Shown piece by piece: positions 1 through 64,000 of a stretch of 64,000 bases of DNA (the stretch's first letter is position 1; every line of letters starts with the position of its first letter). Below the pieces are notes generated by a model, which did no database searches, was not told the origin of the DNA, and saw only the letters and a list, made by a program, of their open reading frames with translations. This stretch comes from Torpedo marmorata. Its lineage: Eukaryota. The position numbers were made by a program, and so were the translations under genes. The stretch lies in contig OZ360222.1 in assembly GCA_977017645.1 (NCBI GenBank), forward strand, positions 134,974,001 through 135,038,000, read 5' to 3'.

Positions 1-470
1 AAGAGTCCTTAAATGAGTCCCTGATTGAATTTGTTGTAGAGGTATCTAATGTGGAGGGGTAGCAACTGTTCCTGAACCTGGTGGTGCAAGTCTTGTGGCA
101 GCTATACTTCTTTCCTGATGGCAGCAGCGAGAACAGAGCATGTGCTGGGTGATGTCGATCCTTGATAAATTGCTGCTGCTCTCTGACAGCAGCATTCCCT
201 GCAGATGTTCTCGGAGATGGGGAGGGTTTTACCTGGGATGTCCTCGGCTGTGTTCACTACCTTTTGCAGGGCTTTATGCTCAGGGGTATTGGTGTCCCCA
301 TACCAGACCGTGATGCAACCGGTCAGCACACTTTCCACCATACATCTGTAGAGATTTGTCAGGGTTTCCAATGTCATACCAAACCTCCACAAACTCCTGA
401 GGAAGTAGAGGCGCTGACATGCTTTCTTCACGATGCCATTAGTGTGTTGGGACCAGGAAAGATCCTCCAT
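1..470 (-). mobile_element. Rex1/Babar-type LINE 3' fragment
   Basis: SWSQHTNGIVKKACQRLYFLRSL...ESVLTGCITVWYG, the RT C-terminal region; same family as 31120-31354, 36672-36834 and 40013-40300. Confidence 0.8.
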
Positions 471-1499
471 CTTTCTTACACTTCTACAGGATTTTGCATG
501 GTTGTCAGATTATTAACAGTGAGGAAACTGGAGAGATTCAGAAAGCCCCTCCCCATTCTCATCGTATCCCCATCCCCAGACATTTATGGTGAATGTTACA
601 TTCATTAACAGATTTCATAACAATCAATGGAACAGCAACAATGTGTGCTTCATTTTCCTCCACTCCAGCCTTACTTGCAGAGATTTCTATTGGAGGAGGA
701 CTGTTCACACATACCCCCCTCTACTTCATTGACTATATCTGCCTTGGAAAAGCAGCCAACATACCACAAAACTCATCCCATCCCAGCAACACATTCTTCA
801 CCGCACCCCCATAGGAAAAAGATTGGCACATACCAGATCACGTACCTCCAGATTCAAGGACAGTTTCTTTCTAGTCATGATCATACTCCTAAATTAACCT
901 CAAAATAGTAAAATTATGCTGCCTTTTGTCCGTGCCAACTTATTTCTCTCTGTAACTCTGCACTCTTGAACTATGTAAGAGATTTGAACTGGTCAGCTCG
1001 CAAAAGAACCTCTATCGCTATAGTTTGGCATGCGTCAATGAATTTGGAATTTGAAAATAACCCAGCAATTATTGACTCCACATTGAAAGGTTGAAGCAAG
1101 TAATTCAGAAATGTTATGGGTGGAATTAAAAGCCATTATTGTTTGTGTTTTTAATTTCATTATTGCCTACTGCTTTAACAGCTTCCTTCATCTTATTTGC
1201 AGAGGAGTTGCAATGACTGCTTTCCTCACTCGTTCAAAAGCAGTGGTAAACACCTTTTCAACTGAGGAGCACAGATATAGGGGGAAAAATGGAGGAAGTT
1301 TATGGCTGGTAAAGTTGCTCTGCAGATGCAGGTTAAGTAGCAGAACACACATTAATGCTTCTAACTGCAATGGATTAAGCAGCAGCAAAGTTTCAGTTGC
1401 ACTAGTACCCCAAATTGGAGGTCATTGGTTCCTCTCCAGAAACCTGACTATATTTGACATTCCAGTGCTACAGACATTTCCCTGGAAAAATGATACCAA

Positions 1500-2700
1500 A
1501 GATGGATATGGCCATACACACCCTCTTTTAATGTCACAAAAGCTTTTGAATCTAACCAGGAGGGTCTGCAGAACACGCTCTTCAAATACACTGCCTGCAG
1601 AAAATTGTCTCCATTTAATGTTTGCTTTATCAAGGCACACAAGCCATGATCCCAACCATGATCTCAGGCAATCTGCTGTCAAATTAGGTCAAGCCATTGC
1701 AGTGAAACAAGCTTCCTGCTATAGTATAGTTATCCTACACAATAAATGGAAGCTGTTCAAACAACATTGCATCAAATCTGTAAATATTGTTATCCCAGCC
1801 TGTGGACAAGCTGCAATTTGCAGATGACCCTTGCATTTGCAAGTGCTTGAAGGCTGATCTCAAAATAATTGTCAACTCATTCACTAAATTCTATGAGGAT
1901 AAGCATTCCATTCAACATCTGCAAAACAAAGATACCCTACAAATCTGCCACAGCAATGCAATACTACCCACTGCCAAAGGCAATTTAAGATAGTGGAAGC
2001 CACCTTGAAGCAATGGCACAAGGTTCACTATTAGCGCACCAGCATAGCCTCTGGCCATTTTAGAAAAAATGTACTTGAAGATTAAAACCACCAACCCAGA
2101 ACATAATTCATGATCTATCACACAACTCTATTATATGCTAAGTATTGGCACTTAAAAGCACTCGAGAAATCCCACCAATGCCAAATCTTCCATATTTGAC
2201 TCTGGAAGGACCAGCATCATCTCCAAGACCAATATCCCCACCAATGGCCTTAATTATATTCAATCTGCTCCACTGGCCAAGACATGTCATTTACATGCCG
2301 ACACCAGATACAAACAGTATTCTAGGAGAGGAAAAGTTTCAAGGATATTCTCGGAATCAAGGAGATTCTGAAAAAAATGCAACATCTCCACTTGACTCCC
2401 AGGAAATTTGGGCCTACAACCACTCAAAGTACATTTGAGATGGCACTGAGAACAGAGCCCAAGCACATGGGCTCCCAGTGTAAATGGCAAAAGGAGCACA
2501 TTACCTTGAACAACATACCCACCTATTAAATTCCTCCTGGAGGACTCTGCAGGCCTTACATTGACCTCAGTCACTTCAGAACCCACCAAAAAAAATGTGG
2601 AGTGAAAATATGTCATCCCTAATCTCAAGAGAACCACCCATGAAAGGAGTGATGAGCCTCATGGTCAAGAACTGTACAGACAACGCATCTCTCTTGCTTG
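1500..2700 (+). mobile_element. Highly degraded RTE-like LINE
   Basis: KLQFADD (~1808-1828) and broken LKALEK.H / L.W..HV..MP motifs typical of the RTE ORF C-terminus; boundaries approximate. Confidence 0.55.
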
Positions 2701-2836
2701 TCATAAAGTGCACAGTCTAGTCTCTGGAATATTGAAAGTAGATAAGAATGCATGCTCTTATAAAATACGAGCACATATAAAAAGTGTATAACAATTTTTA
2801 ACGTTCAACTATATCAACAATAATTAAAGAGCCTAC

Positions 2837-2953
2837 CTGTGATTGGATTAACTTCAAATAGCCCATAGTAAGCATCGGCCACAAACAGAGTACCATTTGG
2901 GCCGACCCGGATGCCCAAAGGTCTTCCACAGGTTGGTTCATCTTCTCTTGTTC
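2837..2953 (-). CDS. APMAP: APMAP exon 5 (gene continues left of the window)
   Basis: cctag| (G)TREDEPTCGRPLGIRVGPNGTLFVADAYYGLFEVNPIT |gtaggc; 117 bp; CGRPLG...ADAY motif. Confidence 0.96.
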
Positions 2954-3272
2954 CTAGGTACGAGGTAAAGGTACTAATAATATCAAGGATTGATCGGTAG
3001 TCAATTAGAAGCCAAAAAAGTAGCATGGGAGAGAAAAGTAATATTCTTAAAGCAGAATTTTTGACGTACTGTGGAAAAAATAAACTAATTTTCTAATCAC
3101 CCCAACTAATAGGAAGTAGCGTACTTGTTTCACACAGTTGAACAATAAAAGTATTGAAACAAAATATTTCTAAAGTACCAGTATCTTGCTAAAGATCACA
3201 ATGTTATTGCAGAAATATTTATGTGCAACTCTATGCAAAAACAATCCTCGTATTATAGTAATAATCTCTTAC

Positions 3273-3365
3273 CACATGGGAGTTTGCCTATCCTTGACAG
3301 GGTATGTATTTTTCCATCAATTATTTTTAAAATTAGTCCATCAGCTGTTCCAGTGAATATCACAT
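3273..3365 (-). CDS. APMAP: APMAP exon 4
   Basis: ctctgcag| DVIFTGTADGLILKIIDGKIHTLSRIGKLPC(G) |gtaaga; 93 bp; too short for the ORF track. Confidence 0.94.
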
Positions 3366-4353
3366 CTGCAGAGATCCCACAGAGAATTCAGATCACTTAA
3401 TTTCCCCAAAAGAGGAGCAAAAATAGTAAATTAGTTAACAAGTCTGCAGATGCTGTGATTGTAATTTAATACACAAAAGTGTTGGAGAAACTCAGCAAGT
3501 CACGCAGCGTTTTTTATGGCAAAGATACATAAAACAACGATTCGGGCCTAAGCCCTTCGTCAAACACAAGCAAAAAGCAGGCAGGTGCCTGAATAAAATA
3601 GCGGGGGGAGGGCAGAGTGAGAAGCACAGGCCCACACGCAAGAGGTCATAGGTGGATATGGGTGAGAGGGCATAAGAGAAAAAGCTAGGAAGGGATAGGG
3701 GGAGGGGATAGCTTTCTGAATGGAGAAGGAAGGGGGTGAGGAACTGAAGGAAAAGAGACAGAGGGGATAGGGAAAGAGAGAAACATAGGGAAGGGGCCAA
3801 ACAGAAACCGGAGAAGTCGATGTTAATGCCATCTGGTTGGAGAGTACCCTGACGGAATATTAGGTGTTTTTCTTCCAATTTGCAGGTGGCCTCGGTTTGG
3901 CAGTGCATGAGGCCATGGACAGACACGTCGGCATAAGAGTGGGGCATGAATTTGAAATGGTTGGCCACTGGGAGGTCCCTGCTAATTATTGGACAGAGCA
4001 AAGGTCCTCAACAAAACGTCTCCCAGTCTGCGTCCAGTCTCTCCGATTTGGAGGAGGCCACAATGGGAGCACCGAATGCAGTAGATGACCCCTGCAGATT
4101 CACAAGTGTTGCATCACTTGGGAGGACTGTTTGGGGCCCCGAATGGTGGTGAGGGAGGAGGTGTGGGTGCAAGTGTAGTATTTCCTGCGGTCTCAGGGGA
4201 AGGTAAAGGGGGAAAATCAGTGGGAAGGGATAGGTGGATGAGGGAGTCACAGAGGGAGTGGTCCCTGCAGAAGGCAGAAGGGGAAAGATTTGTCTGGTGG
4301 AGGGATTATGTTGCAAGTGGTGGAAATTGTGGAGGATAATATGCTGGATCTGT

Positions 4354-5424
4354 CGCATCTGTTCCCAAGATGAGGTGTTCCACTCCAGATCTTCTGAAAT
4401 GTCTGCCTTTTTCCACAAACGTGGCTTCCCCTCCACCACCATCAACTCAGCCCTCACCCGCATCTCCTCCATTTCCCGCTCATCTGCCCTGGCCCCCTCT
4501 GCCCCCAGACGCAACAAACATAGAATACCCCTCATCCTCACCTACCACCCCACCAGCCTCCGCATCCAACACATTATCCGCCGGAATTTCCGGCACTTGC
4601 TGCAGGATCCCACCACCAGACACATTTTTCCTTCTCCTCCCCTCTCGGCCTTCCGTAGGGACTGCTCCCTCCGCGATTCACTTGTGCACTCATCCCTCCC
4701 CACCCATCGCACCCCCGGAACCTTCCCCTGTGCCCGCAGGAGGTGCAACACCTGCGCCCACACCTCCCCCCTCACCACGGTCCAGGGCCACAAACAGGCC
4801 TTCCAAGTGAAACTACACTTCACTTGTACATCTAGAGGACTTATTTACTGCATCCGGTGCTCCCTTTGTGGCTTTCTATACATTGGAGAGACCGGTCGTA
4901 GATTGGGAGATCGCTTTGCTGAGCACCTCCTCTCCGTCCGCAACAACAGCGACCTCCCAGTAGCCAATCATTTCAATTCTGGGTCACACTCCCACACTCA
5001 CATGTCTGTCCATGGCCTCATGTACTATCCCACCCAGACTACCCGCAAATTGGAGGAACAACATCTCATATTCCGTCTCGGCACTCTCCAGCCAGATGGC
5101 ATTAACATTGACTTTTCTGCTTTCCACTAAACCTGCTTGTTGTTCCCTTCCCCTCCCCCCTCACCTGTCCTTCCTGTTTTTTTCCACCCACCCAGCCATC
5201 CCTCCTCCCCCTCTTTACTGCTGTCCCCTCCCTCCTTTCTCCACCTATCATCTCCTGCCTTTGCCACCCCCCTTCCCCCCTCACTCCTTTGTTCGGACGC
5301 CTGCCGGCATTTTCTCATACTTTGATGAAGGGCTCAAGCCCGAAACGTCGGTTATGTATTTCTACCTTTGCTACATAAAAGACACTGTTTGACCTGCTGA
5401 GTTCTCCAGCTTTTGTGTTTTTTA
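4354..5424 (+). mobile_element. Younger 5'-truncated Penelope-like element with open GIY-YIG frame and pLTR
   Basis: ORF open to 5130: FTCTSRGLIYCIRCSLCGFLYIGETGRRLGDRFAEHL; 13-bp flanking duplication ATGCTGGATCTGT at 4341-4353 and 5425-5437. Confidence 0.9.
5316..5356 (+). ncRNA. Minimal type I hammerhead ribozyme motif in Penelope pLTR
   Basis: CAUACU-UUGAUGA-A-GGGCU-CA-AGCCC-GAAA-CGUC/GGUUAUG: core with C3U, stem II, palindromic ACGU stem III, stem I with one bulge. Confidence 0.7.
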
Positions 5425-6589
5425 ATGCTGGATCTGTAGTCTGGTGTGGTGGTAGGTAAGGATAATTGGAATACTGTCCTTGATGAGTCTAGGGGCAAAG
5501 GGAGCCAGGGAAAGGGCTGAATTGATGGTGGTAGAGGCAAAGCCACATTTTTTTGAAGAAGGAGGACATCTCAGATGACCTGGAATGGAAGACCTCATCC
5601 TGGGAGCAATTGTGCCGGAGATTGAAAATTTGAGAGAAAGGAATAGAATCCTGACAGGGTGTGAAGAGGTGTAGTCGAGCTAACTGTGGGACTTGGTGGG
5701 TTTTTAGAAAATGTCTGTGGTGAGTTTGTCTCCCACGACAGAGCAGAGATCAAAATAGTGTAGAATGTTACTAGAGATGGACCAAGTGAATTTGAGGTTG
5801 GAGTGAAAGATAGCAGCAAAGTGGATATGTTGATGAGCTCATGGATGCATGAGGCAGCACCAATGTAGTCGTCAATGTAGCGGAGGAAGAGTTTAGAAGC
5901 CTTGCCCCCGTAGGCTTGTAGTATGGATTGCTCCACATAGCCAAAAAAAGGCAAGCTGGGACCCATGTAGGTATCCATGGCAACCCCTTTGAAGAAGGAG
6001 AAAGTGGGATAAGTCAATGGAGAAGTTATTGAGGGTGAGAACAAGTTCTGCCAGGCAGAGGGTGGTCGTGGAGGGGAACTGGTTGGGTCTTTTGTTCAGA
6101 AAGAAACGAAGGGCTTTGAGACCTTCGGTATAGGGAATGGAGGGGTATAGATATTGGACATCCATAGTGAAATGAGGCTGTCGAGTTCAGGGAATTGGAA
6201 GTTGTTGAAGTGTTGGAGGGCATGCGAGGTATCGCAGATGGAGGTAGGGACAGACTGGATCAGGAGAAAAAAAAAATGGAGTAAAGGTAAGATGATATCA
6301 GTTCGTTGGGACAGGAGCACGCAGAAAAAATGAGTCTACTGGGACAATTGGGTTTGTGGATCCTGGGTAGGAGGCAAAATCAGGCAGTGCAGGGTTGGGA
6401 AACAATGAGGTTGGAGGCCATGGGAGGGAGATGACTGGACGTGATGAGTCAAAGATGGTGTGCAAGATGGTGGCTTGTTGTTTTTGGGTGGGGCCCTGTT
6501 GAAGGGGTAAGAGGAGGTGTCCGAGAGCTGTTGTCTAACTTCAGCAAGGTCGAGGTCAGTGCGGGTTGGATCGTGAGGCAAGGATTGGA

Positions 6590-7545
6590 TCTCACTCCCT
6601 CAGAGCGCTCTGCCCTCTGTCCACACTGATCCCCACCTCCTGCCTCCTCCCGACACCCTCTGACCCCCCACTCTAACCCCTGCCTGATCTTTATTATCCC
6701 CTCCGACCTTCCCCTCTCGGAGACGGAACGCTTTGTCCTCAGTAGAGGCCTCATCTTCGTTCCCCCTTCGCCAATACCCCAACGAGTTCCGCGCATGCCA
6801 CAATGCCAAACTCTTCTTCTATTGTCTCAGTCTCCGTGCCCACTTCTTCCACAAGGATTCTCCACCCCCCCCCCCCACTGAAGACCCCTTCTCCTGCCAT
6901 AAGCCATCCTTCTCTTGGACACTTCGCCCTTGCTTTCTGCAAAAAGGAAGATCATTTTGTTGAGCACCTACGCTCTGTCCGCTGCAATAGCAGGGAATTT
7001 CCAGTGGCCAACCATTTCAATTCTGCACCCCACTCCCACGCCGACATGTCCGTTCATGGCCTCATGCACTGTCAAACCAAGGCTACCCGCAAATTGGAGG
7101 AGCAACACCTAATATTCTGTCTGGGCACTCTCCAACCAGATGGCATTAACATTGTCTTCTCCAGTTTCCGTTAGGCCCCTCCCTGTCTCCCTCTCTTTCC
7201 CTATCCCTGTCTCCCTCTCTTTCCCTATCCCTGTCTCCCTCTCTTTCCCTATCCCTGTCTCCCTCTCTTTCCCTATCCCTGTCTCCTTTGCTCCTGCTCC
7301 CCAACCCCTTCCCTCTCCATTCGGAGAGCTATCCCCTCTCCCTATCAGTTCCCAGACTTTTTCTCTTCTGCCCTCCCAACCTGTGTTCCTCTCCCTTTCC
7401 CACCCCCCACCATTTTATTCAGGCACCTGCATGCTTTTTGCTTGTGCCTTGATGAACAGCTCAGGCCCGAAGCATTGGTTATGTATCTTTGCTAATGAAG
7501 AACGCTGTGTGACCTGCTGAGTTTCTCAGCACTTTTGTGAATTTA
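6590..7545 (+). mobile_element. Inverted, internally deleted Penelope segment with degenerate pLTR
   Basis: N-terminal IPSDLPLSETERFVLSRGL joined to C-terminal EHLRSV..PVANHFN..KLEEQHLIF; decayed hammerhead-like motif at ~7448-7480. Confidence 0.75.
7180..7285 (+). repeat. 24-bp tandem repeat (CCCTGTCTCCCTCTCTTTCCCTAT), about 4 copies
   Basis: Visible tandem copies; translate as PVSLSFPI repeats. Confidence 0.9.
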
Positions 7546-8756
7546 AAAAATTAGTAATTCTCAGCTTTAAATTTTATTCAGAAACAGAATGCATGCTTTA
7601 TATATCCCTTCATAATCTCGAAAGTCCCAGAGTTATTTACGATTATGTACTTTTTAAAGTGTTTATAATGTAGAGAAAGTTCTGCTGCCAATTTACACAG
7701 AGAAAGTTATCACAAAAACCAAAGTGATCATGACTAGATAATCTTTATACAGCTTTTTTAGCTGAAGAACAAGTTATTGCCCTGGCCAACCAAGAGAAAC
7801 CTCAAACTCTTTTTCAAATGCTGCCAATGGAATTTCTACATCAACCAGAGTGGTTAGTTAGGGCTTATCTCATGCACAAGACAGTAGCCTGATGCTGCAG
7901 TGCCATCAGTGTCAGCATGCAGTTTGTACCTAGCCTTGTAATAGGATTTGTACCATAAAAAGGTGAGATGCTAACTATTGAGCCACAATTCACCTTCAGG
8001 TTTTTTTAAAATACTACATTTCATGAGTACATGCTTGTGCTAGACAAAGCATACACCAAACCTCCTTCACTAACCCCTCAGACAGTGTATTCCAGATTCC
8101 AACACCCACTGGGTAAAACATTCTTTCTCAAATCCCCTCTAAACCTCATACTCTGAATCTCTACCCTCTAGTTTAGACAATTTTATAAAGAAGTTGGCAC
8201 CCAAAAAATAGGTTTCCTTTACATTACTGAATTTGCATTTACTGATTGGTTTAGAACAGGACATTATTGTAGCCTTTACAGCCTCACTCTCATGCTCTTT
8301 ACAAAACTCATTCCAAAATGAAGCCGTGAATTCTGCAACAGCTTATATTTAAACAATCAATGTGACAAACAGTTAATACAAGTGAAATCTAACCAACATT
8401 TAATTAGCTGGTTCATTAATCCCTTGTTTCCAAAACTTGAGAAATCCATATTAAATTTAGATGTATACCAAAAGGAAGAATATATAGGGCTATGAAGAGA
8501 GAAAACAGGATGAATGTTAATTGATAGTTCTTTGAATTAATACCAATACTGTATTATAGGCTGAATGGTGGTTTTCTGTGTTTCACAATTCAATGAAATA
8601 TGATAAAAAGCTTCCTTTGACTGAGATCTGATTGTATTTATTGATTTGATTAAATACCAAATATATAATTGGATAAACTGAAAGTCAATCACAAGATCTG
8701 CTCATTTAAAAGGTTCATGGAATATCAATCACCCATTTTTACAAAAATATAATATA

Positions 8757-9728
8757 CCGTATATTTCGGCGTATAAGTCGACCCTTGAAACCCTCAAAAA
8801 TGTCTCAAAAAACGGGGGTCGACTTATACGCCGGATATACTTTTGAGATCTTAAAATCAGCTCAAAATCGAGTTCACGCCGATTCGGCGTATAAGTCGAC
8901 CCCTGAAAACACGATTCAGCGTATAGGTCGACCCTGGAAGCGCCTCCCCACCGCCGGCGCCGCCGCTCCCCGACACCTCCCCACCGCCGGGCGCCGCCAT
9001 AAACCACCCAGACATTCTACAATTGTAGAGTCCGAGGTCCCCGCTCCTACCCGGGAGAACGAGGTCGCCGCTCCTGCCCGGGAGAAAGACGTCCCCGCTC
9101 CTGCCCGGGAGAAAGACGTCCCCGCTCCTGCTCGGGAGAACGAGCTCCCCGCTCCTGCTCGGGAGAACGAGCTCCCCGCTCCTGCTCGGGAGAACGAGCT
9201 CCCCGCTCCTGCTCGGGAGAACGAGCTCCCCGCTCCTACCCGGGAGAAAGACGTCCCCGCTCCTGCTCGGGAGAACGAGCTCTCCGCTCCTGCTCGGGAG
9301 AACGAGCTCTCCGCTCCTGCTCGGGAGAACGAGCTCCCCGCTACTACCCGGGAGAAAGACGTCCCCGCTCCTGCTCGGGAGAACGAGCTCCCCGCTCCTG
9401 CTCAGGAGAAAGACGTCGCTGCACCTGCATCTTCCCGGCCAGAAGCAAAGGTTTTTTTTACTGTTTTTTTTACTTACCGGTACTTGCTTAATTTACAGCT
9501 TTGTAACTTGGCGATTGGGATGTTGTAACAAATTTTGGGTTGTTGCTGGGAGGCCCAGACAGCCTGAAAATTGGGGGTCGACTTATACGCCGGTCAATGC
9601 GCAACATCTCAGGCATCGCGATTTTTGGGGTCGACTTATACGCCGGATATACCATAAAACCATTAAAATGAGGCTGAAAAAGGGGGGTCGACTTATCTGC
9701 CGGTCGACTTATACGCCGAAATATACGG
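8757..9728. mobile_element. Non-autonomous Tc1/mariner (Tc2/pogo-like) DNA transposon
   Basis: TIRs CCGTATATTTCGGCGTATAAGTCGACC / GGTCGACTTATACGCCGAAATATACGG with TA on both flanks; internal copies of GGGGTCGACTTATACGCCG. Confidence 0.88.
9034..9430 (+). repeat. 27-bp GC-rich minisatellite (GAGCTCCCCGCTCCTGCTCGGGAGAAC), about 14-15 copies
   Basis: Tandem units with two variants (translate as ELPAPAREN and DVPAPAREK). Confidence 0.92.
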
Positions 9729-9744
9729 TATATACTTGCTAGCT

Positions 9745-11010
9745 TAAATCAGTTAATGTTTCAGGTCCAAGATGGGAAATAGAAAACAAGTTACCTTTCA
9801 GAGGCAGAGATGTGGGGGAGAAATGGGTAAAACAAAGGGAATATCTCTTAGGGTGAGACATGGGTTAATGTGGCAATTTAGAATCACATGCTTTTTTGTC
9901 TTTGTTACATGTTGCCAATAGCAGGTGTGGGATGTGTTCAGCAAGCCAAACTATAGTTACAGAATTTAAAAAACTGAACCAAAACTACAGATGGATGACA
10001 GGTAAAAATGATCAATTCTGATACAGATGGAAAAATTAGTTCTTTACCCAAAAATGAATAATTTGATAGTCAGAAAGACTGCAACTTTTCCAGACAGATG
10101 AGGTGTTGCACCTCAAGCTTATTTTGCACTTCACTGTACCAGTGCAGGATGCCATAGACAGATAGAAGAGAGTCAGCATGGGATGGAGAATTAAAATGGC
10201 AGGCCATTGAAAACCTAAATTGAATGTGATTCATTCTGTATTTGGCTTCTAGGGGACAGCCTCAAGATTTAGGGGAAGTAGATTTGGGATGGAGACAAGG
10301 AGCTTTTCCCCAGAGCGTAATGAATCTGTGGAATTCTCTACCCAAGAGGCTGCCTGAATAAATATATTTAAGACACAGAGAGATTTTTGCATTGTAGGGG
10401 AATTAAGGGTTATGGAGAAAAGGCAGATAAGTGGAGCTGAGTCCACGGCCAGATCAGCCATGGTCTTATTAAACGGCAGAGCAAGATCAATGGGCCAGAT
10501 TGTCTACTCCTACTTTTTTTCCTTATTTTCCTTCAATCTATGGGAGACCACATTGTGAACAAGACATGTATTACACTAGATTGGAAGAAGTGCTTCATCT
10601 GAAAAAACCAAGTTCCTAGATGGTCGAAAGGAAAGAGAATAAAGGGCAGGTCAAACAACTCGAGCAGTTGCATGGGAAAATGCCACAAGATGGGGAATGG
10701 TTGGTAGAGATGAAAGGGCGACTAGAGAGTCTCAAAGGGAATATTCGCTTCACTTGCTCAAAGGAAAATGCGAATCTGATGGTTGAACTTTGATGGAGCT
10801 AGCAGAAATTGCAAAGAATTATCTAATGAACACGGAGGCTGATGAAATGGAAGATGACAACTAGGGTAAAACTAGGTTCTTTCTCTATCTAGAATAGAGG
10901 ATGAAAGCAGACATCCAGGAAATATACGAGATACAGTCAAGAGCTGTTCATTATGGTGGAGGGGAAATTTCCAATTTCATTTCCAATTTCCAGCATCTGC
11001 AGTTTTTTTT
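9745..11010 (-). mobile_element. Degraded Penelope-like remnant with a nested CR1 3' fragment (+, ~10250-10520)
   Basis: Weak similarity by eye to the Penelope copies above; CR1 3' end AATCTGTGGAATTCTCTACCC...GGCCAGATCAGCCATG. Confidence 0.5.
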
Positions 11011-11119
11011 TCCCATCAGTAATTTAGAATTACATTAATGAACTTGAAAACTCAATTAAGTTTCTCTTCTTAAGAAGTGTTTAGTACAGGTATTATGAAA
11101 TATAAAGGTATGTCTGTAC

Positions 11120-11235
11120 CTCCAAGGTGTGCAATAGATTCTGGTCCAAAAAGTTGTCCCTCAAGCAGGCGTTCAGCCTGTCTTAACTTAAGGTTTGCTT
11201 CCAAAGGACCAATTAGCAGGGGAGGCTCCTTATAA
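11120..11235 (-). CDS. APMAP: APMAP exon 3
   Basis: tttccag| YKEPPLLIGPLEANLKLRQAERLLEGQLFGPESIAHLG |gtacag; 116 bp; GPES motif of the strictosidine-synthase-like propeller. Confidence 0.95.
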
Positions 11236-11739
11236 CTGGAAATGAAAGGGGATGAAAATAAAACCAAATATCAACACTTTGAAGTCAGAGATTACTTCAG
11301 GAACAAACACTGACTAAATGAGCTAGAATTCTTTACAAATCTGGGAGGAAAAATGGTTTAAAGACGAGGAGTGCAGGCCTAGAAACACACATTTACAAAT
11401 AACAGATTCAACTATGAATTGCAGTGGTGGAATTCCCACCATTGTTGGATGCCGTCTGCATCTGTAACATTGATTGATAGAAAAAGCTTCACCTTTAAAA
11501 TTCCAAATTTTATTGATATTTATGCAATTACACAGCCAAAAATCATATTTACTCAATCTGCAGGATAAGAAAGACCTGAAATTTATAGGAAATAGTAATG
11601 GCCAACATAATCTATTATTAAAATTGCTTTTAATAAATTCAATTAAGCAAAAAGAAGAACAATTACCCATTCCAACCAGCCATTGTACATCTGCAACTTA
11701 CAAGCTAAAATATCTGATTCAGGGCAAATAGATCTTTAC

Positions 11740-11856
11740 CTGAAAGGTTGGGGTTTTATTGGAGACTGCAGCAGCAGTGCTGCTGTCACTAATGGAACCA
11801 CTAGTGTCACAACAAGGGTTGTCAAGGTTATCCGGAAAACCTTCCCACTATAAGCA
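11740..11856 (-). CDS. APMAP: APMAP exon 2 (type II transmembrane anchor)
   Basis: tttcttttccag| acceptor; (S)AYSGKVFRITLTTLVVTLVVPLVTAALLLQSPIKPQPF(S); |gtaaag donor; 117 bp; phase compatible with exons 1 and 3. Confidence 0.93.
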
Positions 11857-13171
11857 CTGGAAAAGAAACAGCAAGTTGCAAAGATCATTGTAATTTATAG
11901 AAAGGGAGAATAAATTTTCCTTTTTGTGATTAACTTGCCAATGTCATATAGCATGTTTATAGACAAACTGGCTTTACAACACACAAGCTGTCACATTGTC
12001 AGAGAAATCAAAACCACACAATTGTTTTTTGAGGATGAAAATTACTGTCCAAATATTAACTTCCAAAACAATATTACAGGTGACCCTTGATTACAAGTTG
12101 GGGAGGGGGGGTTACATTCCCAGAAAGTTGTCTGCATCATAATTTTCCATAACTCGTGTAAATGATATGGGTTCATGTACTAAGAAATGATAGCTGAAAA
12201 TAAAATAAATATTGATACGCAAATTCTCAGGGTTGTATGTGATGTCACGTATGTACTCTGACAATAAATCTGAAATCTGAAAGAGCAAGTTTTATTCTGT
12301 AGCTCAGATTTTTGAGGAGTGATTTGCAAATTCCATATTGTTATAATGCAGAGGTTGCCTGTATGTCATGCTCAGGGTTATGAAAATCAAATTTGTCATT
12401 TTCGTCCTTGGCATCTTCAGTGTGGATGTCACTTACATGGAAAGGTGAAAGATGGGCATGTGGGTAAGCCTGCATGCAGGCCTTGTAAAACACAAATTCA
12501 ATGACATTTTTGGAGCTGTCAATCAAATAAACAAGTTTCCGAAGGGTCAGAATGGTCTCTCAACATTTCAGGTCAAGACTCCTTGTTAAGATAAAAATAC
12601 AAAGGTTAAATAAGAAACTTACTACAGTAGTTAAGGGAAAGCAGGGAGAGGGTCCCAGGACCCAGAGGTGATAGGACAGAAGGTGTGAGGGTGAAAAGAC
12701 AGGTAGGGGAAGAAACCATTAGGAAGGGGTGGGGGAGAAGAAAAGTTGGAGAGAGAGAAAAAGATGGAGTATAGGAGTAGGTAAAGAAAACATGGAAATA
12801 GTAGAACCAGATGGGATGGGGGTTACCTAAAGTTAGAAAACTCAAATGTTCATGTTCTTAGGTTTAAGGCAGTCCAGGAGGAATATGATGTGTTCCTCAT
12901 GTTTACATTTAGCATCACCCTGATAATGGATTGAAGCCGAGGACAGGTTGGGGGAGTTAAAAATATTTGGCTATAGGAAGCCCAAGTAAAGACCCACAAA
13001 CGAGCGTAGGTGTTCTGTGAAGCAGTCATCTAATCTGCGTTCGATGAATTTATTTTTCCCTGTCCACCTGGCAATTTCTTCCTGCAGCAGACCTCAAAAT
13101 TACCTCCAGCACACCAGCTCAGTGTATTTTGCACCTTTTGTGTCAAATCGATACATTTTGCAAATAACTAC

Positions 13172-13410
13172 ATGGTTAGCGTAGCGGTTAGCGCAACGTT
13201 GTTACAGCGCCAGCGATCAGGACCGGGGTTCGAATCCCACGTTGTCTGTAAGGAGTTGATACGTTCTCCCTGTGTCTGCGTGGGTTTTTCCCGGGGGCTC
13301 CGGTTTCCTCCCATCGTTCGAAACGAACGGGGGTTGTGGGTTAATTGGGTGTAAATTGGGCGGCGCGGGCTCGTGGGCCGAAATGGCCTGTTACCGTGCT
13401 GTATGTCTAA
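13172..13410 (+). mobile_element. tRNA-derived V-SINE (HE1-like)
   Basis: A box TGGTTAGCGTAGCGG, B box GGTTCGAATCC (13227-13237), V-domain GTCTGTAAGGAGTT..GTTCTCCC..GGTTTCCTCCCA, LINE-derived 3' tail, AT-rich end. Confidence 0.85.
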
Positions 13411-14149
13411 ATTTAAAAAATATATATTAATTTAAAATTTTTTTTAATTTACATTTAAATTTAAAATTTAATCAATAGACAAACAGGCAAATCACAACAC
13501 AAACAAATACCGGTATAAAAAATAGGTAATTACTACTTCTGAACATCGTAATATTAACTTCAGTAAGCTTGTATGTGATGAGATTGGAAATTACTCTCAC
13601 ATATATTACTTCATTATTTTTAATAATGCTTCAAAACTAAAACTTTAGGTCACCAAAAAATTAATAACAGAAGAGAAAGTTCATCAACTACAAACTGAAC
13701 AAAAGTAAACCAATGGGTAAAAGTTATTATGTACAGTAAAACCCCTGGTATCCGGCACCTATGGGGATTGGTAGATGCCGGGTAAGTGTATTTGCCAGTT
13801 GCTCGAGATTGCGTATTGCGTGAATGGCAAACCGCTAGGGCATGCCAATTTTAAACCCGTATTTTTTACCTATTTATTTTACACAATTTTTTTTGCCAGT
13901 TGCTTGATTTCCTTTAAGGGCAGCAAGTAAAATGGGTATCAAAGAGGTTTTGAATTATTTAAGTGCACATTTCTTCTTTCTTCAGTCCTGCACCACTGTC
14001 AGAGAGCAGCCAAGCCCCTCAACTCTGATTAGCACTGAGAAAATTTACATGCTGTTTTTAGTTTTTAAAGAAGCACGAATAGTCTCAAGGTCCGTTTCCA
14101 TGCTGTATGACTCTTCAATCTCCACTGAGCATCAGGCACTCATTTGTAT

Positions 14150-14385
14150 TATCCCATTTTATTCTCCCCACATTCCCATCTCTCCCAGATTCTGTCACCT
14201 ACAGTGCAAGGCTAATGAACCTACCAACCTGCATGTCTTTTGGTGTGTCTGTGTGTGTACACACAGATGAAACCCAAAATGGCACACGAAAAATGTGGAA
14301 ACTCCACGCAGACAGCACAGGTCAGGACTGAAGCCAGGTCACTGGAGCTGCTGGACAGCCACTCCACCTATGCCACTGTGTTGTC
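14150..14385 (-). mobile_element. Degenerate V-SINE
   Basis: AACCTACCAACCTGCATGTCTTTTGG...AAACTCCACGCAGACAGCAC, reverse complement of a V-SINE core. Confidence 0.6.
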
Positions 14386-14820
14386 CAACTTGGCACTGAT
14401 AACCCAATTTTGAAAATTTACTACAATGAAGTTGCAAGGAAATTTGAAATCATAGTGAGACAAAATAGGAGAAAGTCTTCAAACAGAACTTGCTCCGATG
14501 TACAGTCATGCGCAGCATAACGCCTGTTTGGGCAACTTCTGACCACATATACATCCGTGGTCCCATAAGGTTATAATAGAGTTCAGAAATCACGATCGGA
14601 GAACGGGACGTAGCGAACGCAACAGCTTCCTGCACGCAACATGTGTATCTCAGCCTCCAGACTTACCCAACACGATGTTAGCCCTGCAAGCTCCAATTGT
14701 GGTAAGTACAGATTACACATTAGCCTATGTATACAGTAGTGTATATTTACAATGTATTATTATATTATGTATACAGTATTGTACAGTATTAACCTACTTA
14801 ACCCATATATTAAAAAGTAA

Positions 14821-15160
14821 AACACGAAAATCTGTAGACACCGTGGTTGAAGTAAAAAACACAAATGCTGGAGAAACTCAGCAGGTCAAACAGTGTCTTT
14901 TATGTAGCAAAGATAGAAATACATAACCGACGTTTCGGGCTTGAGCCCTTCATCAAAGTATGAGAAAATGCCGGCAGGCGTCCGAGCAAAAGAGTAAGGG
15001 GGGAAGGGGGGGTGGCAAAGGCAGGAGATGATAGGTGGAGAAAGGAGGGAGGGGACAGCAGCAAAGAGGGGGAAAAAAACAGGAAGGAGAGGTGAGGGGG
15101 GAGGGGAAGGAAACGACAAGCAGGTTTAGTGGAAAGCAGAAAAGTCAATGTTAATGCCAT
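14821..15160 (-). mobile_element. Penelope pLTR/3' fragment, near-identical to 5096-5424
   Basis: Reverse complement aligns to 5096-5424 with few substitutions and one ~22-nt indel. Confidence 0.9.
14922..14962 (-). ncRNA. Minimal hammerhead ribozyme motif, sense to the APMAP pre-mRNA
   Basis: Reverse complement CATACTTTGATGAAGGGCTCAAGCCCGAAACGTCGGTTATG is identical to 5316-5356. Confidence 0.7.
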
Positions 15161-15761
15161 TACCTTGCCAGATACGTTAGCTGAAATACAGTACTGTATG
15201 TGTTACAGTATCTTGGCTATTTAGTCAATACAGGTACACTACAGTATCCCATATAGCTTTGCTAAGTATATAATATGGTGTTCACACATCGTCCAAATTG
15301 CATAAGGTCCTATTTCACAGAACGTATCGTGAACGTTAAGTGACGCGTGACTGTAATTTTAATGAAAACATCATTGTTCATGCCAGGATCTCAAATACTA
15401 TTACACATGAAGTTATTTTTAAAAGATCTGGTGATTAAGCCACTTTCAAACTTGACAATGATTTCCAAAAAGAAATGTTTGGATCCCAAAGTGACGAAGA
15501 AAAGTGGAAAGTCCTCCAGAGTGATAGTGATCTCACCTTCTCCCCATTCCAACAACACAGCCACAGGGGTCTCATAATATCTGACATTTGACCCTCAGCC
15601 TCCAGCCAGTACTACAAGGCACATGCTCCACATAAAACTAGAACTTGTACTTTCAAATTAAGAGACTGTATTTGCTGTGCAATAGAGGTGAGATCAATAC
15701 AGAGGAGAGATTAACAGCAGATTCACTAAACCAGTTTCCAAAACCAAAGCTCCAATCACCT

Positions 15762-18700
15762 TGATGCGCCCATCAATAACTTCAAAAGACTAGAAGTTGT
15801 ACTTGAACTGAAAGGCTTTTATTAGCAATAGAATGGAGCCACGTCCATGCTGGTTATCTGTCCTGGACTGGGGGAGGAGCAGTGGCACAATCGCCTTTAT
15901 TCAGGGGGTCTGTGGGAGGAGCCACAGGAACAGTCAGCAGAGGGCATGTCCAGACATCTTACCCAGCCACAACCTATACACAGTGGTTTACCACATCCAC
16001 CCCTCCTTTTAAAAGAGTCCTGCGGGGTGAAGGGTATAACCATATTTACAGATAAGATACAAATAAGTATATTTACAGGTCGAGTCTATCAGGCGGTCGA
16101 GTCCGCCACTGTGATCGGCGCAGCACTTGTGGTGATCGGGCAGGCGTCAGTGCTAGTGCTGCCTCCTGCCTGATTTGAGGTACCAGCATGTCTGGCGTCG
16201 GCAAGACCTCGTGTGTGTATGCGTGTGTGTATGCATGTGTGTACAGGCTTTCACAAAGTGGAAAAGCCGGGTGATCCCGGGGTGGCAAAGGTCGCAGTGG
16301 AGGGCGTATAACCGGTCGATCTGCGCGCTGGCGCACGTCCCCCGGGATAGGGTATCAGAGGGCTCGTTGAGCTTCCCAGGCCGGTACGGGGGTCTCGTTT
16401 GGTGTCTGTGTCGGGTTTGGAGTATGTGGTGTCTCCTGTGTGTATATAGAGGTCGGTACGGGGCTGACAGTAACCATGGAGTGTTCGGGGGTGGGCCCCA
16501 GTGCTCCTGCGGGCACCAGGTCCCGGATGGAGACTGTGTCCTCCCGCCCATCAGGAAAAACCACGTAGGCGTACTGGGGGTTCGCATGTAGTAGGTGAAC
16601 CCGCTCGACCATCGGGGCGTATTTATTGCTCCTCACATGTTTCCGGAGCAGCACTGGCCGTGAGGACGTCAGTCATGCTGGTAGGGTAGTCCCGGTGGTC
16701 GACTTCCTGGGGAAGGAAAAGAGTCGCTCATGAGGGGTGGCATTGGTGGATGTGCATAGCAGGGAGCGGATGGAGTGGAGTGCCTCGGGAAGGACTTCCT
16801 GCCAACGGGAGACCGGTAGTCCCTTAGACCTGAGGGCTAAGAGTGTTGCCTTCCAGACCGTGGCGTTCTCCCTCTCCACTTGTCCATTCCCCCAGGTGTT
16901 ATAGCTCATGGTCCTGCTAGTCGCGATACCCCTGGCCAGCAAGTATTGGTGCAGCTTGTCGCTCATAAAAGAGGACCCTCAGTCACAATTAATATAGCAG
17001 GGGTATCCGAACAACGTGAAGATTTTACGCAGAGCTTTTATGACCGACGTGGTCGTGGTATTGGGGCAGGGGATAGCGAAAGGGAACCGCGAGTACTCGT
17101 CGATGACGTTAAGAAAGTACACATTGCGGTCGGTGGAGGGGAGGGGGCCCTTAAAGTCGACACTCAGTCGCTCAAAAGGGCGGGTAGCTTTGATCAGTTG
17201 TGCCTTTTTGGGTCGGTAGAAGTGCGGTTTGCACTCCGCGCAGACTTGGCAGTCCCCGGTCATCGTCCTGACCTCCTCAAGGGAGTACGGCAGGTTACGG
17301 GCTTTCACAAAGTGGAAAAGCCGGGTGGCAAAGGTCGCAGTGGAGGGCGTATAACCGGTCGATCTGTGCACTGGCGCACGTCCCCCGGGATAGGGTATCA
17401 GAGGGCTCGTTGAGCTTCCCGGGCTGGTACATGATGTCATAGTTGTAGGTGGAGAGTTCGATTCTTCACCTCAGAATTTTATCAATTTTGATTTTACCCT
17501 GCTGCTGATTGCTGAACATAAATGCGACTGAGCGCTGGTCAGTCAGCAGGGTAACCTTTTGCCAGCGAGATAATGCCTCCAGTGCCTGATAGCTTCCACT
17601 ATGGCCTGGGCCTCTTTCTCCACCGCTGAGTGCCGAATTTCTGGGCCTTGAAGGGAGAAGAATGCCACCGGTCTTCCCGCCTGGTTGAGGGTAGCAGCCA
17701 GAGTGAAGTTGGACGCGTCGCTCTCTACTTGGAAGGGAGTGGACTCGCCCACCGCGTGCATTGCTGCTTTGGCAATGTCCTCTTTGATGAGGCTGAAGGC
17801 CGCGCAGGCCTCAGCTGAGAGGGGAAATGTGGTGGACTTGACTAGGGGACGGACCTTGTTCGCGTAATTAGGGACCCATTGGGCGTAATATGAAAAAATG
17901 CCCAAGCACCCTTTGAGGGCTCTGAGGGTATGAGGAAGCGGTAGTTCCAGCAGGGGGCGCATACGGTCAGGGCCGGGGCCGATGACTCCGTTCTCCACGA
18001 CGCACCCCAGGATAGTGAGTCGAGTGGTTCCGAACATGCACTTATCCTTGTTGTAGGTGAGGTTGAAAGTTTTGGCCGCCTGGAGAAACTTCCGGAGATT
18101 GTTGTCATGATCCTGCCGGCCGTGACCACAGATGGTAATATTGTCCAGGTATGGGAACGTGGCCTTTAATTGGCACTGGTCCACCATCCTGTCCATCTCC
18201 CTCTGGAAGACAGTTACCCCATTTGTGACACCAAAGGGGACGCACAGGAAGTGATAGAGCCTGCCGTCCGCCTCGAATGTGGTGTAAGGGCGGTCCTCTC
18301 GGCGGATGGGGAGCTGATGGTAGGCGGATTTAAGGTCTATAGTCGAGTACAGCTTGTACTGCGCTATCTGGTTCACCATATCCACGATGCGTGGTAGAGG
18401 GTACGCATCGAGCTGCGTGAACCTATTGACGGTCTGGCTATGGTCTACAACCATCCCATGTTTCTCCCCGTTCTTAACGACAACCACCTGGGCCCTCCAG
18501 GGACTTGTGCTTGCCTCAATGATCCCTTCCCTGAGCAGCCGCTGCACCTCCGACTTAATGAAGGCCCTGTCCCCCGCGCTGTATCTCCTGCTTTTGGTTG
18601 CAACAGGTTTACAGTCAGGGTTCAGGTTGGCAAACAGCGTTATGGGATGGATCTTAAGGGTGGAGAGGCCGCATGCGGCTGTGCATGTGATGTGGTGAGA

Positions 18701-19817
18701 TACGTCTCGTATGCCTGAGGAATTGAGGGTTACCGACAGTGATTGGTGGGAGGGGCCCATCATACTCCATCGTCACACTTTGACAGTGGCTCTGGAAGTC
18801 GAGTCCCAGTAGCACAGGGGCACACAGTTGAGGCATGACCAGTAACGTAAAGTCCCAATATTCAGTGTCCTGCACCACTAGCGTTGCTACACACCCCACC
18901 GGATGTCTGTTGTGTGCGATCCGGAAGCCAATGACGACCCTCTGGCTTACCGGCTGTGTCATGAGTCCGCAGCCCTGCACCGTGTCCGGGTGGATGAAGC
19001 TCTCCGTGCTGCCTGTGTCCCTTCACCAGAATGTCCATCATAGACCTCACGAGCAGGTTGGGTGCACTTTGGTCGAGGGTAATGGAGGCCAAAGTTGAGT
19101 CACTGTCTCGATCCGATGTGATGGGGTGACTGGTGTTCCGTTCCCGCAACAGAGAGGCCAGGGATGGCAGCACTCGTGGGAGTGCACTTTGGTCAAGGGT
19201 AACGGAGGCCAAAGTTGAGTCGCTGTCTTGATCCGACGCGATGGAGTGCCTGGTGGTCAGTTCCCGTAACGGAAAAGCCTGGAATGGCGGCACTCGTGGG
19301 TCGTGGGCCGCGCAGTGTCAGCAAGATGGCGATGAACAAGATGGCCACTCCCATGTCTCGCACGTGTTGGCCGCAGGTGTAAGATGGCGGCGGCGGAAAT
19401 GACGCCAAACAAGATAGCCGCCCCCATGTCTCGCACGTGGTAGCAGCGGACGGGCAAGATGGCATCGGCAACAATGGCGACCCCCATGCCTCGCACACGG
19501 CACTGCTCGATCCCTCTCAGGGTTTAGATTTACAGACCTTGGCGAAGTGGCCTTTCTTCCCGCAGCTGGCACAGGTCATTTCTCGGGCCGGGCAGCGTTT
19601 CCGGGGGTGATTCTCGAGTCCGCAGAAGTAGCACTTCGCAGACTCGCGACTGGCGGCAGCTGTGGTTGATTCGCTGGCGTGGTGCAGGGTCTGCGGCATC
19701 CACGGAGCCGTCAGGAGATCATGCGCCTGGATAGCGTCAGAGTTCTGCAGAGCGGCTTCCAGCATATTGGTCAGCTCTATCGCCGAGCGTAAGGTGAGGT
19801 CGGCTTGTTCCAGAAGG
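15762..19817 (-). mobile_element. 5'-truncated Gypsy/Ty3 LTR retrotransposon (gag CCHC, PR, RT, RH, IN, PPT, 3' LTR)
   Basis: CYFCG..H...C and CASCGKKGHFAKVC knuckles; DTGS protease remnant ~19015; IDLKSAYHQ..PFG..YLDN RT; ESDAS RNase H; SVDFKGP..IDEYSRF..GNGQVEREN integrase; PPT AAAAGGAGGGGGTGGA before the LTR at 15995-15762 (TG..CA); frameshifted. Confidence 0.92.
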
Positions 19818-20301
19818 TGTATTGTGTGCAGTTTTGGTCACCTAACTACAGGAAGATATCAATAAGATTGAAAGAGTGCAGAGAAGATTTACTAGGATGT
19901 TTCCCGGGCTTCAGAAACTTAGTTACAGGGAAAGGTTAAATCAGGTTAGGACTTTATTCCCTGGAGCGTAGAAGAATGAGGGGAGATTTGATAGAGGTAT
20001 TTAAAATTATGAGTGGGATAGACAGAGTAAATATAGATAGGATTTTTCCACTGAGGGTAGGTGAGATACAAACCAAAGTACATGGGTTAAGAGTGAAAGG
20101 GGAAAAGTTTAGGGGGAACATGAAGGGGAACTTCTTCACACAGAGAGTGGTGGGAGTGTGGAACGAGCTGCCAGCTGAAGTGGTGAATGCAGGCTCAATT
20201 TTGACATTTAAGAGGAATTTGGACAGGTACATGGAAGGGAGAGGTATGGAGGGCTATGGACTGGGTGCAGGTCAGTGGGACGAGGCAATAAAAATGGTTT
20301 G
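19817..20301 (+). mobile_element. CR1-like LINE 3' segment, inverted relative to its 5' segment
   Basis: YCVQFWSPNYRKDI...RGDLIEVFKIM..FFTQRVVGVWNELP. Confidence 0.85.
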
Positions 20302-21112
20302 GCACTCCAAATTTGGCCTCACCAATGTCTTATACAACTTTACCATAACATCCCAACTCCAATACTCAATACTTTGATTTATGAAAGCCAATATGCCAAA
20401 ATCTCTCTTTACAACCCTATCTACCTGTGACACCACTTTCAGAGAATTATGTATCTGTATTCCCAGATCCCTCTGTTCTACCGCACTCCTCAGTGCCCTA
20501 CCATTTACCATGTCCCTTCTTGGTTTGTCCTTCCAAAATGCAACACCTCAAACTTGTCAGCATTAAATTCTATCTGCCATTTTTCAGCCCATTTTTCCAG
20601 CTGGTCCAGATCCCTCTGCAAGCTTTGAAAGCCTTCCTCGCTGTCCACGCCTCCAATCTTCGTGTCATCATCAAACTTACTGATCCAACTTACCACATTA
20701 TCATCCAGATCATTGATATAGATGACAAACAACAATGGTCCCAGCACCGATCCCTGAGGCACACTAGGCTTCCAGTCTGAGAAGCAATTACTCACCACTA
20801 CTCTCTGGCTTCTCCTGTATAGCCAATGTCGAATCCAGTTTACTACACCATGAATACCAAGCTTCTGAACCTTCCTGACTAATCTCCCATGTGGGACCTT
20901 ATCTAAGTCCATGTAGACAACATCCACAGCCTTCCCTTCATCAGCTTTCCTGGTAACCTCCTCAAAAAACTCTATCAGATTGGTTAAACACGACGTACCA
21001 CGCACAAAGCCATGTTGACTATCCCTAATCAGTCCCTGGCTATCCAAATACCTGTATATCCGATCTCTTAGAATACCTTCCAATAATTTACCTACTACTG
21101 ATGTCAAGATCA
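20302..21112 (-). mobile_element. CR1-like LINE RT segment
   Basis: SQHGFVRG.SCLTNL, PQGSVLGPLLF..YINDLD, KFDDDTKIGG; ends at YKTLVRPNLE. Confidence 0.88.
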
Positions 21113-22030
21113 TAAAGGACCCCCATCATCCTGATCACAACCAGGTCACAACCTCTTCTCACTACTACCTTTGGGGCAGAAGGTACCGAAGCCTAAAAAC
21201 CAGGACCTCCAGGTTCAAGAATGTTTTTCCCCAATAGCTATCAGGCTCTTGTTACACTAATCATGGACTGCTCTGATACCAAAAAAGGACTGGCTGCACT
21301 ATTAAAAAGTCACTTTTCTTTCTTGCACAAGGATAATTGTGAATATTTATTATCTATCTTTTGTATTTATTATCTATTTTTATTCATATTATTATGCTAT
21401 TGTATATTTTAATTGTGCCTGTTTTGCTGCAGCAAGTAAGAATTTCAATACACATGTACATTGTACAACTTGTAAGAAAATAAACTCATTATCATTAATG
21501 TGGAAGCAATAGTTAACCATTTACATTCACCCCAGTGCAAAGAAGAGTATAGTGAAACACGAAAGTCTGCAAACACTGATTATAGTGAAAACACAGAAAT
21601 GCTGGAGGAACTCAGCAGGTCTCGCAGCGTCCATAGGAGGTAGAGATATAGAACCAACGTTTCAGACCTGAGCCCTACTTCAAGATAAAGAGTGTGCACA
21701 GGTTAAGCTTATAGATTGATCCCAATCAGAACAAGGATTATGTCTGTGTCAGGTCGATTGGCTAGGATCATAGCTTGATACCGTTGTATAGGAAGAGAAC
21801 ATTCTTCATTGGACAAGTCATGTTATTCTTGCTTAGACAGATAAATCTTAATGCACTTTTGCCTCCTGCCCACCAACATCCACCCTGCATTTATTTATTT
21901 ATATATATTGTTACAAAATCAAACCAGCAACGACAGAAGACGCAATGCAAAAGGAGCAAAATTGACATTTATATTTATTAACGACAATTAAACATATAAT
22001 TTCACAACAATCAACCCCACTATAAACACT

Positions 22031-22032
<2 letters not shown>

Positions 22033-22070
<38 letters not shown>
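22033..22070 (+). repeat. (TG)n microsatellite in the 3' LTR
   Basis: About 19 TG units versus about 6 at the equivalent 5' LTR position (26942-26954). Confidence 0.9.
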
Positions 22071-22074
<4 letters not shown>

Positions 22075-25000
22075 AAGCCCAGACCATTACAGTCTGTGCC
22101 CAAACCTCAAAAAACAAAATATAGAAAACCTTCCCCAAAACCCCCAGGTTAGTCATAAAAATAAGTCAGTCCCAAAAATACAGTCCACAAAAATCACTCT
22201 CAATGTTCAGGGTCCAAATTCAGTTCTGTGTGCTCGCACGAAGGACTTCTTAATGAACGTTGGAGAGAGAGACAATGACTGTTTAAGCTTACGAATGCTT
22301 GGCCTGCTTTTCTTCCGATGACTTTCCCTTTTGGTATGTGCACGAGGGACGCTGTTGCAAATCAGTATACCACTGATTGAGGTGCGTACTTGGATCTCAC
22401 GCCTGTTCTCCACGAAAGCTGCTTTATATCAGGATTTTGCTGATACAAGAGGCCATGTGCTATTTTCCCCCAGTCTTTCTTACTGGAATGCACAAGCCTG
22501 GATTTGGTGTTGTTGCTCCAGCCTTTTGGAAGTCCAAACTGAATACTTTTTGCAGAGGTTTGCACCTGCTTTTGCAAAAGTGCAACAAAGTATCTTTCCA
22601 CAGCCTGTCTCTCTATGTGTCTCTCTCTCCTGGGCAAGTTAACTCTTTCAGTACCTGGTCCCAGTGTGTACTCAAAATACTTCATTCTTCCTGCTGACCG
22701 TCCGCAGTCCAAATGGTCAGTCATGGTCCATAACACCTCCCACCCACAAAGAATATTTTGGTCTGCAAGAACAAAATTTTGGAAATTAATTGAGGTGTCA
22801 CAATATAAACAAAACCCACAATGTTCATCCACAAACACAAAAATATAAACTATTTTCATTTATAAAGTTTAGCATCTAGAAAGACAATCAGTGATTACAT
22901 TATCTTTCCCTATTACATGTGTTATTATTAAATCATATTCTTGCAAAATTAGACTCCAATTCAACAACCGTCGATTCTTATTTTTCATTTTACAAAGAAA
23001 AACTAATGGATTATGGTCAGTGTACACTATAAGTGGTTTTTGAACAGTACAGATATACACACCAAAGTGTTGTAGAGCCAACACAAGAGCTAACAACTCT
23101 TTTTCTATGGTGGAATAATTCCTTTGACGATCATTGAACTTCTTCGTTCTTCCTCGGTAACAACACAGCACCCACAGCTTCATCGCTGGCATCCACGGCT
23201 AAATAAAATGGCTTTTCTAAATCAGGTGACTTAAGTACAGGTCGGTGGCATAAAATGGCTTTCAATTTGACAAATGCTTCCTGACAATTTTCTAAGCAAA
23301 TTTGTGAGAGGGAGCGCAAGATCTGCAAAGTTTTTACAGAACTTGCGGTAGTAGCCAATCATTCCCAGGAACCCCCTCAGAATTTTCTTACCAATTGGAA
23401 CAGGGAACTCGGAGATAGTCACAACCTTGGCCTCTACTGGCGCCAACTGCCCCTGTCCTACTATATATCCCAGAGAATTAACAGTCCCAGGACCCTCTCT
23501 GAAACTGGTTTTATCTGTCTCCTCCTGACCCCGGTCGATAACCAGCACCTCTGGTAAATGTTCAGTCCCTTTGTGCGGCACCTGTTCAAAATATGGCTTA
23601 ATCATATTCACATGACAGACGTGTGTCTCGTCTGCGATTAGGTGTTTCTATGACAGAGGTGACCTCATTAATTTTTGACTTAACTCTATAGGGTCCTGAA
23701 AATCTAGCCCTAAGAGGATTTGAATGTGTGGGAAACAGAACTAATACGTTCTCACCAGGTTTAAAAGTTCTCATCTTGGCCTTTCGATCATACCAAACCT
23801 TCATTCTCTGTTGAGTGGCCTTTAAAGTCTCCTTTGCCATCTCACAAGCTTTATGCAACCGATCCTTAAATTTGGAAACATAATCCAACAGATTTAAATG
23901 CACATCACTATTAATCCAATGTTCTTTTAATAACCTTAAAGGACTTCTCACCTCATGTCCGAAAACTAACTCGAATGGACAAAAACCAAGTGATTCTTGG
24001 ACAGACTCCCTTGCTGCAAATAACAACAAATGAACACCCTCATCCCAATCCTTTTCCTTCTCACAACAATAAGTTCTAATCATGTTTTTCAAAGTCGAAT
24101 GGAACCACTCCAAGGCCCCTTGACTTTCTGGATGGTACGCAGAGGATACAATCTGTTTAACTCCCAGTCTATCAACCACTTGTTGGAATACACCTGATAT
24201 GAAATTACTACCCTGATCTGATTGAATTTCCCTTGGAAAACCTACCAAGGTGAAAAACTTTACCATAGCCTTTAAAATTACCTTTGCTTTAATGTTTCTC
24301 AGAGGAATGGCCTCTGGAAATCTGGTGGCTGCACACATAATTGTTCACAAATACTCATTTCCCGCTTTGGTTTTGGGCAATGGGCCAACACAGCCCACAA
24401 TCACTCTCGAGAAACGCTCACTGAAAGCAGGGATAGGTTGCAGGGGTGCAACCGGGGGACCCTGATTAAGTTTACCCACCACCTGACAAGTGTGACAGGC
24501 CCAGCAAAAGCTTACAACCTCCCTTCTCAAACTGGGCCAATAATATTGTTTCATTATCTTCCGTATAGTTTTCTTCACCCCAAGGTGGCCACCTAAGGGT
24601 GTGCTATGAGCCAAAGTTATTATTTCGTCCCTATATACTTTAGGGATCACAACCTGCTGCACTACTGCCCATTCTTCACTGGCAGGAACATCACATGGTC
24701 TCCACTTTCTCATCAACACCCCATCTTTTTCATAATAACCCACTGGCACCTTCTTAATCTCCTCTTCAGATAGAACCTTATCCCTCACCTCAGCAAGATC
24801 AGGATCGTCCTTTTGCCTTGCTATTAGCTGCTGTCGGGATAGTGACAAATCAGTGCCTTTCAGTGTCTTATCAGTGTATGGTGTAACACAGGAGATTGCT
24901 CAACCTTTTCCAGGTGTTTTTGATTATCAATGACTTTTTCTTTCACCAATTTATTTTCCACTGCCTTCTCTACAGTGGCATTTTTCTTAGAAATGGCCCT

Positions 25001-27421
25001 GGTTATGGCACATGCCGGATAAATATAAGAGTCCTTCTCTGACTTATAAATGACTGGCTTAGTGGTCATTCACACTGCAAGAACTACTTTACCCTCAGCC
25101 AAGTCATTGCCTAGCAACAGTGAGACTCCTTCTACGGGCAACTCTGATCTCACTCCTATTATAACAGGTCCTTCCACCAAGTCTGAGTCCAATACTATTT
25201 TGTGCAAAGGAATGGACTCAACATTACCCCCAATTCCTTTAATTAAATTCATTTCACCGGTGTCAGTGGCTTCACAAAATTCCAAGACACTATCTAACAC
25301 AAGTGACTGAGCAGCTACAGTATCTCGCAAGATTTTCACTGGAACTTGCTTTGCTCCTGCCTTAACTGAAACAAAACCATCAGTCACAAAAGGTTTAAAT
25401 ACATCCCTAACTTTGTCAGTAAATTTGTCTCCTTCCTGGGTGTTATGCCTCTTCTCACTCTGAATACAAGCATTAGGTGTTGCATCCTTTTCTCTCTTCT
25501 TTTTCAACACTGGACAGCTTGCTATCATATGACCAGCCTTCCTACAGTAGTGGCAAATGGGACCCGAAGGGTTTTCCCTTTTCCACTTTCCTTCATCCCT
25601 TTCCTTAACAGCACTTCCAAATTTACTTTCCACTTGCTTGGGATTATCCACAGTGACCTTTTGGAAAATTCTGCCTGACGTCCACTTAGGCTTGTGAGTT
25701 AAAGCATATTTATCTGCTAACTTAGCTGAATTTTGCCAAGTTTTCACCTCCTTTTCATCCTCAGGAACACACCTTTTTATCTCCTCAATTATTATCAATT
25801 CTCTCAATTGATTGTAATCATTGTTTACCGCCTTAGATGTGCACCACCGGTCAAAACACACAACCTTTTCATAGGCAAACTCTGTGTAAGATTGGATTGC
25901 TGATCTTTTTAAATTTCTAAACTTCTGTCTATAAGCCTCTGGAACTAACTCATAAACCTGGAGTATAGCCTTCTCTACCGTTTCATAATCAGCAGCTTGC
26001 TCCATGGTAAGAGTAGAAAAAGCTTGCTGAGCTTTTCCTTTTATTACACTTTGTAACATAAGAGACCATTGGTCTTGTGGCCTCTTTAATTTCACAGCCA
26101 CCTTCTCAAAATGCTGAAAGTACTTATCTATTTCTGCCTCCTCAAATGGAGGAACCAACCTAACTTCTCTACTGGCCAAAAACCTCTCAACAGGATGACG
26201 AATTTGATCTTGGTGCTCTTCTTGTCTCCTCTCATTTTCCAACTTAATCTTTTCCAGCTCATATTTACTAATGTTCTCCTCTCTCTCTAAATCTAATCTC
26301 TTTTGTTCCCTGGCTACCTCCAAGTCTAATCATTTTTGTTCTTTGGCTGCCTCCAAGTGTAATCTCTTTTGTTCCAATTCCCTGTCTAATTTCTTTTGTT
26401 CCCTGGCTGCCTCCAATTCCAATTTCTTTAGTTCCAATTGTATGTTTTCAGAAGGTTTACCCTTGGGAAACTCCTCTAACACGCTCTCCTCAAACTTTTT
26501 CCATTTTATATAGTATTTGGCAATTTTTCTCCCAGTCCGCCTTTTTCATTGATGGTTTTACAGAAGCAATGCCAAACTCTGTTGCTATAGCCACTAACTG
26601 TTCCTTTTTAGCCTTTTTTAAAGAATCAGGTTCTGGTGATTCCAAAAAATTTTCTACATCCATTGTTGCTGGTTTTTGTTACACACACACTAGCTTTTAA
26701 TTAGCTTTACTAAAGGAATATCTTAAACTCGACTGGGATTCCTTCAATTAGCAAACTGGAGCTTGATTCAATCCTGGACGAGCCCCCAATTTGTTACAAA
26801 CTTAAACCAGCAACAACAGAAGACGCAATGCAAAAGGGGCAAAATTGAAATTTATATTTATTAACGACAATTAAACATATAATTTCACAACAATCAACCC
26901 CACTATAAACGTCTATAAACACTATTCTTATCTAAAGAGATTGTGTGTGTGTGTATAAAGCCCAGACCATTACAGTCTATGCCCAACCCTCAAGAAAAAA
27001 AATAGAAAACCTTCCCCAAAACCCCCAGGTTAGTCATAAAAATAAGTCAGTCCCAAAAATACAGTCCACAAAAATCACTCTCAATGTTCAGGGTTCAAAG
27101 TCAGCTGCGCTGGCACGAAGGACTTCTTAATGAAGGTTGGAGAGAGAGACAATGACTGTTTAAGCTTACGAATGCTTGGCCTGCTTTTCTTCCGATGACT
27201 TTCCCTTTTGGTAGGAGCACGACGGTTGAGTTCCAAATCAGTATACCACTGATTGAGGCGTGTACTTGGATCTCACAGTCTGACTCGCTGATCTCACGCC
27301 TGTTCTCCATGAAAGTTGCTTTACATCAGGATTTTGCTGATACAAGAGGCCATGTGCTATTTTCCCCCCAGTCTTTCATACTGGAATGCATAAGCCTCGT
27401 TTTGGTGTTGTTGCTCTCACC

Positions 27422-28010
27422 CAGTCATTCCAAAAGGGGACGGTGTCGCTCCCTGGGGGCGGTGGAAAAATCCAAGGGGGCAGTGAGGAAAAAGGGGGCG
27501 GTCAGGGGGCGGGGAGGAAAAAGGGGAGAAAAACGTTTCCGGCAAACTTAGCCCGCAACGCTCATCATGCGCTATCTGTCAGGTGAGGAGGGGGTGGGGG
27601 TGACTGCCCAGGATGGTAATGTCCGGGGATGGTGACGGCCGGGACGGTGACTGCCCGGGACGGTGACTGGCCGGGACGGGACCGCTTGGGACGATGACCA
27701 CTCGGGACGGTGTCTGCCGCAGCACAGCAAATAAAAAAGTATAGGCAATATAGGGTGAAAACTGTGAAGACAATGTAGTTACAGGTGAGATGTAAATTTA
27801 CCCTTTCATATTGCTAAATAAATTGGTTTACTATATGTTTTATTTGTGAAATACATACGCCTGTTTATAGTGTTAAATTAGTCGTTGTTTTAAATTTTCA
27901 GTAGACCTGATACCAAGAGGTGTGTGTGTGTGGGGGGGGGAGGGGGGGGAGGCGCTAGGGATGTGGCCTTGGAGCCAAGGAGGCGGCAGCTCGAAAGTTT
28001 GGGAACCCTG
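27422..28010. mobile_element. hAT (Charlie-like) MITE inserted in the 5' LTR
   Basis: Ends CAGTCATTCCAAAA / TTTGGGAACCCTG; imperfect 8-bp duplication CTCTCACC / CTCTAGCC; absent from the partner LTR. Confidence 0.75.
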
Positions 28011-28404
28011 CTCTAGCCTTTTGCAACTCCAAACTGAATGCTTTTTGCACAGGTTTGCACCTGCTTTTGCAAAAGTGCAACAAAGTATCTTTCCACAGCC
28101 TGTCTCTCTCTCTCTATGTGTCTCTCTTTCTGAGCACAGCCAGTGCTGGGCAAGTTAACTCTTTCAGTACCTGGTCCCAGTGTGTACTCAAAATACTTCA
28201 TCCTTTCTGCAGTCCAAATTGTCAGTCATGGTCCATAACAATAAATAAAAAAAAAATTAAAAAAAAAAATATATATATATTTATATATATTTATACACAC
28301 TTGATTACATGCTGATTGGGTTGTTTTTATATATATATAGAAAAACAACCCAATCAATAAGTAATCAAGTAAATATGCGTAAACCACATTACCCACATCA
28401 ACAG

Positions 28405-28848
28405 TCAATAGACAATAGACAATAGGAGCTGGAGTAGGTCCTTCGGCCCGTCGAGCCAGCACCGCCATTTTACAGATCATGGCTGATCACTACTATCAGT
28501 ACCCCTTACCAGCCTTATCCCCATAACCCTTAACTCCTCTGCCCACTAGAGTCTTATCTAACTCTCTTTTGAACATAATCAGTGAATCTGCCTCTACCAT
28601 CCTCTGTGGCAGAGCATTCCACAGATTCACACTTCTCTGGGTAAAAAAATTTTTCCTCATTTCCGTCCTAAAGGGCCTTCCCCGTATTCTTAAACTATGC
28701 CCTCTAGTCCTCGTCTCTCCCATCATTGGGAACAAGTAATCTGACTTCACCCTGTCTATCCCCTTGATAATTTTGTACACCTCAATCACGTCCCCCCTCA
28801 TCCTTCTAAACTCCATCGGATATAAGTCCAGTTTTTCTAACCTATCAG
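28405..28848 (-). mobile_element. CR1-like LINE 3' fragment
   Basis: RMRGDVIEVYKI..TRGHSLRI..FFTQRSVNLWNALP; short repeat tail (ATTGTCT). Confidence 0.85.
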
Positions 28849-29417
28849 TCCCAAAAGATGCCGTATATACGCATGCAATAGTTGAATTTTGTGGACCAAT
28901 TATTAGGGTAAATTTTCAGGGGTCACCTATTACATGCATACTACTCTTGACCTCGGTAAGTACCTGTGTCATTCAAGGCATCGGGAACTCGGATGGGCGA
29001 GCGGCAGGAGCCGAGGCGAGAGTCCTCGGTCGGAGCGTCGGGAGCTCAAATGGGTGGGCAGCCGGGGCCAAAAATAGTTTTGGAGGGGGGGGGTTGACCT
29101 TTAAATGTTATCGACTATTACACTACACAATTACAACGATTCCTTGCCTCGCATCAAGTAGCCCAGTTGCCAAACACTCCTAACAGCCTCACTCGCCAGC
29201 TCCTCCTGCCTTTCAGCTCTCCCTAGAACATGTATTTCACATACACCATACATTAACTCCTCCCCAGAACCATCATTTAACCTCTCCACCACTGCACACT
29301 TTTACCAAGTAAACTGTTCTCCACTGGCCAATTGCATTTATCCCATTAAACACTCTATAACCTCAATTTATTCTATTAATAACCTTCTCTATTTATTCTA
29401 TTAATAAAATCAGATTA

Positions 29418-30415
29418 TTGACACCTGGCACGGCACCTGGCACGACACCTGGCACGGCACCTGGCACGGCACCTGGCACGGCACCTGGCACGGCACCTGG
29501 CACGGCACCAGGCACGGCACCAGGCACGACACCTGGCACGACACCAGGCACGACACCAGGCACGACACCAGGCACGACACCAGGCACGGCACCAGGCACG
29601 GCACCTGGCACGGCACCTGGCACGGCACCTGGCACGGCACCTGGCACGGCACCTGGCAAGGCACCTGGCAAGGCACCAGGCACGGCACCTGGCACGGCAC
29701 CTGGCACGGCACCTGGCAAGGCACCAGGCACGACACCTGGCACGACACCAGGCACGACACCTGGCACGGCACCTGGCACGGCACCTGGCACGGCACCAGG
29801 CACGGCACCTGGCAAGGCACCAGGCACGGCACCTGGCACGGCACCAGGCACGACACCAGGCACGACACCAGGCACGACACCAGGCACGACACCAGGCACG
29901 ACACCAGGCACGGCACCTGGCACGACACCAGGCACGACACTAACCGTGACACTAGCTGTGACACCAGGCACGACACCTGGCACGACACCAGGCACGGCAC
30001 CTGGCACGGCACCTGGCACGGCACCTGGCACGGCACCTGGCACGACACCTGGCACGACACCTGGCACGACACCTGGCAAGGCACCTGGCACGGCACCTGG
30101 CACGGCACCAGGCACGGCACCTGGCACGACACCAGGCACGACACCTGGCACGGCACCAGGCACGGCACCTGGCACGGCACCAGGCACGACACCAGGCACG
30201 ACACCTGGCACGGCACCTGGCACGGCACCTGGCACGGCACCTGGCACGGCACCTGGCACGGCACCTGGCACGGCACCTGGCACGGCACCTGGCACGGCAC
30301 CTGGCACGGCACCAACCATGACACCAGGCACGACACCAGGCACGACACCAGGCACGACACCAACCATGACACCAACCATGACACTAGCTGTGACACTAGC
30401 TGTGACACCAGGCAT
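29418..30415. repeat. 12-bp minisatellite (RCACCWGGCACG), about 83 units, in APMAP intron 1
   Basis: Uninterrupted 12-bp register with variant units (ACACTAGCTGTG, ACACCAACCATG). Confidence 0.97.
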
Positions 30416-30679
30416 ACATTGTTGCTAAAAACTCACCAATCCCCCTGGCCAACAGTTGCACCATTCTTCTAACCCTAATAACCCCTCGTGTATTCGTTAT
30501 TTAATTGCATTAACCCCTCCTCTCGCACCGAGCTCACCAAATCTCCCCTCTAGCATCCACCACTGCATTTACCCGACGATCTAAATGTAATCAGACCAAA
30601 ATCCAACTGATCGTCAGTCAGGGTATCTTGAATAATCTTCCCGTAATCTCAATCATCAACCCAACTCTAAAATAATCGC

Positions 30680-30920
30680 CACGCAGCCACTACCTGACGT
30701 GCTTGGTCTCCGCATCCCGCGACTCGTCCGAGATAACCCGCGGTTGCTGAAGCCGACGGTGCCGCAAACCTTCACTCTCCTTCATCGTCCACCCGCACGC
30801 ATGCGCCAAAAGCACGAGCCCGCGACCAACGGACGAAATCCGAAACCGACCTGACTCGCGCCCGGCGAAATACGTCAGGGGGCGCGCATGCGCATGTTAA
30901 GCCATGTCTCCGGACAGGCG
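30680..30920 (-). promoter_or_regulatory. CpG-island promoter and 5' UTR of APMAP with NRF1-like sites
   Basis: CpG-dense; GCGCATGCGC at 30884-30893, ACGCATGCGC at 30797-30806, CRE-like TGACGTA (minus) at 30871-30877; no obvious TATA box. Confidence 0.7.
30694..30785 (-). CDS. APMAP: APMAP (adipocyte plasma membrane-associated protein) coding exon 1
   Basis: ATG at 30785 reads MKESEGLRHRRLQQPRVISDESRDAETKHV(S), resembling the vertebrate APMAP N-terminus (MSEADGLRQRR..PQV); ends AG|gtagtg; 92 bp, phase 2; lies in a CpG island. Confidence 0.92.
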
Positions 30921-31119
30921 GAATTAACTGTCCAGTTTATCGGTTCCTGGTATTTCGAGCAGTTCAATTGAATGTTTATCTGTAACTGACCAATTGTTGG
31001 GAGTTACCCTGTGATTCTGTTATTTACCCTGTTATTCATTGATCTATTGGCAGGAGGTTACTTGTCAGTTTATATTACATACCTATTGATCAGAATTTAA
31101 CCATTATTTTACCATAGAA

Positions 31120-31354
31120 CATTAGATTTCAGGTTTATTGTCAGTAAATACATGACATCACAATCACAAGCAACCCTGAGGTTCTTTTTCCTGCGGGCCA
31201 GGCAGAATTACCACATATTGACAGTGCAAAAAAAACCTGAACACAATGTACACGTGTAAATAAATTAAGAAATGTAAACAAACTGACTGTGCAATACAGA
31301 GAGGAAAAAACAATCAATAAAGTGCAAAAGTAAGTCCTTAAATGAGTCCCTGAT
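31120..31354 (-). mobile_element. Rex1/Babar LINE 3' end, host of the ERV and hAT insertions (continues 36672-36834 and 40013-40300)
   Basis: GAGTCCCTGAT|...|CTGATTGAGTTTG reconstitutes the sequence seen at window positions 15-35. Confidence 0.85.
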
Positions 31355-31866
31355 TGTCGGAAATGAAGACTCTCGACAATCGGTTCTCTTTAAAATCAGC
31401 ACAGCACGGTGAAGCTTTATTTATCAAGTCTGCAGAGTTGGACCCAGCCGGCTATCGCCAGGCTGTGTGCTTTTTCACAGCTGCAATAGTCATTTATACA
31501 TTCTTAGTTCATCACACCCCCTTCATTATTTCATCACGCCCCCCTTCGTTATGATTGGATAAGCTTAGATAAGCTTTTTTTTGTACTGCTCTGCTTAACA
31601 ATCTATTATCCTGACATACACTTCTAAAAGGTATTTCCCTCCCTGGCCCCTTTCATGCCTTATCTAGTGGTTAATCTCCTCCCTGGCCCCCTTTCATGCC
31701 TTTTACACAAAACAGATGTTGATAACATGTTGTTTCAAACAGACTAAAGATTCTTTGAATTCTTTAACCATTTGTCTCATTTCACTTTTCCAGTCTTGCC
31801 TATTTTTAATAGATATTTAATCTCATGTTTAACATTGCAACATTCAACAATTCTTACTATCTCACA
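31355..31866 (-). promoter_or_regulatory. ERV 3' LTR
   Basis: Minus-strand order CCAAT (~31558), TATAAA (~31498), AATAAA (~31421); TG...CA ends. Confidence 0.85.
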
Positions 31867-31907
31867 ATCCCCCATTTCTTTCTTTGCAATGTTAAAGGAA
31901 TATCCTA

Positions 31908-32130
31908 TTAATACATGGGATGTACTTCCCAGGGTGGAGTGTGCAGTTCAGCGTTTCTTTGTAGCATAAGTCGCACAGGGTCTGCTGGCCCTCCCGGCCC
32001 CATAGTTTGCTTAACAAGATTAGTTATAAGGGAACGAATACATGGCAGAACACAGGGTATGAAGAGAAGCAGGAGAAGAATAATACCAATAAAAGCCAGG
32101 AGTGAGACACAAATTCTCCAGGGGTTATTC
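31908..32130 (-). pseudogene. ERV env transmembrane anchor and cytoplasmic tail remnant
   Basis: Hydrophobic ICVSLLAFIGIILLLLLFIPCVLPCIRSLI just upstream of PPT/3' LTR; SU and ectodomain missing. Confidence 0.75.
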
Positions 32131-32317
32131 TCACTTCCGACCCCACTCTTTGGATTACCGCAGGCTAACACAACTTGCAGTCACGCAAGAAGAGAGGGGA
32201 AGGGGTGCCTGGTTCTCCCTTTCCTACAGCTCCCTTCCTATGGATAACCGCTAGATCTCTCATCCCTACCAGATTACAGATTACCATAAACATCCAAACA
32301 TTCATTTTTACAATCTT

Positions 32318-33880
32318 TTAACTCTTTTTAAATCGCAGTTTCAATGGATTGTCCGTTGCAGAACAGGTCCAATCAATGTTATCTTCGGTCTGAGGGGGAA
32401 CTGGTCCCTTTAAACGTGAGGCGTGGGTCCAACCCTTTTCTCGTGTTCGTTCTGCCTCTTCAGTCATCAGAAGGACCTGAAAAGGTCCCTCCCAAGCTGG
32501 TCGGAGGCACTCTGTTCGCCACGACTTTATCAATACCCACTCTCCTGGTTGAATGGAGTACAGGGCGAAATCTAAAGGCGGAGTCTGGGCCAAAAGACCC
32601 CGAGTACGTAGATCTGAAAGAGAACGTGAAAGTGCCTGTAAATAGTCCCTAACCAAGACATCCCCATCCTGTATTACTGGGCACTCCGGGGGACGTCCCC
32701 AAAAAGGCACCCCAAACAACATCTCGAATGGTGACACCCCATATCTTTGCGCAGCGCGGTGCGAATACGCATTAGGGCCAAGGGTAAACATTTTGTCCAA
32801 GGCATTTTTGTTTCCTCTATCAGCTTTGTCAATTGAGCCTTCAGGGTTGCATTCATTCGTTCTACTTTTCCCGAACTTTGGGGATGCCAGGGGGTATGTA
32901 ATTTCCAGGTGATCTGTAAAGTCTGGCATACCATTTCATGCACCCGTGAAGCAAAATGAGTGCCCCGATCTGAATCTATCGAGTCCATCACCCCATAACG
33001 TGGTATCAAGTGTTCTAACAGGATCTTACCTACCGTAGAAGCTCGTTCATTGGCCGTCGGGTAAGCCTCTACCCACCGAGTGAAATGATCCACGATAACG
33101 AGTAAATATTTCCACCTCTGCACGCGAGGCAATTCAGTAAAGTCTATCTGAATTCGCTGAAAGGCCTAATTGCAAGAGGGTTTCCTCCTTTCAGCGGAGT
33201 CCGCATTACTTTCTTGTTTATCCGGGCACATATAGCACAGGCCCGTACCTCCTTTTGGGCCAGGGTATACAATCCTTTGCATCCATACTGGCGAAGAAAT
33301 GTATCACATAATGCCTGCGTTCCCCAATGTCCTTGTTGATGTAAATGCCGTACCAACTTACGAGCAGTCTCTTTATTTAATAATGTCTTCCCATCAGGCA
33401 ATTTTCACTCACCACTCTGCAATTTTACCGCTCCTTCACCTCCTCCTGCTCACTTCCCGAGAGAAAGAGGTCATCCACATACTGCAACAGTTGTATCTGA
33501 TCAAGTCGCTCATACTCCTCCAACACCTGTTCCAAAATTTGTCCGAACAAGTTAGGTGATTCTGTGAACCCCTGTGGTAACACCGTCCACCGATATTGCC
33601 GCTTTCGACCCGTATATGGGTTTTCCCATTCAAAGGCAAACATGTCTCGAGAATTCTGGTCCAACGGGCACGACCAGAAGGCATCTTTTAAATCTATTAC
33701 ACTAAACCATCCATGGTCTGGGGGAATCTGGCTCATAATAGTATAGAGATTTGGAACAACCGGGTGTCGGGCAAGGACTACTGCATTCAGACGACGCAAG
33801 TCCTGCACCAACCGGTATGTGCCATCCGGCTTCCTTACGGTTAAAACCGGGGTGTTGTATGAGGACATACATTCTTCCAG
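32318..33880 (-). pseudogene. ERV pol remnants (partial RT fused to frameshifted integrase)
   Basis: RT motifs 33430-33880; integrase H..H/C..C, D,D-E and GPF in three frames; no protease or RNase H seen. Confidence 0.88.
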
Positions 33881-34749
33881 CCTCCTCTTACACCTGTTCC
33901 CTCCGTAAATGGGCAAGGGCCATAATGTCCGGTGCAGTTCTCCCTTACGCACCCATCCTCTTGGCGGCCCCCTCTTTGTGCCTCATCCTTTCTGGATTTC
34001 TCGTTAACCTGTCGGATCGTCTGTACCATAATTCTAGCCGCACGCTTCTGACCTTCCTCTTCCCTCTGCACATACACTTTTTGTGCCTTCTTCAGGAGTT
34101 CACTTAGGGGCATTTCATTCCAGTTCTCTTCCTTTTCCAGCTTCCTCCTAATATCTTGCCACGATTTTGACACAAATTCAATCCGGGTGAATTGTTCACC
34201 CATCGGAGCATTAGGATCAACCCCGGCATACTGCTGGACGTTCTTCCTTATTCTCTCTAGAAAATCGGTCGGGGATTCATCCTTCCCTTGGTAATTCCCA
34301 AATGCCTTGGCAAAATTATGCCCCTTCGGCACCGCTTCCCTTATTCCTTTAATGACTCTCTCTCTATGGAGTCTCATCCTTCTTAATCCTGCATCCGTTC
34401 TCTTATCCCAATTTGGGTCGACTAGGGGATATTTCTGATCGGGATGTTCATTGTTCCCAGGTTCCTCCCGCTCCCAAACTGCCAGGGCAGCCTGTCGGAT
34501 CATTTGCCTCTCTTGAGGCGAGCAGAGGGTCACCATTATGGCCTGTAATTCATCCCAGGTATAAACATTTGGACCCAGAAACTGGTCTAACTGCTCGGCC
34601 AATCTCAAAGGATCTTCAAGCAAACTTTTCATCTCCTTCTTAAACTCCCGCACTTCAGTGCTAGTGAGGGGAACATTAACAAATCCTGTCCCCCCTTCCG
34701 GTCCCCCCATTGGGACCTCCCTCAGGGGATCAATTTCATTCTCTCCCAT
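33841..34749 (-). pseudogene. ERV gag capsid frame
   Basis: PLREVPMGG...FVNVPLTSTEVREFKKEM...QGKDESPTDFLERIRK; runs out of frame into the RT remnant. Confidence 0.85.
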
Positions 34750-34750
34750 T

Positions 34751-35312
34751 TTCTCATCAATAGACCATCTTTCAAATAGTAACCAACTGGCACTTTCTTA
34801 ATGTTCTCATCAGATAGTACTTTTTCTCTAACTTCAGCAAGATCAATTTCTTTATTTTGTTTCTCTATTAACTTTGCTCTGGATAAAGACAAATCCTCTT
34901 TCAGCTGCTGTTCACTGTTACTACTTTCAAGCTTAATACGAGAACTCTGTTGTAACAAAGAAACATTCAAATTGACCAATGTTTTTTCCTGTGTCTCTGA
35001 TTCTGTCTGTGCCTGTGGTTTAATTTTGCATGCTTGTGAGTCTTTTAAATCAGTCTGTCCAGTATTTTCTTCACTGGCAAAGTTTTTAGACAATGCTTTT
35101 AAATCAGTTTGCTCAGCCTTTTCTTTGCTGGCTACAATTCCCCATTCAGCTTCAAACTTAATTGGGTACTTTATTGCAGGGACAACCTTACCTCCTGACA
35201 CAAAAGGTTTACATTCCTTCCTAATTTTACCAACAATCCCCTGTTTTCCATCTCCTTGAATACAAGCATCTCACACTGTTTTCTGTTCTCTATTTCTCTT
35301 CAAGAAAAAACA
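34751..35312 (-). other. Gmr1-like gag/pol fragment captured inside ERV gag
   Basis: DACIQ..KPFV|SGGKVV...LSLSRAKLIEKQ..DLAEVREKVLS..IKKVPVGYYLKDGLLMRKW matches the element at ~24700-25500; flanked by ATTCTCTCCCATT repeats. Confidence 0.88.
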
Positions 35313-36138
35313 ATTCTCTCCCATTACCCCCCTTCCCTCCTCCCGTCCATAGTGCCGCAGTCCCTCTACTGGCTCCCCCTCTTGTTCCGAACTCCCTGGG
35401 GATGCCGTTGGAGCCTGAGGCACATAGGGAGGGGGTAAATTATCTAACAGGTTCCACTTCTTTTCTCCCATCATCCCAAGCTTAAAACTTTTTGCTGTTG
35501 AGCCTACCCCCGGGACCCAACAGAGGGCATAGGCCGATTCCTCCTGATTCACTTTAGGTCTCTTATTCACAAATACATTCAGAGCCTGCCATCTGACCCG
35601 TACTTCGGCCACCAGACCGAATCCCCCCGTAATGAAGGAACCTTGGGAGAAGGATCCTCCCCTGGTTTCCTCATTTGTTTATTCCCCATTTTCTCAGGGT
35701 TGGTGTAGAAACCCCATCACCCCTCTGAACTTGGCTCGACCTCCCCCTTTTCCCGCCGCCCCGGCCAAACCTCAGGGTTCAATTCCCCGGTATCCCGTCT
35801 GGCCGGGTTTCGGCTATTGGGAGTCGTCCTTTCAGGATTCCGGTGTCCGGGCTTCTAGACCCCCCTTTCTTTCAATCTCGTATCTATTTTCTCTCCAGGG
35901 GTTTTACCGGTTATTACTTAACCTTCCCCTTTTCCCGGACCTCTAGCACCGTTCCATAAGTCGTCACTTACCGGTGTCTCCTAGAGCATCCCTCCCCGCT
36001 TCCAACCGTGCTGTTCAGTCCGGATATCACTCGCTCAAGCCGCGTTTGGCGACGAACAAGGATCTCGGGGACCACTGAACTCAGCGGGGTGCACCGTCTC
36101 CGATCCCTTCTTCGTCTCCCCCCACGGCCGGAGTGTGA

Positions 36139-36156
36139 ATCCCGGACGAGCCCCCA
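36139..36156 (-). other. Primer-binding site complementary to tRNA-Pro
   Basis: TGGGGGCTCGTCCGGGAT, the canonical MLV-type Pro PBS. Confidence 0.93.
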
Positions 36157-36159
36157 CGT

Positions 36160-36671
36160 TGTCGGAAATGAAGACTCTCGACAATCGGTTCTCTTTAAAA
36201 TCAGCACAGCACGGTGAAGCTTTATTTATCAAGTCTGCAGAGTTGGACCCAGCCGGCTATCGCCAGGCTGTGTGCTTTTTCACAGCTGCAATAGTCATTT
36301 ATACATTCTTAGTTCATCACACCCCCTTCATTATTTCATCACGCCCCCCTTCGTTATGATTGGATAAGCTTAGATAAGCTTTTTTTTGTACTGCTCTGCT
36401 TAACAATCTATTATCCTGACATACACTTCTAAAAGGTATTTCCCTCCCTGGCCCCTTTCATGCCTTATCTAGTGGTTAATCTCCTCCCTGGCCCCCTTTC
36501 ATGCCTTTTACACAAAACAGATGTTGATAACATGTTGTTTCAAACAGACTAAAGATTCTTTGAATTCTTTAACCATTTGTCTCATTTCACTTTTCCAGTC
36601 TTGCCTATTTTTAATAGATATTTAATCTCATGTTTAACATTGCAACATTCAACAATTCTTACTATCTCACA
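36160..36671 (-). promoter_or_regulatory. ERV 5' LTR
   Basis: Copy of 31355-31866; followed on the minus strand, after 3 nt, by the PBS. Confidence 0.9.
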
Positions 36672-36906
36672 CTGATTGAGTTTGTTGTTGACGAGTCTGA
36701 TGGTGGAGGGGTGCAGCTGTTCCTGAACCTGGTGGTGCGAGTCCTGTGGCACCTATACCTCTTTCCTGATGGCAAGAACAGAGCGTGTGCTGGGTGATGT
36801 AGATCCTTAATGATTGCTGCTGCTCTCCGACGGCCAGTGCCGGATTAACGTAGTAGCAAAAGTAGCATATGCTACAGGCCCCACATTTTCAAGGGCTCCG
36901 CGCTAA

Positions 36907-39315
36907 ATCAGAATCAGAATTTATTGTCATGAACAAATCATGAAATTCGGTGTTTTGCAGCAGCATCATAGTGCAAACATTCATATTATAACCATCTTAC
37001 GACATTACTATAAAAAATATATAAATAATAGTGCACGAAAAGTAAGGCAGTGTCTTTGGTTCATTGATTATTCAGGAATCTGATGGCAGCGGGGAAGAAG
37101 CTGTCCTTGTGCCATTGAGTGCTCATCTTTAGGCTCCTGTACCTTTTTCCCGATGGTAGCAGAGTGAAGAGGGCATGGCCTGGGTGGTGGGGGTCTTTGA
37201 GGATAGAGGCTGCTTTTTTAAGACACCGCCTCATATAGATGTCCTCGATGGAGTGAAGTCTGGTGCCTGTGATGTCACAGACCGAGTTAACAACCCTCTG
37301 GAGTTTATTCTTGTCCTGAGAGTTGGCGCCTCCATACCAGGCAGTGATGCAACCAGCCAGAATGCTCTCCATGGTACACCTGTAGAAGTTTACGAGAGTC
37401 TTTGGTGACACACCGAATCTCCTCAGACACCTCACAAAGTATAGCCGCTGGCGAGACTTCTTTGTGATTGCATCAACGTAGAGGCTCCAGGACAGATCCT
37501 CGGAGATGTTGACACCCATGGAATTTGAAGTTCTTGACCCTCTCCACTACTGATCCCTCGATGAGGACTGGGTCGTGTTCCCCTGACTTCCTCCTGAAGT
37601 CCACAATCATCTCCTTTGTTTTGCTGACATTGAGCGCAAGGTTGTTGTCGTTACACCATTCATCGAGCTGATCTATCTCCCTCCTGTACACTTCCTCATT
37701 GCCGTTTGTGATTCTGCCGACATCTGTGGTGTCATCGGCTAACTTGTAGATTCCACTGGAATTGTGCCTGGCCACACAGTCATGGGTGTATAACGAGTAG
37801 AGCAGTGGACTAAGCACACATCCTTGGGGTGCGCCTGTGTTGATAATCAGTGAGGAGGAGACGTTGCTTCCAATTCGTACTGACTGTGGTCTTCCGTTGA
37901 GAAAGTCAAGGATCCAGTTGCAGAGTGGGGTACAGAGGCCTAGAGTTTGTAGCTTCTTGACCAGCTCTGAGGGAATAATGGTATTGAAGGCTGAGCTGTA
38001 GTCGATGAAGCGCAGCCGTATGTATGAATTGCTGTTTTCGAGGTGATCCAGAGCTGAGTGGAGAGCCAGCGATATTGCATCTGCTGTGAAGCGATTGTGA
38101 CGATAGACGAATTGCAGTGGGTCCAGAACTTTGCTTAGTTACGTGTTAATTCTGGCCATGACCAGCCTCTCAAAGCATTTCAACACAGTAGAGTTGAGGC
38201 AGTTCACACTACTCTTCTTGGGTTCCGGGATGATTGATGCCCTTTTGAAGCAGGTGGGAACCTCTGACTGCTGCAATGAGAGGTTGAAAATGTCCGTGAA
38301 CACTCCGGCTAGTTGGTTGGCGCAGATTTTCAGTACCCTGCCAGGTACGCCGTCAGGGCCTGACGCCTTGCGAGGGTTCACCCTCTTGAATGATGTTCTG
38401 ACGTCGCCCTCAGAGACAGATATCACAGGCTCCTCAGCCTTTTCAGGGATTCTAGTAGGCATTGTTTGGTTCTTCTTCTCAAAGCGGGCATAGAAGCTGT
38501 TCAGCTCATTGGGTAGTGAAGCATCACAGCCGTCTATAGTGTTCGCCCTCGCTTTGTAGGCTGTAATGGCCTGCACTCCCTGCCATAGCTGGCGTGTATC
38601 TGTCTCCGTCTCTAGCTTCCTCCGGAATTGCCACTTTGCTTCAGAGATGGCCTTCCGCAGGTCGTGCCTGGACTTCTTGTAAAGATCCCAATCCCCAGCC
38701 TTATATGCCCTTGTTCTCGCCCTCAGCAGGTTGCGAATTCTCTGATTCATCCAGGGCTTCTGGTTGAGGAACACCCGGTATTTGCGTGTGGGCACACACT
38801 CATCCACGCAGGTCTTGATGAAGTCGGTGACACCTGTTGCATATTCATTCAGGTCTACGGATGAGTTCTTGAATATGTTCCATTCCACCAATTCAAAGCA
38901 GTCCTGCAGACGCTCCACCGCCTCCCTCGACCATACTTTTGCCGTCTTCACCACTGGTGCTGTGGTCTTCAGTCTCTGCTTGTACGCCGGGAGTAGAAGT
39001 ACAGCCAGGTGATCAGACTTGCCGAAGTGCGGTCATGGTATGGCTCGGTATGCGTTCTTCATGGTCGTGTAGCAGTGGTCAAGTGTGTTGGTTCCCCTGG
39101 TCTCGCATGTGACATGTTGGTGGTAGTTTGTCAGTGACTTCTTCAGATTGGCCGGATTGAAGTCTCCCACAATGATCGGGAGGGCATCAGGATGTGCTGT
39201 CTCATGGCTGTTTATCACAGTGCTCAGTCTGACGTTAGCCTGGGGCGGAATGTACACTGCGACCAGGGTGATGGCGATGAACTCCCTCGGCAGGTAGAAT
39301 GGGCGACACTTGCTG
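36907..39315 (-). mobile_element. Rex1/Babar LINE (partial endonuclease plus RT), frameshifted
   Basis: [44 protein letters not shown]; (ATTCTG)n tail at ~36907-36921. Confidence 0.9.
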
Positions 39316-39379
39316 ACTTGCTCTATTACTTTATGTACTATGAATTATGAACGACTGACTGGGTGTTTAACTTAAACAT

Positions 39380-39592
39380 TTTCGTTTTCATCTTTGTGCA
39401 GTGGCTATGAGATACCACACTCCCATAGTCTGTGTTAATAACCCTGGTTAAAGGTGATAATTGACTAAAATCGCTAACCTTAAACAGTTTAAGGTTAGCG
39501 ATTTTAGCCAATTATCACCTTTAATCGGGGTTATTAACACAGACTATGGGAGTGTGGTATCTCGTAGCCGCTGCACCAAGATGAAAATGGAA
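39380..39592. repeat. ~213-bp near-perfect palindrome centred on 39486
   Basis: ...AAAATCGCTAACCTTAAAC-A-GTTTAAGGTTAGCGATTTT...; arms pair out to about 105 bp with scattered mismatches. Confidence 0.92.
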
Positions 39593-40314
39593 ACGGAAAC
39601 GCACCTCAGCTGAACAAAAAATAATCCTCAGCCCCTCAGTCAGCTGGCTGGTTTCGTTTACATGTGGGAAATATGAAAGCTTAAAGGAGTGGTAGCGAAA
39701 ATTATCATATCCTTTCATCAAGGATGTAATCACTGAATATATAGTGATCTGAGAAAGCGAGCAACATTTTGTTAAGAATAATTAAGACTATTTCAAACTT
39801 ACCAAAACGGACATGCAAGGTTAGCGTTAGAAACTCTCTCGAGGGGGGGGGTGGTGGGCGCAGTCACACTTCCCCCTCATTGCTCATGCGCCCGCCAACA
39901 CTTCATGCGCTGTTGTCACACTTCCCCCTCACCGCTCATGCGCCAACCGGCACAATTTAGGGCCCCTTTATAATATATGCTACAGGCCCTGAAATACCTT
40001 AATCCGGCCCTTCCGACGGCAGCGTTCCCTGTAGATGATCTCGATAGTGGGGAGGGTTTTGCCTGTAATGTCCTGGGCTGTGTCCACTACCTTTTGCAGG
40101 GCTTTACGCTCAGGGGTATTGGTGTCCCCATACCAGACTGTGATGCAGCCGATCAGCACACTTTCCACCACACATCTGTCAAAATTTGCCAAGGTTTCCG
40201 ATATCATACCAAACCTCCACAAACTCCTGAGGAAGTAGAGGCACTGATGTGCTTTCTTCATGATGCCATTAGTGTGTTGGGTCCAGGAAATATCCTCCGA
40301 GCTAGGTTCTCCCA

Positions 40315-40700
40315 AGAACTTAGAGCTCAGAAGCATGCCCTTCGGCCCTTCTCGTCTGTGCCGAACTATTATTTTGTCTAGTCCCACTGACCTGCACCCA
40401 GTCTATAGCCCTCCATACCCCTCCCATCCATGTACCTGTCCAAATTTTTCTTAAATGTTAAAATTGAGCCCGCAATCACCACTTCAGCTGGCAGCTCATT
40501 CCACACTCCCACCACTCTCTGTGTGAAGAAGTTCCCCCTCATGTTCCCCTTAAATTATTCCCCTTTCACCCTAAACCCATGTCCTCTGGTTTTTATCTCA
40601 CCTAACCTCACTGGAAAAAGCCTACTTGCCTTTACTCTTATCTACACCCTCATAATTTTGTATGCCTCTATCAAATCTCCCCTCATTCTTCTACGTTCCA
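40315..40700 (-). mobile_element. CR1-like LINE 3' fragment
   Basis: Reverse complement closely resembles 19960-20290. Confidence 0.85.
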
Positions 40701-41159
40701 GTTATTGACCTGTTATTGATCAATTGAATGGGACTTTACCTGTGAATTTGCTGGTTATTCACAACAGCTTAACTATTCTGAGAACCTATTGGTAACTAAT
40801 ATGTAGAGGGAGTTAGAAAATATGAGAATCCTGCAGCAATTGATAATTCTGAAATAAAAACATAAAATAGAAAATTCAGCAGCGCAGGCAGCATTTATGG
40901 CACGAGCAGCAGAGTTAACATTTCAAGTCAATGTTTTTTTAAGAACTGAGAAAGAGGAAAAACAAATTATTTTTTACGTTGCAGAGAGGATGGTGGAGGG
41001 ATAGATAGAACAAAAGGAAAATGCCTGATAAGGTGAGGCAAGGGTTGCTGTGGCATAAGAAAGACTCAACAAAGAAATTGAAAGCTTTGAAATGAGGGCA
41101 GTTAGAGAATGAGGACAAGCAAAGGAAGTTAAGAGTTATGAAATGTGAGGGAGTTTGAT

Positions 41160-42200
41160 CATTAATTTATCTGTAACTTATTTTGATCAGACTTAATGGA
41201 GGTTTGCCTGTTACACATATATTGATATTGACAGCTGCCTGTCACTAACCAATTGATGGGGTTTACTTGTGAGTTTACCGGTTATTGAAATGTTAAAGGG
41301 AACTGGTCTGTGAGTTTATAATTACAGTACTGGCTTTCTGATGAGAGCTGACCTCTGATTTTCCCAGTTATTGATCTGGGGAAGGGAGTTTACAAGTTAC
41401 TGACCTATTGATGAGATTTAACTGTTCTAATCCTACTGGTGGGAATTCATATGAGTTTGTCTGTAACTGTCCTATGACTAATTTATTTAGGGAGTTCATT
41501 GCCAGTTTATCAAGGGAACATATCAAGTAACCTGCTATGGCAATTTACCAGATGCTGATCTGTAGATAGGTTTACCATTGAATTTATCAGTTATTGATTT
41601 ACTGTGAGGAGTTGGCCCTTGATTTTACTGGTTACTGATCTATTGACATAAGTTTTGTCTGTTGCTGCTCTATGAATGGGAATTCACCCGAGGAGTTTAT
41701 CTGTTACTAATGAGGTGACTGGAGTTTTCACTGTGAGTTTTTCTGTAACTAATCTGTTAGAAGTTATCTATTATTGATCTGTTGATGGGGGTTGATCTGT
41801 AAATTTGCTTGATTCAGATCTATTGATGGGATGTTTGTTTCCAATAATTACTCAATTAATGGGAGTTAACTTGTTAATTAATATTACAGACCTATGGATG
41901 GAAATTCAGCTGTGAGTTAACCTTTTACAGGCTGTGATGTAAGTTTACCTATGAGTTTATCTGTTCCTGACCATTGATGGAAGTTTATCTGACGGATTCC
42001 AGTTACTGATCTATTTGATGGAAGTTTATGTTGGTGCTTGTTAATAGGAATCTATCCATCCATTTTCAGTTATAACATAATTGTCTGTGTATTTTTGGGA
42101 AATGAACAGTTATTTTCATTCATTGACTTAATGAAAAGAGTTTACCTGTCTGTTTTTACGGCTGCTATTGATGGGAATTGCTTTGTGTATTTATTGTTGA
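41160..42200. repeat. Old degenerate ~40-bp tandem array (approx. GAGTTTATCTGTTACTGATCTATTGATGGGAGTTTACCTGT)
   Basis: Recurring TTACTGATCTATTGATGG / GAGTTTACCTGTGAG motifs; similar units at ~30930-31100, ~40700-40800 and ~48970-49110. Confidence 0.65.
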
Positions 42201-43386
42201 CCAAGTAGTGATAATAAATAAAAGCAGAAATTCTGTAAATCAGCAGATCATGCAGCATCCATGGAAAAGAGAAACAGAATTAACATTCAAGCCAATAATC
42301 TTTCAACAGCAATGGAAATATTTGGATATACATGCAGCAAAAGGAGAAGGAAAAAAGGGAGATCTGTGATGGTGGGCTTTTAAGCTGCCATATCCTGTGT
42401 ATTCAGATAAGCAGATTTGCTCATGCCTGAAAGGCACAAAGTTTCTGGAGAGTGTTCATCATAATTTTCTGTAATAACAGGTTTAGTAATGGGTAATGAG
42501 CCAAATTTAGTATACAGCTTAAGAGTTTGTGAATATATATCTATTAATGGTTATAGTTCGATCAAGTTCAATCCAGTGTTTTCAAGAGAGAAAACATGAA
42601 ACAGCTACTAAGATTGTAGATCTGGGAAGACTGACTTCCGTGAGTACTATTGAGTAAAATCAACGTTGAGTACTGGGAGGTGTTGGGAGAGATTGTAACA
42701 CAGAACCATCTTGCCCCTCTAGGGCGCAAGAGATTTAAAAATAAATCAGCCTTAGGTCACTCAAGAAGTAAGGACAAAAATAAAACTCAAAGAAAACAAA
42801 ACCAATAAATCAGAAAACCTATGCAGATGCTGTATAAATTTTCCAAAGGATATCAAATCAATACAAAAATATTTACAGTCATATTGGGAAAAGGAGGATA
42901 TACTCCTTAAAATGAATCATGGTGATGCAGTAAATGAAAAGTAAGGAAATGGTTAACATGTTGAATAATTACTTTGAATGATGATTTACAGTAAAAAGGA
43001 TTTGCATTAGTGGCATTCTGAGCAAATTAATATTGCCAAAATTGGTTTAAGAAAGATAACAGTGATTATGAAAATAATGCAATTTAAAGGTGATTTGAAT
43101 TCCCAATCTATACCATTCCCTAAATCCTACATCCATCACAGACGGCTGGAAAAGGTAATTATCTATAATAGGACTAGCCAGAGAACAGCTATTAAATCAA
43201 AAAAATTTCTAAACTGTGTCCATATTCTCAACCTATATCTCAATACCGGATTATGAGTTATTTTAACAAATGAAAATGGTAAAAAGGATCCTAAAATTGC
43301 TAACATAGATGTTTTTTTTTTAAAACTTCAATTCCATTTCCATCCAGGATGGGCGATTCTGTAACTTATCAACATGCAATAACAAA

Positions 43387-46300
43387 TTACAAATCCAGAT
43401 GACGAACAGTTTATTCAAGATACTTTTTTACATTTATCTGAGGCTAAGGAAAATATTTTAATTGGTGGAGATTTTAATTGCTGTCTAAATGCGAACATGG
43501 ACAAAACTACTAAAACATTTGTTAGACCTAAAATAGTCAAAAGAATTATTAATTTAATGGATGATTTAAATCTGGTAGATATCTGGAGGAAATTAAATCC
43601 TAGAGAAAAAGATTATTCATTTTATTCTTTTAGACATAACTCATTTTCAAGGATTGATTTGTTTTTGATATCTTCACAAATTCAGGATAGAGTAACTCAA
43701 ATATCTTATAAAGCAAGAATAATTTCAGATCATTCACCTTTATTGATGACATGTATGATTCCAGAGAAAGAAAAAATTGTATATAATTGGAGATTAGATT
43801 CTTCTTTATTAAATAGAAAAGATTTTTGTGAATATATAAGAAAAGAAATTCAGGAATTTTTAAGAATTAATAATAATTCAGTTAATGATAAATTTATAAT
43901 TTGGGAATCTTTAAAAGCATATCTAAGAGGTTTGATAATAAGTTTTTCGGCAAAAATTAGAAAAGATTATTTGAAAGAAGAAGAAAAATTGGAAAGGGAG
44001 ATTGAATTTATGGAGAAAGATTTTCAAAGAAATAAAACAATTTTTAAGAGACAACGTTTAATTAGGAAAAAATTGCATTATAATATATTACAAACTCGAA
44101 AAATAGAAAAATTAATTGGTAGAACAAAACAAAGATATTATGAATTGGGAGAAAGAGCACATAAAGTTCTAGCATGGCAATTAAAAAAAGAACAAGTTTC
44201 TAAAACTATAAATGCTATAAAAAAAAGTACTGGTGAAATAACTTATAAACCTCAGGAAATAAATGATTCTTTCAGAGAATATTATCAGAATTTATATACT
44301 TCGCAGATTGATCAGGATGTTACAAAAATTGATAATTTTTTATCTAAAATTACATTGCCTAAATTAAATAATTTTAATAGAGATATGTTAGATTTACCTA
44401 TTACAATGAGAGAAGTAGTTGAAGCTTTATCGTCATTGAAAAGTGGTAAATCTCCTGATGATGATGGATTTCCGATAGAGTTTTATAAGAAGTTTAAAGA
44501 CTTACTGATACCTATATATATGGAAGTATTGACTCAAATTAAGGAAACTCATTTATTACCGAAAACTTTTTTAAATGCTGTTATTACAGTTATACCAAAG
44601 AAAGATAGAGATGTATTAAAAACTGAGTCATACAGACCTATATCACTGTTGAATGTAGATTATAAATTAATGGCAAAAATTTTGACAAACAGACTAGCTA
44701 AGTTTTTACCATTTTTAATACATTCAGATCAAGCAGGATTTATTAAAAATAGATATTCGAAGGATAATATAGCAAGATTAATAAGTTTAATTAACTTGCA
44801 AAAAAGCAAACAGGATTTGCCGCTGGTGATAACATTAGATGCAGAAAAAGCATTTGATAGATTAGAATGGAATTTTTTATTTAAGGTTTTAGAGAAATAT
44901 GGATTTGGGAATACTTTTATAAATTGGATTAAAACTATATATAAAGAACCTACAGCTAGAGTAATTACAAATGGTCAGATATCATCTAAATTCCCTTTGT
45001 TGAGGTCAACAAGACAAGGATGCCCTTTATCACCTGCTTTATTTGTATTGGCAATAGAACCGTTGGCTGAAGTGATTAGGAAAGATATTAATATAAATGG
45101 GATTAAAGTAGGTGCAGAAGAACATAAAATTAGTTTATTTGCAGATGATGTATTAATATATATGACGAAATCTATTGGATCGCTTCAACAATTAGCTAAG
45201 ATATTGAGGGAGTATGGTGAGATATCTGGTTACAAAATAAATTCAGATAAGAGTGAAATAATGGCTTTATCTCAAGGAGATTATACTAAATGTAAAGAAG
45301 TTACAGGATTTAAATGGGCTAAAGAAGGAATTAAATATCTGGGAGTTAAAGTAGATACAAAATTGGAAAATTTATATAAATTAAATTATGTACCTTTATT
45401 TCAGAAAATAAAGAAAGATTTGGAGAATTGGAAAGATTTACCTATTACCTTAATGGGAAGAGTGAATTGTATTAAAATGAATATTTTTCCAAGAGTTCAA
45501 TATCTTTTTCAATCTATTCCTTTTGGAATTCCTCAAAAATTTTTTAAAGATTTAAAAACTATTATTAGAAAATTTCTATGGAAAGGAAAATTAGCAAGAG
45601 TAAGTATGGATAAATTAACTTGGGAATACGAGATGGGTGGATTACAACTCCCCAATTTTCAATATTATTATAAGGCAGCTCAATTAAAGTTTATTAATGA
45701 ATTTTTTGATTTAACTAAATCTACTGCTTGGATTAATATAGAATTGAATAATATAGGGGAAAGATATAAAGAAGATATTATTTATAAATGGAATTCTAAA
45801 TTATTATTAGTTAAAAAGAAAAAATCACCGATTATTAAACATTTATTGGAAATCTGGACTCAGTTAGACAATGAGATAGGACGAAAAGGGTCATTATCTC
45901 TGAATATGCCATTGTATCAGAATTTATTGTTACCTTTTTCTATTGATAATCAATTTTTAAAACTATGGTTTCAAAAAGGAATTAAGAAGATTAAAGATTG
46001 TTTTGAGGCTGGAAGATTTGTTACATTTTCTAGGTTGAAAGAAAAATTTGGAATAATGGATAATACAATTTTGGCTTACTATCAGGTTAGAGGATTTTTA
46101 GTTGAGAAATTGGGGAATCAATTAACAACTCCAAGACAGGATGGATTAGAATTATTAATTACTAATGGAAATGTTAACAAATTTATATCACAAATGTATA
46201 AATTACTTCAGAGAAAAATGCCTAAGGTAGGATTACATAAATCAAGATTAAGTTGGGAATCAGATTTAAATATTAATATAGATGAAAAACATTGGAAAGA

Positions 46301-47128
46301 ATTATGTAAATTGAGTATGACTAAAATTATTAATGTTAGATATAGATTAGTACAATATAATTTTTTTCATCAATTATATTTAACACCTAAAAAATTAAAG
46401 AAATTTAACCCGGCACTATCAGATATGTGTTTTAGATGTAAGGATGAAATAGGTTCTTTTGTACACTGTACATGGTCATGTTTAAAAATTCAAAATTTTT
46501 GGTTTAAAGTTAAAGATTTTTTGGATAGAATTTTTAATATTACGGTTCCAATGGACCCTATGTTATTTTTATTTGGAGATATTAAAAAATTTAGTATTAG
46601 AAATAGATTGAATATGTATCAAATAGAATTTTTACGAATTGTCTTAGCGGTTTCAAAAAAATGTATCGCTATTACTTGGAAATCAGATTTAGATTTGAAT
46701 TTAGATAGATTACATGCAGAATTACGTTCTTGTATACCATTGGAAAAATTACATATAATTTACGGAATAATTATCATTTCTTTTTGAAAATTTGGAGCCC
46801 ATATATGAGAATTATGGGTATGAATTAATTCTCTAGAAGTTGGTACCGCCGGCAAAAATAACCTCCAATATATAAATAGAATTAGTTTGTAATTTGTTTT
46901 CTCCTCACTTTAACTTTTTAATTCTTTATTATTCAATTCTTTCTTTTTTTTTCTTTATAACTAACATTCTTTTTTTTTTCTCTCTTTTTTTTTTAGAATA
47001 GTGTTGGGGGGGTTGGGGAGGGGAGGGTGGGAGGGGGGGAGGTAATATATCACATGTATTTTGAATAATATACTATTTTTGATTCATGTATTTTGTGATT
47101 TTAAAATTTAAATAAAATTTTAAAAAAA
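43387..47128 (+). mobile_element. 5'-truncated L1-clade LINE with long open ORF2 (43497-46787)
   Basis: GGDFN, SRID, SDH endonuclease; YRPISLLNVDYK, QGCPLSP, FADD RT; C-terminal CFRC..H..C; G-rich 3' UTR, AATAAA and poly(A); TSD AACATGCAATAACAAA at 43371-43386 and 47129-47144; frameshift near C-terminus. Confidence 0.95.
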
Positions 47129-47149
47129 AACATGCAATAACAAAAGCAA

Positions 47150-48360
47150 AAGCAAGTTTTAATGATATTTTTATTCGAGATAGTTTTGCCACTTTCGAAC
47201 AATTGGTCAATAAATTTAATCTTACTAACAGACATTTTTTTAGATACTTACAAATTAGACATTTTGTTCAGTCTAAGATTTCAGATTTTCCTCGAATTTT
47301 AAGTTCTAATTTTCTCAATTTATTTTTTAATATACGGTTCTTTTTCCAACGTGGATTAACATCATGTATATATAATAATTTATTGGAAATCAGAGTAGCT
47401 TCTATGACGGGGATCAAGAATGAATGGGAACGAGATTTGAGTGTTACATTTTCAGATCAAGATTGGGACAATGCTCTTGATCTAATTAACGCCTCATCTT
47501 TTTATGCTAAGACACTGTTTATTACAATTTAAAGTGGTGCATAGAATTTATATGTCTAAACTTAAACTATCACATTTTAACTCTGACATAGATCCATTGT
47601 GTGAGAGATGTAAAATTTTTGAAGCTTCACTGATACATATGTTTTGGGAATGCCCCAATTTGGAGAGATTTTGGAAGGATATTTTTAAATCTTTATCATT
47701 GATTTTTAAGATTAATATTGAACCATGTCCTATAATTGCTCTGTTTGGTTTTTCACGTGAACTTAACATACCTTTGTCTGCATCACAGGAAAAAGTTTTA
47801 GCTTTTTCCACGTTGATTGCCAGACGAGCAATTTTATTGAAATGGAAAGATGAGTTATCACCGACACATAGACAGTGGTTACTAGATGTCATGTCCTTTC
47901 TGAGTTTGGAGAAAATTAGATATAATATTAAAGATAGAAAGTTTCAATTTTTAAAGATCTGGGGGCCATTCATTGAATACTATCATGATTGGAAGAATTA
48001 ACAAAACTGACTATCCTGGGGACTCTCTGTCCGATGCTTGGAGGTCGCTACAGGATCCATATCCTTTTTTACAATATCAAGGTAACCTTGCTTAGAGGGA
48101 GGGGTTAGAATAGATTAGTTATTAGTGTTTTTTTTTGTCTTTTTTTTCTTTCTTTTTATTTTATTTTCAAGTGATTTTTTTTAAGATTATAAGGAACTAG
48201 AGTTTTAACCTATGTTAAGAATTTAGTTACGACAATTTACTTAGTTTTTTTTTATATACATGTATGAATATCAGCTGATTTTTTGAATGTTTTTCTTAAT
48301 CTTGTTACTCTGTATACATGTTTATTATTGAAACTCAATAAAAATATTTTAAAAAGAAAA
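47150..48360 (+). mobile_element. L1-clade 3' fragment of a different subfamily
   Basis: FFRYLQIRHF, QFKVVHR, CERC..HMFWECP, LEKIRY..FLKIWGPF; AATAAA and A-tail. Confidence 0.88.
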
Positions 48361-48454
48361 GGTGATTTGATGGAAGTTTTCTGGATATTAAAGGGAACTG
48401 ATAGGTTGGAGAGTCTGGGTCCTGGGACTTGAGGAATTTTTAAATTTAATTTCG

Positions 48455-48690
48455 AGATACAGCACGGTAACAGGCCTTTCCAGCCTACAAGCCTGTGTCA
48501 CTCAAATGCATCCACATGACCAATCATCTTACTAACCCCATACATCTTTGGAACATGGGAGGAAAACAGAGCATCCAGAGGAAACCTATGCATATATTGA
48601 GAGAATGTTCAAAGCCCTTACAGACGGCACCGGATTTAAACACGGGTTGGCACTGTAATAGCATTGTGCTAACCGCTACGCTAACCGTTC
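48455..48690 (-). mobile_element. V-SINE
   Basis: Reverse complement matches the 13172 family (GCTAACCGCTACGCTAACC A-box end). Confidence 0.8.
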
Positions 48691-49197
48691 TGCCTGAAGT
48701 ATAAAAATCAGAGCCAAATCTTTCATGACAGAAGTTAGGAAAGATTTCTAAATGCACAGAGTTGTAGAAAATTACAAATCTCTGTAAACAGTAAAAATTG
48801 ATGTTAATTGTTAATTTTAGATATTAAATTGTAGATTTTTCATACCCAAAAGTATTTAGGGATATGGAGTTAGGTTGCTGATTGCCTATCATCTTATTAA
48901 ACAATGGAATAGACTCAAGGATCTAAACAGCCTATTCCTGTTTCTGTGTCTCTACTTGCTTCAATACCATCCCCTTTGATGAGTAGTTCATCTGTTAGTG
49001 TTCATGTCATTGTTCTGTTGATGTGGACCATATCTGTCAGCTTACTTGTTCTGTTAATGAGCTTACCTATCAGTTTTTTAGTCTCCATTCCTATTGGTGA
49101 AAAGGTTTCTGACAGGGATTTAATTAAAATATTAATGCACGGATTCAGGTTTCGTACCTGTTTTTTTTTTCATTTTAAATTTATATATTTTTAAAAC

Positions 49198-49355
49198 TTA
49201 GACATAGAGCACAGTAACAGGCCATTTCAGCCCACGAGCCCGTGCCGCCCAATTAACCTACAACCCCCGGTACGTTTCGAACGGTGGGAGGAAACCGGAG
49301 CGCCCGGGGAAAACCCACGCAGACACGGAGAGAAGGTACCAACTCCTTACAGACA
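49198..49355 (-). mobile_element. 5'-truncated V-SINE
   Basis: GGGAGGAAACCGGAG...AAAACCCACGCAGACAC...AACTCCTTACAGACA. Confidence 0.8.
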
Positions 49356-49843
49356 ACTCCTTAATTGCACTTTTGAAGGCCTTAGTGATATTGATATATG
49401 GCTAAGTAATTTGTTTCAAGTTCTGATGAAAATCATCAACATGAAATGTTTATTTCATGCATCTCTCCAGAGGTGGTGCCTCAGTTGCTTTTTACAATCT
49501 TTTATATTTATATTACAAGATTTCCAGTGCTTGTTCCCTGTGCCACATGGGGGTAGAAATGTGCCACATGAGAGTAGAAATAAGAGATGTAACAAATAAG
49601 GGAAGAGGACAAATTAACGCATGGATAAAATGCTTGTATAGGAGGAATGGCTTCAGATACTTGGATCATCTGGATCACTTTTGAAGTACTGTATGTTGAA
49701 CCTAGTCAAGAATGATGGGTTGCGAGGTCACGTGATGCAGAGGAGTTAAGTAGACCTGGATTCTTGGGCTCTCCATACATCATCGATTTAAAACGTGATA
49801 AATACTGAATTTTCAGATTTAAAATAGATAAAAAGCAAGGAGA

Positions 49844-50749
49844 ATGGGAAAGAAAAGTAAATCTCAACCCTTGGCAGCAGGAGGATCTCCCAATTCGACA
49901 GATTCATCAAGTGAAACCCCACACGGGAGCAGAGACATGGAGCCCTCAGTAATGGTGCTGGAGAAAAGGAAGGCGAAGGGGGAGTTGGTGAATACGTCCC
50001 CGGATACAGTGCAGGTCATTGGGGACCTGACCAGAAGATTTGACAGGATGGAAACCTGGATTAAAGAGGTGCTGGACATGGTAAAAGAATTCAAGAGCTC
50101 GATGGGGGTTTTAACCTCACATGTGGAAAAGACAGAGGAAATATCAGAGAATATGCAAGAAAGGCTGGGGAGCCTGGAAAAAGACAATAATGGCTGGAGA
50201 AAAGAAAAACAAGAGATAATGGACAAAATAGATCACATGGAAAATTTTAGCAGAAGAAACAATGTGAGAATTATTGTACTAAAAGAAGGGGCAGAGGGAA
50301 GAGACACAGTGGAATTTTTTCAAAAATGGATCCCAGAGGTTCTGGGACAGAATCGATTTCAAAGGCCCCTGATGGTGGAGAGAGCCCAACGGACCCTCGG
50401 CCCCCGGAGGACACCAGACCAGAGACCACGACCGGTTTTGGTGCGACTGCTGAGCTGCCGGGATCGAGAGGAGATCCTCCGTGCAGCGGCAACATGCGCC
50501 AGGGAAACGGGCGGGCCTCTGGAGATCGGTAAAGATAAGATTTTCTTCTTCCAAGATCTAAGCGCAGCCCTAGTGCAACGTCTGAAGGAATTTGACGGCG
50601 TGATGAAACAGCTACGGGTAAGGAACATACCTTATGCGATGCTCTACCCCGCGACGTTGAGACTGGAGCCGTCGGAGGGCGGGAGAAGATTCTTCACCAC
50701 ACCAAGAGAGGCGGAGAACTTCTTCCGAAGTCTACAAGAGAGGCCTTAG
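49844..50749 (+). CDS. L1 ORF1p (coiled coil, RRM, CTD), 301 aa, open
   Basis: ENFSRRNNVRI, VERAQR, RPRPVLVRL, FFQDLS, YPATLR motifs. Confidence 0.88.
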   Translation: MGKKSKSQPLAAGGSPNSTDSSSETPHGSRDMEPSVMVLEKRKAKGELVNTSPDTVQVIGDLTRRFDRMETWIKEVLDMVKEFKSSMGVLTSHVEKTEEISENMQERLGSLEKDNNGWRKEKQEIMDKIDHMENFSRRNNVRIIVLKEGAEGRDTVEFFQKWIPEVLGQNRFQRPLMVERAQRTLGPRRTPDQRPRPVLVRLLSCRDREEILRAAATCARETGGPLEIGKDKIFFFQDLSAALVQRLKEFDGVMKQLRVRNIPYAMLYPATLRLEPSEGGRRFFTTPREAENFFRSLQERP

Positions 50750-53700
50750 GAGTGGAATGGGAGAAGAGAAAGGAGAAGAAACAAAGACTGAAGGGATCGC
50801 AGAGGATATAATGAGACGTTGGGTAAAAGAGATGGGGAGGTCCATATGGTGTAAAAGAAGGGGGAGGTTGGGTAATCGTATATTGAATTGCGGGGGTGTA
50901 TTTTCAATAGCTTTTATTATATGACAATGTTATAAAAATATAAGGAGTGCCCTAGAAGGGCTGCGAAGTTATGGTAGGATGGGCACGTAGTGTACTTCAA
51001 ATTAAGGGGGCTGATGGTGTCAGGAGAAAGGTTGTTTTAAAAAATGGCGCTGGAGAAAAGGGGACAGAGTTTATTTTTGCCTTGCAATTTTTTTTTGCGG
51101 GCTTTTGGGGTTTTCTGTTGACGTCACTGTCAGTGCAGGGGAAATACATATGTTACCTTATAAGGGAGAATGCACACCGGGGAAGAAATGAACTAAGGGG
51201 CTATGAAAATAACATAGTAATGTATGAATACTATAATGAATAAGACTATAAAATTTGTTAGTTTTAATGTTAATGGATTAAATGGACCCATAAAAAAGAA
51301 AAGAGTTTTGGCACCCCTTAAAAAAATGCAGGTGGTTATAGTCTTTTTGCAGGAAACTCACCTCACAAATAAAGAACATAACAAATTAAAGAGGGAATGG
51401 GTGGGACAGGTGTTTGCGTCCTCTTTCAATTCCAAGGCTGGGGGGTGGCTATTTTTAAAAATAAAAATGTTCCGGTGGGAGTGAAAGACACGACTATTGA
51501 CTAGGCTGGGAGATTTGTGATGATACATTGTCAAATTTACTCGGAACCCTGGACACTTCTGAACCTTTATGCTCCAAATTTTGATGATGAGGCTTTTATG
51601 CAAAATATATTTCTGAAGGTGGCAGGGGGGAGACAGAATGTGTTAATGGGAGGGGATTTTAACTTTTCCCTGGATCCCATTGTGGATAAGTCTGCAAAGA
51701 TGGTAACAAAGGCCAGGGCGACTAAAACCACTCTGGCCTTTATGAAATATCTAAATTTAATAGATGCATGGAGACAGTTACACCCATAAGCCAGAGATTA
51801 CTCCTTTTACTCTAAACCCCATGATTCCTATACTAGAATTGACTATTTTTTAATGTCGGCACAGCTGGAAGGCAGAGTGATCGAATCGGAATATCTAGCC
51901 AGACTATTATCAGATCATGCACCTTTGATCCTACCTATTGTTATGCCAGAAAAACAGGCTAATGTATACAGATGGTGCCTTAATTCTACACTGTTGAAAC
52001 GGACAGATTTTTGTGACTTTATAAGGTGTCAGATAAATTTGTTTTGTGAAACAAATTGCCCCTCCACTAATAACAGCTTTTTAATATGGGATTCTTTAAA
52101 GGCTTATTTGAGGGGGCAAATAATTTCGTACACTAAAAACGTGAAGAAAAAACTTCTGGCGGAAGTAAATGAATTAGAACGAGAAATTCTAGAGTTGGAA
52201 AAGGAATATCAACAGTCCGGCTCAAAGGAAAAATATCAAATTCTGGTAAATAAGAAGCTTAAGTACAACATTCTACAAACATATCAAATGGAGAAAACCA
52301 TTTTGAGATATAGGCAAAAATATTATGAATTAGGCGAGAGGGCCCATAAGGTCTTGTCTTGGCAATTAAAGGCGGAAGAGATATCGAGGACAATTAATGC
52401 GATTCAGTTGGGACCAGACAAGATAACACACAACCCAAAAGAGATAAATGATACATTCAAGCAATTCTATACTGAGCTGTATAAATCAGAGTCACCTAAA
52501 GATTCAACTAAAATAGATGAATTTTTGTCCAAGATTGATTAGCCTAGATTGGATCAAGACGATCAGAAAAAATTAGATTCCCCTTTTTCTAGAGAAGAGA
52601 TTGAAAAAGACTTGAGTACATTACAAGCTAATAAATCACCGGGGGAGGACGGTTTCCTGCCTGAGTTTTACAGAGGATTTAAAGAACTTTTGATGCCTCT
52701 TATTATGGATGTGATTAATCAGGCAGCAGAGACACGGACCCTCCCGGAGTCCTTTTCAACAGCTATTATTATGGTTATACCAAAAAAAGATAGAGATCCA
52801 CTAAAACCGTCTTCATATAGACCTATCTCACTGCTAAATGTGGATTATAAGATAATAGCTAAGGCATTAGCTAATAGATTAAGTGATTATCTACCAAAAT
52901 TGTTAAAGTCGGATCAAGTCGGCTTCGTGAAGAGGAGACACTCTGCCAATAACCTGGGTAGATTATTTAGTATTATACATTTGGCACAATCCAAGATAGA
53001 CCCGAGCATAGCTGTGTCTTTAGATGCGGAAAAGGCTTTTGATAGGCTGGAGTGGCCTTTTTTATTTAAAGTACTTGAAAAGTTTGGACTGGGACAATCA
53101 TTCGTTCAATGGGTAAAAACATTACCATAACCCTCGGGCTAAAATTATAACGAATGGGCAGATGTTGTCGACATTCTCATTGAATAGATCTAGTTGGCAG
53201 GGTTGTCCACTGTCTCCAGGACTCTTTGTATTAGCGATTGAACCGTTGGCGGAGGCTGTCAGGAGGGATCCAGAGATAAAAGGATTCAAGGTGGACCAGA
53301 CGGACCACAAGATTAACTTGTTTGCAGACGATGTATTGTTATATCTAACAGACCCGACTGACTCTTTAGCCAAATTACAGACTACACTGGCATGATTTCA
53401 GGATATAAAATAAATTTAGATAAAAGTGAAATCATGCCACTGATGAAATTTGACTATAAAAAGCATCAACAAGGGAGTTGCTTTAAATGGCAACCGGAAG
53501 GCATTAAGTATTTAGGGATAAGGACGGATAATAATTTGCAGAATTTATATAAACTCAACTACCTTCCGATGCTTGGAAAGATTGAGGACGATTTACTTAG
53601 ATGGAGAAGCCTACCTATCACATTACTGGGCAGGGTTAACTGTATCAAAATGATGGTGATGCCGAAACTGCAATACATTTTTCAATCTTTACCTATCCCT

Positions 53701-54590
53701 TTGCCAAAAACTTTTTTCAAAACACTTCATGGATATGTAAGACAGTTGATTTGGAATGGCAAGGTCTCCAGAGTCTCCATGGAAATGCTGACGTGGGATT
53801 ATAAATTGGGGGCCTTGCGACTACCAGATTTTAAGAAGTATTATTTAGCAGCCCAGTCGAGGTTTCTTTTGTCCTTTTTTGAAGAGGGTGATACACCTTC
53901 ATGGGTTCAAATTGGACTGGATACTATAGGGGAGAAAATAGCTAAGGCCTTTATTTACAAATGGAACACCAAGTTAATATCCAAAAGAACGAACAACCCT
54001 ATTCTGAAACATCTGATTAAAATTAGGCAAGAAATCAATGAGTGTGTTGGGGGAAAAATTGGAATATCCCCCAAGATACCTCTATTTCAAAATGAGCTTA
54101 AACCCATGATTTTGGGTAATAAAATATGGAGCGTTTGGTATCAGAAGGGTGTTCAATATATTGAAGATTGCTACGACAAGGGACAGCTTATGTCCTTTGA
54201 ACAACTCAAAAATAAATATGATTTGTCTAATAGAACCTTTCATTTTTTTTTTCCAATTAAGATCCTTTTGCGAGAAAGGTGGGGTCCTGCAATGACCCTG
54301 CCTATAAGCAATGAGGTAGAACAGTTACTTCGACTGGGAAATGCATTTAAAATTATATCCAGAATGTATTTTGTACTCCAAAGTGAAAGCCCTAAGCCGG
54401 GTATACATAGATCGAGGGAGAGGTGGGAGTCAGACTTGGGTACAACAATTCATGAGCGTTGCTGGTCAGATTGGTGTAGGAACAGTATGACGATGATTAT
54501 TAATGCTAGATATAGATTGGTTCAATATAATTTCTTGCACCAACTATATCTCACACCGCAAAAGTTACACAGGTCAAAATCCGAAATATC

Positions 54591-55418
54591 AAGATTCAAG
54601 ATTCAATTTATTGTCACAGCAATAAGACAGTGTCATATACCACAAAATTTCTTTTTGTCTGCTGCAAGGCAGACAGATTCGCCATCGGCAGAAATTGCCT
54701 AAGCGCTTCTAACATTTCTTACAGTCAGAGAAAGAGAAGCAAAAGAGAGTCCCCCCAGAATCACTGAGTGTCCATAGATTCGCCTCCAGCGCTTCCGCAG
54801 CCACACAGAGTCCAGTTCAAACGATCGGCATCCCGAGCTCCAGATCCAAACCTCCAACACGGTCAGGTCGCCCTCGGCACCCCCTCACATCCCGGTTCCA
54901 ATATCTGGTACTCCTCCAGCCAGTTCGAGCCAACCTCCAGCAGTCCGCAGCCCGTCGTGAGTCCCCCGACAGCAGTCTCCAGCAGCCCACAGCCTCCGTG
55001 GGTTCCTCGCCTCGAGTCGCCAGCAGCCCGCCGCATGCACTGGTCCATCAGCCTCAGAGCCCCTCACCGGTCCGCCGCTGTGCTCACCGTCCCGTGGGTC
55101 ATCTCCTCCACTTCTCCTTCTCAGACGAGGGTGATCTTCCCATCCACTGGTGCCCTGTTCCAGTCCCCCGCTTCCCCGGAGTCTGCAGCCCCTCGTGGCT
55201 GCTGCCGATCAGATGCACTGCCATCTTGGGCGCAGACCCCGCGGTCGCGGGATCTCAAATAAAACCACCGTCGGCTCCTTTAACGGGCCGTTCAAAGCCC
55301 GTGCGGAACCGACGGCAGTCGACTGGGCGGCTGGACCCCGCGGGAGCGCTGTATCTATGCTCCCACGCTCCTCGCGGGTCCGCACCAGCGGCAGCACTGC
55401 CGCTACCGCTACAGCGCC
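54591..55418 (-). mobile_element. GC-rich non-autonomous retroposon with Rex1-type tail, inserted in L1 ORF2
   Basis: Minus strand ends GACAATAAA(TTGAATC)n; 5-bp duplication ATATC; L1 reads SKSEIS|ELCFRC across the insertion. Confidence 0.75.
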
Positions 55419-56328
55419 ATATCGGAACTGTGTTTCAGATGTGGTGAGGAGGTTGGAACTTTCCTGCACTCCACTTGGTCATGTGCAAAGGTACGACCCT
55501 TTTGGTATGATATATCTAATATACTAACCAGAATTACGCAGGAGGCCTTTCCACTGGACCCGGAGTTGCATCTCCTAGGAAATTTAATGGACATAAGCTA
55601 CAAATTATCTAAATTCCAAATTCAATTTGTGTTGGTTGCTTTGTCCGTAGCAAAAAAATACATAGCAGTCACTTGGAAGTCCGACTCCCCCCTTCAAATC
55701 ACTCGGTGGTCAACAGAAATGCGCAGCTGTATTCCTATGGAGAAAATTACATATAACCTCAGGAATAGACATGATACATTTGTAAAGGTGTGGCAACCAT
55801 ACCTGGAGTATATTGGGGTCCAATTGTAATCTAAACCCTGAAGTATAAGATAATATAATATAGAAACATTTAATGGTGTGGCATCTCCAGAAAGATTGAA
55901 ATATTAATGTAAGCACTGACGGTACGTTCAGTTTTTCATTTTCTTTCTTTTCTTTTGTACGTTTTATTTTCTTTTTCAGTTGGGGGGGAGGGAGGGAAAG
56001 TTCAATGATAATGTTGTATATAGTTGTGAATCGTATATTTCCTGTTTATATCCTGAACTTTGAAAAAGAAAAAAGAAAATATTCAACAAAAAAAAAGAAG
56101 GATGGTTGCATCTAAACTGGAGGGGGATCAATATCCTTGCAGGGAGGTTTGCTCACGCTACTCGAGAGGGTTGAAACTAATTTGGCAGGGGGTTAGAAAG
56201 CATAATATTGGGACAGCAGGTGGGTAGAAAAATGTGGAGATAAATTAAGCAAGTCCATTGGGCAGAGCAGACAGAGGCAAGTTAAGGAACATGGGAAGGC
56301 TATCAGGCTCAACTGCACTTACTATAAT

Positions 56329-57715
56329 GTCAAGTCAAGTTTATTGTCATCTGATAGTACAAATACAACCCGACAAAACACCGTTCTCCGGTCCTCGGTG
56401 CAAAACACGCAGACACACAACCAGACATAACACACATACAAACAATACATTATGCAGGACAAGTATTCATATATACAAATAAATAAATATTGTTTCATGA
56501 ATATGAGAATCTCGGATGGTTAATGTGAGCAGTTCCTTTGGTCATTCAGCATTCTCACTGCATGTGGGAAGAAGCTGTTCCTCAGCCTGGTGGTGCTGGC
56601 TCTGATACTCCTGTATCTCTTTCCCGACGGGAGCAGCTGAAAGATGCTGTGTGCAGGGTGGAAGGGATCCTCAATGATTTTGCGCGTCCTCTTCAGACAA
56701 CGATCCTGGTAGATCATGTCAATGGGTGGGGGGGTGGGGGGGGGGGGAAAGGAGACACCATTGATCCTCTCTGCCACTCTTATGTTCCTGTGGATTGACC
56801 TCCGATTCATTTCTCTGCAGCAACCGTACCACACTGTGATGCAACTGGCCAGGACGCTTTCAATAGAGCTCCTATAGAAGGTTGACATAATGGTGGCCAG
56901 TAGCCTTGCCCACTTCAGTCTTCTCAGGAAGTGCAGTCGCTGTTGCACCTTCCTGACAAGTGAGGAGATGTTGAGTGTCCATGATAGGTCACTAGTTAAA
57001 TGAACTCCAAGGAACTTGGTGCTTTCCACTGTCTCTACAACAGAGTTGTTGATGTGTAGTGGAGGCTGGTCATTCCTGGTCCTCCTGAAGTCCACGATCA
57101 TCTCCTTCATCTTGTCCACGTTGAGACTCAGGTTGTTACTCTTGCACCATATCACGAGATTTTCCACATCTTCTCTGTAATGTGACTCATAGTTGTTGCT
57201 GATGAGGCCAACTACTGTTGTGTCATCTGCAAACTTGATGACACTGTTAGAGCTGGATCTGGCCATGCAGTCGTGGGTCAGTAGTGTGAACTGGAGTGGG
57301 CTGATCACACAGCCCTGAGGTGTGCCAGTGCTCAGCTTGCTGTTCTGCTACCGAACTGGACAGACTGTGGTCTTTCTGTTAGGAAGTCCAGAATCCAGTT
57401 ACAGAGAGGGGTGTTGAGTCCCAGCGAGGACAGCTTCTCCACCAGCCTCTGGGGAATGATCGTATTAATCACTGAGCTGAAGTCAATGAACAGCAGCCTA
57501 GCGTATGAGGCATCATTCTCCAGGTGGGTCAGGTCAAGGCTATAGCATTGTCTGTGGGATGGTTTCTTCTATAGGTGAATTGAAATGGGTTCACCGTCTC
57601 TGGGAGATGTGCTTTGATGCGTTCCATCACCAGACGCTCGAAGCATTTCATAATGGTGGAGGTCAGTGCCACAGGGCGGTAGTCATTGAAGCCTGTTACT
57701 GATGACCTCTTGGGT
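56329..57715 (-). mobile_element. Rex1/Babar LINE 3' half
   Basis: PQGCVISPL..LLTHDC..KFADDTTVVGLI..QRLHFLRRL; (TTGAC)n tail. Confidence 0.88.
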
Positions 57716-58810
57716 AATGCAAGAGCATCACAGGTAAGTCAAATTATCTTAGAGCATGGATCAGCACTTGAAATAATTATCTTATTGCAATCACAAAAAT
57801 GTGGTTGATGGAAGAGCATGCCTGGCAGTTTAGTGTTCTGGGGTATAGAAGTTTCAGACATGCAAAAGAAGAGGAAGAATCACACTGCTGATTAGGGAGA
57901 ACATAACTGCAGTACATGGGATATCCTGGAGGGATCATCCAACAAACCTGTAAAAGTAGAGTTTAGGAATGATCACTTTGTTGGCATTCTACTATAGACC
58001 TCCCAATAGTCAGCAGGAATTACAGGAGCAGATACGTAAGCAAATTGTAGTAAGATATAAAAGCAATAGGGTTAAAGTAGTGGGAGATTTTAACATTCCA
58101 TAATTGTGGAATTGTCAGTGAAGAAGCATTTTGGCAATAGTGATAATAATTCTGTCAGTTTCAAGGTAGTTATGGCAATGGATAAGTCCTCAAGTTAAGG
58201 TCTTCATAGGTTGGACAATGGAATGTAAAAGTAGGAATGTTACCTTGCAACTTTGCAATTCACTTGTTTAGACCATTGGAGTGCTGTGTGCAGTTCTGGT
58301 TGCCACACTGCAGAAAGTATGTAGTTGCACTGTAGAGAGTTCAGAGGAGATACTCCAGGATGCTGCCTGGATTGGAGGACTATAGTCATGGGGAGAGATT
58401 GAATAGGTTGGGTTTGTTTCCCCTGGAGCGAAGGAGACTGAAGGGTGATCTGACAGAGGTATATAAAATCATAAGAGACATAGAAAAGGTAGTAAGTCAG
58501 AGTCTTTTTCTCATGGAAGGGGTATCAAAAATAAAAGGACATTGATTTAACAAGTCAGGAAGACATCTTAAAGAGGTTTTGAAGGGAAAGTGGTTAATAT
58601 CTGGAACTTGCTGCCAGAGGCAAGGTTGTGTCAGATACAATCACTCCACTTAAGACATTTAGACAGGCAATTAAATAGGCACAGCATAGAAGGATACGGA
58701 CATAGTGCAGACAAATGAGACGAGTGTAAATGAGAAAAAAGATAATCGTGGACGGTGGGCTGAAGAACCTGTTTCTGTACTGTACAACACAATGACTGTA
58801 TACTCTTTGT
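57716..58810 (+). mobile_element. Degraded, deleted CR1-like ORF2
   Basis: NARSI, YYRPPNS-like, VGDFN, CCVQFW, RLKGDLTEVYKI remnants. Confidence 0.7.
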
Positions 58811-58864
58811 CCTTATCATCTTTCAAGTTTTGATTGAGGAATAAATTTATTTTTTTTTAAATTT

Positions 58865-59043
58865 TAGAGATTACAAGCCCGCACTGCCCAAATACATCAA
58901 TTAACCTACCAACCCGGTACGTTTTTGGAGGGTGGGAGGAGAACCCAGAGAAAACCCATGCGGTGACAGGGAGCACGTACAAACTCCTTACAGACAGCGC
59001 CGGATTCAAACCCAGGTCGCTGATGCTGTAACCATGCTGCCCC
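58865..59043 (-). mobile_element. V-SINE
   Basis: GTACAAACTCCTTACAGACAGCGCCGGATTCAAACCC (V-domain and B box, reverse complement). Confidence 0.78.
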
Positions 59044-59683
59044 AATGTAGGCTATAAAGATGCCAACATAAAGGACAGGTTATGGGCAGGGCTTGTTGTG
59101 AGTGAACTTAAGATCTATTTGTCATTATCGCCAAAAGTGTTCAAACTCGTGTGCCATCACTATTGTCATCACAGACAACATGGGCTGGATTTAAAGTAAA
59201 AAATGCTCTGCTGCATTGCACTCTGATCCTAAAAGGGAACTTTATCCTTAATTCAACAGAGCATCAGTGAGCTGGAGGAACTCAGAGGGTCGAGCAGCAT
59301 CAGTGCCAACATTTCGAGCTGAAACCCATTATCAAGACTGGTTAAATGTAGTAGAGAAGCCAGTCCTCTTTGCATTCAACCAATCTCGATAAAGGTTTTC
59401 GGTTCGCAAAGTTGACCATTCTTTATCTCCCTCTGCCTCTTCACGTACTGAGTTCCTCCAGCAGATTATGTTTAGCTTCAGATTCCAGCATCTGTAGTCT
59501 CTTGTGTGTGTCTCTCTCGAGTCAGTGTGATGTTGTTTCTGTTTTCTACCTGGGCTTACTGTACAACCCCAAATAATGCTGAAAAAAAAATCTTTGTCCA
59601 AAATAAACTGAGAACTGAAAGCCACATTAATATAAATTAAGAATTATGATTTTAAAATGCAGCAATGCCCTTCCTTCCAACTT

Positions 59684-62600
59684 CTTTTTTTTTGTGAATA
59701 TTTTATTTAAAATTTTAAATCACAAAATACATTGTATAAATCGCAAAATTATCAAAATACATGTGATATATTTTCTCCCTCCCAACCACCCTCCCCACCC
59801 TAACCCCCCCACCCAAACTAATCTATAAAATAAAATAAAATAAAGTAAAGAAAAGAAAAAAGATAAACTAAGGAGAATGTCAATCTACAATAAGAATAAC
59901 TATAAACTAAAATTTTTGTGGAAATTAGGTTCACCAGCCTGATCCAATGTTCAGAGATCTTCAAATTTTTATTTTTAAGTCAACCGCTTTTATATATGGG
60001 CTCCATATTTTCGAAAATAAATGATATTTATTACGTAAATTATAAGTAATTTTTTCAAGTGGTATACAAGAACGAAGTTCTGCATGCCACCTTTCTAAAC
60101 CTAAATCTACATCAGATTTCCAAGTGATAGCAATACATTTCTTAGCAACAGCTAAAGCAATTCTCAAAAACTCAATTTGATACATATTTAAATTCATCAT
60201 AATACTAATTCTTTTAATATCTCCAAATAAAAATATCATCGGATCCATTGGGAGTATATTTCTTAATACTTTATCTAAAAATTCCTTAACCTTAAACCAA
60301 AAATCCTGAATCTTTGGACAAAACCAAGTAGAATGTACAAAAGAACCTTCTTCCCCATTACATCTAAAACACATATCTGATAACGCTGGATTAAACTTCT
60401 TTAATTTTTTAGGTGTTAAATATAATTGATGAAAAAAATTATATTGCACTAATCTATATCTGACATTAATAATTTTAGTCATACTTAACTTACATAATTC
60501 TTTCCAATGTTTTTCTTCTATAGTTACATTCAAATCTGATTCCCATTTTAATCTTGATTTATGAATTGCTACCTTAGGCATTTTCCTCTGTAATAATTTA
60601 TACATTTGAGAAATAAATTTATTTACACCTCCATTTGTAACTAATAATTCAAATTCACTTTGTCGAGGTAAAACCAAATTATGACCCAGTTTTTCAACTA
60701 AAAAAGCTTTAATTTGAAAATAGGCAAAATATGTATTATTTAATATATTAAATTTATCTTTCATTCTTTGAAAAGTAATAAATTTACCAGCTTCAAAACA
60801 ATCATTTACATTCTTAATTCCCTTTTGAAACCAAATTTTAAATAACTGATTATTAAAAGCAAATGGAATAAGTCTATTTTGATATAAAGGCATATTTGGC
60901 GAAATTAAACCTTTCGCTCCTATCTCTTTATCCAATCTATTCCATATTTCTAATAAATGTTTAAAAATAGGAGAATTTTTACCACTTATCAATATTAATT
61001 TAGAATTCCATTTATAAATAACTTCTTCCTTCAAATCCTCTCCTATATTATTTAATTCTATTCGGATCCACGCCGAATCTTTTGTTAAATCCAACAATTC
61101 ATTAATAAACCATAATTGAGCTGCTTTATAGTAATTTTGGAAATTAGGCAGTTGTAATCCACCCAATTCATAATTCCAAGTTAATTTTCCCATAGCTACT
61201 CTAGCCAATTTACCTTTCCACAAAAACTTCCTAATAATAAAATTTAAATCTTTAAAAAATTTTTGAGGAATTTCATATGGAATTGATTGAAAAAGATATT
61301 GAATCCTTGGAAAGATATTCATTTTAATACAATTTACCCTTCCTAACAAAGTTATAGGTAAATCCTTCCAACTTTCCAAATCTTTTTTAATTTTCGCAAA
61401 TAATGGTAAATAATTTAATTTATACAAATTGGTTAATTTAGTATCTATCTTTATACCTAAATATTTAATTCCTTCATTTGACCATTTAAATTGTGTAATT
61501 TCTTTACATTTATTATAATCGCCTTGTGTTAATGCCATAATTTCACTTTTATCAGAATTAATTTTATAACCAGAAATCTCCCCATATTCCCTCAATATAA
61601 CATCCAAATGTATTAAAGAAGTAATAGGTTTTGTCATATATATCAATACATCATCTGCAAATAGATTAATCTTATGTTCTTCATTTCCAACTTTAATACC
61701 CGCAATCTTAATATCTTGTCTAATTAATTCCGCCAAAGGTTCAATTGCTAAAACAAATAATGCGGGTGATAACGGACATCCTTGTCATGTCGACCTAGTC
61801 AACAAAAACTTTGAAGAAATTTGTCCATTTGTAACCACCCTAGCAGAAGGTTCCTTATATATAGTTTTAATCCAATTAATAAATGTAAATCCAAAACCAA
61901 ATTTTTCCAATACTTTAAATAAATAATTCCACTCTAATCTGTCAAACGCCTTTTCAGCATCTAGTGTTAATACTAATGATAATTCCTCTTTCTTTTGTGC
62001 CACACTAATTAAACTAATTAACCTAGCTATATTATCTTTTGAATATCTATTCTTAATAAAACCTGCTTGATCTTCATGAATTAAATCTGGTAAATATTTA
62101 GCAAGTCTATTTGCTAATATTTTCGCCATTATCTTATAGTCCACATTTAACAACGAAATTGGTCTATATGATTCTGTTTTCAACGGATCTCTATCTTTTT
62201 TTGGTATAACTGTTATTATTGCATTAGAAAATGTTTCCGGTAAAGAATGAGTTTCCGTTATTTGTTTTAATACCTCCATATATGGGGGTATCAATAGATC
62301 TTTAAATTCCTTATAAAATTCTGGTGGGAAACCATCCTCACCTGGAGATTTCCCATTTGCTAAAGAACTAAGAACCTCATTAACTTCTCTCATCGTAAAT
62401 ATTGAATCTAAAAATTCCTTACTTCGAGTATTCAATCTAGGCAATTTAATCTTAGATAAAAAGGCATTCACTTTAAAATCATCTTTATCAGTTTGAGATT
62501 TATATAAATTTAAATAAAATTCCCTAAAAGAATCATTTATTTCCCGAGGTTTAAACGTTATTTTCTTTGAATTCTTTTTTACAGCATTTATAGTTCTAGA

Positions 62601-64000
62601 AGTTTGTTCTTTTTTTAATTGCCATGCCAATACTTTATGTGCTCTTTCACCCAGTTCATAATATCTTTGTTTAGTTCTTTCAATTACTTTTTCCATTTTG
62701 TATGATTGCAATGTATTATAATACAATTTCTTTCCAATTAAATTCCTCTTTTTTTCCTCTGATTTTCTCTTTTGTAAATCTTTCTCCAAAAATTCAATCT
62801 CCTTCTCCAATTTATCTAATTCTTGAGTATATTCCTTTTTAACCTTTGCTGAATAACTTATTATTTGACCTCTTAAATAAGCTTTTAAAGTATCCCAGAT
62901 AATAAATTTATTATCCATTGAATTAGAATTAATCTGTAAAAATTCATGAATTCCTCTTCTTATATAGTTACAAAAATCTGGTCTTTTCAATAAAGAAGAA
63001 TTAAATCTCCATCTATATGTCATTTTCTCTTTTTCCGGAATTATACATGACATTATTAAGGGCGAATGGTCAGAAATTATTCTTGCTTTATATTGTATTT
63101 CAGTAACTCTATCTTGTAAATGAGATGACAATAAAAACATATCTATTCTAGAATAAGAATCGTGTCTAAAAGAATAAAAGGAATAGTCTTTTTCTCTTGG
63201 ATTCAACTTTCTCCAAATATCAACTAAATTCAAGTCCTTCATCAAAGAAAGAATTTTCTTTGCAGTTTTGGTTCTAACTATTGATTTGGATGTTTTATCT
63301 AGTATTGGATCTAAACAACAATTGAAGTCCCCCCCAATTAGAATATTCTCATTTGCTTCTGATAAATGCAGAAAAGAATCTTGAATAAATTGTTCATCTT
63401 GCGTATTTGGGACATATATATTCATAAGTGTCCACATTTCCGAATATATCTGACAATTTATTAAAACATATCTTCCTGAAACATCCAATACCATAGACTG
63501 TAACTTAAAAGGTAATTTTTTATTAATTAAAATAGCGACTCCTTTTGCTTTAGAATTAAATGAAGACGCAATCACTTGACCAACCCAATCTCTCTTCAAT
63601 TTCTGATGTTCTACATCTGTCAAATGCGTCTCTTGCAAAAAAGCAATATCAACTTTTAACTTTTTAATATATGCCAATGTTCTTTTCCGTTTAATCGGAT
63701 TATTTAGCCCATTTATATTAATACTTACAACATTTATTAATTTACTATCTGCCATTACTATTATTTAATAATTCTCTCCTCATCAGACCAGGCGGTTCCC
63801 CCTTCCACATTTGTAATAAATCTGACATCTCCTTAAACAAAGAAAAGAAAGAACAAAAAAAGGAATATTAAAAAAAAACCCAGGAAAAAAAAAAACCCTA
63901 TATAAAATAACTGGTACTACACCAGTATAACCCCCCTCTTCTGTTCGGGAAGTGGCCCTCGCCACTAAAGTGGTGTGTGGTTAGGTACGGAGCAGACAAG
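59684..64000 (-). mobile_element. L1-clade LINE with near-intact ORF2 (63755-59961, one in-frame TGA); 5' part probably beyond the window
   Basis: SININGLNNPIKR..LQETH..GGDFN..SDH..FADD..CFRC; both ORF pieces share one frame, split by TGA at 61787-61785; poly(A) and AATAAA at ~59684-59706. Confidence 0.95.

Follow-up and report, generated by a model that had tools for sequence, protein, structure and literature searches.

Identical LTRs around a defective coding interior: a probable trans-mobilised endogenous retrovirus in Torpedo marmorata

A minus-strand provirus at positions 31355-36671 of a 64-kb stretch of Torpedo marmorata contig OZ360222.1 (the whole stretch is hereafter called the window) has two matching long terminal repeats (LTRs) around a coding interior that is deleted, frameshifted, and interrupted by foreign sequence. 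The locus raises the question of whether the interior was damaged before integration, in which case proteins of another element would have moved it, or afterwards, at its present site.

Anatomy and integration marks

Pairwise comparison of the LTRs gave 0 differing sites out of 512, confirming the identity claimed in the initial annotation of this DNA. The target-site duplication claimed there, CTGAT, was also found, with 5-bp copies flanking both LTRs. A paralogous LINE copy (window positions 1-60) has a single CTGAT at the corresponding spot, and the duplication is therefore real. A LINE-mediated processed copy is ruled out by the two complete LTRs and the 5-bp duplication, and recombination of two different proviruses is ruled out by CTGAT matching on both sides and being single in the paralogous LINE. 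The features are listed below in the sense of the element.

36672-36676, no strand: target-site duplication, CTGAT on the plus strand, within the 3' end of a LINE
36160-36671, minus strand: 5' LTR, 512 bp, TG...CA ends; CCAAT, TATAAA, and AATAAA at LTR positions 309, 369, and 446
36139-36156, minus strand: primer-binding site (PBS), 18 nt
35690-36138, minus strand: leader, likely packaging region, with a splice-donor-like site, a GACG-loop hairpin, and a structured 3' part
35324-35689, minus strand: gag MA/p12 remnant with a PPPY motif; 68-71% identity by tblastn with Narcine protein P0079
34746-35323, minus strand: Gypsy retrotransposon fragment, 578 bp, from the gag zinc-knuckle end to the start of the integrase region, in the same sense as the endogenous retrovirus (ERV)
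33950-34745, minus strand: capsid (CA), uninterrupted, severed from the start of gag; Pfam Gag_p30, E = 3e-30
33431-33880, minus strand: RT core remnant, 150 codons with YVDD, deleted at both ends; Pfam RVT_1, E = 7e-22
32321-33430, minus strand: integrase (IN), complete span; premature stop at ~33402, frame changes at ~33160 and ~32737
31908-32305, minus strand: env remnant, a short 5' piece plus the TM anchor and cytoplasmic tail; P0140 residues 140-202, 50% identity
31869-31885, minus strand: polypurine tract (PPT), 2 nt ahead of the 3' LTR
31355-31866, minus strand: 3' LTR, same sequence as the 5' LTR, TG...CA ends
31350-31354, no strand: target-site duplication, CTGAT on the plus strand; the 3' tail of the LINE comes next

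The cis signals (LTR ends, PBS, PPT, and leader) are all intact in sequence, as had been stated for the PBS and PPT. We take the PBS to be of the tRNA-Pro type. The leader is likely the packaging region: it has a splice-donor-like site at 35972 and, at 35956-35971, a hairpin with one GACG loop and a 6-bp stem, and its 3' part is structured (z -3.2). GACG loops are involved in gammaretroviral packaging, according to the available portion of a study of that process (PMC516450).

Lesions in the interior were mapped by tblastn against the proteins of intact relatives, and most of the damage initially annotated was recovered. MA is partly deleted, with ~37 codons gone near 35640, and gag MA/p12 has a short loss and a frame change near 35590. 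The protease is absent, lost near 33950-33885 together with the RT N-terminus and the NC zinc knuckle, a loss not mentioned earlier; there is no CCHC knuckle downstream of the capsid. The RT core aligns to P0156 residues 159-308, and the absence of RNase H falls within a deletion of 461 codons (RT thumb/connection and RNase H) at ~33431, about half of RT being gone. IN, previously described as frameshifted, has two frame changes plus the premature stop. Near-total loss of env also stands, and a splice-acceptor-like site lies upstream of the remnant, at 32614. The env junction had been placed at ~32300-32130; it lies near 32150-32120 and not at ~32300, because a public-run contig is collinear across 32186-32892. 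By its sequence, the provirus has no functional RT or IN of its own.

The segment at 34746-35323, overlooked in the first reading, is by its translation non-retroviral and a Gypsy fragment, with 74% amino acid identity to the window's own Gypsy at 24702-24851. A 13-nt direct repeat (35312-35324 and 34738-34750) lies at its two ends, and homologies of 11 and 5 nt were read from the junctions at its ends. Loose contig ends occur at 35323 and 34746 in public runs X2 and X4, with contigs there showing few differences. The foreign share of the interior is only 578 of 4293 nt. Nested Gypsy transposition is ruled out, since the piece is an internal fragment without LTR ends. The PBS is nearly identical between the ERV and the window's Gypsy (17 of 18 nt).

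Order of damage and integration

About 20 lesions lie in the 4293-nt interior versus none in the LTRs. Under a uniform spread of lesions, 20 events would leave the LTRs untouched with a probability of 0.014, and 15 events with a probability of 0.04; some changes in the Gypsy piece are possibly older than its capture, which would lower the count.

The provirus, in a form with a single LTR, was compared with the contigs listed from public runs X1-X4, four of six, with X2 as the reference for divergence figures. X3 and X4 cover the LINE tail and Gypsy piece only, and the unique flank is without an X2 contig, gaps that carry no evidential weight. Against the X2 contigs listed, the LTR differed at 1 of 238 sites (0.4%), the leader by one substitution and one gap in 490, the capsid at 19 of 705 sites, IN/env at 12 plus a gap in 708, and positions 33256-33445 and 31867-31991 at 5 of 190 and 1 of 125, respectively. 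When pooled, LTR and leader (2/728) were much closer to the family contigs than the coding interior was (37/1728, 2.1%; Fisher p = 0.0003), a contrast that would weaken if the X2 contigs stem from different copies or subfamilies; for the LTR alone versus the interior, p was 0.08. Jointly, X1 and X2 differ from the window at eight substitutions or more (among 40 of 221 rows), all outside the LTR, and three of these eight are CpG-type, as expected after residence as methylated genomic DNA.

The distribution of lesions and the LTR/interior contrast favor damage before integration and mobilisation in trans, as the initial annotation had proposed. Our preferred reading, with a probability of roughly two in three, is a defective genome of the IAP-delta1/recKoRV-like kind, broken and chimeric before integration, that was mobilised in trans within a high-copy ray ERV family. 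A class I (gamma-like) ray ERV genome would have decayed while resident at another genomic site, losing most of pol and env over several steps and acquiring 578 nt of a Gypsy element, presumably when the template was switched twice where short homologies occurred. Because its promoter in the LTR, its PBS and PPT, and its packaging leader were retained, this donor could have been transcribed and its RNA packaged, reverse-transcribed, and integrated, with Gag, RT, and IN supplied by a family member that was still competent. Recombination with a younger genome may have been the source of the LTR and leader. The outcome would be the present locus, whose LTRs were newly made and identical and whose insertion duplicated 5 bp of the LINE.

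Alternatively, reverse transcription of an intact virus may have gone wrong in a single round or a few, yielding a defective genome through template-switch deletions and an insertion, which then integrated once, never having been a donor and leaving no satellite lineage. Identical LTRs are accounted for here as well, short homologies flank the insertion on both sides, and a shared junction was not seen among the contigs listed from the four runs. However, four large deletions, one insertion, at least three frame changes, and ~2% divergence would be needed within very few rounds, and neither the CpG-type share of the private substitutions (3/8) nor the divergence of the interior but not of the LTR and leader (p = 0.0003) fits such a history, which we consider quite unlikely.

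The interior has an aged look, and a high-copy family favors mis-polishing; both would suit an old insertion that decayed in situ and whose LTRs were later equalised, either through gene conversion or as an artefact of assembly or polishing. Conversion would spread one aged LTR, however, and an interior-like distance from X2 would be expected instead of 1/238 against 37/1728. The 490-nt leader, which has no conversion partner, is equally near X2, and polishing to the family majority would also have removed the capsid differences. In addition, the window's Gypsy LTR pair retains 37 mismatches in 593 sites, so the assembly does not flatten LTR pairs generally. We consider this account very unlikely.

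The least probable account weighed here involves the mutation rate itself. At 7e-10 per site per generation, the rate of the epaulette shark (PMC10587355), a first difference between the LTRs takes 1.4 million generations to arise on average, and the 95% bound for identical 512-bp LTRs is ~4.2 million generations. With elasmobranch point-mutation rates this low, an intact provirus could have been damaged in situ over a few million generations while its LTRs stayed identical by chance. Against this, at least eight private substitutions and ~20 interior lesions stand beside 1024 clean LTR nucleotides (P = 0.014-0.15 by count), and the probability of identical LTRs is 1.7e-5 if half of the 2.1% interior divergence arose at this locus. 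Because the elasmobranch clock is slow, LTR identity by itself says little about recency, which calls for caution with comparable findings. The earlier description of the insertion as having occurred "very recently" is not supported, since LTR identity permits up to ~4.2 million generations. On our preferred reading the insertion is young relative to the interior damage, but it may have an absolute age of up to millions of generations.

Relatives, abundance, and helper

Judged by its sequence matches, the element is a class I (gamma-like) ERV. Its RT matched MLV RT at E = 1e-38, the next non-MLV entries being at 1e-17 or weaker, and its capsid matched PF02093 (105.6 bits, cut-off 27.4) as well as PDB capsids. 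The MLV-type integrase C-terminal domain, PF18697, scored 27.3 bits, slightly below the cut-off of 29.2. The env TM region for the CX6CC/immunosuppressive domain is deleted here; the tail that was kept matches P0140, which carries CX6CC. Rays supply its closest named relatives, with RT identities of 75-77%. NCBI gene models for Narcine bancroftii, Hemitrygon akajei, Hypanus sabinus, Rhinoraja longicauda, and Chiloscyllium include unnamed class I ERVs that are 64-76% identical to the element in CA and 75-77% in RT but too distant as helper, and the Gypsy insert is absent from the protein sequences compared. In a tree of 34 RT-bearing proteins, hand-chosen for host coverage and not including named exogenous retroviruses, the element stood beside Hypanus/Hemitrygon (87/86, unstarred) and inside no starred group.

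The ERV family is abundant in X1, where five ERV contigs have depths of 438-2037 versus 8.25 for the flank contig, contig depth being no copy number. RT bins were thinner than capsid bins (535-569 versus 5212-6555 in X1; 0.8-2.4 versus 6.5 in X2), and one X1 joint at depth 861, whose short side has only 22 letters, omits 178 nt of IN; these observations hint that deleted copies have multiplied. The satellite family claimed for this provirus was not recovered, as none of the contigs listed from the four public runs bridges its own junctions. The X1 flank contig among those listed ends at 31052, short of the insertion junction, and none of the runs listed contains half of the window's words; no RNA run was among those containing it, which says nothing about expression. 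Because the X2 contig is without the ~32737 frame change, the exact structure of the provirus is not established as multi-copy.

A recently active helper had also been claimed; the best matches in three protein searches reach just 76%, 72%, and 77% identity, and no helper-grade protein was found among them. Viral contigs gave no capsid relative and no LTR motif match, and metagenome contigs gave no LTR motif match; an RT scan of the latter returned 12 loci, the best 62% identical. The literature titles and abstract openings listed, with subscription journals outside coverage, held no description of this ERV family, of a recently active ray ERV, or of an ERV that had taken up part of a Gypsy element. 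A more far-reaching reading, and in our opinion an unlikely one, is that a gamma-like retrovirus still replicates in the germ line of a ray lineage and carries along many deleted genomes. One or more of these would have recombined with the co-packaged RNA of a non-autonomous Gypsy sharing the same tRNA primer (a Retroviridae-Metaviridae exchange) and then been amplified, leaving the locus polymorphic today.

In the available text of a screen of 2004 vertebrate genomes, including 13 cartilaginous fishes, currently invading ERVs are reported for 37 orders, none of them of sharks or rays (PMC10435555). If rays harbor a class I family that is young and high-copy, it would indicate where a currently invading virus could be sought, and the Gypsy piece, if amplified, would be a record of a retrovirus and an LTR retrotransposon exchanging sequence in a vertebrate. 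Unless a helper, shared junctions, or polymorphism come to light, the locus is simply a further defective provirus whose LTRs are identical.

Comparison with known systems

Hitch-hiking of broken retrovirus copies on working relatives is well known in mammals, and VL30 is reportedly packaged by MLV. ETn is non-coding and is moved by MusD, according to the available part of PMC1331978. As far as these sources go, ETn/MusD and VL30 resemble the ray element in that retroviral cis signals are carried on an RNA moved by the proteins of another element. The VL30/ETn-like strategy first suggested is nevertheless the poorer analogy, because the interior consists mostly of the virus's own decayed genes. 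A satellite of the VL30/ETn type would have an interior that is largely non-coding and does not resemble the genes of its helper, whereas MA, CA, RT, IN, and env remnants are recognisable here; compared with the non-coding ETn, the recognisable CA, RT core, and IN indicate a degraded genome and not a dedicated satellite. Invading ERVs (ERVi, Wang and Han 2023) are required, in the available text, to have gag, pro, pol, and env undamaged and to be polymorphic (PMC10435555); the ray element shares identical LTRs with them but not intact genes.

IAP-delta1 and recKoRV fit better. Mouse IAP I-delta-1 is described in the available part of PMC1331978 as a deleted subtype complemented in trans, and the ray element likewise has intact cis signals and cannot encode its own RT and IN. 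IAP I-delta-1 is class II, demonstrably active, and multi-copy, whereas the ray element is class I, has several deletions, and is known from one locus. In recKoRV (KoRV x PhER recombinants), as covered in the accessible text of PMC6112702, young LTRs and leader also surround older foreign retroelement sequence, with breakpoint microhomologies and target-site duplications. There, another ERV replaces the whole center, whereas in the ray element a 578-bp piece of Gypsy (non-retroviral) origin is inserted in gag and the interior is mostly viral. The ray provirus thus most likely belongs to an already known kind of trans-mobilised defective ERV.

Integration marks, cis signals, and coding interior of the provirus

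The class I (gamma-like) provirus, hereafter the ERV, and the features considered with it have the following window positions.

36671 to 31355, minus strand: ERV with a 512-bp LTR pair and a 5-bp target duplication
36139-36156, minus strand: primer-binding site (PBS), 18 nt, after the 5' LTR
34746-35323: Gypsy piece inside gag, non-retroviral, overlooked in the initial annotation
31869-31885, minus strand: polypurine tract, ahead of the 3' LTR
21908-27416, minus strand: separate Gypsy element (the window's Gypsy), integrase upstream of an RT remnant, most of RT missing

Pairwise comparison of the two LTRs, each starting with TG and ending with CA, revealed 0 differences in 512 bp, and CTGAT was present on either side of the ERV. 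The ERV was inserted into the 3' end of a LINE. CTGAT is single at the matching spot in a paralogous LINE copy (window 1-60), and the ERV flanks are therefore an integrase-type 5-bp duplication. The identical LTRs, CTGAT duplication, and intact PBS and polypurine tract of the initial annotation were thus confirmed. We take the PBS to be of the tRNA-Pro type. CCAAT, TATAAA, and AATAAA occur in the expected order within the LTR. The leader, whose fold exceeded 198 of 200 shuffles in stability, contains a splice-donor-like site and the element's one GACG-loop hairpin (1 of 10 GACG words had a stem of >3 bp).

Lesions were located by mapping intact relatives onto the element. Gag lacks approximately 37 MA codons near 35640 and, near 35590, has a short loss accompanied by a frame change. 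Between capsid and 33880, the mapping recovered neither a CCHC knuckle nor protease nor the RT N-terminus, and the RT thumb/connection and RNase H, 461 codons in all, are missing at 33431. IN is broken by a premature stop near 33402 and changes frame twice, near 33160 and near 32737. Env has been reduced to the TM anchor/tail and a short 5' piece, which meet near 32150-32120. The interior is gutted, as previously annotated, and this copy cannot encode a working RT or IN. Pfam matches were retained for Gag_p30, RVT_1, Integrase_H2C2, and rve, and MLVIN_C scored slightly below cut-off.

Other repeats were observed in the window. A tandem array of 12-bp units (29312-30430) lies ~0.9 kb from the ERV, and another has 27-bp units (8947-9486); several of their frames are open. 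An inverted repeat at 39379-39593 has 107-nt arms, 93% complementary and spaced by 1 nt. Two inverted L1-like elements, 43390-47130 (+) and 59688-63764 (-), are 77% alike over 3.7 kb, one having a 1134-aa open frame, and a third L1-like copy (49832-54702) has ORF1. Clustered pieces in both orientations at 3465-7546, presumably of a Penelope-like family, include a GIY-YIG-like frame (4234-5130).

The Gypsy piece captured in gag

The Gypsy piece covers the stretch from where a Gypsy zinc knuckle ends to where the integrase region begins, and it matches the window's Gypsy at 75% of nucleotides over 150 bp and 74% of amino acids. Protease was absent from it in a by-eye reading against that element. 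We compared contigs from four of the six listed public sequencing runs (X1 to X4), raw reads of the source animal not being included, with window positions 30500-36159. X3 and X4 contained only the Gypsy piece of the ERV, and their contigs bridge the point of the missing protease, so the donor was apparently an abundant, already-deleted family; seen in X1 to X4, that family appears to be very abundant and itself devoid of the protease region. X2 and X4 contigs with few differences to the piece pass 35323 into other sequence, as X4 also does at 34746.

A 13-nt direct repeat borders the piece, and homologies at its ends measure 11 nt and 5 nt. These fit entry by a double template switch, which we infer; alternatively, the piece may have entered gag when a DNA break was repaired using a Gypsy sequence as template. 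The PBSs of the ERV and the window's Gypsy are identical at 17 of 18 nt. The integrase-before-RT arrangement of the latter is presumably the Gmr1-like order. A further Gypsy-type pol remnant with a 409-aa RT/RNase H frame (16153-18772, minus strand) served as tree outgroup only.

Relatives and family abundance

The solved structure nearest to the ERV RT was MLV RT (E 1e-38; others 1e-17 or weaker), and the nearest named proteins were ray and shark gene models. Capsid identity was 76% to Narcine and 68% to Hemitrygon, and RT identity was 77% to Hemitrygon and 75% to Hypanus and Rhinoraja. In a 36-row RT tree the ERV grouped with Hypanus/Hemitrygon (support 87/86, unstarred). The host is therefore likely to be a batoid. 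Snake and bird ERVs came next: this class I lineage also occurs in birds and a rattlesnake (protein-search matches P0003, P0161, P0162, and others; RT ≤68%, capsid ~50%). That these relatives are nearer than MLV is consistent with past cross-class transfer.

An X1 flank contig (30700-31052, depth 8.25) differed at 9 of 353 positions, and X1 is therefore probably a related species. Five listed X1 ERV contigs had depths of 438-2037, or 53-247 times that of the flank contig, depth not being equal to copy number. In both X1 and X2, bins over RT were far thinner than those over capsid, and an X1 joint at depth 861 omits 178 nt of IN, joints with <30 letters on one side being unreliable. These contigs hint at a high-copy ERV family rich in deleted forms; none of those listed from X1 to X4 bridged any junction of the ERV copy. 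X2 record 9 (31355-31543) is identical to the LTR at 188 of 189 positions and continues into 239 nt unlike the ERV locus flank, probably reflecting another insertion site or another leader.

Age, order of events, and known systems

The ERV is a relatively young insertion of a class I element that was probably chimeric and defective beforehand. Identity over 512 bp bounds its age at 4.2 million generations (95%) using 7e-10 per site per generation, a rate borrowed from the epaulette shark (PMC10587355), and at 2.1-20.9 million across the confidence interval of that rate. If the 2.5%-diverged flank contig is orthologous, integration probably took place after the lineage separated from that of the X1 organism. 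LTR identity thus does not imply that mobilization occurred "very recently" or that a helper was recently active, as initially annotated, and three protein searches with ERV sequences found no protein near helper-level identity.

Against listed X2 contigs, the LTR had 1 difference in 238, the leader 1 and a gap in 490, and the coding interior 37 in 1728. LTR plus leader were closer to X2 than the interior (Fisher p = 0.0003; LTR alone, p = 0.08), a contrast limited in that X2 contigs may stem from more than one copy. X1 and X2 jointly opposed the window at at least 8 substitutions among the rows listed (40 of 221), none in the LTR and 3 of CpG type, and the frame change near 32737 was absent from the X2 contig. 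The 4293-nt interior carries ~20 lesions, and the probability that all of them would miss the 1024 nt of LTR is 0.014 (0.15 with 9 lesions). The annotated order, damage before integration and mobilization in trans, is favored by these results. We assign a probability of roughly 0.65 to transcription of a donor that had aged in the genome with its cis signals intact, a competent relative then packaging and integrating the RNA and perhaps also supplying LTR and leader. It seems unlikely that an intact virus yielded this copy in a one-off episode of faulty reverse transcription. Somewhat less probable still is an old locus whose LTRs were converted or wrongly assembled: conversion would leave both LTRs as far from the family as the interior, contrary to observation, and the LTR pair of the window's Gypsy still differs at 37 of 593 aligned sites. 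That the damage accumulated at this site while the clock ran slowly is very improbable; had half of the 2.1% interior divergence arisen in place, the probability of identical LTRs would be 1.7e-5.

Gamma-type env ERVs are reported in six cartilaginous fishes, three with >500 copies (bioRxiv 10.1101/2021.11.23.469661). Wang and Han (PMC10435555) screened 13 cartilaginous genomes and list 37 orders with invading ERVs, none cartilaginous; in 12 of their supplementary files, the chondrichthyan names queried occur in the genome list only. ERVs are described as capturing foreign RNA in the form of host mRNAs (PMC4299795), and trans-complemented insertions are reported in cattle (PMC11831830). The VL30/ETn-like strategy initially proposed does not describe the ERV, whose interior is largely virus-derived, nor is the ERV an ERVi, its genes being broken. 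Its probable mode is of an already known kind: it would work like mouse IAP I-delta-1, whose deleted genomes are complemented in trans (PMC1331978), and like recKoRV, it combines young ends with foreign retroelement sequence joined at microhomologies (PMC6112702).

Follow-up and report, generated by a model that had tools for sequence, protein, structure and literature searches.

A Gmr1-like Ty3/Gypsy segment carried by a multi-copy endogenous retrovirus family in the genome of Torpedo marmorata

Introduction

Ty3/Gypsy elements are the presumed ancestors of retroviruses, and deep trees have been cited in favour of chimeric origins. A provirus in a 64,000-nucleotide stretch of the Torpedo marmorata genome (hereafter the window; contig OZ360222.1, positions 134,974,001 to 135,038,000, forward strand) raises the question of how a piece of a Ty3/Gypsy element came to lie inside a retroviral gag gene. 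The original prediction, made from the letters of the window, took the locus for a retrovirus–Gypsy chimera formed prior to its integration there, and our analysis agrees on both points. What we found is a very recent cross-family exchange that can still be traced to the base pair. The same genome contains the two parent families alongside two forms of the hybrid, with about 150 copies that can be dated. The exchange offers a natural data set on the choice of non-homologous switch points by reverse transcriptase (RT), on whether a shared primer favours cross-packaging, and on how a defective hybrid comes to form half of a family. The hybrid creates no new protein. The case also carries a caution, namely that repeat libraries can mislabel such a chimeric family.

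Results

Anatomy of the provirus and class of the host element

The provirus occupies positions 31355-36671 of the window on the minus strand. The features of the locus are listed below.

36672..36676, no strand: target-site duplication, 5 bp, 5' side of the provirus
36160..36671, minus: 5' LTR, 512 bp, TG...CA ends, identical to the 3' LTR
36139..36156, minus: primer-binding site, 18 nt, same sequence in 8 of 15 donor Gmr1 stretches
35670..35696, minus: gag start region, with short matches to the donor (11 nt and 7 nt)
35326..35689, minus: 5' part of the ERV gag, with matrix and PPPY late domain; the long form has donor sequence instead
35313..35325, minus: upstream copy of the 13-mer, 10 of its last 11 nt in agreement with the donor; short-form 5' crossover
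34751..35312, minus: captured Gmr1-like segment (gag end, protease-deleted spacer, integrase start)
34738..34750, minus: downstream copy of the 13-mer, first 5 nt common to the donor; 3' crossover of both forms
34072..34737, minus: ERV capsid (Gag_p30), 60-bp deletion relative to uninterrupted copies
33428..33840, minus: RT fragment, MLV RT as best match
32321..33165, minus: integrase (rve, MLVIN_C), spread over two frames; deletion of the env block follows downstream
31355..31866, minus: 3' LTR, identical to the 5' LTR, polypurine tract ahead of it
31350..31354, no strand: target-site duplication, 5 bp, 3' side of the provirus
21908..27225 (ends approximate), minus: neighbouring Gmr1-like element with SCAN-like gag and integrase ahead of RT; distantly related to the donor

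The identity of the two LTRs had been claimed before, and it holds over all 512 bp with the true ends at 31355-31866 and 36160-36671. The host element shows the marks of its kind: TG...CA LTRs, a primer site, a polypurine tract and a short target duplication. The primer-binding site at 36139..36156 is presumably of the tRNA-Pro type. In a domain search Gag_p30 was matched at E 3e-30 and MLVIN_C was matched as well, while the RT fragment found its best matches in MLV RT (E 1.7e-38, next group 3e-18). The env gene of the family was recognised in a longer uninterrupted member (TLV_coat, E 1e-10); the env block is missing from the window copy and from 34 other chimeras with both LTRs. Judged by its MLV-type capsid, RT and integrase C-terminus, the host element is best classified as a class I (gamma/epsilon-like) endogenous retrovirus (ERV).

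The window copy is defective in several places. Both the protease-containing block before the RT fragment and the RNase H-containing block after it are deleted. The gag gene is disrupted by a 60-bp deletion just beyond the insert and a 107-bp matrix deletion at 35633/35636. Excision of 575 bp had been said to restore a continuous gag. Natural uninterrupted copies do exist, but in the window these two deletions break the gene further.

Copies of the 13-mer stand at 34738-34750 and 35313-35325; the match between them ends there on both sides, and neither strand of the window has a third copy. Inspection by eye revealed neither a poly(A) tail nor a terminal inverted repeat at the ends of the insert. 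With no poly(A) tail and no true target duplication, we rejected a target-primed, LINE-type insertion. We also rejected the 13-bp repeat as a target duplication, since bases shared with the donor explain it and the long form described below lacks it.

A young donor lineage without protease

The 562 bp between the repeats read on the same strand as gag, and the neighbouring Gmr1-like element matches them weakly (113 of 150 nt, 75%; 74% of amino acids over 50 codons). The original prediction had looked for the donor in another Gmr1 subfamily. Such a young, near-identical lineage is indeed present in the genome, and the neighbour can be rejected as donor, as it shares 75% identity with the insert against 99% for the young copies.

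A probe for the donor-type continuation gave 265 matches in the genome; they belong to LTR elements. One donor copy (L185) carries an 838-aa frame with Integrase_H2C2 at 224-280, rve at 301-395 and RVT_1 at 719-832, which places the integrase upstream of RT. This order is described as a mark of Gmr1 elements (PMC8220671, PMC2774666). The donor RT is of the Ty3/Gypsy type: the best figures came from the solved structure 4ol8 (E 4e-34) and the named Ty3-G Gag-Pol (E 2e-33), compared with 1e-10 for foamy-type Pol and near 1e-4 for HIV RT. Gmr1 gag is described as linked to SCAN (PMC3424704); a SCAN match was found in the neighbouring element and none in the single donor gag frame scanned. By gene order and RT type, we assign the donor to the Gmr1-like Ty3/Gypsy elements (Metaviridae).

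One donor subfamily (L266-L280) is already without protease. It is multi-copy and defective, about 6 kb long with LTRs of about 1.18 kb, and has long open frames and very young members. The protease is indeed absent from the captured piece, as had been noticed; its loss, however, predates the capture. Over the window segment 34746-35323, which includes the microhomologies, young donor copies match at up to 572 of 578 positions without gaps. Some donor LTR pairs are alike up to 99.9%, 99.5% and 99.4%, which puts the activity of the donor close in time to that of the ERV. Given these young donors, capture from an old decayed copy is unsupported. A 15-bp deletion considered as a chimera-specific mark was likewise discarded: it is absent from 33 donors but present in the young donor lineage.

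Copy number, replication and age of the chimeric lineage

Searching the 6.2-Gb genome at the DNA level yielded 1897 candidates; the insert is present in all 40 that were scored, at 98-100% identity in 36 of them. Exact probes gave 149 matches for the chimeric 3' junction, 58 for the uninterrupted site, 118 for a motif found only in the long form and 314 for the gag start of the family. These probes are 21-25 nt long, miss mutated copies, include tandem copies and count at least one site assembled twice (L146, L147), so that the chimeric share of about half of the family is approximate. An empty-site probe built from the window itself had 0 matches because uninterrupted copies lack the 60-bp deletion of the window. 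The uninterrupted ERV that the original prediction expected is represented by the 58 exact matches.

The Gypsy piece is present in all 30 junction loci listed first and in 8 further ones. At the corresponding site of the uninterrupted copies it was found in 0 of 30 examined, with the expected upstream gag context in 29. Among 19 further family copies, those matching neither junction probe, Gypsy sequence between the LTRs was found in none.

Both LTRs were present in 35 of 41 chimeric stretches (the window copy and 40 others), and 34 lie in flanking DNA of their own. Target duplications in the 35 comprise 28 perfect 5-bp cases, five of 4 bp and one of 5 bp with a mismatch, leaving one without any. 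The distinct flanks and perfect 5-bp duplications mean that the hybrid replicated, as had been anticipated from proviruses sharing the junction at different sites. Since chimera duplications are mostly 5 bp, like those of uninterrupted ERVs (perfect 5-bp duplication in 14 of 19), and donor elements have 4 bp (7 cases, by eye), the ERV integrase is likely the mobiliser.

These data also bear on whether the hybrid is an assembly artefact or the segment a small element, mobile in its own right, with a 13-bp target duplication, either of which we regard as next to impossible. L146 and L147 are one site assembled twice, and counts are somewhat inflated to that extent. Yet the junction recurs on many contigs, the 34 distinct flanks have their own target duplications, and the long-form 5' junction lies in a contig of the public run X2 (possibly the same species or sample), with a 23-nt loose end at 35670. 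The window's own junctions were bridged by none of the contig pieces listed from four public runs. None of the runs listed as containing the sequence is an RNA data set. As for a mobile unit, the segment elsewhere is always internal to Gmr1 elements: Gmr1 sequence continues upstream of the piece in 27 of 27 donor loci and downstream in 25 of 27, which means that the piece does not move by itself. In addition, the repeat is absent from the majority form.

Mean divergence between LTRs was 0.26% in long forms (n=14), 0.20% in short forms (n=19) and 0.42% in uninterrupted copies (n=19), excluding L137 and L147 and with the short sample picked by likeness to the window. By this measure the chimeras inserted more recently than the uninterrupted copies (p=0.011), with no difference between long and short forms (p=0.84).

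In all 34 other chimeras with both LTRs, the same three blocks are missing as in the window. Read in the longer uninterrupted member, the lost blocks hold the gag knuckle and protease, the RT end and RNase H, and most of env. None of 34 chimeric copies can be read in one frame from the gag start to the end of the capsid without meeting a stop. These gene losses and broken gag frames mean that the lineage is unable to supply its own proteins, which were likely supplied in trans by intact family members. Because copies with a shared 145-bp deletion inside the insert (L334, L335, L336 and L130) multiplied too, the insert is most likely a neutral passenger, and the abundance of chimeras is most simply explained by a lucky master locus.

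The probe matches, where they lie about 4.0-4.7 kb apart, suggest tandem arrays of the ERV at G000 C30:161281716-161289722 (3 copies), C58:43091170-43103785 (4), C22:16112323-16121189 (3 copies) and C2:2217545-2222260 (2, chimeric).

Two hybrid forms and their junctions

The chimeras fall into two forms that have one 3' junction in common. The short form, to which the window belongs, keeps the matrix region and has the 13-bp repeat; with 26 loci seen, and making up 4 of the 30 first-listed junction loci, it is the minority. The long form, the majority with 118 probe matches, carries an additional 246 bp of donor sequence that includes the gag zinc knuckle. It lacks the matrix region, and its donor sequence joins the ERV gag seven codons past the gag start. 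The description of an insert between 13-bp direct repeats therefore suits the minority form; the majority form has no repeat, and the repeat itself amounts to microhomology.

Both fusion points show short matches between the natural parents: 5 nucleotides at the 3' junction, 7 at the long 5' junction and 10 of 11 at the short 5' junction. Random junctions shared at least 5 nt in 0.7% of draws and at least 7 nt in 0.07%. An overlap of repeat and donor had been noticed on the 3' side, and it is there; the upstream 13-mer copy, however, matches the donor as well (10 of 11 nt), so both junctions are microhomologies. At the mismatch of the short 5' junction, 6 of 26 short loci have the donor letter. 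From these comparisons the 13-bp repeat reads as two crossovers at one ERV motif.

A further match, observed post hoc, joins the donor 3' breakpoint to the ERV gag start: 11 nt at 35686-35696 are identical. When 3.6 kb of donor is compared with the 37 nt at the long-form 5' crossover, no other match of 11 nt appears, and among 12 donor sites with the 5-nt core one extends to 11 nt. The match lies at most 27 nt from the long-form 5' crossover, which is itself the 7-nt match at 35670-35676. The probe for an intermediate, with the insert running into the gag start, gave one match, which is a point variant of the donor.

One long-form insert and donor L272 differ by 0 substitutions over positions 212-807 of 829. 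Among 57 donors compared, none matched the whole 829-bp piece. Relative to the closest donors, the long-only 246 bp have 8 substitutions and one inserted base, and the shared part has 4 substitutions in 579 that cluster at its 3' end (Fisher p=0.009). Some of the long-only variant letters recur in other donors (L256). As no single donor matches at full length, the template was mosaic or there were two captures. We rejected a source copy with the long-only alleles, since the five long-probe matches lacking the listed junction are all chimeras. Clades with support of 99/93 and 100/99, from trees without the young donors, are not by themselves proof of a single capture.

The two forms are also connected within the family. 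The 60-bp capsid deletion is both present and absent in each form, and in a weakly resolved tree the capsid regions of chimeras interleave with those of uninterrupted copies, a pattern that points to ongoing recombination within the ERV family. A leader haplotype is common to long and short forms. Short inserts are more diverse than long ones (0.62% vs 0.28%). In the matrix region (window 35326-35630, L141-L160), 23 of 24 short forms have three G-to-A changes within 14 bp, compared with 0 of 18 uninterrupted copies; these may possibly stem from one clustered editing or RT event.

Origin of the hybrid

The reading we favour, with somewhat better than even confidence, is that RT switched at short matches onto a co-packaged Gmr1 RNA and back, and that the product was then amplified in trans to about 150 sites. 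Its parts differ in strength. Template switching by RT very probably took place; granted that, the Gmr1 RNA was probably packaged separately, and there is a slight preference for the long form over the short as the first to arise.

In the preferred order of events, RT would leave the ERV RNA at the gag start, at the 11-nt match, and copy about 830 nt of the donor. It would return at the 7-nt match a few bases away, on an undegraded stub of the same RNA. Such stubs are roughly 18 nt long. The matrix region would then be lost between two short repeats, giving the long form. Recombination between the long form and an uninterrupted ERV at the 10-of-11 match would yield the short form with its apparent 13-bp repeat. 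This order accounts for the 11-nt match near the 7-nt crossover, because an RT that left the gag start and returned to the stub would leave this trace. Speaking against it, the predicted intermediate did not turn up among the probe matches, and the LTRs of the two forms show no difference in age. Three further observations do so as well: the excess of long-only changes, the greater diversity of short inserts and the leader haplotype common to both forms. A second capture would explain all three.

These three observations suit the reverse order, in which RT copies 562 nt of donor and returns to the same ERV RNA 13 nt back, and a second switch onto another Gmr1 RNA, with the insert as homology, then makes the long form. 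Here the same ERV motif at both ends of the short form comes naturally, as do the more diverse short inserts. The excess changes of the long-only 246 bp fit too, with a mosaic boundary at 211-301 that contains the short junction at 247, and so do the leader alleles common to both forms and the three matrix changes in 23 of 24 short forms against 0 of 18 uninterrupted copies. Left unexplained is the 11-nt match of the donor 3' breakpoint to the gag start. At informative substitution sites, moreover, long inserts have donor-type letters and short forms derived ones, and a second crossover would be needed within about 50 nt of the insert end. We consider this two-capture scheme rather unlikely, though its mechanism is that of the preferred reading and the two confidences overlap.

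A readthrough or nested capture differs in that no separate Gmr1 RNA is packaged. Either the ERV had inserted into a young Gmr1 copy or ahead of it, or the arrangement was the other way round; one transcript would have covered both, the Gmr1 ends being lost afterwards by switches or deletions at the same microhomologies. Here the claim of RT switching onto a co-packaged RNA stands as the best inference and meets its limit: 12 of 53 proviruses (a raw count) lie in or beside Gmr1-like DNA, many in LTRs, with several more among further copies, which makes the readthrough route feasible. It is described as the classic route of oncogene capture (PMC4997597), and a young genomic copy would resemble the insert as closely as an RNA would. 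On the other hand, the 9.9-kb stretches taken from 35 donor loci, which cover a small part of that family, showed no ERV sequence, and a Gmr1 LTR inside a family copy was found in none of the 19 further copies or the 53 with both LTRs. On balance we doubt that the hybrid arose in this way. Examples of ERVs in or beside Gmr1-like elements are L125, L138, L139, L142, L160, L161, L166, L169, L174, L177 and L178.

Repair at the DNA level is quite improbable in our estimate. Microhomology-mediated synthesis would have mended a broken provirus with sequence from a genomic Gmr1 copy, and the mended provirus would have become the master copy. Microhomologies arise in this way too, and such a route was kept open for recKoRV in the account of that system (PMC6112702). 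However, the template belongs to the youngest donor lineage, has the ERV's own primer site and lies in sense orientation, and repair would more often draw on one of about 300 homologous ERV copies or on a Gmr1 copy of greater age.

Template switching onto a co-packaged RNA, as preferred here, invites a broader and more speculative proposal, which we put forward tentatively. A Gmr1 element and a vertebrate retrovirus with one tRNA primer in common would have been active in the same germ cells, with Gmr1 RNA packaged often enough for two successive captures. Retroviridae and Metaviridae would then still exchange sequence, and the hybrid would have overtaken its parent.

Relation to known systems

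LTR-mediated retroposition as described by Tan et al. 2016 (PMC5131818) resembles our case in several respects: foreign sequence sits in an LTR element with microsimilarity at the fusion points, hallmarks of L1 are absent, and further rounds of retroposition follow as a non-autonomous element. In that description part of the internal frame is replaced, which is true here of the long form, not of the window's short form. The cargo described there is a cellular mRNA with few insertion sites per retrocopy, whereas here it is the retrotransposon of another family, in about half of the family. Of the retrocopy-type features, microsimilarity at both fusion points, retention of both LTRs and further replication occur here. 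The chimera thus works like an LTR-mediated retrocopy; we do not file it as one, because its cargo is retrotransposon sequence.

The recKoRV elements, recombinants of KoRV and PhER (Lober et al. 2018, PMC6112702), are likewise described as products of a recombination that disabled a gamma-type retrovirus, the other partner being a retroelement unlike it. The account reports microhomology at some breakpoints and remobilisation with target duplications, as here, and proposes co-packaging. The partner PhER is itself an endogenous retrovirus, and in that account 17 breakpoints were seen and large parts are swapped; our partner is a Ty3/Gypsy element, and one 3' and two 5' junctions were found. The account of MLV/VL30 packaging and patch repair by Telesnitsky and Wolin 2016 (PMC4997597) describes endogenous retroelement RNAs entering retroviral particles, and unlinked RNAs serving as templates at fortuitous microhomologies, both similar to what we propose. 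As presented there, VL30 resembles a retrovirus and patch inserts were seen in the laboratory or in isolates, whereas here the product was amplified in the germ line. Non-homologous switching is given as at least 1000-fold rarer than homologous switching (PMC3187697).

The mechanism is already known from LTR-mediated retroposition and recKoRV; our searches turned up no other case of Metaviridae cargo in about half of a retroviral family. Our literature search, which saw its sources in part, found no report of a Ty3/Gypsy fragment captured and amplified in a vertebrate ERV; the family may already be annotated in repeat databases.

Other features of the window

Two AT-rich LINE copies, about 78% alike, lie in inverted orientation at 43383-46787 (plus) and 59961-63764 (minus). 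The first has an unbroken 1134-aa endonuclease-RT frame, and the second has one stop. A third Gypsy-type element, GC-rich, at 16153-19317 (minus) shows the usual succession of protease, RT, RNase H and integrase. Minisatellites occur at 29422-30361 (78 copies of a 12-bp unit) and 9033-9410 (14 copies of a 27-bp unit). An inverted repeat at 39379-39593 has arms of 107 bp, a 1-nt spacer and 93% complementarity. At 4234-5127 (plus), amid nearby inverted repeats, a weak GIY-YIG match below the curated cut-off possibly marks Penelope-like remains.
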